Shown: positions 1 through 60,000 of the stretch, piece by piece
Layout: each line of letters starts with the position of its first letter
How positions within the stretch are numbered: position 1 is the first letter of the stretch
Origin: Schmidtea polychroa
Taxonomy: Eukaryota
DNA length: 60,000 nucleotides
Assembly (NCBI GenBank): GCA_044892525.1
Contig: CM097885.1
Coordinates: 3,846,001-3,906,000, forward strand
Direction of reading: 5' to 3'
Program-made: the position numbers and the translations under genes
The notes under the pieces: model-generated
Database searches by the model: none
What the model saw: the letters and a program-made list of their open reading frames with translations, nothing else
What the model was told of the DNA's origin: nothing

Positions 1-177
1 CCATGAATCTGATGGTAGCAATAGCCAAATTTGAGTAATATAATGATTGCTTTATCATCCGAAATTTAAAAAAATACTCAATATCCCTCAAAAGATTTAT
101 CAGTTCCAGAAAACAGTGACAAAAATCAATACATCAACGCCGATAGAAACAAATCGGATGAATAATTATTTACTTAC

Positions 178-926
178 TCGATATCGCACCGCCATAATTT
201 CCTTCAGTAGCGCAGCACACAGCCTCAGATCGTCCGATAATCGAGGCCTCTTTAAATGATGATCGTCTGAAAATTCTGATTTTAATTTACTTTTAAAAAT
301 AGGCGGACTCGGAGTAGGCGACATATCGTAACAGGAATCTATTTTGGCTCGCTTGGCACTGCTTGCAGCTTTACTTGATGAGACGCTATTCTGTGGCGAT
401 CCAACAGATGATTTATCGCTTTTATGATTGGGGATTCGACCTTTTTTACTACCGTCTTCGTGTCTAATTTTTGTACTGACTACTTCATATTCTTCTACAG
501 GCATCAATTTTAATTTTTCACGAGTCAAGATTTCTAAAGCTCTAGCCATGTTAACTATATCAGTTCCGGGAGGATTATAAATATAGCAGTTGCAGAATAT
601 TTGAAATAAATCTTGAACGCAATCACTAGCTCTACGATAATATTTTTGAGCCAAACGTACTTTAATTTTGGATATATCCATAGGAGCTTTTATGATTTCG
701 GGATAATCCTAGAGAAACTGAAGATAAACATTAACGACATTAAAATTATCCATACTGGTAAATTTAAGGTAATATAATCAACAGCTTTGGCAAAAGGATA
801 TGCATGTGGATTTTTCAGTATAACCGGAATAATTTGTTTTTTAATATATTCTAATTTGTTTGTCATTATTTTTGATGGTTTCATTTTTTCAACTGGACCA
901 CTGTCAATTGTAAGAATTCCTTCCAT
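178..926 (-). CDS. BET-family bromodomain protein (BRD2/3/4-like), 5' exons; gene probably continues beyond the left edge
   Basis: Exon 926-756, 47-nt GT-AG intron 755-709, exon 708-178, then donor GTAAGT. The spliced product reads HAYPFAKAVDYITLNLP/DYPEIIKAPMDISKIKVRL...FCNCYIYNPPGTDIVNMARALE (BET bromodomain 1) followed by LSDDLRLCAALLKEIM (start of bromodomain 2). Confidence 0.9.
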
Positions 927-1799
927 CCAAAACTTAGGAGTTTTTAATAATAAATATTAGAAAAGAATATCTATTTTTTATAGAGCGAAACCCGACAAGT
1001 ATAAAGCAGAATAAATGTTTATTTAAACAAAATTGTAAACAAGTTAATATTAAAACGCACAATTTATAAATTTTATTTATTATTGTCCAAATTTTTAATA
1101 TTAAAAGATAATTAAAATTAATACTTCTAATGTTTCTTTTGTGTCTTTTGTTTCTGTCTTAAATGTGGAAATTTAAAATTTTTAAATAATGATAATGAAA
1201 ATAAGTTTAATTAAAATTTTAATTATAACGTGGTTTCATTTAATTTAGAACATGAAATGTTTAAATGACGTTTTCAAAAATCTTGAATTGAATTATCTTT
1301 GAAGATGAAAATATAACTGTTTCCAAAGAAATATTATTATTTAATTAAATGATATTGTAAAGTGAAAGGAGATTACAAAATTTTCGTGGCGTTGATGCAA
1401 AAAGTGGACAAACTTTTATGTGAAATGCAGATTATTCATAGCACAAGTAATTTTTCTTTTTAATTATGGTGATAAAATTGTATTTCTTCGTGGCTGATTT
1501 AAGGTCATTCTGCATTGGGAGCAATTAAATATGTAAACATAGATTAGTTTTTAGGTACACAATAAGGAAATGGAGGTCTACTGCTCATGTAGCCAGCTTT
1601 TAATTTCTACATACATTAACATTCAATAAGTGACTCTATGTCCGTTCTATTCTTATATACGTTGCTTGGACTTATTTTATTTTCTTTATTTATGAATCTA
1701 CTCACGTAGAAACAAGATCACTTGATCACTAAATATATCTTTAATAATTGTTCTGACTTAGATAGTAATTAATATTTCCATGAGAAACAGATATTGTAG

Positions 1800-2520
1800 A
1801 GCTGCCAATATAAAAAATTAATTCAGCATATTGACTGAATTGACGATGGTTGAGAGAATTTCCTTTTGAGAAAGTTCACTGTTTTTGTAATCAAATTAAT
1901 CACTTGGTTCAATTTTAATGTCTTTGAACACAAATTTTGTTGATGAACAATACAGATTAAAATGGGCAAATGATGAATCTGGATACGATTTCTAAATTTT
2001 CGTTCGCAATTTGGTAGCAACACCATTATTCTTGTCGGACATATTCGCTACACCGTCAGTAAATAAGCACACAAGTTTACTCAGGTCGAATTGATAGTCA
2101 TTCAAAATTCCTTAAACTTTTCCAAAAATGTCTTCGCTTCTCATTGTATCGTGCTTTTGAATCAATTCGATAAGTTTTTCGTAAACATTAAATTCAGTGT
2201 CACAGGTCCTGATGAACATTGCGAGCTGTATGAGTCCTGTGATATCAAAAGTTTCGTACAACGCAATAGAAAAATACTCAAATTTTCACGTTGCAGCCCT
2301 TTAATGTGGTTTCAGATTATCCACCATTAAATAAATACGTCCAGCATTGGCGTTTCTAGTTAATAATATGTTCTTAAATAACTGCGCTTACTATGGGCAC
2401 ACAGTGTCAGCCGTTTTGCAAGGTGTTGCTTTACGAAATCTCCTTAACTAATAGATTTACCGCTTATGGCGATCATTCGGCTGAGTTCATAGCCTGCATG
2501 TACTACTGTTTCATTTTCTT
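1800..2520 (-). pseudogene. hAT (Buster/SPIN, GTF2IRD2-like) transposase relic
   Basis: Broken minus-strand frames give YFSIALYETFDITGLIQLAMFIR and CIVHQQNLCSKTLKLNQVINLITKTVNFL, matching the FSLALDESTD and HCIIHQENLC motifs; stops and frameshifts present. Confidence 0.75.
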
Positions 2521-2811
2521 GAACTAACTTTGTAAATAAAGATTGCTATTTTTAGTCCCAATTTGAGCTCCTTCAATTTTTCTTCTCTCATTAATCATTC
2601 ATATTTATTATATATTGATAAATGTGGTTCATAGTGACGTTTAAAGTTATATCTTTGGCACATTAATAATATTATTATTTAACAAGCAAATTATATTATC
2701 TTTTCCTTCACAGCAAAAATATTCCAATTTACTTTCCTTGAAAATTTTGGTGTTTATCACCAATTCTTCTTTTTGACATTTTGAATACAAAAGGTTGAAT
2801 TAATTAATTTA

Positions 2812-3812
2812 CACCTAATTTCGAAATATAAAAGTTTCTATAATCTAAAAAAATCGATTAAGTTATAGTATAGGATCACACAAACTTACCCGGGTGTAAA
2901 TATTTAATGTTTCAAAATTTACAAGTTTTTATATAGAAGTTGAGAAAGCATTAGAAAAATCTTTTACACACAAACACAGCACACAAAATACAAGCAAATT
3001 CTTAAGAGACTTTTTCGTTTTATAATTTAAAAGTGATTAACATATTGTTAACATATTAGTATTTTCAATTTATTAAAGAAAAGCATTGTGGAGAAAATAT
3101 TTGTAGAAAAAATGACAAAAAACCTTCGTAAGATTTAAAAGATTATTTATAAATTTAATATTTTTTTATAATTTCAGATATTATAATCAGTATATTTATA
3201 ATGAAAATAAATATTTCATTGTCTGGTTTAAGAAATCTTTTCGCTATAATACCTATAAGTGATAATTGGATATTTAAAACAAATTCAAATATTCAACCAG
3301 GTCCTTCTACCTCCTTTGTTTTCGAGGGGAAAAATCGTAAATTTTATTAACTTATTTCTAAAAAAATAATATTTTAATAGAATCAGAATATGACAAAATT
3401 CGATTAATTGATGCCTTCGAAAGTAGCGAATATTGCTATTAATTTGAAAGATTAGTGAAGATGTTTTAAAAAATAAATGTTTTTGGAAATTACTTTCATT
3501 TAATAAATAATTCAAAATTGATCTGACTAACATTATATCGAAAAAATTTAAAATAATTCTAAAATAAATTTCATAAAATTCTTAAAAAAAACATGAAAAT
3601 TAATCAAAAATAATTTATAATGCACGTGTTGACTAAAGATAATAATTAAGAACATGAATGATCATCTCATGATTATATAAAATCAAATTCATGCCTTTAA
3701 ATATAATTAAAATTAAAAAAACATACATAATAGCCATTTTGAAAATTGAATAAACAAACTTCATTTTCTCATAAATGGTGAGTGTATTATAGAAACCTTT
3801 GTTGGAGTTAGT
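2812..3812 (+). mobile_element. ~1 kb TA-flanked TIR element (family A), diverged copy
   Basis: Starts TA|CACCTAATTTCGAAAT and is colinear with 4302-5260; right end degenerate and approximate. Confidence 0.65.
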
Positions 3813-3924
3813 ACTGTTGAGGATAACTAAATAATAAATAATTGATAAATAAATAAAATTACCTCTCGGAAAATCGTCATGACAAAAGGGACGGTTTATC
3901 GGAACTCGAAGAAACTTGAAAAAA

Positions 3925-4300
3925 ATTAACTGATGAAGGCAGTCAGCGATCAGATGACGAAATCTAGTAATTTTAAGTAATATTTAACTCTCGTACAAGA
4001 AAAGGTGAATGCCCTTAAGGTTCTCTACCTTAGTGAGTAAGAAAACCGACTTGCAAAATAATAACACTTTTACATTTAGAAATTAGGTGAATTTCGAGCA
4101 TTACTAGGCCGAAAATATTAGGATAACTGCTTAAATTGCTTGTAATTCTTATATTCAAAAAGCAAAATATTTTGCGTTTAGTGCACCGATGCATCTCATC
4201 AAGCAGTTCAGTACAACACAACATCACAGATGACATGTGCGAACACACATCAATTTGCACAAATACACACAGATAACCGTACACACTCGAAGAAAAATAT
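3925..4300. repeat. Dispersed repeat, second copy at about 17895-18400
   Basis: Near-identical blocks; both give the same ORF-track translation (MYGYLCVFVQI...). The 18380 copy shows the empty site of the 4302 insertion. Confidence 0.8.
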
Positions 4301-4301
4301 A

Positions 4302-5260
4302 CACCTAATTCCGAAATTTAATAACTTCTATAATCTAAAAAAAATCAATAAATATATATTATAGGAACACACAAACTTACCTGTGTGTAGGAATTTATTA
4401 TTCCGAAATTTAGTAACTTTATTATAGGTTTTGTGAAGGTGAGAGAAAAATAACAAAACACACCAACACAAAACACATAATGAAAAATGCATGCAAAATT
4501 CTTATATAGGTTTTTGTTCCGAAATAAATAACTGTTAACATATTGTTAACATATTGTTAAAATATAATTATTTTAAAATTATTAAAAAATGGAAGAAAAT
4601 ACTTTTAATTTAGATTCCGACAGCTCTACCTTGAGCTTTAGGGAAAAAGAAGAAAATACAATGTAAGTTTTATTCATTAAATTACAAACTATTAAAATAT
4701 TTTATAGTATGTGCGAAGGCAGCATTTCAAATATTGAAGGTCCTTCGAGATCTTTTGATTTACAGAAAGAAAAAAGCCATCGAAAATGAGCTGCAGAAAG
4801 AAGATTATAAAAATTTAAGAAACTATATTTCGTTCATGTACGCCGATTTTTCCCTAAATGTCTTAAAAAAATAAATGTGTTTAGTGATTAATTGTATTTA
4901 TTTATAAATATAAAAATATCTAACTTACATTTTAGCGAAATAATTCCATATTAATGCATAAAATATCATAAATTTCCTAAAAAAACACCTGAAATTTAAT
5001 TATTAATATATTATATTATAAATGATGACTAACAGAGATATTTAAGAACTTGAATAATGATCTCATAATTATATAAGATCAAAATTCAAGTCTTAAAATA
5101 TACTTGAAATTAAAAAAATTACCTGAAAACCATTTTTGTTGCTAATAAATTATTGAATAAATGAAATTGAGTAACTTCATTTTCACGTAAATGGTGACTC
5201 ACTCAACTGGTGTGCACACCAACGTGAATTATAGAGGTTACTCAATTTTGGAATTGGGTG
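4302..5260 (+). mobile_element. ~1 kb TA-flanked TIR element (family A)
   Basis: TA|CACCTAATTCCGAAATT...AATTTTGGAATTGGGTG|TA, ~35-bp imperfect TIRs. Empty site visible at about 18380-18395. Confidence 0.85.
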
Positions 5261-5578
5261 TAGCTGTTAATTAGGTATTCATTATGCACTGTGGGAGCTG
5301 CTGTCAACCGCCAACGCAACCGGAGTTGCTGGAATAATAAAAATAATTAAATGTAAATTTTAACCTACGTGCGACACAGTTGGAACCCGCCTAGCCGGCG
5401 GTTGTTGGCGCCGGAAAAATATACGATCCCATGAAGAAAACAACTTTTATTCCGAGGGTACTATTATAATTCCAATAGTCCATTATTATTATTATAAATT
5501 ATTCAGATTCCATTATTATAGTGCACCACAACCATGATTTAATGTTTTAATGAATTAGTTGATTTATTACGTAATGAA

Positions 5579-5581
<3 letters not shown>

Positions 5582-5657
<76 letters not shown>
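5582..5657. repeat. (AAT)n microsatellite
   Basis: Direct reading. Confidence 0.98.
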
Positions 5658-5750
5658 TGGTTAATTCGCGCCTGTGTGCGCTGTTTACTTGTTTTTGGAG
5701 TTAATTTGTGTGCGTACACAGACGCGGACAATTGTAGAATTATTAGTTTA

Positions 5751-6727
5751 CACCTAACCGCGAAAGTTAACATTGTCTATAATATACGTTGGTGTGCACA
5801 CCACCTGAGGTGAGTCACCAATTATAGGACAATGTTAACTTAATTTCATTTATTCTATTTTTCAAAAATCATTTTAAGGTAGGTTTTTGAATTGAAGTAA
5901 TTTTTAGGACTTGAATTTTGATTTTATATAATTATGAGATCTTTATTCAAGTTCTTAAATATTACTGTTAGTCAGCATTTATAATATTGATAATATATAA
6001 CATTGATAATTAAATTTCAGGTGTTTTTTAGGAATTTTATGGTATTTTATTTGGATTTATTTGGATTTATTTTGTAAAAATGTAAGTTAGATATTTTTAT
6101 AATTATAAATAAGTAAAGTAATCACCAAACATTTATTTTTTAAAGACATTTAGTAAAGAATGGATAAAATATTTTTTAAGTTTTTGTAATCTTTTTTCGA
6201 ATTTTGTTTATTTCTGTAATTCTATGAAAATATTAATTTGTTAAAATAATTTATTAAAATTTACGATTTGCGATATTTTTCCTGCAAATTCAAAGATGTC
6301 GAAGGATCTTCTTCAATATCTGTAAATCTAAAGAAATTTTATATTCTAAATTATTTTATAATTAAATCTTACGATGTATTTACTTCTTTTTCCCTAAAGC
6401 TCAAGGTAGAGCAGTCAGAATCTGATTCAAAAGTTTTTTTGTACATAACTTTTTAAATAATTTGAAAATATTGATATGTTAATTATATGTTAATCAATGT
6501 TAATTTCGCATGAAAAACACTTTGCTTAATTTTGTATGTATTTTTCATTATGTATGTTGTGTTTGTATGCTTAATTATTTTCTCTCACTTTTTAGATTCC
6601 TATAATAATAATGTTAAATTTCGCAGCATTAAATTTCTACACACAGGTAAGTTTGTGTGTTCCTATAATATATATTTATTGATTTTTTTTTTAGATTATA
6701 GATAATGTTATATTTCGCGGTTAGGTG
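5751..6727 (-). mobile_element. ~1 kb TA-flanked TIR element (family A)
   Basis: TA|CACCTAACCGCGAAAGTTAACATTGTCTATAAT...ATTATAGATAATGTTATATTTCGCGGTTAGGTG|TA; near-identical to 18401-19374. Confidence 0.9.
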
Positions 6728-6731
6728 TATT

Positions 6732-6810
6732 TCGCGCCTGTGTGCGCTTTTTACCTTTTTGGATTATTTTGTGTGCGCACACAGACGCTGACAATTGTGG
6801 AATTATTAGT
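6732..6810 (+). promoter_or_regulatory. CpG-rich CGCGCCTGTGTGCGC / GTGTGCGCACAC motif block upstream of the RNF115/126-like ORF; related copies at 5667-5745 and 12505-12662
   Basis: Recurring GC-rich palindromic motif in AT-rich DNA, lying just upstream of both RNF-derived ORFs. Promoter role is inferred. Confidence 0.4.
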
Positions 6811-6949
6811 CAGATTTGTTTTTTTTGATCGATTTTTGGATGGTTGGAGCTTTTCGAATTCTGGAAGTTTGATAGAATTTTGTTTTAAATTTTAAAAGGG
6901 TTTGTGAATTTGAATTGAATAAAATTGATATTCGGATTTTGGTTCTTTA

Positions 6950-7930
6950 ATGACTTCAATTAAAGATAATTACTATGATATTCAATGCAACAGGGACGTT
7001 CACATATCTCAGGATGGTAAATGTGTGACGTGCAATGATGGATTTATTGAAAGAATTGAATCTGATAACTCAATGGAAAATGATGATGCCTTGAATGTTT
7101 CTCATATTATTCATCATAACTCAATGGTAAATGATGGTGATGCCTTGAATGTTTCTCATATTATTTGTCATAACTCAATGGTAAATGATGGTGATGCCTT
7201 GAATGTTTTTCATATTATTCGTCATAACTCAATGGTAAATGATGATGATGCCTTGAATGTTTTTCATATTATTCGTTATAACTCAATGGAAAATGATGAT
7301 GATGCCTTGAATGTTTTTCATATTATTCGTTATAACTCAATGGTAAATGATGATGATGCCTTGAATGTTTTTCATATTATTCGTTATAACTCAATGGAAA
7401 ATGATGATGATGCCTTGAATGTTTTTCTTCTTATTCGTCATATTCCTGATGGAAGTACTACAAACGAAACTGATGGTTCCTTTTTTATGACTCCAAGAAA
7501 TCCTAATAACAGAAATAGTGTTTTTGGCCAACTAATGTCAAATATATTTGGTGGATTGCTGCCACTGGATTTTAGATCAGAGTCGTCGGATTACATAGTT
7601 TCAGATCAAAGTTTCGACAATTTTGTAACGAGTATTATGAATCAATTTGAACAGAGTGGTCCTCCACCAGCAAATGAGGCAGATACTGAGAAATTACAAG
7701 TCAAGAAAATCACCGCAGCTAATGATACAGGTTCCATTTTTCTGTCAGATTATGAGGTGGCCGATGAAGTGTACGAGTTGTTCTGTCAGCATAGATACCC
7801 TGTTCAGTGTCGAGAAACGTGGATGATTATGATAATGACCAGGCTTCAAAGGACGATTAAAGATGGTAGCAGAGCGTGGTTCCCTTCAGGGGCTACGCAT
7901 CAATGTTTCAGTGGAGACAGCTCTGGCTGA
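6950..7930 (+). pseudogene. RNF115/RNF126-like E3 ligase derivative, intronless, degenerate RING-H2
   Basis: N-terminal zinc-ribbon-like QCNRDV...CVTCNDGFIERI; DY...IMNQFEQSGPPPA; a RING remnant DYEVADEVYELFCQHRYPVQCRETW lacking several ligands. The ORF is still open over 326 codons. Confidence 0.75.
7066..7445 (+). repeat. In-frame 57-60 bp minisatellite, ~6 units, encoding NSMxNDxDALNVFHIIRY
   Basis: Direct reading of DNA and protein. Confidence 0.95.
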
Positions 7931-8109
7931 TCAATGGTGATTTAAACATTCTATTTTGCATTCATTTAAATTTTATTTGCATTTCTGTAAAATTAACCAT
8001 CCTCCCTTCCCTATCGAGCGTGAAAAAGTGCTGCTATGGGTCCCAGCACTTTTTTAAAGTGGGTAGCCAGGCAAACAGTGTAAAGAAAAAAAAAGCTCAG
8101 CTTTTTGCG

Positions 8110-8690
8110 AGCTAAGTCAAGGGTGAGGGCGAATTTATATGTGAATTGATAAACGAGATCCGAAAACAATCCAACCGGAGTTTGAGATTTACTAACAAAC
8201 ATATTACGTACTTTGCACGATTTTGAAACAATTTTATAATTCAATTTACCAAGCTGTTTACCAATCTTTCTTTTGTAATCGATATATCCTTCCGAATATT
8301 TATCAACCGTGTTTTTCTTAGATTTAAATTCAAAAAAACTCTCTGGGGTATAGTCTCTAGTATAGAGGACAGCATCTGTTGGTTTTCTATAAATCTCAGT
8401 TTCATATTGTTCATCTTTACGTTTAATTAACAAGTCAAGAAACGCTATGGATGAATCCTTCTCAGTTTAACATGTAAATACAATGTTCTTATGCAATCCA
8501 TTCATGTAATGCAAAATTGGTTTCACATTTTCATTATCTTAAAATATCAGAAAAACATCATCAACATTCCTTTTATTCACAATTGGTTTTTCATATTGAA
8601 AAGAAGCAATTTTCTTTTCTAAACTTGCAAAAATATTGACGCCATTGTTGGTGCTAAGGGAGAACCTTTAAAAACCATCAATTTGTTCAT
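8110..8690 (-). pseudogene. Penelope-like element RT relic
   Basis: YETEIYRKPTD, YSEGY and PVGLFSDLVYQF match the ORF at 22887-24719; frameshifted. A related fragment lies at about 38880-38975 (+). Confidence 0.8.
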
Positions 8691-9479
8691 ATAATTATTG
8701 ATTTATTTAATTTACTACAAATTTTCATTTTCCCGATTGACTTATTTTAATTATTTCAAATATTTTTGATTCAAGATTTAAATTAAATTCTAATTTTTGG
8801 ATCATTGAAATATCCAATTATCCAATTGTGGATCATTCCCAATATTTATAACCATAACGAGATCATTAGATCAAAGGCCAGAACCTCACAATTCCTGAAT
8901 ACATTAATAACTTGGTTAGCGTTACCCAGTAAAATTTTATTCAAATCTTAAACAATTTTTCTTTAAAAATTGAATGAAATATATTTATTATTTTGTTAAA
9001 AAGTATTTGAAGAAACAATATTAATTTTATTTGAATTTTTATTTTTGCTGTGATGATTTTGAATTCCTTCCTAATCTGTTCAAATCAAATTTAATTTTAG
9101 ATAAAATCTTTAAATTATTACTTTTTTATTTTAATATTTTATAAAAAATATTTATTTTTATATTTTGATCTATTTTTAATTTAGATTTTCCGTTTAAAAT
9201 GTTATTTAATTTTCCATCAAAATTTTACTTTTTGTTATCAAATTATAATTTAAATAATTTTGTAAGAAAAACACTGAAAATTAACATTAATAAAATTTCA
9301 AATTAAGCTCAAAGCTAAATTACAATATTTATGAAATGTTTGTTTATCTACATCAAAATACAAATTATAAATATTGAAATTGTAAACGTCAGAGGAAATA
9401 ATTAATATAATAAGTATGATTTATGATTTATGTTGTAAAATGTTGAAATATTTTGATAATTTTGTTAATTTTAGATAAA

Positions 9480-11402
9480 ATGTTTGCAAGCGTATGGGAA
9501 ATGATGAAGAGAAATAAATTTGAATTTGATAATGAAATCAGCAGCGAATTGATATGCAGAATTTGCAAATGTTTAATGATAAAGGCTTGCAATGCTCCTT
9601 GTGGTTGTCGCTTTTGTTCTGATTGCATTGAGCATTATTTGGATGGAAAAGATAAATTCTGTCCAGGAGCAGCAAAATATTGTGAAGTTCAAACTATTCT
9701 TTTCAATAAAGATGTTTCTGTGGATCACCCAGTCAATTTAAGGATATCTGAAGTCATTGTAAAATGCCCAATGAAAAATTGTGAATTCAAAACCGAGTTG
9801 TGCATGATGGAGAGCCACATGAGAACATGCAACAACCAGCCAATCAGATGCCCGTTCAATAGAATTGGATGCGAAATAAATGAGGTAGAAAAAAACGAAA
9901 TGAAAGTTCATTTCAATGATAACAATGAAGGTCATAGCAAATTATTGATTGATCAGATCAGTAATTTATGCAATGAGATGCAAGCGATAAGAGATAAGAA
10001 TATGAAATTGCTTAACGAAATTATCGAATTGAAAGGAGAAATCACGCAAGTCAAACAACAATTTGATATTATCAATGTAAAATTTTATTTGTAATTAATT
10101 TTATTGATATTTATGACTGGAGGTGAAATTGTGCAATATTGAAAGGAAAGAGGCTGAGAATAGAGAGGAAATAGAAGAATTGAATGAGGAAATGGTTGCA
10201 GTGAAGAATGAGAATCGCTCATTGAGAATGGAGATGGAGACAAATATTGGATCTATCAATCAAGTTTGAATATTGATTTGGTTTGATATTGATTTGTTAT
10301 TGATGCAAAGCAGATCAGACAGCAAATTGAGGTGATTGAATCAAAATGTCAACAGCAAATTGATGAGATGAAAGAGAAATGCGAGCAGCGGCTGCAACGT
10401 GAGAATGAAAAGGTGATTTATTGATTTATTGAAATGTTTGAATCTGAGATTCAGTTGCAGCTTGAAATGGCGAAATCCACCAATGAAATTCGGCCGATTT
10501 TAACAAAATTGGCAAATGAAAATTATACAAATTACGGATTTTTTGAATGGCAAATCGATAAATTTTCTCAACAAAAGAGAAATGAATATATTTACAGCGA
10601 GGCATTTTATTCCGGGCCAATCGGTTACAAAATGTGCTTGGCAGTGATGATTGGGCGTATTAATGATATTGAGGGTGCAATTGTGGTTGGTTTCTGTTTG
10701 ATGCATAAGGAAATAGATGAGCAATTAGATTGGCCTTTCAATCAATCGGTGAGAATTGATGTGATCGATCCAGAAAATGGCAACATTTATAAGAGCAAAT
10801 CAAGAAAATATTCAGATTGTCCTCGCCATGCCGGATGGAGGAAACCGTCAAATTACAGAAATGATCCAATTTGCATTTATAATTATTATTATGATGACTC
10901 AACCTATGAATTTGCAGCGAAAAGTGATAAATTGCTACTCAGGTGCAGAATTGAAAAATATATAACTTACGGATTTTTTGAATGGGAAATCGATAAACTT
11001 TCAAAACAAAATCTAGAAGAATATATTTACAGCAAGCCATTTTATTCAGGGCCAATCGGTTACAAAATGTGCTTGGCGGTGAAGATTGGGTATATTGAAG
11101 GTTTTGATGGTATGAGGTATGTATTTAGAGTTGCTTTCTGTTTGATGCGTGGGGAAAATGATGAGGAAATGGATTGGCCGTTCAAACAATCGGTGATAGT
11201 CGATGTGATCGATCCAGCAAATGGCAGCATCTATATGAGTCAGTCAATAAAATATTCAGATTGCCCTGATGATCCCGGATTGAGGAAACCGTCAAATGAC
11301 AGAAATGATCCAATTTGCATTTGTCATTATTATTATTATGACTATGAATTCGCAGCCAAAAGTGATAAATTGCTGCTGAGGTGCAGAATTGAAAAATTAT
11401 GA
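9480..11402 (+). CDS. TRAF-like protein with RING, TRAF Zn finger, coiled coil and two tandem MATH domains
   Basis: Predicted exons 9480-10076, 10123-10263, 10314-10412, 10455-11402 with phase-0 GT-AG introns. Motifs CRICKC...CGCRFCSDC and CPFNRIGC; YSxxFYSGPIGYKMCL and LDWPF/MDWPF each occur twice. Confidence 0.9.
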
Positions 11403-11535
11403 AAAATTTTAAAAAAACATTCAATAAAAAAATTGATTTATTTTGGCTTTTGATCTGTTTTATAATTTGCTTTATTATTATTATTGATTTATTATATTAG
11501 ATTATTATTGTAATATTCTATTGACATTCATCCGA

Positions 11536-11833
<298 letters not shown>

Positions 11834-11884
11834 GTTCATGTTTAAATTCAAGATCACGAATAATAATTTTATTTTTGAATAATA

Positions 11885-12357
11885 ACAATTCGTCCATGTC
11901 AATACCATAAGATAATGCCATCATTGAACAACCTAATGGTCGCATCTCAGTTGATTGGGTAGAAAGCTGCTCAATATCCGCAATAGAACGACATTATGTC
12001 ACAAGGCATTTCATATCCATGTTTATATCTAAATCGAGCTGCTTCCATTTGTGCACGACATACTTGAGATCGATAATCAGGGATCATACCAGTCATAACA
12101 CCAGTACTTTCAGTAATATTAAACAATCTTGTAGCTGAACTCTTCTCAATCATTTTATCTGGAACCTTTCTTTGTGTAGCTACTACATCACAATTATTGC
12201 ATCGAATATCTACGGAAATCCATCCACCAAATAAATTTAATATGAGTTGGCCAAAAACACCATTAAAGTTATCAGGATCTCTTGGGATCATAAAAAAGGA
12301 ACCATCAGTTTCGTTGGTAGTATTTCCCATTTTCATTTCTTCATTAAAAGCAGCCAT
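11885..12357 (-). pseudogene. Chimeric ORF: RNF115/126-like segment fused to a proteasome alpha-1 (PSMA6-like) fragment
   Basis: TTNETDGSFFM..R.P.N.N.VFGQL matches ORF 6950. It continues into VVATQRKVPDKM...VMTGMIPDYRSQVCRAQMEAARFRYKHGYEMP and, after a frameshift, IADIEQLSTQSTEMRPLGCSM, typical of PSMA6. Confidence 0.85.
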
Positions 12358-12739
12358 CTTATATCCGAAAAATCATAAGAAAACCAAAACCGAAATCGAT
12401 ACCATTAACAACTCTCTAAATCCATTCACATTCAAATCGATAAAATTCTAAATCTAAAATAAACAAATTACAACAAAACTAATTAATAAAATTGAAATAC
12501 CTATTGCTCGCGTCTGTGTGCGCACACAAGCCAAAAACAAAGAAAAGAAAAGCGCACACAGACGCGAGATAAACTAATAATTTGACCCAAAAACTGACAT
12601 TGCTCGCGTCTGTATGCGCACACAAACCCATCACACAATACAACGCGCACACAGACGCGCATTGAGCTCATAATCTCCATCAGTTTCTCCTTCTTCTTTT
12701 ATACTCAAACATAATTTGAAGATACATTCCCGTGTCAGT

Positions 12740-12852
12740 TTATCCCTTTTCCCCTTCATTTCTTGCACTTCCCTCGCCATTTTATCCCTTTTCCCCTTCA
12801 TTTTCTGCATTTCCCTCGCCATTTTATCCCTTCTCCCCTCCATTTTCTGCAT
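12740..12852. repeat. 42-bp pyrimidine-rich tandem repeat, ~3 units
   Basis: TTATCCCTTTTCCCCTTCATTTTCTGCATTTCCCTCGCCATT repeated. Confidence 0.85.
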
Positions 12853-13264
12853 TATGGCTCAATCTCCAATAACCCTCACACACCCATCTTTGTATTATAT
12901 AAGCCGCCGCACCATGCACCTTTTTTGAAAGATCATTGTGGATTCTCCACCCACCATCGCTATACTCGGCCAAGCAGCTGTCCCTGTTCAGTTTGTTTAG
13001 GTGTAATCTCTCCATTATTCTTTCTCCTATAGCTATAGGTATCATATATATCGTTAGTAGTTTTAATATTATTAACAATTGATGACCACCATCTTTTCAA
13101 AGTTAAATTATTATTATTTTTCAAAATATTATTAATTGGTCCAGAGGGCTCACACTTTTTTTCATCCCAAAATTTAATGTTCTTGCCAATGATTTTATTG
13201 ATGAATAGCTCATCTTAAAGCTCAGTGCAAGACCTTTAAGATGAGTTATAGATTCCTATCATCC

Positions 13265-13560
13265 GTTGACTCATCACATTTTTAGAGCAAAGACAATGAC
13301 TCACACGATGACTCGTCATATTTTAGAACAATGCCTCATCATATTTTTAGAACGATGACTCATCACATGACTCACCTTATTTTTAGAACGATGACTCATA
13401 CGACGACTCATCATATTTTTTAGAACAATGACTCATTCGATGACTCATCATTTTTAGAACGATGACTCACCCGATGCCTCATCATATTTTTAGAACGATG
13501 ACTCACCCGATGCCTCATCATATTTTTAGAACGATGACTCATACGATGACTCATAATTTT
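13265..13560. repeat. ~36-bp tandem repeat rich in TGACTCA
   Basis: Unit about TTTTAGAACGATGACTCAnnCGATGmCTCATCATAT; flanked by a ~120-bp direct repeat (about 13120-13240 and 13565-13685). Confidence 0.9.
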
Positions 13561-13878
13561 TTTTCTCAAAATATTATTTATTGGTCCAGAGGGTTCACAC
13601 TTTTTTTCATCACAAAAATTAATGTTCCCACCAACAGATTTTATTGATCTATAGCTCATCTTAAAGCCCAGTGCAAAACCTTTCTAATGATATATAGAAA
13701 TATTTATAATCATTATTAATTTTAAAAATATTAACGCACGCGTGGAAGATATTATTATTATTATATACTCCGAGTTTATCCGACAACATATTTTATCCTC
13801 CTAAGGGCATTGCTCACAAAGGTACTACTCACATGGGTAATTGTCACAAGGGTACTATTCACACTCAATATGTCGTAA

Positions 13879-13879
<1 letters not shown>

Positions 13880-13974
<95 letters not shown>

Positions 13975-13975
13975 T
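13880..13975. repeat. (TTA)n microsatellite
   Basis: Direct reading. Confidence 0.98.
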
Positions 13976-14386
13976 ATTATTACGCTCGCAGGGAATATTA
14001 TTATCATATATACTCCTAGTCTATCCGACAAGATATTCAGTCCCCCTATGGGTACTGCTCACAATCAACATATCTCAAAGGGTATATTATAATTATTATT
14101 AAAATTATTATTAAATTCCGACCAACTTAAATCAATAAAGGGGTAGGACAAAAATAAATTTCGTTGCGGTATTTCAAAATTTAAATATCTTTTAAAAAGT
14201 TATTTTGACGCTAAAGTTGACTTATTTAACAAAGACATAATAATAGCACATTCTTTGTATAAATATTATTATTTATTTTTGAATTTTCAATATTTTCTTT
14301 CAAAGTATTAACACGCGCGGGAGTTATTATTATTATTATTATTAGTGAAAAATCTAAAATATGGTTTACACACACAACACATTAAC

Positions 14387-14417
<31 letters not shown>

Positions 14418-14779
14418 GCAAATATTAGTCAAAAACATAAAATATTTTTACACACATACACAACCCATTAAACTTTATTATTATTATTATCAATATTATT
14501 ATTATTGCAAATATTAATGAAAAACCTAAAATATTTTTACACACATACAATACCCATTAACTATTATTATTATTATTATAATTATTATTATTATTATAAT
14601 TATTATTATTATTATAATTATTATTGGAAATACTTGTCAAAAACTTAAAATATTTTTTTTTATCTCAATCATAACAATTATCTCTATTATTCATGTATGT
14701 ACTTCTATCATTGAATTCTGAACGACCATTATTTCAATTATTCGATTTATCCCTTGTTATTATTATTATTGTTATCAAA

Positions 14780-15512
14780 ATTAAGACTTGGACTTGGACT
14801 AGACTTTTTTCTATTCTTAACATAATTAAGAATATAACTGTTTCAATTCCTTCAAAGGAATGTTGTCATCATTATCAATTGACTTATTTTTATCTTTCTC
14901 AACCTGAATTTCTACTGCTTCTATCGCAGAATTAAATTTATCTCTTTGTATCGCTTCAATTCTTCGTGACTTTTGTACTAACTCATTGAAATCTCAATAT
15001 TCTACCATTAGCAAAGATTTATATAAATGTTTTTGAATACCATTTCATAATTGATCCTCTATTAATCTTGTCGTGTGTTCTCCAACACCAAAGGATTTTT
15101 GAGCTAATTCAGTTAAATTATAAACATATTCACTAATTGTTTCTCTACTACCTTGATATCTATTTCGAAATTTTTGAACATTTATCTTCAGTAAGTCTCT
15201 CTCGATTACTATTTCACTTCTCAGATTCTCGACTAACTCTTCCCAATTTCTACCCTTACACTCTAAATTATTAAATGCTTGTAATGCATACCCTTTTAAA
15301 TATAATGGTATTCTTTTTAGTTCATCTCTTGTTCATCCACAAGCTTCCGCAAACTGGGCAATTTCATCAAAAAAATCATCAAATTTTTCAGGCTCTCCAT
15401 TATGATGCTCTACTGGTAATGTTTTTATCAAAATATTACGATTATTATTTTCATCATCTCTATTTTGCCAAATATAATGGATGTTATCATTATTCTCATT
15501 ATTATTCGCCAT
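14780..15512 (-). pseudogene. Ty3/gypsy gag relic
   Basis: HNGEPEKFDDFFDE...IPLYLKGYALQAF...WEELVENL...FRNRYQGSRETISEYVYNL (retrotransposon gag motifs) with in-frame stops. Confidence 0.85.
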
Positions 15513-15695
15513 TCTGTATATTGTTCGATTTCTCAAATTATATATAATTTCAAGTAGATTATCAATGTTATCACAAAAATTAATTAAGTACAAGTGTCCA
15601 ATAATTTATATATATATATTCCCAATTAAGATACCCTCTGATCGCAATTCCTATCTCCTGAATTGATTTATTCAATTTTGTTTTAATTTAATCTT

Positions 15696-15708
15696 GTTCA
15701 CGGCACCA
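15696..15708 (-). promoter_or_regulatory. Primer-binding site, tRNA-His-like (TGGTGCCGTGA)
   Basis: Minus strand reads ...TTAACA-TT-TGGTGCCGTGAAC, directly after an LTR end and upstream of gag. Confidence 0.8.
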
Positions 15709-15710
15709 AA

Positions 15711-16220
15711 TGTTAAGGTTATCAAATCTCAACTTGATTGTTCCTATATAAATAAGAACACAAATACTGGTTCAATAAAATGTATTTGATTATAACAATT
15801 TCAAATTATATAATGTAAAATTAACAATCACCACAAATATATTTCAATTTGTATTGTAAATGCGTGTGTATGTGTATGTATGAGCTCGGATGTGTAAAAT
15901 AGGTATGCTCTAAATTATATTGCAATATCAATTCCTGAATTTGCAACTCTTCTTAGAAGCTCTTATTTTTTGGGTGTTTTGACTGATAAATCAGTCGACT
16001 TATATATAAAACACCTGTTGACATTCCATTTCGAATGTCAATACACTCTTCTGAAAAAATAAAATTCCTTTTTTAAGAATAATGTGCACATATTGCAATA
16101 AAAAACACAACAAACAATCCTGCACTCAGTGCAGAAGAAAAACAAATAAGGCACATTGATTTCATTTAATTGTTTTCATTAAATATTTGCATTTCATTTT
16201 TCAAATAAAATCTTTTGCAC
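15711..16220 (-). mobile_element. 5' LTR of the gypsy element (outer boundary uncertain)
   Basis: CA end abuts the PBS; TATATAAG on the minus strand near 16000. Confidence 0.6.
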
Positions 16221-16221
16221 A

Positions 16222-16410
16222 ATATTGCTGATTCAACTCTATTGCACACTTTACCTGCTACACTGGAAAAAAGATCAGCAATATTGTATACTTACCTGGC
16301 GCGAAGAGAAATCTTCGCGTCTCCTGCATAGTACTGACGAGAGCCAAAAGCTTGAAACTAGTATACTATTGGGATTTGCACTGGGTATCACAAAGCTTGT
16401 AATATTTTTC
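16222..16410 (+). repeat. Dispersed repeat, also at 38200-38365 (-), 38530-38580 (+) and 51495-51556 (-)
   Basis: Shared CTATTGGGATTTGCACTGGGTATCACAAAGCTTG core. Confidence 0.75.
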
Positions 16411-17299
16411 TTAGAGAATAACTGTTGAGAATAGTGATCGGAGATGATTGTCAGAGAACACTTGATCGGAACGAGACGAGAAGTTATATATGAAGATATT
16501 TGAAGAAAGTTGTCGGAGAAAATTAAAGGAGAAACTAAAGCTAATTATTGATCATAGAGGGCTTAAAGAGTTTAACTAGTATAATCCAAGTCACTGAAAG
16601 AAAATAACCATCTCAAATTCCCCGTTGTTAGGACCAAACGGTAGCTAGTGATCCGTCAACCCAGTGTTATTATCCAGTGCTATTCGTCACAGGGTGTCGT
16701 AAGAAGCACTAAATAATCGTCGGCCAGATTGTCGAACTAATTGTGTCATCGTGTAGTGAAAATTATTTGTGATTATCAATAAAGGGTCCTGATGTCGATT
16801 GTTATTTGTGAGTCAGTTAAAAGTACGCTTGGAGTCAGAGTAAGAATTTGTAATATATAAATATATAAATTCCCATGCATTCCCCAAGCCTACAATATTT
16901 AGGCCCTAACTTCAATGAAAGTATAATGACTAATTTTGTAACAAAATACTAGACATTCATGTTTTCAATCACAATACTACCGAATATTATTAAGTATTTT
17001 GTTTATTTTTAATATTTATTAATAAGTGAATAATATCTAGTGAATAATATTTAAAATACAAACAATATTTCTTTCATAAAAAAAATTTAAACTACAATTT
17101 TATTTAATTAAATTTGGTACAATTTTTAATATGTGAACAATATGCGATTTATTGTTATATTTACTATTTAAAGTGTTATTAGTGATTTTGTGTTAATTAT
17201 ACTCGCATTTAGTTGCATGAAATTATTTTGTTAAATAATAGATAGGCAAAATTCAAGACCTACGACGAATTAGCCATTTATAACATTGGGTCAATGGGA

Positions 17300-17381
17300 A
17301 ATAAAACCTCTCTTTACGACTGCTCACATTACGACTTTTGTTCAGCAACCAATTATGTCGTAATAGCGGGGGTTTACTGTA
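17300..17381. mobile_element. pogo/Tigger-like TIR end (fragment)
   Basis: Reverse complement reads TA|CAGTAAACCCCCGCTATTACGAC; no partner end found. Confidence 0.4.
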
Positions 17382-18400
17382 TATATATATAAAAGGAAGG
17401 TATAATAAAATATAGTTAAAATCAGTAAGAAGTGCAAAATTAATTAAAATTTACTTAACTTTTAAAATCAATATTGTACGAAGGAAACGGGTATGGTTGA
17501 ACGACAAATTAAAAGAAAAATTCAGAAGATATAATGAAAATTTAATGAGTTCACAGCAAAGGTTATAGCGAAAAAACAAATGAACTAAAGTTAATTAATT
17601 CGTAATGAGAAGCCCGAGCTAAATGGAAGCCCGAGCTAATGGGAAACCCAAGCGCTGAAGGGAATCCAAATTCCATTGAGACTGAATGATTAGATAAGGA
17701 AGCAAACTCATATGAGCGCCAATCCGGGCAAACAAGTTACAATGATTTAACAACAACAAAAATATTTACCCAAGATTCCTGAAAGCTAATTATTTCCAAT
17801 AATCTTAAATTCTGTAGATTAATGCCCTATCAGTAAAAGTATAAAATGAGAGCTCTAAAACAGACAAACCATTAGTTGGTCTAAGAGACTAGAGAGAAAT
17901 TAACTGAAGAAGGCAGTCAGCGACCAGATGACGAAATCTAGTAATAGAAAGCAAAGTTTAACTCTCGTACAAGAAAAGGCTGTCTACCTTAGTGTGCAAT
18001 ATTTTTTAGAGAAAAAGGAAGAAATCCAATGACGAATTGTAATTTTGATTGAAGTTTACAAAAGTAATTCTGTGTTGGGTTTCGATTTATTTGTTTAAGT
18101 AACAACACGAGGAGTCAGAGAAAACCGACTTGCAAAATAATAACACTTTTACATTTAGAAATTACGTGTATATTGAGCATTACCTTACTTGGCCGAAAAT
18201 ATTATGATAACTGCTTAAATTGCTTGTAATTCTTATATTCAAAAAGCAAAATATTTTGCGTTGGATGCACCGATGCATCTCATCAAGCAGTTCAGTAAAA
18301 CACAACATCACAGATGACATATGCAAACACACAGCAATTTGCACAAATACACACAGATAACCGTACACACTCGAAGAAAAAAATTGCTGTTAATTAGGTA

Positions 18401-19374
18401 AACCTAACTACGAAAGTTAACATTGTCTATAATATACGTTGGTGTGCACACCACCTGAGGTGAGTCACCAATTATATGACAATGTTAACTTAATTTCATT
18501 TTTTCAATTTTTCAAAAATCGTTTAAAGGTAGGTTTTTGAATTGAAGTAATTTTTAGGACTTGAATTTTGATTTTATATAATTATGAGATCATTATTCAA
18601 GTTCTTAAATATTACTGTTAGTCAGCATTTATAATATTGATAATATATAACATTGAGAATTAAATTTCAGGTGTTTTTTAGGAATTTTATGGTATTTTAT
18701 TTGGATTTATTTGGATTTATTTTGTAAAAATGTAAGTTAGATATTTTTATAATTATAAATAAGTAAAGTAATCACCAAACATTTATTTTTTAAAGACATT
18801 TAGTAAAGAATGGATAAAATATTTCTTAAGTTTTTGTAATCTTCTTTCGAATTTTGTCTATTTCTGTAATTCTATAAAAATATTAATTTGTTAAAATAAT
18901 TTATTAAAATTTACGATTTGCGATATTTTTCCTGCAAATTCAAAGATGTCGAAGGATCTTCTTCAATATCTGTAAATCTAAAGAAATTTTATATTCTAAA
19001 TTATTTTATAATTAAATCTTACGATGTATTTACTTCTTTTTCCCTAAAGCTCAAGGTAGAGCAGTCAGAATCTGATTCAAAAGTTTTTTTGTACATAACT
19101 TTTTAAATAATTTGAAAATATTGATATGTTAATTATATGTTAATCAATGTTAATTTCGCATGAAAAACACTTTGCTTAATTTTGTATGTATTTTTCATTA
19201 TGTATGCTGTGTTTGTATGCTTTATTATTTTCTCTCACTTTTTAGATTCCTATAATAAATGTTAAATTTCGCATCATTAAATTTCTACACACAGGTAAGT
19301 TTGTGTGTTCCTATAATATATATTTATTGATTTTTTTTTAGATTATAGATAATGTTATATTTCTCGGTTAGGTG
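18401..19374 (-). mobile_element. ~1 kb TA-flanked TIR element (family A)
   Basis: Near-identical to 5751-6727; TA on both sides. Confidence 0.9.
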
Positions 19375-19376
19375 TA

Positions 19377-21424
19377 TTACATCATAGCAACCTAAGATAT
19401 ATTTAGTCCACACGCACACCGACACGATGATGTCCTGCTATTCTCAAGTAGGGAGAATTTTGTTGCGATTAGCCAACAAAGCAGGAGCATAGTGAATATA
19501 CAACCTTCGTTCAAACAAACAGATGTATGTTTACACGCTGTTACACGTCGTTATGACGACAATTTCGGTGAAAATTTGAAATAGAAAAATTTAGATTTTA
19601 ATAAAAAATAAAAAATTAATAATTTGCTTTGAATTAATAAGTTAATAAAATTAATAACCAAACTAACCTGATTTAGAGCAGCGCCAGGGTACATTAGCCG
19701 CATTGAATTACCCTGCTAACTTAAAACCCACATAATTTCGACAAAGTATAAAACATAATATAAAAATATAATTGGATAAAATAATAAATAAAATTAACGA
19801 TGATGAAAATAATAATGAAATCCAATAGTAATATAGTTGATAGTAATTGTCAAACCCCGAAAATAGACACAAGGTTGTTTTAGGTGAATAGAGTAATCTG
19901 AGAAGTCCCAGTTTCTTTTCATTGAACTACAACTGTTTGAACGAATTAACTTGAATGTTTGAGGCTTGAATGGGTTTAAGTTTTGTCAAAGGTATGCATG
20001 TGTGAGACATTCCTGATTCTATGCATGGGTGGTATGATAAAACTCGTGGTGTTAAAGCATTAATAGTGATAATCTTTTAAAATTATAAATAAAGGACTTC
20101 TTATTCTGCAGATGACTACTCCCACCAATCCTGGAAAAAATCTTCGCCCATGTTTCTCCTGCGCCGATAAAAATGCGGATATCGCGCAGCTCCATCTGTA
20201 CATCGAGGAATTGAAAAAGAGAATTGACCTCTTCGAAGGAACGTGGTTCTCCCCGCCACAAATGAAGGAAGAAAAGAGCAAGATTTTACGTCTGGAGCAC
20301 TGCCGTGACAGTCTCCTAGAAGAGAGTAGGTGTTAGAGGCTAACCATAAAGGCCAAATCCGAGGCACTTCATAAAGTATATTCTGAATCCGAAATAGCGA
20401 AGCGAGTTCGCGAATACCCAATACAAGATGGGACCAACGTGTTCCCAGTGCACCACCAATCTTCAGAGCCATCAACAACTGGTTTTAAGGGGCATGGCCT
20501 GCATTTGCCACCAATTCCCGCCCAGTTCTCTCAGGCTATAGGCCTATGGCAGGAGGCCCATCGGATCCCATCTTGGACCCGATCCTCGTGTCACATATCG
20601 CACAATGTCCAACAGAAGCCACATTGCCATATCGGAAGCGCAAGAGGCCGACGCGCAAGAGGCCGACGCGCTCGGAGAAAAATCAGAAGCGTAGGAACGC
20701 TATGGCCGCGCTCGAAGCTTCATTGTCCGTGGCACAGTCAACTATCAAGGAGATCGCATTCACCCATTCAATCCCCGCTAAAGAAATCTTCCGGGTAGTT
20801 CCAGCCGACAGCATCAAATTCCTCGAAGATCGCCGGATACCCGTCGACATTGACGAAATGATCGCTTAGGGAGAAGTCTTTCGGTGATTCGACTCGCCAT
20901 CAGTCTCGATTCTTTTCAGTTGTGAACAAACATCGCGATGATCTATGATATCTTCTAAGGAACGGTACTGCATGATTAGCTTTCTAAGTGTCTTTTCTGT
21001 GTATTAACCGTTGTACAGTATATTTTACTTACCTTAATATAATTTTCGTTGCGTCAAGTGCGTTCTTGGTATGAGTTGTTATGTGGTTGGCATAAATGAA
21101 TGGTGAATTTGAATGTATGTCAATAGATAAAGGTCGTCCCCTTGGACCAGGGTCGAACCGAGTAATGTGTGAGAGTTTGGGTAAGACCTTCTAGGGCACC
21201 TTAGAACGCGAACCGTGAATGGGTTAATAGTAGTCCTAAGGCAGGGGCTCACCTGTTAACCAACTCAAACCCATGTGTGCACCACCAACGTGTAATATCT
21301 CCACGGGCTCACATGAGGGATATTAGTAAAATCATCACGGATATGCTGGGTGAAGGACCTGAGCGGAATAAAACGATTTTATGCCTTGTAATAAAAATTT
21401 CTTTCCTCCCCACATACGCCAACA
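19377..21424 (+). mobile_element. Large TGTTGG...CCAACA element (family B), 5'-truncated copy
   Basis: Contains the family ORF, the 3' structured module, AATAAA near 21367 and the terminal CCAACA at 21424. Left boundary is set by the adjacent insertion. Confidence 0.7.
20112..20887 (+). pseudogene. Family B ORF: CxxC, coiled coil, Arg-rich motif (disrupted)
   Basis: PCFSCADKN...LKKRIDLFEGTWFSPPQMKEE...RKRKRPTRKRPTRSEKNQKRR...IPVDIDEMIA. TAG at 20334 and a frameshift; acceptor TTCTGCAG sits immediately before the ATG. Homologs at 33515-34301, 42763-43280 (-) and 47940-48645. Confidence 0.75.
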
Positions 21425-22554
21425 GTTTGTTCAAATTGCTTGTGGTGAGTGCAAATTGTACGTTTTTAATTAAATATTAAAATAATTAAATATTTACCAT
21501 AAAAATACAACAAATAACTAATTCTTATAACGTTTATTAAATTTCACAAATAAATAAAACCTTTAAGTTGAGATCATAAAATATTCCAAATGTTCAAAAA
21601 TTTATAATAATTTTAATCCTGCGATCTTCGAACACACCTTTAGAAATTGAGTTCACATGCTTAATGATTTTCAACGGCTGTGTACATTCCTAGCATAATG
21701 GTTGGCATGGGTATATTGATGGTAAAATGTAAAATATTCATAGAGGCGTTTAAATAAGAGTTAATGACAAATCTATCAGCAACTCTAGGACGTTAGAATA
21801 ACTCACTCGCCAGATTCTGTGTTATTGGCCAAACGCACCTCTATTAATATCCTAACTAGTGACTTGGCCAAGAATTTATAGGGGGGGGGTTTGAGTTGAG
21901 AAATATTTATTAATATTATGGTCAATCATTTCAAGCGTGGACGAATGAGGGTGTCAAAGATGCGAAGCACTCATGATAAAGATGTCTGTAATAATGACGT
22001 CATTCGTTGACTCAATAATATATCAGCGACTCTAGAACAATACAACACACTGGCCAGATTCTGAGTTATTTGCCAATCGAAACTCTAAATATCTCAACTA
22101 CTGCAAGTTTGATTTTAAGAACCTTTTACTTCAGATGTACCTAACGAATTTTAGGTTCCTAAATATTTTCTTGTACACTTTCGAGTTAAGATCCTTCTGG
22201 TCGCCTTATTATCTTTAATTTTTAAATATTTTGGATTTCAAGATAAATTTTGTTATTTGTTAATAAGTTTTTTATTTTTATTTTTTTATTATTTTTATTT
22301 TATTTTTTTATTTTATTTTATTTTATTTTTTTTTTCATTTTAGCGAATGAAAAAGTGAATAAATTTATGAAATGTTACATTATTTAATATTAAATCATTT
22401 CATTAGCTGTTATAAAGTATCTCATTACAAATGCAAATGGCGGGCGAAGCAATGCAGAGTAACAATATGATGATTATTATTATATTAATAATCAAAAAAA
22501 CGTGGCAATGATTTAATAATAGAGAAACGCCAACTCAATAAATTCAACATAAAC

Positions 22555-22594
22555 GCGATATATTTCAATTGTACAACAATCTTCGTCAGGCCGC
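22555..22594 (-). ncRNA. Candidate minimal type I hammerhead ribozyme of the Penelope-like element
   Basis: Minus strand GC-CUGACGA-A-GAUUG-uugua-CAAUU-GAAA-UAUA-UC-GC: catalytic core, stem II and palindromic stem III; stem I only 2 bp. Lies ~300 nt 3' of the ORF. Confidence 0.6.
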
Positions 22595-22886
22595 AATCTG
22601 GATAATCAATAATAAGACATAAAATATGCAATATCTAAACAAATTAACTAATAATAATCATCTCCAAACTGTATCAAAAATTTTAAAAAAAATATTTCAA
22701 AAAAAAACATTTTAAAAAACCAAACCATATTTTACATAACCCACATACATATTATTTTAAAATTAAATTTTAATTTAATAACATTTAACATTCAACATAA
22801 AATTAACAAATTTAAAAAAATTACATAGTTTACAAAACACAAACATAATTATACCACAAACAAGACTCCCAACCTTCATCCTTCAA

Positions 22887-24719
22887 TTACTTAAACACAT
22901 TCAAAATCTCCGTGGAACGGGCAACTTGATCATTTATTTTTGGATTTAAATATCTAATCAACAATGCCTCACAAGTTACTCGTTCCCAATAATTACTTAA
23001 ACCTTTTGAAATAATTTTAAAATCAGAGATACCTATTTTTTTACTGACACATTTCCTAACATGATTACTAATATTAGTCAATCCTTTTGGCCGACAGTGT
23101 TCAAGAACTCGGGTGCAGAGATGACGGGCAGTCTCTCCAATGTATATGGCATTACACCCATTACATGAAAATTGATACACAAGCTCAGAACACAAACCAA
23201 TTGGCGTTGGACATTTACTAGTAAACATACTGCTAACTTTGCAAGAAGTGGAAACAATCCTGAATTGATCCTTGTCTACATATTTGAGAATTTTATGTTT
23301 AAATTCTCTGAAACCCTCCGAATAAGGCAATACTAACACATATTTCGGCTCCATGCGATTGGATCGATTCTTGTCACTTTCCGAATTTAACATAGTACTT
23401 TCCTCAGGATCAATAGGTACCTCAGATTCAGACGTACGCATACCAACGTTATCAGATTTAAACATTAACTTATCCACGGTCACTTTTGTCATCTTCTCAA
23501 GAAAAGATTTAGAGTAGCCATTTTTAAGTAACAACTCAACCAATACATCAATACTTTTTACTGAATTAGCAAACGTGGAGGATAGTGACCAAGCACGAAA
23601 CACTAATCCTCTCACCATATTCCTTTTATATTTAAACTCACAAAAACTATCAGGCGTTGTATATAAACCAGTATCCGTCGACTTTCTATATATTTTTGTC
23701 TCATAATGTTTCGATTTGCGTTGAATGAGTAAATCTAAAAACGCAATCGATGACCTTTTTTCTTCCTCACATGTGAATTTAATATTCTTATGCAAATCAT
23801 TCATAAAATTTAAAAACGGCATTACATGTTCACGACTCTCAAACACCAAAAAAATATCATCCACATACCGTTTGTACACACTAGGTTTAACAAGATGGCA
23901 TGAAGACATTTTCTTTTCCAAACTAGACATAAAAATAGAAGCCATAGTTGGGGCTAATGGACAACCCATAGCAACACCATCCACTTGTTTATACCATTCA
24001 TTATTAAACAAAAAGTTAACATTCGACGTTGAAAATTCAAGCAATTTGCGAAAAGCAATTTTATCCACATTCTTATGTTCAGACTCATTATTATTCCACA
24101 TTTCACAACATAAATCAATCGTTTCCGCCAAAGGAACATTAGTAAAAAGACTACACACATCAAACGAAACCATCACTTCATCATCAGAACTTTTCTTCAG
24201 TGCAGCAATGAATGAAGCAAATTCAAAGCTATCCTTACATTCGAACTCAGACGCCATTAATGGTTTTAATAACCCATCCAAAAATTTGGCAATTTTATAT
24301 TGAGCGGTTCCTACCATCGATAACACTGGTCTCATAGGCATACCTGCTTTATGTACTTTTGGAAGACCATAAAGCTTTGCGGGTTGAGATCCTTTCGGTT
24401 TTAGGAATTTCACCAAATCTATATCAATATTTTTATCATCCGACAATTTGTTTAACATTTTTATCAAAGTTAGTTCATCTTTCAGAGGAGGCAACTTCCC
24501 ATTTTTTCGACAACTACCATCTTTAACAAACTGTGGAGATGACAAAACATCGTTCAATTTGTTCACATACACATCATGGTCTAAGATAACCAAACCATTA
24601 CCTTTATCATATTTACAAACGTTAATATCTTTTTTAGCCAAATTCTTCAAGATCAAAAAATCTTTTATATCTTGTTTTTTATTTTTATTAATATAATCAA
24701 TCGTACTCACATTCAACAA
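22887..24719 (-). CDS. Penelope-like retroelement RT plus GIY-YIG endonuclease (5'-truncated, open frame)
   Basis: DKGNG, LYGLPKVHK, SFDVCSLFTNVP, GVAMGCPLAP, RYVDD, and LVYQFSCNGCNAIYIGETARHLCTRVLEH. Confidence 0.95.
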   Translation of the reverse strand: MLNVSTIDYINKNKKQDIKDFLILKNLAKKDINVCKYDKGNGLVILDHDVYVNKLNDVLSSPQFVKDGSCRKNGKLPPLKDELTLIKMLNKLSDDKNIDIDLVKFLKPKGSQPAKLYGLPKVHKAGMPMRPVLSMVGTAQYKIAKFLDGLLKPLMASEFECKDSFEFASFIAALKKSSDDEVMVSFDVCSLFTNVPLAETIDLCCEMWNNNESEHKNVDKIAFRKLLEFSTSNVNFLFNNEWYKQVDGVAMGCPLAPTMASIFMSSLEKKMSSCHLVKPSVYKRYVDDIFLVFESREHVMPFLNFMNDLHKNIKFTCEEEKRSSIAFLDLLIQRKSKHYETKIYRKSTDTGLYTTPDSFCEFKYKRNMVRGLVFRAWSLSSTFANSVKSIDVLVELLLKNGYSKSFLEKMTKVTVDKLMFKSDNVGMRTSESEVPIDPEESTMLNSESDKNRSNRMEPKYVLVLPYSEGFREFKHKILKYVDKDQFRIVSTSCKVSSMFTSKCPTPIGLCSELVYQFSCNGCNAIYIGETARHLCTRVLEHCRPKGLTNISNHVRKCVSKKIGISDFKIISKGLSNYWERVTCEALLIRYLNPKINDQVARSTEILNVFK

Positions 24720-25672
24720 ATTCTTTACATAATTATTATCTATATTCTTATCTATATATTCTTATCTTAAAATTCATTCATAAAATTTATCAAATTTGTG
24801 AATTTAAATATAAATTTACATGAAATAGTTTTTGTTTAATAATATAATATTTGAACATTTAGCTAATGAAAAAGTGAATAAATTTATGAAATGTTACATT
24901 ATTTAATATTAAATCATTTCATTAGCTATTAAAAAGGATCTCATTACAAGTGCAAATATTATTATTATCATTATATTAGCAATAATATGATTAGCAAATC
25001 GGACCCGAGACCTTTAAGAGATCCAAATTTCATGAAAGATACAAAGCAAAAATTAATTAAAGCAAATCATTTAATGATTAAAAGAATGCGTAACAGAATT
25101 TGATAGAGTTTAGAAAGCACCGATTGTCCTCATCGCATCGACAGCTCTCATTTTGGTAAACTTACCCAAACTGATGTGAAAGCAATTTGGAACATTTTAT
25201 CAATATTGTTGTTGCGGATTGCGTTGAAATGCCTCACAAATAGCTGGCGGAGGTGAAATGTTAAGGCATTAATCAATTTGATATAAGGCAATTTTAGTAT
25301 TGCATTTAGGTGCATTTTACTGCCATTCAATACAGCAATAATTTCTCCACAACTCATATAACATCAGCAGCAGCAGCGATGGCGGTTTTCTCGTCGGTTC
25401 CATTCGTCATAGGAGCGCTTGATTTGTTGAGGCGATTTGTCAGCGCTTATATTCGGGTGGATTTTGATTGGATTATTTCTTTCACATTAATTATTAATTT
25501 AATTATAATAAATATAATGATAATATCGGATGGAAGGCGCGGGGGGGAGAATGACAATGATTATCACAATAATTATCTCATATAATAAATCAATAATAAT
25601 AATAAGGCAAATAATAAAACAGATCAAAAGCCAAAATAAATCAATTTTTTATTGAAATGTTTTTTAAATTTG

Positions 25673-27043
25673 TCAATTTTTCAATCTGCAACTGAGCAGC
25701 AATTTATCACTTTTGGCTGCAAATTTATAGATTGTGTAATCATTATAAATCCAAACTGGATCATTTCTGTCATCTGACGGTTTCCCCCATACGGCTGCAT
25801 CAGGGCGATCTGAATATTTCACTAACTTGCTCACATAAATGCTGCCATTTGTTAGAGCGATCACATCGATTGCCACCGATTGATTGAACGGCCAATCCAA
25901 TTGCTCACCATTTGCCCCACGCATCACACAGAAACCAACCTCAACCCAATTACGCCCAATCGCCACCGTCAAGCATATTTTGTAACCGATTAACCCGGAA
26001 TAAATTACCTTGCTGTAAATATATTCATTTCTCTTTTGTTGTGATAATTTATCGATTTGCCATTCAAAAAATCCATTATTTATATATTTTTCACATCCTA
26101 ATTTTGTTTCAATCTGCCGAATTTCATTGGCGCATTTCGCCATTTCAAGTTGCAACTGTATCCCAAATTCAAACATTTCACAAAATCAATAAATCACCTT
26201 TTCATTATCCCGTTGCAGCCGCTGCTCGCATTTCTCTTTCATATCATCAATTTCCTGTTGACAGTTTGATTCAATCACCTCAATTTGCTGTCTGATTTGC
26301 TTTGCATCAATAACAAATCAATAACAAATCAAATCAATAATCAAACTTGATTGATTGATCCAATATTTGTCTCCATCTCCATTCTCAATGAGCGATTCTC
26401 ATTCTTCAATGCCACCATTTCTTCATTCAATTCTTCTATTTCTGCTCTGTTCTCCGCCTCTTTCCTTTCAATATTGCAGAATTTCACCTAAAATCACAAA
26501 TATCCATTAAATTAATTACAAATAAAATTTTACATTGATATTGATAATTTCCTCACTCAATTTCACATTCTCCTCTCTCATGACCTGCATCTCATTGTAC
26601 AAATTGCTGATCTGATCAATCAGAAATTTGCTATGACATTCATTGTTTTCATTTAGATGGACTCTCATTTCGTCCTTCTCTACTTCATTCATTTCACATT
26701 AATTCTGTTGAACGGGCATCTAATTGGTTGCTTGTTACATGTTCTCATGTGGCTCTCCATCATGCACAACTCGGTTTTGATTTCACAATTTTTCATTGGG
26801 CATTTTAAAATTTTTATTGAAAAGAATAGTTTGAACTTCACAATATTTTGCTGCTCCTGGACAGAATTTATCTTTTCCATCCAAATAATGCTCAATGCAA
26901 TCAGAACAAAAGCGACAACCGCAAGGAGCATTGCAAGCCTTTATCATTAAACATTTGCAAATTCTGCATATCAATTCACTGCTGATTTCATTATCAAATT
27001 CAAATTTATTTCTCTTCATCATTTCCCATACGCTTGCAAACAT
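25673..27043 (-). pseudogene. TRAF-like pseudogene (RING, Zn finger, coiled coil, MATH)
   Basis: Colinear with 36311-37735, but a deletion after ILFNK near 26815 shifts the frame; further small indels near 26700 and at the C-terminus. Confidence 0.85.
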
Positions 27044-27684
27044 TTTATCTAAAATTAACAAAATTATCAAAGTATTTCAACATTTTACAACATAACTCAT
27101 AAATCATACTTATTATATTAATTATTTCCTCTGACGTTTACAATTTCAATATTTATAATTTACATTTGATGTAGATAAACAAACATTTTATAAATATTGT
27201 ATTTTAGCTTTGAGCGCAATTCGGAATATTATTAATGTTAATTTTCAGCATTTTTCTCATTTATTTTTAATATTACAAAATTATTATGAAGGAATTCAAA
27301 TAAAAATACCTAAAACTAATTTCAATTTTGTCTCGGATATATCATTTCATTTCCAAGCAACCGAATATAAAAGTGCGTCAGCTATTGATCCAGTAGGCCT
27401 TGGAGAACTCCTTGCTGAATCCAGCTGACCGATGCCTGAAGCATTACCCGATCTATTGGGTAACAGAACATATAGTCTCCTCTGGCCCTGACCGGCGTAT
27501 CCGTCACACCAGCGCAAACATATTCCCATCAAGATCATATAGACTTTTACTTGAAATATACTCAGGTAATCTCGTAAGATAAAAGAAATGAGCTTTCATA
27601 TTTAAAATGATTGTAATGCATTGTAATATTATATTTTTTATTATTTATTATAATTTAATGTGGATTGTATTTTTAATCAACACG

Positions 27685-28240
27685 TGTTACACATAGAAAA
27701 AAAGTTTTTTTTTAAAAACTATATAGCGATAATTTACCATAGTAAAAAAATCAATAATAAACCAATAAAGAAGCTAAATAGAATATTATTTTAAAAGATT
27801 AATTTCGGGAAGCACAACAAAATTTAAGTACTAATAAAAAGGAAGTATTAATTTCGCGAAGATTAAAAAAGAATTCAGTTACTTAGTATTAAACTAAGGA
27901 AGCCGAAGACTAATAAATAGGAAATTTAAAAGATTCAATTACTAGACTTAAATTACTCTCTGGCAATCCGACAATCCATCTAACACAAAAATCGTGAAAA
28001 TAAATACCAAAAAATAAGGAAGGTTCTTCTTTTATTGTTTCAATTTGAAAAATATTTATTTGTTATATTTTATTATCATTATGTTTAATTTATCTGTAGC
28101 TCACATTACACACATTCATCAGAGCTTTCCTGAAACATTTTATTTACTGGAGACTCGGCTGGGCTCTAGATCCTTTCTTTTTTCCACGAAGCATGAAATG
28201 AAAACAACAAACTTCTTAAAATAATACACTCATAACAACA
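27685..28240 (+). mobile_element. Small LTR-like repeat (family C), right end approximate
   Basis: TG start, TATAGCGATAATTT motif and GGAGACTCGGCTGGGCTC motif shared with 41388-42030 and 59232-59997. Confidence 0.55.
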
Positions 28241-28299
28241 GGAACCTCCCAACAATTATAATCATTGCTATAACAATAATAAAGTGATAGTTACACTGG

Positions 28300-29021
28300 G
28301 TTTATCATAAAACGTAAAATTAAATACACATAAAAATTTACTGTCGGTTTTGTCCCAAGAAGTTCAGTAGATCAATAAAATACGGTTTGAATTAGCTATC
28401 AAATTGGATTTCTAAATGAAATTCGAATTATTCCTCAGGAGGTTCTAATTGGATTTATTGAAAGGTGTTTGAAGTCTAAATGGGTGTTTTGAAAGGTAAA
28501 GTGTCCACTGAGACAGTCCTTTATATAGATTTGTTAATGTAAACCGAACCAACCAGGATCAAGCCAGTGTGTATTTTTGATCAATTTTTTATGAGTTTTT
28601 ACCTTCTAAATTCCAATCATTTTTATTGGATTCTTTTATTTTTTGTTTTAATTTATTAATTTATTTTTAAATTACACTCTTTTTGATTCTGATTGTTTGG
28701 TAAATCGCTTTCTTACACCATCTTTATCGCATGGATTCGGAGCTGTTTTCTGCATCTTAGTCTCTTTTGTCAACGATTATTTCTTTGTTTTTATGTGCGA
28801 CGTTTTGCATTTTACAGTTTTTATTATTTTTGTTATTTTATTACATCTTGTAATGTTTTTATTTCTGTTTACTTGATGTTTTGATTTCTTTTAAATAAAC
28901 TTTATTCTTTTTCTATGTTGTGTTGGTGTCTCAGTTGACTCTTTACCTTCAATATTTTATTAATTAATACAAGAAAAGCTTATTTGGAAAATATTTTATT
29001 TTATTTCTTTTCAGCTCAACA
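28300..29021 (-). mobile_element. Family B 5' end fragment
   Basis: Minus strand starts TGTTGAGCTGA, then an A-rich block and TATATAAA near 28520, as at 30992 and 45197. Confidence 0.6.
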
Positions 29022-29028
29022 AATCTAT

Positions 29029-29280
29029 TGTTGGGCGTTCATGCGAAAACAAACCGGCAATTACTCACAACTTATCATTGCGTAGGTCTATGGCTGAAGG
29101 TTGACTAAAGTGAAAACGATGGAAGATTTATGCGGAGAACATGAGGCAGGTGAGCCCCTACGTTAGGACAACTCCACCATGCTCTTCCTAGCGGGTGCTC
29201 GTTAGAAGGTGTCGAAGTTTACGAGAGTATATGCGCATAACTAATAGTTGAAAGCGGGTATTGAATGCGAGTACCTAATT
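29029..29280 (-). mobile_element. Family B 3' end fragment
   Basis: Minus strand has ACCTTCTA...GTCCTAACGTAGGGGCTCACCTG and ends CCCAACA. Confidence 0.65.
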
Positions 29281-29287
29281 ATATATA

Positions 29288-29460
29288 TGTATTATATTTG
29301 TATTTGTAGATGCGTGTGTGTTAAGGAGATTTGCAGAGCCCAGTCGAGTCTCCAGTAAATAAACTGTCTTGGGACAGCTGGGGTGAATGTGTGTATGTGA
29401 ATCAAAAATAATGACAAAAACTAAAGAATAACAAATAATAACTAATTTTTTAACTCTAAA
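29288..29460 (-). mobile_element. Family C LTR-like fragment, inverted relative to 28090-28170
   Basis: AGAGCCCAGTCGAGTCTCCAGTAAATAAA is the reverse complement of 28140-28168 with one mismatch. Confidence 0.6.
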
Positions 29461-31315
29461 CTTATATATGAGAATGTGATTAAGATCTCCAATCCAGCAT
29501 ATTTGCGATGAACGATTAGAACGTCACCTTCAGAATGATTGATAAGGAAACATCATTTTATGCCATATCATACTCGGATTCCAAAGGGCATGGTCGCTAG
29601 GTAAATTAATTTATTCGATATATATTGCTAGAAGTAACACGATTTGTAATATTTTATGTTTCATAACATTTTTACAATTATCATTTATGAAAGAACTCTG
29701 GTGGATCTGTCTATCATGACTGTCTAGAGACGGTCGGTAGTAATTTAGTGGTGTCGAGGTGAGTCATGGTAAGTAGAGAAGCTTCTATTAGGAAATTTAT
29801 TTGAGTGAATTGAGTTAAAGGCAGTTGGGAGTTCCCTTCGAGTGGCAAGAGAATATAGTTTCGTGAAACGTAAACATCCAAGAAACATCTTTAAATCTCG
29901 TAGTAGTTCCAAATCTTTTCGATAATCAAATCCTATAAGAAAATGTAGGAAATTTCCATCTGAGAAAATAACGTCGAAACGACCATTTAGATTAGTTCCC
30001 TCACACGTTCATTGAGAATTCTTCTTACAGAGTTTCTTTAACTCAAAGATCGGCTGTAATTTAGAAATCGAGACGAGTCCATGATCATAATTGTCCATCT
30101 GAATTTGCAGAAATCAGCTATAGGATATTCCGTGTAGAAATACATATTTCAATTAGCATCATTGGCGTATCTCGATTTTCGATGAAGTTTTATCATCACG
30201 ACCAACATGCGGCATTTGTTGGCCATTGATTAAGGCCATTGATGGGCATATAATAAGCATACGCTTAATGTTAGGAGATTTAACGTAAATGCAATAATAG
30301 ACGGCATAAAGAATTGTAGAGGCCCGAGGAATGGATTTAATCAAATAGACAAAGCTGTTTATCAGATCTACTTGACTCGATATGGGTGTTGATAATAAAT
30401 TGAATTAATGTAAATTCACCCCGGAAACCGAGGAAAGCTTTAGGTCAATAAACAGCGAATATACAGAGATAGTTTATCCCCATAGCCGATCTACAGCTAG
30501 GACCGAACACCCGATATGACAAGAATATGATAAACAAAATAAAATTTTCTCGAATAACTAATATCCAATTAAGCCCTTTTAATAAATTATCTGTCGGAAA
30601 AGTATTATTCTTAATCATTCTCATCTGAAGTCTCATAGTTCCTAAAGTTAAGCAATAAAAATCTTTCATCGACTCTAACCAAATCATATTTTCCCAAACT
30701 TATAGTACTTAATCATTAATAAATGATGATTTAAATTCAATACAAAGGCAAAATTGATCAAATCTTGCCCTGACAAAGACACTATTCTAAGGATGAAATT
30801 ATTGAATGTTGAGTGTAATATTATGACCGTGGGTAAGAAAAGTAATGAGGATAAAAAATACTCGAATTTTTACGGCATGTTTTTCACGATGCCAGGATAA
30901 ATTATCTTGATAAGCTTCCTTTTTCTAGAATGTGCGAGTCAAGTTTACTGCCAAAAGGCCCTTAACCGTGCTTCTTCTGCGCGGATTAAAATGTTGGGCT
31001 GAGTCGAAAACATAAATTTGGAAATTAAGACAAGCAGGACATTAAATAAAATAAAAATAAGACGAACAAAGTTAAAAAATAAATCGAAATACAAAAGAAA
31101 CAAATAAATTTGGATATAAGAATTAAAACAAAAAATAAAAATAAGAAAATTAAAATAGGAAAATAAAATGACGAATAAAATAACGTAAAATTCAATAAAT
31201 AATGAGGAAATTAAAGAAACAAATAAAAAATATAATAGAAATAAGAAAAATTAAGAAAAATAACCAAAAACAGAAAAAGTAATTTAAATTAGAACAAATA
31301 AGCGGTACTCAATTC

Positions 31316-31351
31316 TGATTGGTCCGCATAAATGAAAAATCTGTATATAAG
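31316..31351 (+). promoter_or_regulatory. Inverted CCAAT box plus TATA box of family B; conserved at 45529-45566
   Basis: GATTGGTCCGCA followed ~15 nt later by TATATAAG in both copies. Confidence 0.65.
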
Positions 31352-31748
31352 CAAACATTAAAATCAGTACACTTACCGTTAAATTTAAAACTTCTTAGGT
31401 AAAACGACCATCAGTGACATTCAGAAACTATACTACGAAAGAATCATCAGCGACAAATACAGATATCATTCAACAGCGAGATCCATTAAATTTTCGACTC
31501 AGCCTTTCAATATCTACAGAATAATTCGGTAAGAATGTTGTTTAATAAAACTAGTATATATGCCGTAATGATTGAATGTTTAGTATATTAAATTAAATTC
31601 TAAGTATCTTTATCTTTTCTTTTCATTTGATCCGTTTTTAGTAATTGTAACGAAGTCAGTAATGCAATTGATAACAATAAATGTATTATTCAGAAATTTT
31701 TGAGCTATTTTATGATCGAATATTTATAAATTTTTATGTTATGAGAAA

Positions 31749-31870
31749 CGTGGAGTTGAGACGTTTCATACCATAGTGTGAGGGGCCTTCGGGTGCTCAA
31801 CCGGTGGGTATGAAACGCTTCAATCACGCAGCTGATTCGGGCCGAAATGTGGGGGCTTCCTCACGGGTCC
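31749..31870 (+). ncRNA. Conserved structured RNA motif 1 of family B; second copy 46031-46152
   Basis: Long stem with compensatory changes between copies, a cUUCGg hairpin, and GTGAGG/CCTCAC loop complementarity. Confidence 0.65.
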
Positions 31871-33514
31871 GTCACTGAAGATGCGACTAAAATTTACGAG
31901 CGGTATTCTGGAAAATAATGTCTATTTAGAGTTTAAAAAGAGTCACGCTAATAGTATGAAATGAAGAAAAATCTTTGGAGAGTTCGCGCAGTGATTGGGG
32001 ATGTCACACAAATCGACACGTAGTATCACCTTTACTAAACTTAGATCATCTCTAGCATCGGGGAAATCCATACAAAATTCTATTAATTCGTTCTGATCAT
32101 TATTATCATCATATTGAACATATTAATCGAGTTCGTAATCCAACTCAAAGTTGTTCTTATAACCTTCAGTCCACTTAACTTCGTAAATTCTATTTCACCT
32201 CCTATGCCCCTCGTGTATACTCAACTTAGATCCATTTGTCACGAAGTCTTACATTATGGCTAAATCCGAAAAAGAATTATTTACCTTGTAGATAGTTTTT
32301 AAAAAAAAAAATTAACTATAAAGTACTATGGAATCAAACCGAATTCACAAGACAATGTAACACAGTGAAATTTATTTTTTTTTTAAAACGATCCAGCACG
32401 ATATCTACTTAGAACACCGAACACATAATGTCTGAGGTAAATTGTGAGAGACCAAGATGAGATTTCATCAATACGATATTCCATCCAAGTTCGAAAAATC
32501 CGATTTTTGATGCAGTTTAGAGAACAGTAAAATGTCAGCAGTTGTCGAATTGTTTTCCACGATCGTTGAGGCACTAGCGCAAATTTCCAATAGATAGTGA
32601 TAATTTCCATGAACTAACAGCAGAAGATTTCCACGATGAGAGCTTACAGCAGCATAGACGATAATATATTTTAAATAAGCATCCAGTGAGAACTACGAGA
32701 CATGTGGTATGACCAAATATCTGTGAAACTAGCATATACTAATTCAATTAGATGAAATAACAACATCCAGATCCGATAATGGGACGACAGCATGAGAATT
32801 CACATCTAAGTAGGACAAATGAAAACACCCACAGCACTAGAGTATAAACTCATACACTAGATAAGTTTCTCCGCAACCGCCACACGCACACACACCGAAT
32901 GGTAGAGAGATAACCAGCATGCGAGTATACCAGTGGCCGTGACAAGGCATCCATGAGTTGTTTAACAGATGAATTTATACACGTCGTGGGTATAGCGACC
33001 GTTATCAGTGTAATCAAGTCACTGAATTTTCTTCATCCTCAATTTACGTCACATTAAGTAGGTCAACCCAAGCGTGAGTGAGAATGACTTTAACAGATTT
33101 AGGTGGTGAAACTCTGATCTCACTCGCTAATCGAATAATTTTAGTTAATCAAATGTTTATGCCTCTAACCGATTGAATCATTTTATGTACCACATCTGGT
33201 TAATTTAATAATGATAGTAAGATTTCTCCCCCCGACATTCAGGCACATCGATAATCCGTTTTGGTAGCTTATTTCAATGACAATGGATGTAATACCACGG
33301 GGTTTTACCATCCACTTTTCTTTTATGAACTCCGATAAGGTAGAGAAGGTTAGCCGTCTGAAGGGGTTTCTCTTGTCAGCATGATGTCACCTTTCTTTAT
33401 TGTCGCGAGGTGTGCAGGCGGATTGTAAAAACTATAAAACCACAAATGACTGTCTGTCCTGTAATAACGATTTGGGAATCGTAGTGAATTGCGATAATTA
33501 TCTTCATTTTAAAG

Positions 33515-34301
33515 GTTAAATTCGTTGGAGTCAACCGAGTAGTGCCCCAGCAAAAATACGGATATCCGAAAATTAAACAAATATGTTGGGCAATTGAAAA
33601 AGCGAATAGAAAATAACGAGTGCACGTGGTTCTCCACACCACAAATGAAGGAGGAGAAGACCAAGGTATTACGGCTGAAGCACTGTAGGGATAGTCTCCT
33701 AAAAGAAAGCCGGTACCAACGTTTAACAATCAAGGCCTAGTCGGAAGCCTTGTATAAAGTATATTCAAAGGCCGAAATCCAACGAAGTATTCGGGAATAC
33801 CCTATAAAAGACGGAACAAACGTGTTTCCGTTGCACTATCAAGAGAATTAACCACAGTTGCCAAGAACCAGTTGTGTTGAGCAAGGATGCCATTTCCTAC
33901 CTCTGACGGATCCCGTTCTCTCCGGATCATCTAAACCCAATCGTGTATCTACGGAAACCACAGAAATTTTTTTTTTTTTTACTGCGTCGATACCTCTTTC
34001 TGATAATAAGGATCTCGCCTCATCCGCTAAGAAACGGAAAAGCCCGTGTTGGGCCGAGAAAAATCAAAAGCCACGAGATACTATTGCTACTCTAGAAGCA
34101 TCCCTGTTCGCTGTTCAATCTTCTAAAGAGCAATTTCCCAAGATTGATAGGTCCATTTTGAGAGAAGATTTCCGGATAGTTTCCACCGAGATATTCCACC
34201 TACGAGAAGACGCAAGGCTACAGGTGGGCATAGACGCCCTGTTAGCTGAGGGCGAAATGTTTTCACCTGCTCAAATGACCCGTATCCCGAATGAAGTGTG
34301 A
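33515..34301 (+). pseudogene. Family B ORF (disrupted)
   Basis: KNTDI...LKKRIENNECTWFSTPQMKEEKTKVLRLKHCRDSLL...DGTNVFPLH...KKRKSPCWAEKNQKPR...VGIDALLAEGE with two internal stops. Confidence 0.75.
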
Positions 34302-34474
34302 AATTGTATCATGTCCTTTAACCTTCGTTGTAGAACTCATTTGTAATTACCATGTGTTTTCACGTTGTGCATTAAAATTTGTTAGTGTTGAATTTGATAT
34401 GGTCAACTTCGTTGTTTTAATTTTGTGTTTGGAATTCATGGACAGTTATGTAATAGAGAGGTTTAATCATAGAA

Positions 34475-34660
34475 AGACGTCCCTTGGACCAGGATGTCGG
34501 TTTGTGTAAATGAGACGAGCTAAGACCTTCTACGGCACTTTAGAATCCAAACTGTGAACTTTACCAGGAATAGTTCTACCATGGGAGGTCACCTACCGGT
34601 AGATTCCAACCTATGTGCGCAGTAGCAACGTGTTACATCACCACGGGCACACATAAGGGA
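34475..34660 (+). ncRNA. Conserved structured module 2 of family B; copies at 21130-21320, 29130-29215 (-), 42408-42592 (-), 48925-49066
   Basis: TAAGACCTTCTA, then a CAC-bulged hairpin, then a CCAA-bulged hairpin; stem sequences differ between copies but still pair. Confidence 0.65.
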
Positions 34661-36310
34661 GATGATTCACAAACCATGAAGGTTACTTGGGTGATTCCAT
34701 CTGAGTATATAAATAGTTTCTTTTCCCCCTAAGTAACCAACAATTTTATTTATTTTTCATTGCGATAATTTACTTTTGTAAATTATCGCTATATTGTTTG
34801 GTTACACTTTTTATTGATTCAACCACACTTGATACAACCCTTTTTGCTCTGCACTTTTCAATACCAGTGTAAATCTTATATAGGGATAAATCTTCTAACG
34901 GGAGATGCTGCTTTCTGGTGAGCTCGATTTTATAATCTGCAGTTTACACTAAGTTCAAAGTTTTCTTTATTACTCTCACTAAATCTTTAGTTTAATTTTC
35001 TTCCATCAACTAGCAATTCTGTTTTCTAGCCGGTCACTTTTATACCTCTCTCGTAATTTGAATCGCTGTGTAAAATTAGTTCGAATCCAATTTCGCCCCG
35101 GGTTTCCTCTTGTCGCTTTAAAGAATTTCTCCTTTGACGACTTACCTTAATTTGATTTTGAGGTTCTCTCACATCGCTCGGGTTTTCCATTTGTCGGGTT
35201 TTCCAGTGTCTCTGATTCTCCATTAGTTAATTAATTTTTAATAAATTTTAGTTTTTTATAATTAATGACCCCCACTGATTTTATTTTATTATATTTGAAC
35301 TCGTCTCATTACTCGGCTGATTCATAGCGGCATTTAAAAGTAAAGTTTTCATGAATGCCTTTAAGTAAATCTATCAGCGACACTAGGACATTTAAACAAC
35401 ACAACGAACGAATTTCAGGTTCCAAAATATTTTCTTATAGCTTTTATAGATATGATCCAGCTGGTTGTCTAATTTCTAATTTTTTTTAAATCTTAAGGAT
35501 TTCAAGATAAATTTTGTAAGTAAAATTCTTTTATCAAATTTATGAAATTTGTGAATTTAAATATTAATTAAATATTAATTATTAATTTACATGAAATCAT
35601 TTTTGTTTTAATAATATTATATTTGAACACTTATCGAATGAAAAAGTGAATAAATTTATGAAATGTTACATTGTTTAATATTAAATCATTTCATTAGCTG
35701 TTAAGAAGATCTCATTAAAAGAATGCGTAACAGAATTTGATAGAGTTTAGAAAGCACCGATTGTCCTCATCGCATCGACAGCTCTCATCTTGGTAAACTT
35801 ACCCAAACTGATGTGAAAGCAATTTGGAACATTTTATCAGTATTGTTGTTGCGGATTGCGCTGAAATGCCTCACAAATAGCTGGCGGAGGTGAAATGTTA
35901 AGGCATTAATCAATTTGATATAAGGCAATTTTAGTATTGCATTTAGGTGCATTTTACTGCCATTCAATACAGCAATAATTTCTCCACAACTCATATAACA
36001 TCAGCAGCAGTAGCGATGGCGGTTTTCTCGTCGGTTCCATTCGTCATAGGAGCGCTTGATTTGTTGAGGCGATTTGTCAGCGCTTATATTCGGGTGGATT
36101 TTGATTGGATTATTTCTTTCACATTAATTATTAATTTAATTATAATAAATATAATGATAATATCGGATGGAAGGCGCGGGGGGGGAGAATGACAATGATT
36201 ATCTTAATAATTATCTCATATAATAAATCAATAATAATAATAAGGCAAATAATAAATCAGATCAAAAGCCAAAATAAATCAATTTTTTGTTGAAATGTTT
36301 TTCTAATTTT

Positions 36311-37735
36311 TCATAATTTTTCAATTCTGCACCTGAGCAGCAATTTATCACTTTTGGCTGCTAATTTATAGGCTGAGCGATCATAATAAATGCAAACTGG
36401 ATAATTTCTGTCATCTGACGGTTTCCCCCATCCGGCATCATCAGGGCGATCTGAATATATCAGTGACTCGCTCATATAAATGTTGCCATTTGCTGGATCG
36501 ATCACATCGATTGTCACCGATTGATTGAACGGCCAGTCCAATTGCTCATCATTTGCCCCACGCATCACACAGAAACCAACATCAACCCAATCATAATCAT
36601 CCCCAATCTCCACCGTCAAGCACATTTTGTAACCGATTGGCCCGGAATAAAATGCCTTGCTGTAAATCAATTCATTTCTCTTTTGTTGTGAAAATTTATC
36701 GATTTGCCATTCAAAAAATCCATAATTTATATATTTTTCACTTCCTAATTTTGTTTCAATCTGCCGAATTTCATTGGCGCATTTTGCCATTTCAAATTGC
36801 AACTGAATCTCAAATTCAAACATTTCAATAAATCAATAAATCACCTTTTCATTCTCCCGTTGCAGTCGCTGCTCGCATTTCTCTTTCATCTCATCAATTT
36901 GCTGTTGACAGTTTGCTTCAATCACCTCAATTTGCTCTTTGACCTGCTTTGCATCAATAACAAATTAATAACAAATCAAATCAATAATCAAACTTGATTG
37001 ATTGATCCAATATTTGTTTCCATCTCCATTCTCAATGAGCGATTCTCATTCTTCAATGCCACCATTTCCTCATTCAATTCTTCTATTTCTGCTCTGTTCT
37101 CCGCCTCTTTCCTTTCAACATTGCACAATTTCACCTAAAATCACAAATATCAATTAAATTAATTACAAATAAAATTTTACATTGATATTAATAATTTCCT
37201 CACGCAATTTGACATTCTCCTCTCTCATTGCCTGCATCTCATTGCACAAATTGCTGGTCTGATCAATCAGTAATTTGCTATGGTCTTCATTGTTCTCATT
37301 GAGATGTATTTTCATTTCGTCCTTCTCTACTCCAATCATTTCGCATCCAATTCTATTGAACGGGCATCTAATTGGTTGCTTGTTACATGTTCTCATGTGA
37401 CTCTCCATCATGCACAACTCGGTTTTGAATACACAATTTTGCATTGGGCATTTTACAGTGACTTCAGATATCCTTAAATTGACTGGGTGATCCACAGAAA
37501 CATCCTTATTGAAAAGAATAGTTTGAACTTCACAATATTTTGCTGCTCCTGGACAGAATTTATCTTTTCCATCCAAATAATGCTCAATGCAATCAGAACA
37601 AAAGCGACAACCGCAAGGAGCATTGCAAGCATTTATCATTAAACATTTGCAAATTCTGCATATCAATTCACTGCTGATTTCATTATCAAATTCAAATTTA
37701 TTTCTCTTCATCATTTCCCATACGCTTGCAAACAT
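36311..37735 (-). CDS. TRAF-like protein (RING, Zn finger, coiled coil, single MATH), apparently intact
   Basis: Predicted exons 37735-37181, 37134-36994, 36943-36845, 36802-36311; internal exon lengths (141, 99) equal those of the 9480 gene; no stops. Confidence 0.9.
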
Positions 37736-38195
37736 TTTATCTAAAATTAATAAAATTATCAAAATATTTCAACATTTTACAACATAAATCATAAATCATA
37801 CTTATTATATTGATTATTTCCTCTGACGTTTACAATTTCAATATTTATAATTTGTATTTTGATGTAGATAAACAAACATTTTATAAATATTGTATTTTAG
37901 CTTTGAGCGCAATTCGAAATATTATTAATGTTAATTTTCAGCGTTTTTCTCATTTATTTTAAATCTTACAAAATTATTTAAATTATAATTTGATAATAAA
38001 AAGTAAAATTTTAATGGAAAGTTAAATAAATCCAAATTAAAAATAGATCAAAATATAAAAATAAATATTGTTCATAAAATATTAAAATAAAAAAAGTAAT
38101 TATTTAAAGAAATTTATCTGAAATTAGAATTTATTTGAACAGATTAAAAAGAAATTCAAAATCATCATAGCAAAAATAGAAATATAAATAAAATC

Positions 38196-38581
38196 AATAT
38201 AAACATTACAAGCTTTGTGATACCCAGTGCAAATCCCAATAGTAGACTAGTTTCGAGCTTTTGGTTCTCATCAGGATTATGCAGGAGACGCGAAGATTAT
38301 TCTTCGCGCCAGTTAACTATATAATATTGCTGATTCAACTCGATTGCATACTTTCCCTGGTACACTGGAAATCGCATCACTTGCAAATTAGCTAATTCAC
38401 ATAAGAAATATCTGCAAACTTGTAAAAATGGCGAATGAAAAATCATATTCACCTCTGGAGAACAAAATAGTTTAGACACAGAAACTTTTCACAAGTGCAT
38501 CCGTAAACCTTTAGCTAAGCTCAAACTTCTCTACTATTGGGATTTGCACTGGTTATCACAAAGCTTGTAATGTTTATATTA
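38196..38581. repeat. Foldback insertion with ~55-bp inverted arms upstream of the TRAF gene
   Basis: AATATAAACATTACAAGCTTTGTGATACCCAGTGCAAATCCCAATAGTAG and its near reverse complement; absent from the paralogous upstream region near 9020. Confidence 0.7.
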
Positions 38582-39804
38582 TTCAAATGTTAGACATCCA
38601 TTACACCATTAAAATTCAATATTTTTTCTTGAAATAATTTTTAACAAAATAACAAAAAATTTTCATTAAATTTTTAAAGAAAAATTGTTTAGGATTTGAA
38701 TATAATTTAACTGGGTAACGCTAAACGGGTTATTAATGTATTCAGGAATTGTGAGGTTTTGGCCATTGATCTAATGATCTCGTTATGGTTAGTAATGTTT
38801 GGAATGATCCACAATTAGATAAGAATGAATAAATGTTAATTGACTGATATGTCGAATGATGAAGTGAATATTAGCATTGATACTAACAAACAAGATGAGC
38901 CAAAATATACGATGGTATTGCCGTATTCGGAAGGATATAAAGATTTCAAAAGAAAGATATGTGAACAACTAGCTAGACAAAGATTTGTCTATAATAAAAA
39001 TAATTGTGAATCAAGTGAATTTGATTAATAATGGATAATTAAAATAAAAATACTGAAGAACAATCAACACAATAATGAATCCAATAGATAAATAACTGAA
39101 AAAAAACAAATGCAAACATTTTGCCTAAAATGATCAAATAAAATTTCCAAAAATCCCAAAGACTTTCTCTAGTCAAGTTTTTCACTTTGAAAAATTTTAA
39201 TTTTCGCAAGAGAAATTTTGTTGTCAACAAATATATTGGTGATGTCGTCCTCTATATTTTTGCCGAAATAATTTTTTGAAAATCTCAAAGCCCCACGCTA
39301 CGGCGAGATAAAGCTTAAAAGTTAACCTTAAAATCAATATTTGCAGTTTTTAATCAATAATTACACATTTAAATCAATACTTGAATTTCTTTTTAAAAAT
39401 CGTTTAAAATCAATAAATACACTTTAAAATCAATAAAAAATATTTTTAAATCAATAATCACTACTTGACCTTGAAAGGGCCCCATGTGGATATAAATTTC
39501 GGCAAATATAAAAGCATATCACACGTTTCCATGAAATCTCTATAAATTCCCATTATAAAAAGGAAATGGGTTGGGATAATTTCATATCATTTCATGCATC
39601 ATCACAAACATTCCGCATGATTGCCTATTCTAAATTCGATTTCTGTTCCAATCAAATTGTATTTATTAATTACAAATAGCTCTGAAATGCATTAAAATCT
39701 TCATTTAATTTTTATTTAAAGATTTAACCAAAAAAAATAATTAGATTGATTTTCCTTAAGGGCTGCCAAGCAATTTGTCTTTGGGTAGGCCATTAAATGC
39801 CAAT

Positions 39805-39812
39805 CAATAATG

Positions 39813-39873
<61 letters not shown>
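39805..39873. repeat. (AAT)n microsatellite
   Basis: Direct reading. Confidence 0.97.
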
Positions 39874-39874
<1 letters not shown>

Positions 39875-40589
39875 TAAATAAAAATAATTATAAAATAAAT
39901 AAATATTAATAAATATAATAAAATTAATTAATTTCTTTATTATTATAATAAAATGTTAAATGAACCCGCCAAATTCAGACCGAACCTAAAATGCCTTTCC
40001 CAAGAATTATGAGTTATCGTATCAGCTCAGATGTCGTTTTGGATTCTTTGATTTCCATTTACCGGGCAATTGAAAGGGCTGAATTCAACGCTAACAATCT
40101 AATTGAACTCCAGGAAGCCATTCGGCACTAAATGGGCATCAAATCGAGCAGTGAAATCATGAAACGATCTCAGAATGGCGACCAAATAACCGAAGAGATG
40201 CAAGCAGCGAATGAACACAACTAATTGAATGCGCTAACATCAGAGAAATATCCGAGGAATCCAATCGAATTGACAATTGCATTGAGACCGAGCATGGAAA
40301 GCATTCACAATTGGCAGTGCAATCAGCCAGGGGGAATCCTCAGGTACGTGATGAACCATTTATAGGAAATCCTCCACAAGCTGCAAATTATATGCCGCTT
40401 TGTCTCTCCGTGTCGGTTGTATTTGCTTGATATCCATCTCGCCGCACTTTGGGCGCTGTCGTGGCGCTCCTTTCATCAATGCTATTATACACCTTTGCAC
40501 ATTCGGCATGCGCGCTCTCTCTGTCGCGGTTTTCGTAATAGCTTATAACAGCATATTCCACATGATAATCGCTCCTGGATGCGCATTGG

Positions 40590-41000
40590 CGGTGCTCGAT
40601 TCATAATTTCTGATTAGTGCTGCTCATCCCTACAAATATATACATAGAGGTTTTGTTGTCATGGCTTTCCATTTGTCTATTTGCATTCCATACTTGAATT
40701 TCCCCTTTATTTCACGCACAGGAACAATCGGCCTCGTATCCGTTTCCTTGCCTCCTTATTAACCAGTCTGACCAATCTGCAATTGCCTCAGCTATCCCCG
40801 CTAATTCCTATCCTTGCATCTGCCTTAACTGCGCCGTAACCGTTCAATCTATAACTGCTACATTAATGATATATATAAATGCTGCCGTTGGCCCCCGATT
40901 ATTATTATTACGCAATCAAATCCTATATTTAACCTATCAGTTAGATGTAATAGTTTCTTGACCTTGCACAAGTGAAAATGCGCTTGTGCTGATATTGCAT
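40590..41000 (-). pseudogene. Possible retrotransposon gag relic
   Basis: Weak motifs only (LVQGQETI; a KPLC zinc-knuckle-like remnant); many stops. Confidence 0.3.
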
Positions 41001-41138
41001 TGCCCATTGCTGCTCCCACATTCCCACCGCTGTCCTGTTATCATTTACAAACACCTTTTATGGTTCCTCCTGCTATCAGCATTGCCATTATACCAATTAT
41101 TACATCATTATCCACGCTTCCTTGCTTTGCTTTCTGGC

Positions 41139-41286
41139 TGGTTTCTGTGTGATGCGTGGGGCAAATGATGAGCAATTGGATTGGCCGTTCAATCAATCGG
41201 TGGCAGTCGATGTGATCGATCCAGCAAATGGCAGCATTTATATGAGCAAGTCAATGAAATATTCAGATCGCCCTCGTCATGCCGGA
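41139..41286 (+). pseudogene. TRAF MATH-domain fragment
   Basis: GFCVMRGANDEQLDWPFNQSVAVDVIDPANGSIYMSKSMKYSDRPRHAG. Confidence 0.9.
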
Positions 41287-44093
41287 CGAGTTCAAATATA
41301 ATAAAATAAATTCATTGGGGGTCATTAATTATAAAAAACTAAAATTTATTAAAATTTAATTAACTAATGGAGAATCAGAGACACTGGTGTAGTAGAATTT
41401 TACATTTTTTAATTATAATTACGAACCAAAACAGAACCTCAATTAGGTTTTATTTTTACTTCTGTTTTGGCGTTCTCGACTTCCTGGAACTAAAATTATT
41501 AAAAAAACTATATAGCGATAATTTGCTATAGTAAAAATTGACAAAATAAAAAAATCGAATTAGAAATTTAGATAACTAAGAAAACAGAAAGTTATATAGA
41601 AGATTAATCTTAAGATACTCAAGAATAAAGTTCCGAAAAAGATAAAAAAGAAAATTATAAAACCTAAACAATTCGAGATTAAAGTTCTGAAAAATATTAA
41701 AAGGAATATTATCAAACATTAACAATTCAAGAATAAAATCCCGAAAAAGATAAAAAAAGAAAATTATAAAGACTTGTCCAATTTCTATGAGCCGAGGTTT
41801 CAGGTCGATTATTTTATATATATTATTTCTTTAATAAAAATTGTTATCGTTTACAACTGTTATTGTTAATTTTTTTATACATTTTATTTGGGGTGTCATA
41901 AGCACGCAGATACACACGCACCCCGATTGTCCCGCCACAAGTTTTAACGGAGACTCTTTCGAGCTCATCAAATTTCTTAAATAATCTATACAAATTAGAT
42001 ACAAGCTAAGAGTAAACTTTTAACATAACAACTGGAAAACCCGGGACAATGGAAAACCCGAGCTATGTGAGAGAACCTCAAAATCAAATTAAGGTAAGTC
42101 GTCAAAGGAGAAATTCTTCAAAGCGACAAGAGGATGCCCGGGGTAAAATTGGATCCGAACTAATTTTACACAGCGAAATCAAATTACGAGAGAGGTATAA
42201 AAGTGACCGGCGAGAAAACAGAATTGCCAATTGATGGAAGAAAATTAAACGAAAGATTTAGTGAGAGTAATAAAGAAAACTTTGAACTTAGTGTAAATTA
42301 TCGCTATGTAAAAATAAATAAATTTGTTGGTTACTTAGCCGGAAAAAGAAACTATTTATATGTTCAGATGGAATAACCCAAGTAATCTTCATGGTTTGTG
42401 AATCATCTCCCTTATGTGCGCCCGTAGTGATGTAACACGTTGGTACTGCGTACATAGGTCGGAATCTACAGGCAGGTGAGCTCCCATGGGAGAACTATTC
42501 CTGGTAAATTTCACAGTTCGGGTTCTAGAGTGCCGTTGAAGGTCTTACCTCGTCTGATTTACACAAACCGACATCCTGGTCCCAGGGACGTCTTTCTATG
42601 ATTAAACCTCTAGATTACATAACTCTCCATGAATTCCAAACACAAAATTAAAACAACGAAGTTGACCATATCAAATTCAACACTAATAAATTTTATTGCA
42701 CAACGTGAAAACACAAATGAATTCTACACCGAATGTCAAAGGACATGATACAATTTCACACTTCATTCGGGATACGGGTCATTTGAGCAGGTTAAAACAT
42801 TTCGCCCTCAGCTAACAGGGCGTCTATGTCAACCTGTAGCCTTGCTTCTTCTCGTAGATGCGATATCTCGGTGGAAACTATCCGGAAATATCGATCTTGG
42901 GAACTTTCTCTTTAGAAGATTGAGCAGTGAACAGGGTCACTTCTAGAGCAGCAATAGTATGTCGTCGCTTTTGATTCTTCTCGGCCCGACATGGCCGTTT
43001 CCGTTTCTTCGCAGATGAGGCGAGATACTTATTATCAGGAAGAGGTATCGACGCTGTAGTGATTTCTGTGGTTTCCGTAGATACACGATTGGGTTTAGAT
43101 GATCCGGAGAGAACGTGATCCATCAGAGGTAGGAAATGGCATCCTTGCTCAACACAACTGGTCCTTGGCAACTGTAGTTGATTCTCTTGTTGGTGCAACG
43201 GAAACATGTTTTTCCCGTCTTTTATCGGGTATTTCCGAACTATCCCTACAGTGCACCAGCCGTAATACCTTGGCCTTCTGCTCTTATTGATGAATTTTAC
43301 CTTTGTATTGAATTTAAATCATCAGTTTATTAATGATTAAGTACTATAAGTTTGGGAAAATATGATTTGGTTAGAGTCGATGAAAGATTTTTATTGCTTA
43401 ACTTTAGGAACTATGAGACTTCAGATGAGAATGATTAAGAATAATACTTTTCCGACAGATGATTTATTAAAAGGACTTAATTGGATATTAGTTATTCGAG
43501 AAAATTTTATTTTGTTTATCATATTCTTGTCATATCGGGTGTTCGGTCCTAGCTGTAGATCGGCTATGGGGATAAACAATCTCTTTATATTCGTTATTTA
43601 TTGACCTAAAGCTTTCCTCGGTTTCCGGGGTGAATTTACATTAATTCAATTTATTATCAACACCCATATCGAGTCAAGTAGATCTGATAAACAACTTTGT
43701 CTATTTGATTAAATCCATTTCTCGGGCCTTTGCAATTCTTTATGCCGTCTATTATTGCATTTACGTTAAATCTCCTAACATTAAGCGGATGCTTATTATA
43801 TGCCCATCAATGGCCTTAATCAATGGCCAACAAATGCCGCATGTTGGTCGTGATGATAAAAATTCATCGAAAATCGAGATACGCCCATGGATGTTGATGC
43901 TAATTGAAATATGTATTTCTATACGGAATATCCTATAGCTGATTTCTGCAAATTCAGATGGACAATTATGATCATGGACTCGTCTCGACTTCTAAATTAT
44001 AGCCGATCTTTGAGTTAAAGAAACTCTGTAAGAAGAATTCTCAATGAACGTGTGAGGGAACTAATCTAAATTGTCGTTTTGACGATATTTTCT
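41287..44093 (-). repeat. Inverted segmental duplicate of about 29960-35303 with internal deletions; includes a family B 3' part at 42325-43280
   Basis: Matching ORF-track pairs on opposite strands (35026/42049, 33858/42878, 30445/43362, 30159/43705); junction near 43285 joins about 33652 to 30760. Confidence 0.85.
41388..42030 (+). mobile_element. Solo LTR (family C), 643 bp, 5-bp TSD ACTGG
   Basis: ACTGG|TGTAGT...CATAACA|ACTGG; the empty site is present in the paralogous segment near 35205. Confidence 0.9.
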
Positions 44094-44437
44094 CTATTGG
44101 TTACTTAATTGGTTATTTACCCACTATTATACTGTGAGCTTACCGTGCCAATATTACCGTGTCCCTTGTATGTATTACACAATTATCGGGTAGCTGATGG
44201 TGACGTAATCATACACATTGTTATGTAACCGCTGGGATTTACATAAACCATGTGATCATCATATGTAAACATCTAGTTTGGTTTGACAGTTTTAATGAAC
44301 TCTTGTCGGGATGTTAACTTTATGCTCAAACTTTGCTATTTCTGTGATAGACAGCCATCAAATATTTATTTGTCTCCTTCAGTTCGACTTGGCGATGACA
44401 AAAGAAACCAAGATCCATATAGAATACACCAGATGTA

Positions 44438-45196
44438 ATGACCCACCTTAATCAACCTTTCTCATCTGCAATCATCTTATCCTTCATAAATACCTTAACT
44501 ACACAACTAAACACAAACAAAATTGATACTCAATTTGCCCTAAATGAATTGGAAAGGATAAATGGAAACATTAATCCACAAAGATATAATTTCCCTAAAA
44601 TGCCTGATGTAATTCATAAAAAATTAAAATCTGACTGTGAACTTTTATCTGTTAAAAGATTTAAATTTAAAATTAAACCTAAGGAGGAGATTTTGAAACT
44701 ATTAAGGGATCACTTGGCTATGCAAAGACCGACCGTGGATATTTCAGACGCCTTCGGGTCCATCAAACATTACCTCATATGGCACAATTTAACAGAAATG
44801 GGTCTTATCGACAAAACCGTAAATCTAATTAAAGATATGTATAATGGTGTAAAAACCTTCTTTGAATGTGAAGGAGAAAAATCATCTTCAGTACCTTTTA
44901 TAAAGGGGGTTAAACAAGGTTGCTCAATATCTATGACTTATTTTTGGTTAGCAATTGATTTTATACTAAATAAATCCTAGTAGATCATCCTTTTCTTTTC
45001 CATGGACATAATATCAGCATATTAGCTAATGCAGGCGATATTATACCAACATCTCTCTCTTAAATATCAATTAGAAAGCACTGACAGAAACAGTTAACCT
45101 TGCACAAAAGTAAATTTTAATTTAAACCATCAAAATCAGGATATTTCTCCCTCAATAAAAACGAATGCCCTACGGAACTATACAATGAAAAACTAC
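44438..45196 (+). pseudogene. Non-LTR retrotransposon RT relic, interrupted by a family B element
   Basis: DISDAFGSIKH...LIKDMY...GVKQGCSIS...AIDFIL, and a decayed YADD-like segment (LANAGD). Confidence 0.8.
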
Positions 45197-48100
45197 TGTT
45201 GGGCTGAATTGAAATAAAAAATAAGAAAATAGCATTAAGACAAACATGATAAACAAATGAGTAAAAATAAACAAAAAATTAAAAATAAAATAAGACACAT
45301 AATAAAGAAGAAATAATAAATTAGGCAATGAAAACTAAAACAAAAAATTAAAATTAAAAATTAAGATAAGAAAACAGCAATAATAAGGAAAATAACACAA
45401 AAATCAAGTAGTTAATAAGAAAATTAAGAAAATAAATAAAAAATATAATAAAAATAAAGAAAAAATAAGAAAATTAGCAAAGAAACATAAAAATTAAATT
45501 AAAATAAATAATTAAGCGGCACTCAATTTTGATTGGTCCGCACATACGCAAAAATTAGTATATAAGGTAAGCACTGAAACAAAAATTTCATTGTTAACAA
45601 ATTAACCATTTAGGTAAGAAGACTTTTAATTACATGCAGTGTTAACAAATTAACCATTTAGCGTTCAACAGTTATATAGATCAATCATCAGGACAACCTA
45701 GGAGAAATTGAAAACAAAACCATCGATTCAGCCCACAAATCAGTCGAGTTATTACTTCAACAAAACTTTAGAATTAAATCTTACCTATTTCGAACGGATA
45801 CTTTGGAAAATTTTAGTTTTGCATTAATATGTAATCTGATTAAGTAATTTATTATTTGTAATATCTGAATGTAAAATTAAAGGACTTTTAAAGAACACTT
45901 CTCTTTTCACTCGATATCATTAAATAATTAATTTTATGGTATAATTAGTAGCAACTATTATTTTTTTTTTGCGAGTTTTATATGTTTTATGTTTTATTTT
46001 TTTATGATTTATTAAAAATTCAATGAGTAACGTGGAGCTGAAATGTTTCTTACCATGGTGTGAGGGGCCTTCGGGTGCTCAGCAGGTGGGTACGGAGCAT
46101 TTCAGTCACGCAGCTGACTCAGGCCGAAATGTGGGGGCTTCCTCACAGGTCCATCGCTGAAGATGTGCCTAATCTAGTGGGAAATGCTAGGGTGAAGATA
46201 AAATTTATGCAGAGTATTGGAAGAGAATTCGTATTATAAAAATTTAGATGGCAGGGAGTGTCAGGAGCAGGTCTACACAGTGATTGAGGGTGTCGCACAT
46301 TTGGCATAGTTAGCAATTTCTTTACATTCGGAAAATTCGCACAAAATTCGTCACTTCACCTTAATCATCCCATCACACAAGTAAAAGTATAAGAGCTCAG
46401 CTATGATAAATCCTATTTTAGACCCACTCATTACTCCGAAAAATAAATCTCGTCGAGACGATATTTGAATTAAGATATTCTCAGAAGCGAAAACACCTTG
46501 TGAATCTCATCAATTTTTCTATCACTCACACTAGTATCACCTCTCGAACACCAAATCTATTTCCAATTTTTTCCCTTTTAATTATCTGTTCCTCAAAACG
46601 CCATAAAATCTGTCTCACCATCTCCATTCGTCTCGTATAATCTAAATCAGTATAGGTCCATTTGTCATCATCTCCTTACCCTATAGGTATTTGAAAAATA
46701 AACGCGAAAAACAATTAAATACATTTTATTTTGCACAACAAAACGAAAAATTGAGGTTTACTTTCGAAAATGATCCATCGCCGTGCCTGTTTGCAATGCT
46801 GAGCATATCGTAAGCCCGATCTGATCTGCGAATAGCCAGCATGAGACTCCACGAGGAATGAATTTCCTTCTAAATAATTCCAATCAAACTCGACGCACGC
46901 ACGGAGAACAGTAGGCTGCTAAAATTCATCGAACCATCTTCTAATAACCCTAGAACAGTTGCAAACTCACGATAGACACCGTTAATTTCCACGATTTGAT
47001 GATAATTAAGCATTCCGCTACGAAAATTGCAAAATTAGCCGATGAGAAAATACTCCATAAGCAACGCATGTAGAATGAGTAAAAGTACATGTGGCATGAC
47101 AAAAGTTTGATAAAAATACACCACTTAGTCTACCGGATGAGATAATACCACTTATGCCGTCTGAGGAATTTTGAATAACATAAGAGATCCGTGAGAGTTC
47201 ACACACGGAAATGACGAGATAAGTGCATTCACAGATTTTCCGCGTATACATAAATCCAAACATCGAGATAATATCATCCAGCAGTATTCTGAAAAAAACT
47301 ACATCGTTATCAACTGACTAGCCAAATGTTAGTTTTCCATCCAATGTGAATTTTTCTTGAATACCACCTGCACGTCACCAAATGACATAATCTACATTAA
47401 GAGCATGTATAACCAACAGCTGTACGTCATTGCGGGTACACGAATTGTTATCTGAATTAACGTATCGACTAAAATCCGTCCGAGACATAAATAATTTAAG
47501 TACCTCGATAAGAATAACCAATTTAACATTTTTTTTGGATTAAAATTGAGGTTTCTGTTATCTAATGACCCGAAGTGAAAATAAATAAGGATTAATTTGA
47601 TTTTTATTCTACGCATCTTATTCTGTTATTTAATCAATTTTAATATGTATCCATTCCCACTCGGATGGCCATGAGAATATTTCCCACAAACATTCGGGCG
47701 TATTTATCAATTTTCTCGTAAAGAATTTCGACGACTATGGGGGTGATGCCATGGGGTTTTGCCTTTTAAATTTCTTTTATAGAACTATGCTAGTGCAGTA
47801 ATGATCGATCGTATTGGAGGTGAGTTTTCTCTTGTCGGTATAAGACCGCAAATGTTTATTTTTATGTACCATTGGTCTACGGATGAAGTGAATTATTGAT
47901 AATTACTCTAAATTTTCTTTCCTTTTATAGCCTACGATTATGAATCCAGTCGCCAAAAATGTTCTCAAACCTTGTTACTCGTGCGCAGATAAGAACGTAA
48001 CCATCAAGGAACTGCAGGCACAAATCGGCTACTCAAACGCAAGATTGATGAATTGGAAGGCACATGGTTTAGCCCAGTGCAAATGAAGGAAGTGAGAAAG

Positions 48101-49332
48101 AAATTGTATAGAAGCGAACACTGCCAAGATAGCCTGATCGCAGAAAATAGATCTCAGTGTATGCTCATTAAGGAACAATCTAAAGCCCTTCATAAGGTTT
48201 ACTTACAAGCTGCAACAACGCGAAAGATCGTAAGCATTCCGATCAACGAAGAGGACAATGTGTTCCCCACGCATCACGATCAGCCTCTCGACAGGTCGGC
48301 ACATCGAAGAAATCATGCCAAGGGTGTGTGGAGACGGAGCTCTCGTCCAAATCTAATGACGTAATCATCACAGCACCCCCTACTGTCAGTCCTTCTTCCA
48401 AGCCCAAACGGCGGCAACTATCTCGGGCCGAACGAAAGCGAAACCAGAGGGAGAGAGGTGCAGAAAGAGAAAAGAAGCAAGTATCAGCTAATGCATCAAC
48501 AGAAGGTAGTGTTGCTCCTATAACTAGTATAAACACTGGAATCCCAGGGCGCATTATCTCCGCAGCTGGCGTCACATGGAAGGAGAATGCATCCGAATTT
48601 TTCAACCTAGAAGAGCTATTAGCAGAAACTGAATGGGAGAAGTGACCCAGTTTTGCGAGCAAACCGAAGTTCCAGTCGTAACTCTTGTGATTTTCAATGT
48701 GATGCTCTGTGTCTTCTTGTATTGTCTGTGTTTTTCTCTTGTACATCGATAATTTAATAAATCAGTTTTGTTTAAGTCATTGCGTTTTGCTTTATGTATC
48801 GGTAAACTTTACTTTTCCTTTTCTCTACGAGATAATTTGGTTGGCTGACACCTTTGAATAGTGTATGATTTGCAACAAACTCAGAAAACGATGGAATGTC
48901 GAGTGCAGAGGTAGAGTAGGAAGACGTAAGACCTTCTATCGGCAGTCAGGAAAAGGGAAGTCGAGGCCTCGGAAAAGAGTAGTCCTAAGGCAGGGGCTCA
49001 ACTGTTTTCTGGTGTCTCGCCGGCATAATACAGGACCAACATGAAGCAATTCATGGGTATTATGTTGGAATGCAGATCGTGTGGAGTTCTACTCAAGGTT
49101 GACAGAAATATGAACTATGTTAATGTAATGGGCTATCATCCTCTAGACGGGACTTAAAAGGCGTATGAGTCAACCGAGTAGCACCTCAGCACTACCTATT
49201 ATAAACGACTCGAATATTTATATATATTTAGGAGTCGATTTATCTTATAAACATAGACATAATATAGACGGAAGCCTAGAACAAGCACTCATAGACAATA
49301 TAAACGCCTTCTAATTACACCTACACCCAGCA
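45197..49332 (+). mobile_element. Family B element, divergent, near full length (right end tentative at CCCAGCA)
   Basis: TGTTGGGCTGA start, promoter, RNA motif 1, ORF 47940-48645 and module 2. LINE-like sequence seems to resume after 49332. Confidence 0.7.
47940..48645 (+). pseudogene. Family B ORF (two frameshifts)
   Basis: MNPVAKNVLKPCYSCADKN / LKRKIDELEGTWFSPVQMKE...DNVFPTHH / KPKRRQLSRAERKRNQRER...FFNLEELLAETEW; acceptor CCTTTTATAG at 47930. Confidence 0.75.
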
Positions 49333-49817
49333 CAGGAAATCTCAGACAATAAAATCTTTATACACTCACGTCTAATGTTCACCTTGCGCAATTGTGAAAT
49401 AAATCACATGATACTCGATTCAAAGAGAAAGGAAGGAGTAATGGGTAATAATATTTTAGCAAATCCGACACGAGACCTTTAAGAGATCCAAATTTCATAA
49501 AGATGCAAAGCAAAAATTAAATAAAGTAATTCATTTAATGATTAAAAGAATGCGTAACAGAATTTGATAGAGTTTAGAAAGCACCGAGTTCACTCATCGC
49601 ATCGACAGCTCTCATTTTGGTAAACTTACCCAAACTGATGTGAAAGCAATTTGGAACATTTTATCAGTATTGTTGTTGCGGATTGCGTTGAAATGCCTCA
49701 CAAATAGCTGGCGGAGGTGAAATGTTAAGGCATTATTCAATTTGATATAAGGCAATTTTGGTATTGCATTTAGGTGCATTTTACTGCCATTCAATACATC
49801 AATAATTTCTCCACAAC

Positions 49818-49915
49818 TAGGGATTGCAAAAACAAACAAGAAAAAAGAATACCGGTATTTCAGTATTGACATTTATTGGTACCTGGGTCCCGGTATCAAT
49901 ACCGGTATTCCAAAT
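49818..49915. mobile_element. hAT-like MITE end
   Basis: TAGGGATTGCA start with repeated AATACCGGTATT palindromes, interrupting the TRAF 3' flank. Confidence 0.5.
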
Positions 49916-49974
49916 AATAATAATTTTTTATGTAATTATGTAATGTAACGATTGCCACTATTTCTGTGCGATAA

Positions 49975-50223
49975 TGCACTAGAAGAGCGGAAATTCGACT
50001 TAAATAAATGGGAAGCAATCCAATGTTTTTTGAAATCAACATTTGAGGCCAGCAAACAATCAATCAAGCGCTAAGCAAACTGGCAGCAAGGAAGCAGAGA
50101 CCAAATGAATCATTGACGATATTTGCAAGTGAATTAAGGAGATTAGCAAAGAAAGCTATGAACGGAAAATTACAGGAGGAAAATTTAATCGGGTATTTAG
50201 TTGAAGGATTGCGAAGGGAAAAA
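49975..50223 (+). pseudogene. Ty3/gypsy gag fragment
   Basis: LAARKQRPNESLTIFASELRRLAKKA...LIGYLVEGLR. Confidence 0.75.
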
Positions 50224-51036
50224 ATCACCTCAATTTGCTCTCTGATCTGATTGCATCAATAACAAATCAATAATAAATCAAATCAATAATCAAACTTGAT
50301 TGATTGATCCAATATTTGTTTCCATCTCCATTCTCAATGAGTGATTCTCATTCTTCACTGTCGCCATTTCCTCATTCAATTCTTCTATTTCTGCTCTGTT
50401 CTCCGCCTCTTTCCTTTCAATATTGCTCAATTTCACCTACAATCACAAATATTAATAAATTAATTGCAAATAAAATTTTACATTGATATTGATAATTTCC
50501 TCACGCAATTTGACATTCTTCTCTCTCATTTCCCGCATCTCATTGCACAAATTGCTGATCTGATCAATCAGTAATTTACTATGACTTTCATTGTTCTCAT
50601 TGAGATGGAATCTCATTTCGTCCTTCTCTACTTCGTTCATTTCGCATCCAATTCTATTGAACGGGCATTTTATTGGCTGCTTGTTACATGTTTTCATGTG
50701 GCTCTCCATCACCTCTAATTCATCTTTGAATTGACAATTTTGCATAGGGCATTTCACTATCACTCCTGAAATTCGACTGTTAGCATTATTGTCTACTACA
50801 ATATCATTTGCAAAATTTATCATTTTCTTTCCGCAATGTTTTGCTGCTCCTGGACAGAATTTATCTTTTCCATCCAAATATTGCTCAATGCAATCAGAAC
50901 AAAAGCGACAACCGCAAGGAGCATTGCAAGCATTTATCATTAAACATTTGCAAATTCTGCATATCAATTCACTGCTGATTTCATTATCAAATTCAAATTT
51001 ATTCCTCTTCATCATTTCCCATACGCTTGCAAACAT
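50224..51036 (-). pseudogene. TRAF-like gene truncated in exon 3; MATH exon replaced by TE fragments
   Basis: RING/Zn-finger exon and coiled-coil exon intact; homology breaks at about 50224; the 3' flank resumes at 49817. Confidence 0.85.
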
Positions 51037-52220
51037 TTTATCTAAAATTAACAAAATTATCAAAATATTTCAACATTTTACAACATAAATCATACTTATT
51101 ATATTGATTATTTCCTCTGACGTTTACAATTTCAATATTTATAATTTATATTTTGATGTAGATAAACAAACATTTTATAAATATCGTATTTTAGCTTTGA
51201 GCGCAATTCGGAAAATTATTAATGTTAATTTTCAGCATTTTTCTCATTTGTTTTAAATATTACAAAATTATTTAAATTATAATTTGATAACAAAAAGTAA
51301 ATTTTAATGGAAAGTTAAATAAATCCAAATTAAAAATAAATCAAAATATAAAAATAAATATTTTTTATATAATAAAATAAACAAAGTAATTATTCAAAGA
51401 AATTTATCGGTAATTAGAATTTATTTGAACAGATTAAAAAGAAATTCAAAATCATCATAGCAAAAATAGAAATATAAATAAAATCAATATAAACAACAAG
51501 CTTTGCGATACCCAGTGCAAATCCCAATAGTAGACGAGTTTCGAGCTTTTGGCTCGAAATATTATTAAATTATAATTTGATAACAAAAAGTAAAATTTTA
51601 ATGGAAAGTTAAATAAATCCAAATTAAAAATAGATCAAAATATAATAGAAATAACTTTATTTATCTATCCTCATCACTTATAGTCGCCGATTCTCGATTT
51701 TCCACTAATTATTATCACTTATATCCTCCCCATAAATATTTTTTAAATTGCATTAAATATATTTTATTAATGTGATCATTTTTATGAATTTTTATGAAAT
51801 TTATGAATTTATGAAATGATTTTAAATAAATACAATTAATATATATCCATGCCACTTCTCAGTATATTTTCATTGACCTTCCATAATCCAATAATGAATA
51901 ATTCTAACACTTATTTTAACCTTTTTGAATTTCATTAATCATTTATCACAGAATAATAAATAATTTCCTCACTTTAATGAAGATTCCTACCACCTGAGAA
52001 TAATATTGTTAATTTTATCTCTGTGTTATTAAAATTATCTTTCGACTTTACACTTCTTTCCATTTTAGAATAAGATTTTTTATCAAAACCTTTGATAATT
52101 TGACTGATTCAATTTGATGGAATTATTGTTAATTTTATTTTGCATTTTTCTAATTATGAAATATATAAAATTGCCAAGAATAGAGCATATACACGATATA
52201 AAAATTATTTATATGATTAG

Positions 52221-52550
52221 TAGGGTTGCCAGGTGAAACCTTAAAGAACACCGGACAAAATTTTAATATAAACCTTAGGCTATGCTGCAATGTAGCTTTT
52301 AGGTGTTTTTTTATTTTTAGAAAATATTTCTTTGACATTTTGTCATGTATAAGTGATATGAAAGCAGATACAAAGTTCGCTTTTTACTAAATTCAACGAC
52401 ATCCGATTACGTTCTTTAGTCCATAGATTGCCCATCACACTAAAAATTCTTTCAACTGTCGCATTCGAAACGGAATCGAATAGAGAAACTGAGCTATTTT
52501 CAATAAATTTGGTGCTGACTCTTTGAATGAAATAGTTCCCCTTTTCAAGT
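52221..52550 (-). mobile_element. hAT (Blackjack-like) 3' end with dimerisation-domain relic
   Basis: VSNATVERIFSVMGNLWTKERNRMSLNLVKSEL on the minus strand; terminal TAGGGTTGCCA at 52221. Confidence 0.8.
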
Positions 52551-53794
52551 TAAGATGTTCTTTCAAGCGTCTCCATTAGTTTGGTGGAACTTCATCCTTC
52601 AATGGCGACAACATCCAAAATTTCATCCAGGCTTACAGAAATGTTACCGTCTGCAAGGCTCAGCTTGAAGGTGCATATTAGGAGAATTCTGGAAATAAAC
52701 TCGTCTTTATAAATGTTTCAATGCTCTTGCTTCTTTATTAAATTTATTCACCTGACAGGGATCTAAATAGTTTTTATCATGGCAAATTTTACTTCCATGC
52801 CACAAATTCGGTGTCCATGTTATTTTTCATTGATTCTCGAAATTTGACCGTTATTAAATAAAGATCACATGCCAGAGTTGTACGAGTTTCTTGAATAAGT
52901 AGAGCTTCTTTGAAAAGAAGACATAAATTTCCTTGACCAGATATCATTGTCCATATTGGTCCTGGACATTCATCTTCGCCTAGAGCTGAAATGTAATAAT
53001 CAGCAATGACACAAATATAATTGCATATTACTTATTCCGTAGGCTAGAAACGTTAATATTAGGAAAGGGAGAATATTTAGCTAAGCATTACCTATGGTGT
53101 TACCCTGTGAATGAATATGAATTAATAACGAGTTGAGGGGATTTGATTTTATTCTTTCTAGCTTCTCAATGTGAAGGTGCGGAAACCTGTACACAGACAA
53201 CATCCTACACTGACATATCGGATGGCATGCATGAAAGGAGCTGTACAACACGGCTGTTTACTCAGAACGGATAGCGAGAAATGCGTCCCAGACTGAGGGC
53301 ATTTGTGTAATGTTTATGAGGGCAATGGAGGCGATTAGATTGGCTTTTCCGCAACCAGCATGAGCATTGGCACGCGGTCTGACCAAGCTTTCAATGGCTC
53401 CTCTACATGGCTGAGATGGATCTGTAAAGCATTAGATACGCCAATGGCATAATGGTAAATTATTATTCATTCCCATTGGTGAGTGAAGGAATAAATAAGT
53501 TCCTTCCTATGGTAAGGACATCAGAATAATCAATAGTGGCCATCAAAGTAATTTCGTCACCTCTCAGGCAGCTGACACGTTTCATCCATATAAAATATCA
53601 CCTTTGTCAGTGGATTAATCGAGGTTCCCTTCATTGAGATTGCGCACTTCCTGCACCGGTTTGCAGGTCCCATAATTGGTTCTGGCGTTCCATTTGCTGA
53701 TAACTGCAATATCATATTGGTATTAGCACTCTATAATTATTGATTTATTTGGTTAATGTCTCAAATTATATAACAAATTAAACTAAAAATGTTT

Positions 53795-54178
53795 CTGAAG
53801 GTGAGAGAAAAATAATTGAACACACCAACACAAAACACATAATGAAAAATGCATGCAAATTTATTATAACCTTTTTTGTTCCGAAATAAATAACCGTTAA
53901 CATATTGTTAACATATTGTTAAAATATAATTATTTCGAAATTATTAAATCATTTTGTAGGAAAATAGTTTTAATTTAGAATCCGACAGCTCTACCTTGAG
54001 CTTCAGAGAAAAAGAAGAAAATACATCGTAAAATTCAATTATAAAATTGATTAGAATATAAACTCTTTAGATTTACAGATATTTCTCAGGATACATTGCC
54101 TTTTCGCGGAGGTGGAAATCTGACAATTTAAGATTTATTCATTAAATTACAAAATATATATTTAATTTAATTATTAAA
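53795..54178 (+). mobile_element. Family A internal fragment
   Basis: Colinear with 4435-4705. Confidence 0.8.
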
Positions 54179-54226
54179 GGTGCTAGAAGGGTACGTAAGA
54201 GACCTTCAACAATACTTGCCTCTCAG

Positions 54227-55055
54227 ATGCAAAAGCGATTCAAATCCAAAGCCGTATCTAATGAACGGGTGCAAGTTCCCGTCAATGTGTCAGAAGGATC
54301 GATGTCCCAGCTGTGTCCTCCTCAGCAACTCTCGTTGGTATCTTCATTTAATGAAGCCGCTACTCACCTTGACAAAATGCGACCAGTGGAAGTTAGTGAA
54401 CTGGTTACTAAAATTAATTCAGATTCTAATGCCAACTTGGGAACTATCACAAATGATTGCAACTCTAACATTTTCCACAAAAGATATTACATCTGGAGTT
54501 TCAATATCGGCGTATCATACTTTAGAGATCATGAGTCAACACTTAGAGGACTATGGGAAGATACAAAGAGTACAAAATTCTTTATCTGCCAGGAGGAACT
54601 GGGTGAAAATGTCTTGAGACATCTTCAGTGCATGCTCCAGACATGCAGAAATAACACGATCTCGGCAATCAGATCAGCATACAAAATACCTTTCGTTAAA
54701 GGGCATTCGGCTGGCAAGAGGAATACCGTACTCGCTTATGCCACGAAATTGGAGACGAGGATCCCCGGATGAATTCAGATCAGCTATGGAACTCCGAGTA
54801 CGAAATATGATGAAAATCATTTTAAAACTGCTCTAAATTCACAAAATTTAAATGATCAACATAAATAATTAAAGAGGAAGAGCCATTCCATTTTTTAACC
54901 AAACGCAAAGTTATCATTGAAAGTTTGATGTCCGAATTTGGTAAAAATACTGATGCCAATATTACAGAATTTATTATTCCAAAAGTAATAAACGTGAATG
55001 AAATGCGTAGTCATATATTTCTGGGTCCAACAGGCATTGGAAATACTTGGATCCG
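54227..55055 (+). pseudogene. CRESS-DNA-virus-like Rep relic (HUH endonuclease plus SF3 helicase start)
   Basis: WSFN (motif I-like), ICQEELGENVLRHLQC (motif II), AYATKLETRIPG (motif III), then FLGPTGIGNT (Walker A with K>N); stops between the domains. Confidence 0.75.
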
Positions 55056-55099
55056 TTCAGTTTTTCGAAATGTTTTTCGAATGTTCCTTCATGTTTCCT

Positions 55100-56100
55100 C
55101 GGCTCGATTGAATAACCCTCGATATCTTCCACGAAATTAACTAGATCTTTCCCTAGAATTTTCTTTCGACCTTCACAAGTTCCATCGGGTCCAATAGTTC
55201 CCCTTCGAGTAATAGGTACTCCTACGGTCTTGCCAACTTGGCTTTAAGTGATGCTTCATTATCAATTCGTAAGGTTCTTGGTCGGAACGCATCCTGGATA
55301 TCCTCGTGTTGTATCGGTATAGGCCGCCTGGATATTAATGTGGCTGACAGAAAGCTGAATAGCGGTGATTTCCACAATAATACTCAAACGCAGTTCTCTG
55401 CACTCTGCATTACTTTAAAGTGGTTCTATAAAATTCACTTTCTTGGTAGACATAATAGATAGCATTTTCTCCTAAATGTACACTCTCTGGATACGCTTCC
55501 TTGCACTCAATTGCATCAACTGATGAGCATATTCGAGTTACCTTTTGGGTCATGACAATCAAACGCTGTCAATGAGCCAGTTTGTGTAAATATCCCCATC
55601 ATTACTAGGAACATTAGGATTATGCTTGTCATATTTCTCGTTCCTGCATTTCCGATATTCAATACCTTCCACGAATTCATAACGCGGTTTTGGATGAATT
55701 ACATAATCCCAAAACTTATTTTCCGTCATCCAGACCTCGAGGTAACAGTCCACTAATTCGACCATTTGATCTATTTCTCGATTGGTGAGCCTTTAATCAT
55801 CTTCGTCTCGGGCTAAGGCATTTAGAATCATCATCGATACTGATGTCAATACCTTCCCTTTTGTTAATCCTTGCTGCACGAATGCCTCTATCGCATCTTG
55901 AATTTTTGCGGCTGGAGTATTTTTTGGTAATTTATCCATTCTTTTTCTGATTGATGCGGATATTTTATGAACTGCAATTTCCTTTATCTTCGGGATTTTC
56001 CATTCCGGCTTAATGTTTCCGATTATTTGCTGTAACATATTGCCATAACAACAACATAAAATTTTTCTGCTACCGTTTCCTCCCTTGCCTGCTGATCTAC
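55100..56100 (-). pseudogene. Decayed coding relic, possibly gag-like
   Basis: Consecutive broken minus-strand ORFs (55793-56038, 55559-55765) in relatively GC-rich sequence; no diagnostic motif. Confidence 0.3.
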
Positions 56101-57399
56101 CTCTTATCTATCCCTGTTAAGGTTTTCATTTGATCTTTTCTGGGACGCCTCGCCAACCTTTCTTTGGTTTCACGGGAGGTTTTACTGGCCCCGGGTTTTT
56201 ATTGCTTGTGACGCGGTTGGGCAAATTGATATAAACCGAAGTTATTCAGTTGATAGAAAAGTGATATAAAATTGTTGGAATTCGAGAATTGAATGGCTGT
56301 CAAGGATTTGAATGAAACTGAGAGGATTTGCCTGACATTGCAGGAGGAATCTGCGGAACATTGTAAAGCAATTCAGAATTTAACGGATCAAGTTGGTCAT
56401 GATCGCGATGTCAATGATTACATGGATCAGAAACTCATCGAGATAAAGGCAGGGTATAAGAATCAATAAATCCTGAAGGTGTGGAGATTTAGAAGCGATT
56501 TGAGGAAGCAAGTCAATTCTATGAAGCTGATATTGATTGGAAGCAAGATTGTGCTGACATTCGGCTGCACAGCTTCCAGGAAAGTCATGATTTTAGAGAA
56601 TCAGTAATGAAAAGGGAAAAGCGGCATTCTGTGAAGGAGAAAAAGAAAATAGTAAACCATTTGAAGCTGGCCTAGAAAAGCGCAAGAGAGAACTGATGAA
56701 ACATTTTACCAAAGAACTTGCAGTGATCGATGAAAACTTTAAATTTTGATTGTGTTATTGATGTTACTTTGTTAATCATTAATTCATGTTTTTATTTTTG
56801 GTGTTTTATCCTTTGCTGAAGCCTTTTTTTATTTTATTCACTCAGATTTATTTACAATCTTTTTAATTAGAAATTGTATATAAAATGTTTATTTAGGGGG
56901 TTAATAGCGAGTAATTTAATGAGATCATGATGTAAATGGTTTAGAAACAAAAACGTGCTGCTATCTAATCATAATTTCTAGTCAAAGTTTGTATAAAAGA
57001 AAAGCTGGTAAACAAACAAATATATTAATAGTTTTATATATAAAATTCTTAATTTTTGATTTTAAATATATCATTAATAAACTACTGATAAATTGTCAAT
57101 ATTATATCTTGATTTTATTATATAAGATTTTATATTGGCAAATAAGCATTAAGAGTTAGGAATGAGAGACGTACACAACCACAATAAGATAACGATTGAA
57201 TATCGTAATTATAAATACAAAGTTATAAGTAGTAATTTAACACCGCACTACAGTGATATTTGATTTCAGAGAGTTAAATTTACTCTAGAAACGCTCTAAA
57301 AGTAACATTGCTACCATTTTGTTGTGTTGTGTAATAATAAAAATAATAATAATAATTATATCAGATGAAAGAGGAGAATGGTAATAATTATTACTATTA

Positions 57400-58690
57400 C
57401 AGGTTTATTCATTTTTATAATTACTTTATTCATTTTTATATCGATATTTATTAATTTTCATATCAGCATAAATAAATTTATTAACAACAAAAGCAATTTT
57501 ATAATACTTTTAATTCTAAAATGTCCCACAAGTTTCAAACATTTAAATAGAGTTTAACACGATAAAACACTTGATTTAAATCAGCAAACTCAAAATCTTT
57601 ACATTCAAAACAGCAAATATATTAAATAAATGGCTGTTTTTGCCTAGCTAGCTCCAACCATCTTTTCATGTTACGAAAAATTCCTAGACATTTTAGAAAA
57701 ACCCCATTTTCTCCTTGCATAACATCATTAATCAATTGGCTAACACTCGCATCAGAATTTAGCAATATTAAGCTTTTAAACCTTGCAATTACCATCGAAA
57801 AAAACTCTTCAATCGGGTTTATTTCAGGTGAATATGGCACTAAATATTTGTATCTGATTTCGTTAAGATTTCTGAAGTTTTATGAAATCTTGCATTGTTC
57901 ATTATTAAAACATTGTTTGGATTACGAGTGAAATATGGAACAAGATCATTTAAAATAAATTCTTTAAATGAGGTAGAATTATACGCGCCCACCTTAGATT
58001 CGTAACATATTAAACCATCAATTCGAATTGCACAAATTATACTATTGTTTATTCCCTTATTTGCTGGTATGCTGATATAAGGTTTCTGATTTACTGGTGA
58101 ATATCCATACCTTCTTTGAGTGTGTAAACTAAATCTAGTTTCATCAAGGAAAATCATATTGCCATCAGAAATTCTGGAAACTTCGTTTGCATATATTGCT
58201 CTTGCATTAATATTAGCTAAAGAGTTACGTTCAATCGGAATTAGGAGAAGCCTTTTTCTTGTTCATGATTGTTTTTTAAGTTTTCTAGACACTCTAGACT
58301 TAGAAATTTGAATGCTACAATTTTCATTGACTGCTTGTATTTATTCTCGTTGGTTAATTGCATTGTTACATGATATTTTATTAAATATAACGTGCTCAAT
58401 TTCAGTATTTATAGAATTACGAATCCTACATGAGTTCTTTCTTTTTTCTCCAACCTCTTCAAATTTTACTCCGTTTTCCTTGCTTATTAATATTTTGTGT
58501 AACTGCAATATTTCAGAAAATGTTTTTATTGTACAATTTTTATCTTCGGCCATTTTTAACACAATTTTGTAAATTTCTCTTGTAATGTTTTTTTTCTCTT
58601 TGCGAGAGATTTAAAAATATATTTCAATATAAAAATTAATAAATGTCGATATAAAATGAATAGATGTAAATATAAAAATCAATAACCATG
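57400..58690 (-). mobile_element. Tc1/IS630-superfamily transposon with ~60-bp imperfect TIRs and TA flanks; transposase pseudogene 57622-58562
   Basis: IFLDETRF, LIMNNARFH and PYSPEINPIEEFFS; 57400-57462 is inverted relative to 58628-58690. Confidence 0.88.
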
Positions 58691-59231
58691 TAATCTAATA
58701 TAATAAAACAATAATAAGGCTAGTTTCGGGTGCAAATTTTACAGATCAGACGTTAATCGGTTCAGTCGTATTTTATATACAGATAACCGACCATAGTTAA
58801 ATAAATACATGACTCAAAGGCAGAACTGAGCCAGGGGGCCACCTTGCAGTTTGCAGAGCATCCGTGGCTCATTTTAATGAGATTCATGGCTGGTCTGATC
58901 AAAATTCGGAGTTAATTACTAGGTAGAATGGATCTATAGAATTGGAGGCGTTTCAGTAGGCCATGCTTGTTATGACAAATCAAGATGAAAAGGCTAAAAG
59001 AGACGTCCAAATTTATTACTGGGTTAGATAAGTGGTGAAAACTGAGCCCGAAATGACATAATCATGAGATATAGGAAAAACATCTAGGTTGCCTTGAAAA
59101 ATGGAAAACATTGGCAGCAAAACTTAGATGACACAAAACTATTGATGGTGAAAGTATTGCTATTATGGTCAGGGAGAAGAAAAAGTGGAGGGATATCTTG
59201 CACAGATCACATTGTTATTTGCAAAGCAAAA

Positions 59232-59997
59232 TGTGATCCTAGTGAAAATATGAAAAAAATCGTGTATGTTTATTATAAGAGAAATTCTTAGAGCCCAGCA
59301 GAGTCTCCCTTAAAACTTGTTTTGGCACTGATGACTATATGTTACGTGTATTACTGTAGTAGCAAGCAAATGTGTAAATTGTTTAAATAAACAAAGAATT
59401 AAATATTATGAAATTTATTTACACAACAATAATAATACCAACCTTGAGTTTCTGGGGATTTCCTTTTTAAATTGAATTGTAATAATTTTTTTACTAAAAG
59501 GAAATCTAGATAATTACGCGACCAAATTAAAATAATATTTTTTGATTGTGATAATGAAAGATATTAGATATCGGATGGCATATTTTTTGTACAAATGTAT
59601 ATTATAATTATTGTTCGATATTATACGGAATGATTTGTTGAGTAATAAAGGATAATTTAATTTATAGTGGGGTAGGGTCCGAGATGGAACTTCTTTCTGC
59701 TATCACTTATAATTGATATACGATCAGGAACAGTTTATATTATTATAGAATAGAATTGAAACTGAATCTGTTTTCCTTTTATAATAACCGAATATATTAT
59801 TTTCCAAAAGTTTCTAGTCTTAAATTTTTGAAATGATTTTTTAAATTTGTAATTTTTCTATAGTGATAATTTACTATAATAGATTATCACTATATAGTTT
59901 TGTTATTTATTAAATATATTGTACAGAGAAAATCAACAATATAGTAAGGATCTTTATTACAATTTCGATTAAAAAAATAATATAACGTTGTACTACA
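59232..59997 (-). mobile_element. Solo LTR-like repeat (family C)
   Basis: Minus strand starts TGTAGTA, carries the TATAGTGATAAT hairpin and GGAGACTCTGCTGGGCTC motifs, and ends TCACA. TSD cannot be checked at the window edge. Confidence 0.6.
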
Positions 59998-60000
59998 TAA

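What the first reader, a model, noticed from the sequence alone, without database searches (positions are those of the whole stretch)
30992..34742. Giant LTR-like element with its own spliced gene and two covarying RNA modules: a possible Rev/response-element-like system
Seen: elements bounded by TGTTGG...CCAACA (30992-34742, 45197-~49332; partial at 19377-21424, 28300-29021, 29029-29280, 42325-43280). They share one order: A-rich block, CCAAT+TATA, GTAAG donor (31529; 45614), structured motif 1, AG acceptor just before a ~230-260 codon ORF (20111, 33514, 47930), structured module 2, end. I see no RT, integrase or transposase inside. Known: TG...CA ends typify LTRs; very large gypsy elements (Burro) are described in planarians; complex retroviruses pair a spliced Arg-rich export protein (Rev, Rex, Rec) with a structured RNA element. 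Inference: a self-contained protein plus cognate-RNA regulatory unit inside an invertebrate LTR or non-autonomous element.
Basis: partly seen in the sequence, partly recalled or inferred. Interest (0 to 1): 0.88.

Follow-up and report, generated by a model that had tools for sequence, protein, structure and literature searches.

The report
Gene-carrying LTR of giant planarian retroelement
The 3.75-kb element is a dead solo long terminal repeat of a giant Burro-type retrovirus-like element, and in younger relatives the same repeat carries a well-conserved small protein gene and two folded RNA signals whose jobs are still unproven.

Summary
The described features are mostly real. Window 30992-34742 has sharp TGTTGG...CCAACA ends that recur genome-wide. 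It is not self-contained. Relatives occur as same-strand pairs. One fetched pair (4198-bp LTRs, 99.93% identical, 26.3 kb apart) has a 4-bp target duplication, a tRNA primer site, gag, and RT-RNaseH-integrase-ankyrin. That makes a 30.5-kb Burro-type Ty3/gypsy element.

The window copies are old solo or truncated LTRs, and all three ORFs are broken. In younger LTRs the ORF is intact (about 254 aa). It is under strong purifying selection (dN/dS 0.05-0.27). It starts directly after a pyrimidine tract plus AG. It has no Pfam or PDB match. A profile search finds 12 distant relatives that share a helical domain and an arginine-rich run.

Both RNA modules covary strongly (13 of 47 and 17 of 35 pairs compensatory). 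Motif 1 and module 2 also occur in an ORF-less, pol-less relative. Motif 1 is absent from the young ORF-bearing LTR. So a strict protein/RNA cognate pair is not shown.

Splicing is inferred from conserved signals only, because no usable RNA data were available. The Rev/response-element reading remains an untested possibility (about 15%).

The parts
30992..34742 (+). Solo LTR (3751 bp) of an old Burro-like Ty3/gypsy family. It has TGTTGG...CCAACA termini, no target-site duplication (AAAA vs ATTT), no PBS after it and no PPT-flank before it.
30997..31010 (+). U3-start box GGCTGAGTCGAAAA, reverse-complementary to the leader box at 31491-31504
31020..31300 (+). A-rich block of U3 (approximate limits)
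   Evidence: the same block is seen in L063 and L061
31315..31350 (+). Promoter-like pair: inverted CCAAT box CTGATTGG (31315-31322) and TATATAA (31344-31350)
   Evidence: (18 of 18 copies)
31491..31504 (+). Leader box TTTTCGACTCAGCC, complementary to the LTR's own first bases
31529..31533 (+). GTAAG, a conserved 5' splice-site-like signal (use not shown)
   Evidence: GTAA at the aligned place in 16 of 18 copies; GTAAG in 14
31747..31879 (+). Motif 1: two-domain structured RNA of 133 nt
33512..34301 (+). Remnant of the LTR ORF: AG at 33513-33514, no ATG, in-frame stops at 33738-33740 and 33849-33851, natural stop at 34299-34301
34488..34664 (+). Module 2: structured RNA near the 3' end of the LTR
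45197..49325 (+). Second, diverged LTR. It holds the promoter pair at 45529-45565, motif 1 at 46029-46161, an ORF remnant at about 47939-48645 with at least 2 frameshifts, and a module-2 remnant at 48951-49074. A gag fragment follows at 49949-50226.
19377..21424 (+). 5'-truncated LTR of a Burro subfamily close to the young one. It holds CAG|ATG at 20109-20114, an ORF remnant at 20112-20881 (1 stop, 1 frameshift), module 2 at 21146-21324, and the end ...CGCCAACA at 21424.
42325..43283 (-). Inverted segmental duplicate of the 3' 950 bp of the 30992 copy (88% identical). It shares both flanks with that copy.

Best explanation
The element is a solitary long terminal repeat left by an old member of the Burro-type giant Ty3/gypsy, retrovirus-like elements of a planarian-like genome.

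Shown. LTRs of this superfamily share one plan. It begins with TGTTGG and a short U3-start box, then an A-rich block, then a CTGATTGG-plus-TATA promoter. A leader follows, with a box complementary to the U3 start, then a GTAAG. After that comes a variable middle, then a covarying structured RNA (module 2) in the last 300 nt, then CCAACA. In full elements a tRNA primer-binding site lies 7 nt further on.

Shown. Long LTRs (3.7-4.2 kb) carry, between leader and module 2, a gene of about 254 codons. It is intact in many young copies and evolves under strong purifying selection.

Inferred. Transcription starts about 30 nt after the TATA. The gene is read from an mRNA in which a leader donor is joined to the acceptor that abuts its ATG. 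This could happen from either LTR, because the gene is present in both.

Inferred. The product is a nuclear, self-associating, nucleic-acid-binding accessory regulator of the element. It has a helical hairpin, a disordered proline-rich linker, a basic helix and an acidic tail.

Inferred. Module 2 and motif 1 are cis-acting signals of the genomic RNA leader (primer placement, packaging/dimerisation or export). They are used by autonomous and parasitic relatives alike and are not private partners of the protein.

The window copies themselves are inert. My odds: LTR of a Burro-type element 0.95; ORF is a real gene of the family 0.9; spliced expression 0.6; regulatory nucleic-acid-binding role 0.5.
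For: LTR identity. The ORF's N-terminal peptide has 5476 first-look candidates (150 scored). Among those places are at least 20 same-strand pairs about 26.3 kb apart. One pair was fetched. It has 4198-bp repeats with 2 mismatches and 1 gap, a TSD of AATA, and the PBS TGGGGGCTCAGCCGGGAT 7 nt after the 5' LTR. Downstream lie a RING ORF and gag (Retrotrans_gag 1.5e-11, zf-CCHC 2.8e-10). In the middle is an open frame of at least 1993 aa with RVT_1 1.7e-36, RNase H 2.1e-39, integrase 1e-20 and 1.1e-12, and ankyrin repeats. These features match the published Burro description (PMC6431247, section 7).

Gene. 10 of 13 copies examined give 246-255 aa from the conserved Met. 31 of 45 pairs gave dN/dS of 0.05-0.27. 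The other 14 pairs had saturated dS, with dN of 0.14-0.20. By my hand count, about 76 of 150 scored genomic matches lie in stop-free frames of at least 240 aa.

Splice signals. A pyrimidine tract plus YAG stands directly before the ATG in 8 of 8 copies whose upstream bases I printed, although the sequence further upstream differs. The same is seen in the window copy at 20109. GTAA is at the aligned leader position in 16 of 18 copies.

RNA modules. For motif 1, 97.4% of cells are paired and 13 of 47 pairs are compensatory, against 1-4 in the slid controls. For module 2, 95.1% are paired and 17 of 35 pairs are compensatory, against 1-7. Several pairs that are mostly G-U mark the sense strand as the folded one.

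Protein. The AlphaFold model has helices 17-42, 49-89 and 183-214 at pLDDT 75-93, and the rest is disordered. A profile search found 12 distant relatives (E 5.5e-10 to 5.6e-4). hhalign against one of them gives 97.7% probability and 34% identity over 98 columns. In the ten I inspected, most of those long enough show an arginine-rich run downstream of the shared domain.
Against: No RNA evidence exists for the start site, any splice or the poly(A) site. The only possible RNA run consists of contigs and showed no GT..AG joint.

The U3/R/U5 borders are therefore unknown, and the ORF could lie in R, U5 or U3.

A second possible acceptor region lies about 110 nt after the donor, marked by a conserved pyrimidine block. 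It would keep motif 1 exonic, but its AG is not conserved.

The protein has no match in Pfam, in PDB sequences, in the fold libraries (no hit at E <= 0.001) or in the ESM Atlas (best score 0.84). Its role therefore rests on composition and a model of mean pLDDT 58.8.

Identity with the published Burro consensus could not be tested, because no reference sequence was available.

The window copies lack target duplications, so 'solo LTR' for them rests on the missing PBS and PPT flanks.
Confidence: 0.7

Rival explanations
1. First reader's reading. The LTR protein is a Rev/Rex/Rec-like export factor made from a spliced mRNA. It binds one of the LTR's structured RNAs (module 2 being the better candidate) to carry unspliced 30-kb genomic RNA out of the nucleus.
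For: A conserved Arg/Lys-rich run is followed by a confident helix, and the N-terminal part is a helical hairpin. A conserved acidic-hydrophobic C-terminal motif (LPVDIDEM) is nearly invariant in the 10-sequence alignment. Splice-like signals are conserved. Both RNA modules covary. The pol-less relative keeps both modules, as expected if it borrows trans-acting factors. In one distant relative (P0004) the Arg run touches Pfam REV, though below threshold (19.1 bits against a cut-off of 22). In a known virus the response element lies partly in the LTR: the MMTV RmRE spans the env-3' LTR junction (PMC2661877, Results passage).
Against: The protein itself has no match to any Rev/Rex family at E <= 0.1. 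The REV touch is compositional and sub-threshold. Motif 1 is absent from the young ORF-bearing LTR even with filters off. Module 2 sits next to the primer-binding site, where reverse-transcription and packaging structures are expected. No binding, localisation or RNA data are available.
Confidence: 0.15
2. The protein is a transcriptional transactivator of the LTR promoter, in the manner of foamy-virus Tas or HTLV Tax (comparison recalled from memory). In this reading the basic helix binds DNA and the acidic tail activates.
For: The layout of a basic helix followed by an acidic C-terminus fits. The promoter pair is strictly conserved (18 of 18).
Against: There is no bZIP or other DNA-binding family match. 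No conserved candidate binding site was sought or found. The layout fits an RNA binder equally well.
Confidence: 0.2
3. The protein is an RNA chaperone or coat factor that multimerises on the element's RNA, like LINE ORF1p or hepatitis delta antigen (comparison recalled from memory).
For: It combines a coiled-coil-like hairpin with basic runs. The ESM Atlas lists a delta-antigen cluster, but at chance level (0.79).
Against: The element already has a Gag with zinc knuckles. The Atlas score is below any useful threshold.
Confidence: 0.1
4. The element is a self-contained non-autonomous transposon, not an LTR, or the ORF is a chance frame.
For: The window copies stand alone, lack target duplications and contain no enzyme genes.
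Against: Paired copies flank gag-pol with a PBS and TSD. dN/dS is 0.05-0.27 with saturated dS.
Confidence: 0.03

Closest known systems
Burro (also called GYPSM1), giant Ty3/gypsy LTR retroelements of Schmidtea mediterranea. Source: PMC6431247, section 7 read. The primary paper of Grohme et al. 2018 is not held.
   Same: Total length is over 30 kb (30.5 kb here). Gag carries Retrotrans_gag and CCHC knuckles. RT, RNase H and integrase are followed by ankyrin repeats. RING-type accessory parts are present. Copies number in the thousands. The genome is AT-rich with four large contigs (781 Mb) and holds a mir-753 hairpin.
   Different: The texts I could read do not mention a gene inside the LTR or conserved LTR RNA structures. 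I could not see the figures, the Repbase entry or the primary paper, so these may be drawn there. Sequence identity to the published consensus was not tested.
Accessory genes and response elements in retroviral LTRs. MMTV sag in U3 is seen only in search-listing abstracts. The MMTV Rem-responsive element spanning the env-3' LTR junction is from a passage in PMC2661877. HTLV RxRE and HERV-K RcRE in the LTR are recalled from memory.
   Same: A protein-coding frame and structured RNA elements lie within the terminal repeat of a reverse-transcribing element. Expression is expected from a spliced mRNA.
   Different: There is no sequence or fold relationship. Here the host element is a Ty3/gypsy-type element of an invertebrate. 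The whole gene lies inside the LTR, so it is present twice per element. Function is unknown.
HIV-1 Rev (Pfam PF00424)
   Same: Arg-rich run, helical hairpin and small size.
   Different: The LTR protein gives no hit at E <= 0.1. Only one distant relative's Arg run touches the model, and below its cut-off. The domain order also differs, because here the basic helix follows a long disordered linker.
LTRs that carry structured RNAs: plant retrozymes with hammerhead ribozymes in their LTRs (PMC4918200 and PMC9695139, abstracts seen in the listing)
   Same: A conserved, folded RNA module sits inside an LTR and is kept by non-autonomous relatives.
   Different: No hammerhead or any other Rfam family matches. 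Nothing suggests self-cleavage.
Ty1 CYC5/CYC3 5'-3' RNA pairing (recalled from memory, not checked in a paper)
   Same: A short box in the 5' leader is complementary to the first bases of U3. In genomic RNA those U3 bases lie near the 3' end.
   Different: This was seen here only as sequence complementarity. It is significant in 4 of 6 subfamilies tested. No functional data exist.

Membership tests
LTR of a Ty3/gypsy LTR retrotransposon | TG...CA termini with a short inverted repeat | tested here: met
   TGTTGG...CCAACA appears in the window copy. 18 of 21 5' ends and 12 of 12 3' ends agree.
LTR of a Ty3/gypsy LTR retrotransposon | Two near-identical direct copies flanking an internal region | tested here: met
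   This is met for relatives: a 4198-bp pair at 99.93% identity and a 1645-bp pair at 99.94%. The window copies are solitary.
LTR of a Ty3/gypsy LTR retrotransposon | Target-site duplication of 4-5 bp | tested here: met
   The two full-length relatives have AATA and TTTA. Neither window copy has one.
LTR of a Ty3/gypsy LTR retrotransposon | tRNA primer-binding site just after the 5' LTR | tested here: met
   TGGGGGCTCAGCCGGGAT lies 7 nt after the LTR in both full-length relatives. It is absent from the window. The tRNA species was not identified.
LTR of a Ty3/gypsy LTR retrotransposon | Polypurine tract before the 3' LTR | tested here: inconclusive
   A conserved flank ...CGGGCCCCGGAGTGATT lies before both 3' LTRs, but it is not a clean purine run.
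LTR of a Ty3/gypsy LTR retrotransposon | gag, then pol in the order RT - RNase H - integrase | tested here: met
Burro | Over 30 kb in total, a giant polyprotein starting with Gag plus CCHC knuckles, and ankyrin and RING parts | tested here: met
   The total is 26318 + 4198 = 30.5 kb. About 23 of the 30.5 kb were read.
Burro | Sequence identity to the published Burro/GYPSM1 consensus | not testable with these tools
   No reference sequence was available, and the primary paper is not held.
Rev/Rex/Rec-type export factor with response element | Membership of a known Rev-type protein family | tested here: not met
   The LTR protein has no Pfam family at E <= 0.1. A distant relative scores 19.1 bits on PF00424, below the cut-off of 22.
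Rev/Rex/Rec-type export factor with response element | Arg-rich RNA-binding motif and a leucine-type export signal | tested here: inconclusive
   The basic run RKRKR..KNQKRRN is conserved. The C-terminal LPVDIDEM motif is conserved, but no NES predictor or assay was available.
Rev/Rex/Rec-type export factor with response element | Made from a spliced mRNA | not testable with these tools
   Splice-like signals are conserved. No RNA run was usable.
Rev/Rex/Rec-type export factor with response element | Protein binds a cognate structured RNA of the same element | not testable with these tools
   Only co-occurrence could be examined. Module 2 is always present with the ORF. Motif 1 is not. Both are also present without the ORF.
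Any described RNA family (Rfam 15), including hammerhead, twister and HDV-like ribozymes | Covariance-model match to motif 1 or module 2 | tested here: not met
   The only gathering-level hit in the window is mir-753 at 5039-5100. In 30900-34850 at E <= 5 there were two chance-level hits elsewhere.

The most novel reading that the evidence does not exclude
Giant Burro-type Ty3/gypsy elements are 'complex' retroelements in the retroviral sense. Their LTR encodes, twice per element, a spliced, arginine-rich regulator. This regulator recognises an LTR-borne structured RNA (module 2, or motif 1 in older lineages) to control export or use of the unspliced 30-kb RNA. Gag-only parasitic relatives keep the RNA signals so that they can borrow the factor. 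This would be a Rev/response-element-type circuit that arose independently outside the vertebrate retroviruses.
Probability: 0.15. Interest if true: 0.85.

Novelty: new variant of a known kind. Interest (0 to 1): 0.6.

Why it matters
Burro elements fill a large share of planarian genomes, and the papers I read report that they are transcribed and held in check by PIWI. How a 30-kb RNA that holds splice-like signals is expressed is not addressed in the texts I read.

Three things give concrete handles on that question. The first is a strongly conserved gene inside the LTR, present in thousands of copies and twice per element. The second is the pair of RNA structures with clear compensatory changes. 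The third is a conserved promoter with a leader box complementary to the start of U3. Together they could serve as an RNAi target, a set of reporter elements and a set of mutable base pairs.

If the protein proves to be a post-transcriptional regulator, it would show that retrovirus-like complexity evolved in an invertebrate Ty3/gypsy lineage. If it does not, it is still an unannotated family-specific accessory gene, with distant relatives in other unnamed animal gene sets.

For the window itself the result is ordinary: dead LTR remnants in a repeat-rich, segmentally duplicated region.

Tried and rejected
RNA evidence. No RNA holder was listed for the young LTR. I laid one run guessed to be RNA (X1, contigs) and three runs that behave like DNA, since they cover the unique flank and stop at the LTR edge. 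No GT..AG joint appeared between the leader and the ORF. The joints seen (for example 4937-6277, which also occurs in two of the three DNA-like runs) are deletion variants. In X1, summed contig depth relative to the DNA-like runs dips over L063 2100-3600. The tool warns that such depth and such holes prove nothing, so I do not use this.

Protein searches that found nothing useful. Pfam on the ORF gave nothing. PDB sequences gave nothing. The word-indexed search of 5.8 billion proteins gave nothing. The ESM Atlas gave a best score of 0.84, below the useful level. Foldseek against PDB and BFVD gave no hit at E <= 0.001, only generic helical hairpins.

Ribozyme idea for motif 1. I had spotted CUGAAGA and GAAA strings by eye. 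Rfam gave no hit, and the covarying fold places these strings in a hairpin stem and an internal loop. I rejected the idea.

Motif 1 in the young Burro LTR. The covariance model found nothing, even with filters off (best 8.3 bits).

Short intron upstream of motif 1. A conserved pyrimidine block follows the donor by about 110 nt, but the AG after it is not conserved. This is left open.

Genome access. 

Literature. Searches were. I read passages or sections of PMC6431247, PMC8532177 and PMC11410931. None mentions a gene or RNA structures in the Burro LTR. The primary Burro paper and Repbase were not available, so I cannot say these features are not in print.

Earlier notes of this scan. Nothing was found near this place or for motif 1.

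Full report
WHAT IS IN THE WINDOW.

The window is AT-rich (25-42% G+C in 2-kb bins) and is made largely of repeats. It lies in a 781-Mb assembly with four very large contigs and holds a mir-753 hairpin at 5039-5100(-). Both features fit a planarian of the Schmidtea type. I did not try to name the record.

The stretch 30992-34742 starts TGTTGGGCTGAGTCGAAAA and ends ...TAAGTAACCAACA. A genome search with it gave 3074 first-look candidates, of which 40 were scored, giving 64 matches. Among the aligned copies, 18 of 21 5' ends start TGTTGGGCT and all 12 3' ends finish ACCAACA, each with unrelated flanks. The last 16 bases occur 1769 times in the genome, against 9 for the reversed control. The boundaries are therefore real and reproducible.

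Inside the window the relatives are as follows.
- 45197-49325 is 75% identical over the first 370 bases and 86% over motif 1, and also matches at the protein level over the ORF.
- 19377-21424 carries the ORF, module 2 and the LTR end.
- 42325-43283(-) is 88% identical. It shares both flanks with the 30992 copy (96% and 94% identity). It is therefore an inverted segmental duplicate with an internal deletion, not a separate insertion.
- A copy 99.84% identical lies 94 kb away.

IT IS AN LTR, AND THE FAMILY IS BURRO-TYPE.

A search with the ORF's N-terminal peptide gave 5476 first-look candidates. The 150 scored places include at least 20 same-strand pairs about 26.3 kb apart. I fetched one such pair in separate pieces and found the following.
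- The repeats are 4198 bp long and differ by 2 mismatches and 1 gap.
- They start TGTTGGGCT and end CGCCAACA.
- The whole element is flanked by the 4-bp duplication AATA.
- Seven bases after the 5' repeat comes TGGGGGCTCAGCCGGGAT, the complement of a tRNA 3' end.
- Downstream lie a RING-finger ORF and a Gag with Retrotrans_gag (1.5e-11) and CCHC knuckles.
- A 7-kb piece from the middle is one open frame of at least 1993 aa. It holds reverse transcriptase (1.7e-36), RNase H (2.1e-39), integrase (1e-20 and 1.1e-12) and ankyrin repeats, followed by another RING frame.

The total length is 26318 + 4198 = 30.5 kb. This is the published picture of Burro/GYPSM1: internal part up to 25 kb, over 30 kb in all, Gag with CCHC knuckles at the head of a giant polyprotein, and ankyrin and RING motifs (PMC6431247, section 7 read). 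I could not compare with the published consensus.

A second, related family turned up through the 16-mer search. It has 1645-bp LTRs 13.9 kb apart (99.94% identical) and a TSD of TTTA. Its termini, PBS and pre-LTR flank are the same as in the Burro-type element. It has a Gag-like frame (37% identical to the Burro Gag), no match to the Burro pol, and no LTR ORF.

The window copies have no target duplication (AAAA vs ATTT for the first), no PBS and no matching internal flank. They are therefore old solo or truncated LTRs. Their closest independent relatives are at most 91% identical. A Gag fragment lies 600 bases after the second copy (49949-50226).

THE ORF IS A REAL GENE, BUT NOT IN THE WINDOW.

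All three window frames are broken.

In the young LTR the frame runs 254 codons from an ATG at L063:3613. I fetched twelve further copies chosen from different subfamilies. Together with L063, 10 of 13 gave 246-255 residues from the conserved Met. One was cut at 196 residues, one had lost its front, and one showed no frame with the motif.

The ten intact proteins are 73-87% identical to the first. The region of residues 11-115 is nearly invariant, as is the basic stretch with the helix after it.

I used Nei-Gojobori estimates on natural copies only. 31 of 45 pairs gave dN/dS of 0.05-0.27, with dS between 0.09 and about 3. In the other 14 pairs dS was saturated while dN stayed at 0.14-0.20. The N-terminal half is the most constrained, at 0.02-0.26.

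A search with an outside relative scored 150 of 3896 candidates. By my hand count, about 76 of the 150 lie in stop-free frames of 240 aa or more.

WHAT THE PROTEIN LOOKS LIKE.

The sequence and fold searches gave no useful match.
- Pfam found nothing at E <= 0.1.
- PDB sequences gave no match.
- The word-indexed search gave no hit.
- The ESM Atlas gave nothing useful (best 0.84).

With the 10-sequence alignment, the AlphaFold model has mean pLDDT 58.8. It shows a confident helical hairpin (17-42 and 49-89), a short helix, a disordered proline-rich linker (107-176), a confident basic helix (183-214) and a disordered acidic tail. Fold searches found only generic hairpins.

A profile search of 1.84 billion representatives found 12 proteins (E 5.5e-10 to 5.6e-4), matching profile positions of about 33-132. 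hhalign against one of them gives 97.7% probability and 34% identity over 98 columns. I inspected ten of them. Eight are fused to unrelated domains such as a transporter, actin, a phosphatase or a hAT transposase, as expected when a mobile-element frame is swallowed by gene models. Most of those long enough show, after the shared domain, a proline-rich stretch and an arginine-rich run. In one (P0004) that run touches Pfam REV at 19.1 bits, below the cut-off of 22. I read this as compositional.

SPLICE-LIKE SIGNALS.

In 8 of 8 copies whose upstream bases I printed, the ATG follows directly on a pyrimidine tract plus CAG or TAG, although the sequence further upstream differs between subfamilies. 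The window copy at 20109-20114 shows the same.

In the leader, 18 of 18 LTR 5' parts have CTGATTGG and a TATA box 29-39 bases later. A GTAA stands at the same aligned place in 16 of 18 copies, and it reads GTAAG in 14. One of these is 31529.

These are good signs of a donor and an acceptor, but only signs. The run search listed no RNA holder, and the contigs I laid show no GT..AG joint. A conserved pyrimidine block 110 bases after the donor could mark a nearer acceptor, but its AG is not conserved. The 2-kb splice therefore remains an inference, and the U3/R/U5 borders are unknown.

THE TWO RNA MODULES.

Motif 1 (31747-31879 and 46029-46161) was aligned from 24 distinct copies of several subfamilies. 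RNAalifold gives two adjoining hairpin domains with 47 pairs. 97.4% of cells are paired. 13 pairs have compensatory changes, against 1-4 when the partners are slid and a mean of 7.0 in shuffles, with 0 of 500 shuffles reaching the observed value. Five pairs are mostly G-U, so the sense strand is the one that folds. The motif is 92-95% identical in the 38 best-scoring matches outside the window's own copy and its 94-kb duplicate (1769 first-look candidates, 40 scored), which is more conserved than the LTR around it.

Module 2 (34488-34664) was aligned from 17 copies spanning the young Burro type, the window types and others. It has 35 pairs, and 95.1% of cells are paired. 17 pairs are compensatory, against 1-7 when slid, and 0 of 500 shuffles reach the observed score.

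Neither module matches an Rfam family.

WHO HAS WHAT.

- The old long LTRs (window types) have the ORF, motif 1 and module 2.
- The young 4.2-kb Burro LTR has the ORF and module 2 but no motif 1, even with the model's filters off.
- The 1.6-kb LTR of the pol-less family has motif 1 and module 2 but no ORF.

Motif 1 and the ORF are therefore independent of each other, and module 2 is universal and sits next to the primer-binding site. The simplest reading is that both modules are cis-acting signals of the genomic RNA leader, serving reverse-transcription start, packaging or dimerisation, or possibly export. If there is a response element, it points to module 2 rather than motif 1.

MECHANISM I COMMIT TO.

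An LTR promoter drives the genomic RNA. It also drives a short spliced mRNA for a small nuclear nucleic-acid-binding regulator encoded in the LTR itself. The two RNA structures are replication or expression signals of the leader. The odds are given in the explanation sections. The Rev-like version gets about 15%, a transcriptional activator about 20% and an RNA coat or chaperone about 10%.

COMPARISON WITH WHAT IS KNOWN, AND NOVELTY.

The element as such is known (Burro). A conserved gene lying wholly within the LTR of a Ty3/gypsy element, conserved LTR RNA structures with compensatory changes, and the leader/U3-start complementarity are not mentioned in the texts I could search and read. The texts were passages or sections of PMC6431247, PMC8532177 and PMC11410931. 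The primary paper, its figures and Repbase were out of reach.

I therefore rate the finding as a new variant of a known kind, of moderate to good interest for people who work on retroelements and planarian genomes. The window copies themselves are ordinary.

Noticed in passing
window 30997-31010 with 31491-31504; 45201-45212 with 45723-45734; L061 and other loci: The first 15-30 bases of each LTR are reverse-complementary to a leader box just before the GTAAG. The letters differ between subfamilies but the pairing is kept. RNAduplex beats 300 of 300 shuffles in 4 of 6 subfamilies tested, but not in L021 or the young L063. This may be a 5'-3' cyclisation signal of the genomic RNA.
   Followed up: partly
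about +57 to +135 from the CCAAT box in LTR copies (e.g. L063:1260-1340; window 45585-45660): An X-Y-X arrangement sits right where transcription should start. X ends in TTAG or ACAG and is followed by GTAAG/GTAAA. Then, after about 25 bases, X comes again. It looks like a mini-intron of about 50 nt whose end repeats the exon end. By eye, roughly 11 of 19 copies have it, and the rest have a single X, as if the piece had been precisely removed.
   Followed up: partly
L061/L062 (G000:C1:5726001-5745000): A 15.6-kb relative has 1645-bp LTRs (99.94% identical) and a TSD of TTTA. Its PBS and termini are the same as in the Burro type. It has a Gag-like 877-aa frame, internal tandem repeats and no pol match, so it is a likely non-autonomous parasite of the Burro machinery. 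Same-strand pairs of its LTR end about 13.7 kb apart are common in the listing.
   Followed up: partly
window 9447-11399(+), 25676-27285(-), 36314-38267(-), 50223-51555(-): Four copies (82-93% identical) of a RING + TRAF zinc finger + MATH frame sit in a segmentally duplicated block. Burro elements are described as carrying MATH/TRAF and RING motifs, so these may be element-derived rather than host TRAF genes.
   Followed up: no
window 22890-24761(-): A 624-aa open frame has reverse transcriptase (3.7e-13) and a weak GIY-YIG match, which is the signature of a Penelope-like element. A second RT fragment lies at 44423-44977(+).
   Followed up: no
window 5039-5100(-): A full-length mir-753 precursor (74.3 bits, above the gathering score) lies inside a locally repeated unit (4299-5235 resembles 5776-6730 and 18426-19377).
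   Followed up: no
window 169-708(-), 11974-12372(-), 57843-58262(-): These are a bromodomain exon, a proteasome-subunit exon and a DDE_3 transposase fragment.
   Followed up: no
window 49949-50226(+): A Gag fragment (77% identical over 56 aa to the young Burro Gag) lies 600 bases after the second LTR copy ends. That copy may be the 5' LTR of a truncated element.
   Followed up: partly
P0003, P0005, P0012 (outside relatives of the LTR protein): After the arginine-rich run these proteins carry PPPY followed by EFEFP..D.DIIYAP. The second part lines up loosely with the LPVDIDEM motif of the LTR protein. PPxY is a WW-domain / late-domain type motif (recalled from memory).
   Followed up: no

Follow-up and report, generated by a model that had tools for sequence, protein, structure and literature searches.

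The 60,000-nt stretch of the Schmidtea polychroa genome analysed here (the window) contains a segment that a first-pass annotation had read as a structured RNA inside an intron, and the locus raises the question of what this RNA is, which element carries it and what it could do there. Two copies are present in the window, both on the plus strand: copy 1 starts at 31749 and copy 2 spans 46031..46159, each where the annotation had placed it. The start of copy 1 stands as given, but its end at 31870 was set too early, as a second hairpin closes at 31877. The two copies are 85% identical within the motif and 38–51% identical in five non-promoter flanking intervals, in agreement with the earlier remark that the flanks are far more diverged; promoter-side intervals reach 68–76%. 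The genome searched measures 781 Mb and includes four very large contigs. A 31-nt core pattern from the 3' half of the motif has 1,496 genome matches and its reversed control has none, and DNA searches yielded 1,775 and 1,501 first-look candidates. The covariance model was applied to fetched loci, and more distant genomic copies may be missed. An exact 25-nt motif pattern has 0 matches in viral contigs and 0 in metagenome contigs. The comparison with Rfam proposed in the annotation returned nothing for the motif; its matches were mir-753, at another place in the window, and a single mir-15 match attributed to chance. The twin hairpin is an uncatalogued, strongly covarying RNA family with ~1,500 or more genome copies, and the motif is a real RNA element within a known transposon.

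Hairpin 1 (31749..31828, plus strand) is composed of a CGUG/CACG base, a covarying 17-bp stem and a bulged apical stem, and contains an AU/GGUG internal loop (31773-31774, 31803-31806) and a UUCG loop (31788-31791). Hairpin 2 (31829..31877, plus strand) has a CAGC/GCUG base, abuts hairpin 1 with no linker and carries a GNAA bulge (31844-31847) and a GCUU loop (31855-31858). Both hairpins are irregular. In each window copy, standard pairs form at 16 of the 17 positions of the 17-bp stem; the remaining position is a mismatch, A.C for copy 1 and U.C for copy 2. The earlier account of this stem, with changes that are compensatory or G-U tolerant, stands for all but one pair. The CGTG/CACG closure and the cUUCGg cap are found in both copies as described. 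What had been called an invariant loop is in fact a paired apical stem with bulges, and its invariance extends to the two window copies only, as columns 35, 41, 42 and 51 vary among families. Folding z-scores on the plus strand are -3.42 for copy 1 and -2.29 for copy 2, with 0 and 4 of 200 shuffles equally stable; the minus strand gives -2.53 and -1.04. In the alignment, G-U/U-G cells exceed A-C/C-A cells by 353 to 27, which argues that the plus strand is the structured one.

This alignment consists of 43 copies thinned from 81 unique sequences, which were the top or first-listed matches and came mostly from contig C1; in four of its rows the stem is misaligned by one register. The aligned copies are kin, so that pair counts represent cells and overstate independent events. 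In the consensus fold 95.3% of cells pair, compared with 37–50% in slid controls, and two-sided changes occur at 18 of 51 pairs, a level reached by 0 of 500 shuffles. RNAalifold returns a nearly identical fold with two-sided changes at 18 of 46 pairs. The covariation first proposed from two copies is present in this larger alignment, and a structured RNA under selection is supported. The lower stem holds most of the covariation (13 of 22 pairs), while the apex of hairpin 1 and the whole of hairpin 2 are mostly conserved in sequence, and the unpaired residues A30, U31, G40, U94, A110, A111 and G119 are fixed in 43 of 43 copies. The combination of a variable stem with near-fixed unpaired positions suggests a spacer helix that presents recognition sites.

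The annotation had also predicted a kissing loop or pseudoknot between GTGAGG and a downstream CCTCAC. The two strings are complementary, and 5–6 of their 6 pairs are still possible in all 43 aligned copies, so that an alternative long-range fold may exist. However, both partners sit in local stems, and the long-range pairing lacks covariation support: 111 of 500 shuffles are as well paired, and only 1 two-sided cell is seen. The long-range pair 35-128 is broken in 9 of 43 copies, and in a family changed at column 125 the pair 38-125 is mismatched in 4 of 10 copies. Conversely, the local pair 117-124 carries a compensating U in 96 of the 100 copies listed from 422 with a non-G at column 117. 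A two-state switch operating through this pairing, or a self-cleaving ribozyme, is the most improbable of the functions weighed here. The window copies do contain GAAA, GUC and CUGAAGA in the order of a type II hammerhead, whose core consists of invariant CUGANGA and GAAA within three stems, but only 19 of 43 copies contain both core strings. The look-alike is lost in the other 24 of 43, its CUG takes part in the basal pairing of hairpin 2 and Rfam gives no match, so the hammerhead was rejected and the ribozyme proposal finds no support. Patterns for twister, pistol, hatchet, hairpin and HDV cores gave no consistent plus-strand match. A Pol III transcript or microRNA precursor was likewise set aside, given that there is no T4 terminator and that the arms of the stem are variable, in contrast to the conserved apex. 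A motif-like string at L066:5020-5165 folds no better than shuffles (z 0.66).

Both window copies sit in solo LTRs with 4-bp target duplications, a location that the first-pass annotation had overlooked together with an arginine-rich protein encoded by the same LTR. Solo LTR copy 1 (30992..33552, plus strand, TG...CA ends, target duplication AAAA) has an internal deletion and is without the LTR ORF and a second RNA motif. Its insertion site is the ORF of a related, older LTR. This older host LTR is duplicated in inverse around copy 1 (29962-30761 and 33790-35305 versus 41285-44094, 88–97% identity). Solo LTR copy 2 occupies 45197..49191 (plus strand, target duplication CTAC). The LTR start is a common TGTTGGGCT end, found in 34 of 49 loci at 660–1,290 nt 5' of the motif; this end occurs 684 times in the genome, often as same-strand pairs ~26 kb apart. 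LTR pairs lie 25–31 kb apart with the motif inside both LTRs, and a period of 25.9 kb was measured. The element L066 carries two identical LTRs of 3,868 nt, an 18-nt primer-binding site complementary to host tRNA-Pro(TGG), a RING frame and a Gag with Pfam Retrotrans_gag, Ty3_capsid and zf-CCHC matches. A gag ORF in L063 was discarded as the element's own, as it belongs to another, nested element. At L109, tRNA-Pro(TGG) genes lie in 475-bp tandem units, a pattern seen at 2,164 places genome-wide.

The TG...CA direct repeats, target duplication and tRNA primer site are those of a Burro-like Ty3/gypsy LTR, and the ~30-kb size and the Gag with CCHC knuckles are likewise those of a Burro-like element. 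Burro/GYPSM1 elements are giant gypsy-like LTR retrotransposons of planarians (PMC6431247). The accessible part of that account agrees with the present element in the ~30-kb size, LTR pairs 25–31 kb apart, Retrotrans_gag with CCHC, a RING ORF and hundreds to thousands of copies; it differs in covering internal domains, without an LTR RNA structure or an LTR-encoded basic protein (PMC6431247). By description, the motif carrier fits a Burro-like giant Ty3/gypsy element.

Within the LTR, a CCAAT box (as GATTGG) and a TATA box at 31317..31352 (plus strand), conserved in position across loci, form a putative promoter. Two splice donors are predicted from sequence conservation at 31399..31404 and 31529..31534 (plus strand). 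Donor-like GGTAA(G/A) sites recur ~190–265 and 335–505 nt 5' of the motif, and 45 of 50 copies have at least one within 560 nt on that side. In copy 2, a U-rich tract with a YAG acceptor (47900..47939, plus strand) ends 9 nt before the ORF start, and such a tract and YAG lie 0–9 nt 5' of the LTR ORF ATG in 10 of 10 copies examined. The motif is thus placed between conserved donor sequences and an acceptor sequence just 5' of the LTR ORF. The earlier statement that it lies 3' of a donor is supported for these predicted sites, and we infer that it lies in a predicted LTR intron, where it would be intact only in RNA left unspliced there. Contigs of 4 of 12 runs contain no GT..AG joint among the 15 joints listed of 18, which carries no weight either way. 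AATAAA lies at -73 to -86 in ~19 of 50 copies, but in the remainder it is placed differently or missing, and the DNA is very AT-rich; it was not taken as a poly(A) signal 5' of the motif.

Two further features lie 5' of the motif. Just 5' of donor 2, the segment 31491..31509 (plus strand) matches the complement of the LTR 5' end at 15 of 19 nt. Pairing of this segment with U3, possible in the 3' LTR only, could mask donor 2; alternatively, the segment could be what is left of an earlier, shorter LTR terminus. Poly(A) control in foamy virus, as outlined in PMC3694450, is an analogous case of masking. A conserved pyrimidine island (TTCTCTTCATTTGA-like, ~31610-31625) lies 130–150 nt 5' of the motif in LTRs of this clade (clade A), and a similar string opens the structure of the sister clade B described below.

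The segment 31791..31804 (plus strand) resembles the tRNA-Pro primer-binding site of the element (12 of 14 nt here), which raises the idea that the motif is a second docking site for the primer tRNA or originated from a duplicated primer-binding site. The identity reaches 13 of 14 in 5 of 11 representatives, the duplex of ~-24 kcal/mol is equalled by only 1–5 of 200 shuffles, and the primer of the element is confirmed as tRNA-Pro. However, the segment is paired within hairpin 1, which leaves a net binding of -1.7 to -8.4 kcal/mol, while the true primer site has a duplex energy of -33.3 kcal/mol. Moreover, identity drops to 9–10 of 14 in three representatives; among these is the large L071/L107 family, whose primer site is the same. 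We regard this origin or role as very unlikely.

The LTR ORF encodes a protein of ~250 codons and is intact in 6 of 7 aligned copies, which are 39–95% identical to L066. In copy 2 it spans 47940..48645 (plus strand), contains frameshifts and shows a helical N-terminal half, an arginine-rich helix and an acidic end. All 6 intact proteins have a 17-residue window with 10–11 K/R, and AATAAA follows the ORF stop in 7 of 7 long LTRs readable that far. In the predicted model, long helices make up the N-terminal part, the middle is disordered, and a basic helix (residues 177-189) precedes an acidic terminus. An open frame of 315 codons, antisense to the LTR ORF (L131:24-968), occurs in one family and is possibly due to chance. 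A genome search with a remote homologue of the LTR protein gave 3,445 candidates; of the 150 that were scored, the majority are free of internal stops. Fifteen remote homologues match with E values of 7e-13 to 2e-4; they resemble exons that derive from elements and were joined to unrelated gene models, and an NxRRRERR-type run is present in 7 of the 10 viewed. In one of them, this run gives a sub-threshold match to Pfam REV (E 0.0013, 19.1 bits; cut-off 22), which is probably compositional. A search with the LTR protein gave 0 matches among 459 candidates, its best Atlas comparison of 0.84 is within the noise range, and its model (pLDDT 60) has no viral fold match at E < 0.001. No Pfam family, fold match or close homologue in these comparisons names the protein. 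A CRM1-type export signal, sought by regular expression in the 6 proteins, matches in 2 of 6 at unshared places and is not conserved. The acidic, hydrophobic C-terminus more resembles an activation domain, and the protein could bind DNA; the basic run could also be merely a nuclear or nucleolar signal.

The sister LTR clade B (L135/L132/L137, contiguous in the genome) encodes an LTR protein 39% identical to that of clade A. In the pieces examined, its LTR has no blastn match to the clade A LTR and none to the motif model R1 (best 6.8 bits). At the motif position, clade B contains another covarying hairpin, capped by GNRA and with GGUG as an invariant loop strand, which shows two-sided changes at 7 of 26 pairs in 10 copies and is found in 8 of 10 further regions fetched. 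The GNRA-capped hairpin with the GGUG strand lies at L135:1505-1600 and L136:685-770, and a long closed multibranch structure is seen at L135:1200-1430 and L136:365-615. Despite these differences, clade B Gag is 88% identical to L066 Gag, with the first two zinc knuckles near-identical. A short-LTR family has a Gag only 36% identical, with different knuckles, and keeps motif 1 (119–150 bits); in the pieces examined it has no LTR-protein homologue and no pol frame. L107 and L134 of this family (G000:C1:5728500-5742399) have 1.64-kb LTRs, a ~14-kb period and a gag frame of 877 codons that encodes four zinc knuckles, and the family is probably a gag-only non-autonomous partner. The near-identical Gag with other hairpins and the distant Gag with motif 1 indicate, in a comparison of one element per type, that motif 1 travels with the LTR type and not with Gag.

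CCHC knuckles prefer unpaired sites of the G-N-G type, and unpaired G-N-G strings are conserved in the motif (columns 9-11, 40-42 and 63-65), as would suit the earlier proposal of a packaging or dimerisation signal, if such a signal were read by Gag zinc knuckles. The proposal also gains from the position 3' of the predicted donors and from the retention of the motif in the gag-only family. In addition, hairpin 1 of the short-LTR element L108 is 94% like long-LTR-type copies and 71% like short-LTR L107, while the 3' flanks of L108 and L107 are 91% alike, which points to exchange at the motif and is compatible with co-packaging. The proposal is weakened, however, as the motif tracks neither the cognate Gag nor its nucleocapsid knuckles, again with one element per type: a different structure accompanies the 88%-identical Gag, and the same structure the 36%-identical one. 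In long LTRs the motif lies in the LTR ~3 kb 5' of the primer site. For dimerisation, no self-complementary loop is present, nor are there mutually complementary exposed loops with covariation that would form a kissing-loop initiation site, and the homodimer gains only -4.7 to -10.8 kcal/mol. Retroviral packaging signals, as far as described in the accessible part of PMC12789967, are similarly leader structures 3' of a donor with unpaired G's, whereas the flatworm motif lies inside the LTR, 5' of the primer site, and does not follow Gag. A more universal candidate is motif 2, the second structured RNA, which lies close to the 3' end of the LTR (48923..49075, plus strand). Further places are 21175-21325 in the window, L066:3700-3862 and L107:1700-1850. 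Motif 2 begins with a donor-like GTAAG, shows two-sided changes at 22 of 42 pairs in 8 copies, is common to all three LTR types examined (clades A, B and short LTR) and lies nearer the primer-binding site, making it a better candidate for packaging or priming than motif 1. For motif 1, we consider packaging or dimerisation unlikely.

About equally unlikely, in our judgement, is that the hairpins bring an export or splicing factor of the cell to unspliced RNA, much as the constitutive transport element of simple retroviruses does, with no partner encoded by the element. Such recruitment would accord with the predicted intronic position, with the conserved internal loops of the long stem and with the retention of the motif in short-LTR elements that lack the ORF. 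It is countered by the finding that two LTR clades in one host have different structures at the site, with only the GGUG loop strand in common, which a single host partner does not predict.

The explanation we favour, tentatively and at somewhat less than an even chance, is that the twin hairpin acts in cis as a response element, and that its partner is a regulatory protein encoded by the same LTR. Transcription would start ~30 nt 3' of the TATA box, and early RNA would be spliced from the donors to the acceptor, removing the motif and giving the ~250-aa protein. The arginine-rich helix of this protein would bind the conserved, purine-rich internal loops (AU/GGUG, a G.G mismatch and the GNAA bulge), which the variable stem would keep at fixed spacing. 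The bound protein could then favour full-length RNA through export or splice inhibition, in the manner of Rex or Rev, or alternatively through transcriptional activation or read-through, in the manner of Tat. Gag-only short-LTR elements would borrow the LTR protein in trans. Consistent with a response element are the position of the motif in both LTRs, the intact ORFs, the conserved fold and the conserved donor and acceptor sequences. Moreover, clade B pairs a 39%-identical protein with a different hairpin despite its 88%-identical Gag. This last argument is tempered in two ways: motif and ORF are linked in the LTR, so that physical linkage alone would suffice for their co-divergence without any binding, and the Gag comparison covers one element per type. 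Other features also speak against a response element. The short-LTR elements keep the motif without a protein homologue in the pieces examined, no database family or fold names the protein, its basic run could be no more than a nuclear or nucleolar signal, and the REV match is probably compositional. No CRM1-type signal is conserved, and the acidic tail would be compatible with a Tat-like or DNA-binding activator.

HIV-1 TAR is located at the very 5' end and is present in all transcripts. The flatworm system resembles Tat/TAR in its bulged LTR hairpin and in a basic protein that contains cysteines and may have an activation domain, but the motif lies ~260–470 nt 3' of the inferred start, in a predicted intron. 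Complex retroviruses govern their unspliced RNA through switches made of an RNA and a protein, and the arrangement in the flatworm LTR resembles these. The closest layout is that of HTLV-2 Rex/RxRE-2, in which, according to the part of the account available, an RNA structure in R/U5 of the LTR is intact only in unspliced RNA and an arginine-rich protein is made from a spliced message (PMC3434621); the corresponding splicing is predicted here. An arginine-rich motif is likewise found in the LTR protein, as a sequence feature. In contrast to HTLV-2, the flatworm gene lies inside the LTR itself, in a Ty3/gypsy host element and with binding as a proposal; the system has no conserved export signal, and neither sequence comparison nor Rfam gives a match. 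No response-element family already known, whether of RNA or protein, proved homologous, with nothing in Rfam and only the sub-threshold match in Pfam, and the twin hairpin is not, by sequence, a member of the HTLV-2 RxRE family. The MPMV constitutive transport element is similar as a stem-loop acting on unspliced RNA, a role only proposed for the present motif, and CTE-type export runs via NXF1, as far as the available text goes (PMC11599104); the flatworm motif differs in having no Rfam match and in being replaced between LTR clades. The accessible parts of the literature (PMC6431247, PMC8532177, PMC11410931, PMC13238120, PMC12789967, PMC11599104) contain no description of the motif or the LTR protein, and the original Burro account may mention an LTR ORF. 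The literature searches found no Rev/Rex- or Tat-like RNA–protein pair for a Ty3/gypsy element.

A broader proposal, which we offer as speculation and hold to be less likely than the response element itself, is that a self-contained regulatory cassette (promoter, intron, RNA response element and gene for an arginine-rich partner) arose in a 4-kb LTR of Burro-like elements independently of retroviruses. Different RNA–protein pairs would then swap on the same Gag-Pol body, gag-only relatives would exploit one pair in trans as parasites, and the solo LTRs of the planarian genome, which number in the thousands, would be potential stand-alone switch genes. How unspliced RNA from intron-bearing LTR retrotransposons leaves the nucleus is poorly understood, and clades A and B, with different hairpins, different basic proteins and near-same Gag, constitute a natural test of specificity. 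Even without a response-element mechanism, the motif adds a new covarying RNA family in the genome of a regeneration model animal.

Apart from the LTRs, the window contains a minus-strand frame at 22887-24761 with reverse transcriptase and a weak GIY-YIG domain (Penelope-like) and neighbouring repeats, with relatives near 25077-27285, 35714-38267 and 49447-51555. The mir-753 match corresponds to a precursor (Rfam RF04089) at 5039-5100 on the minus strand.
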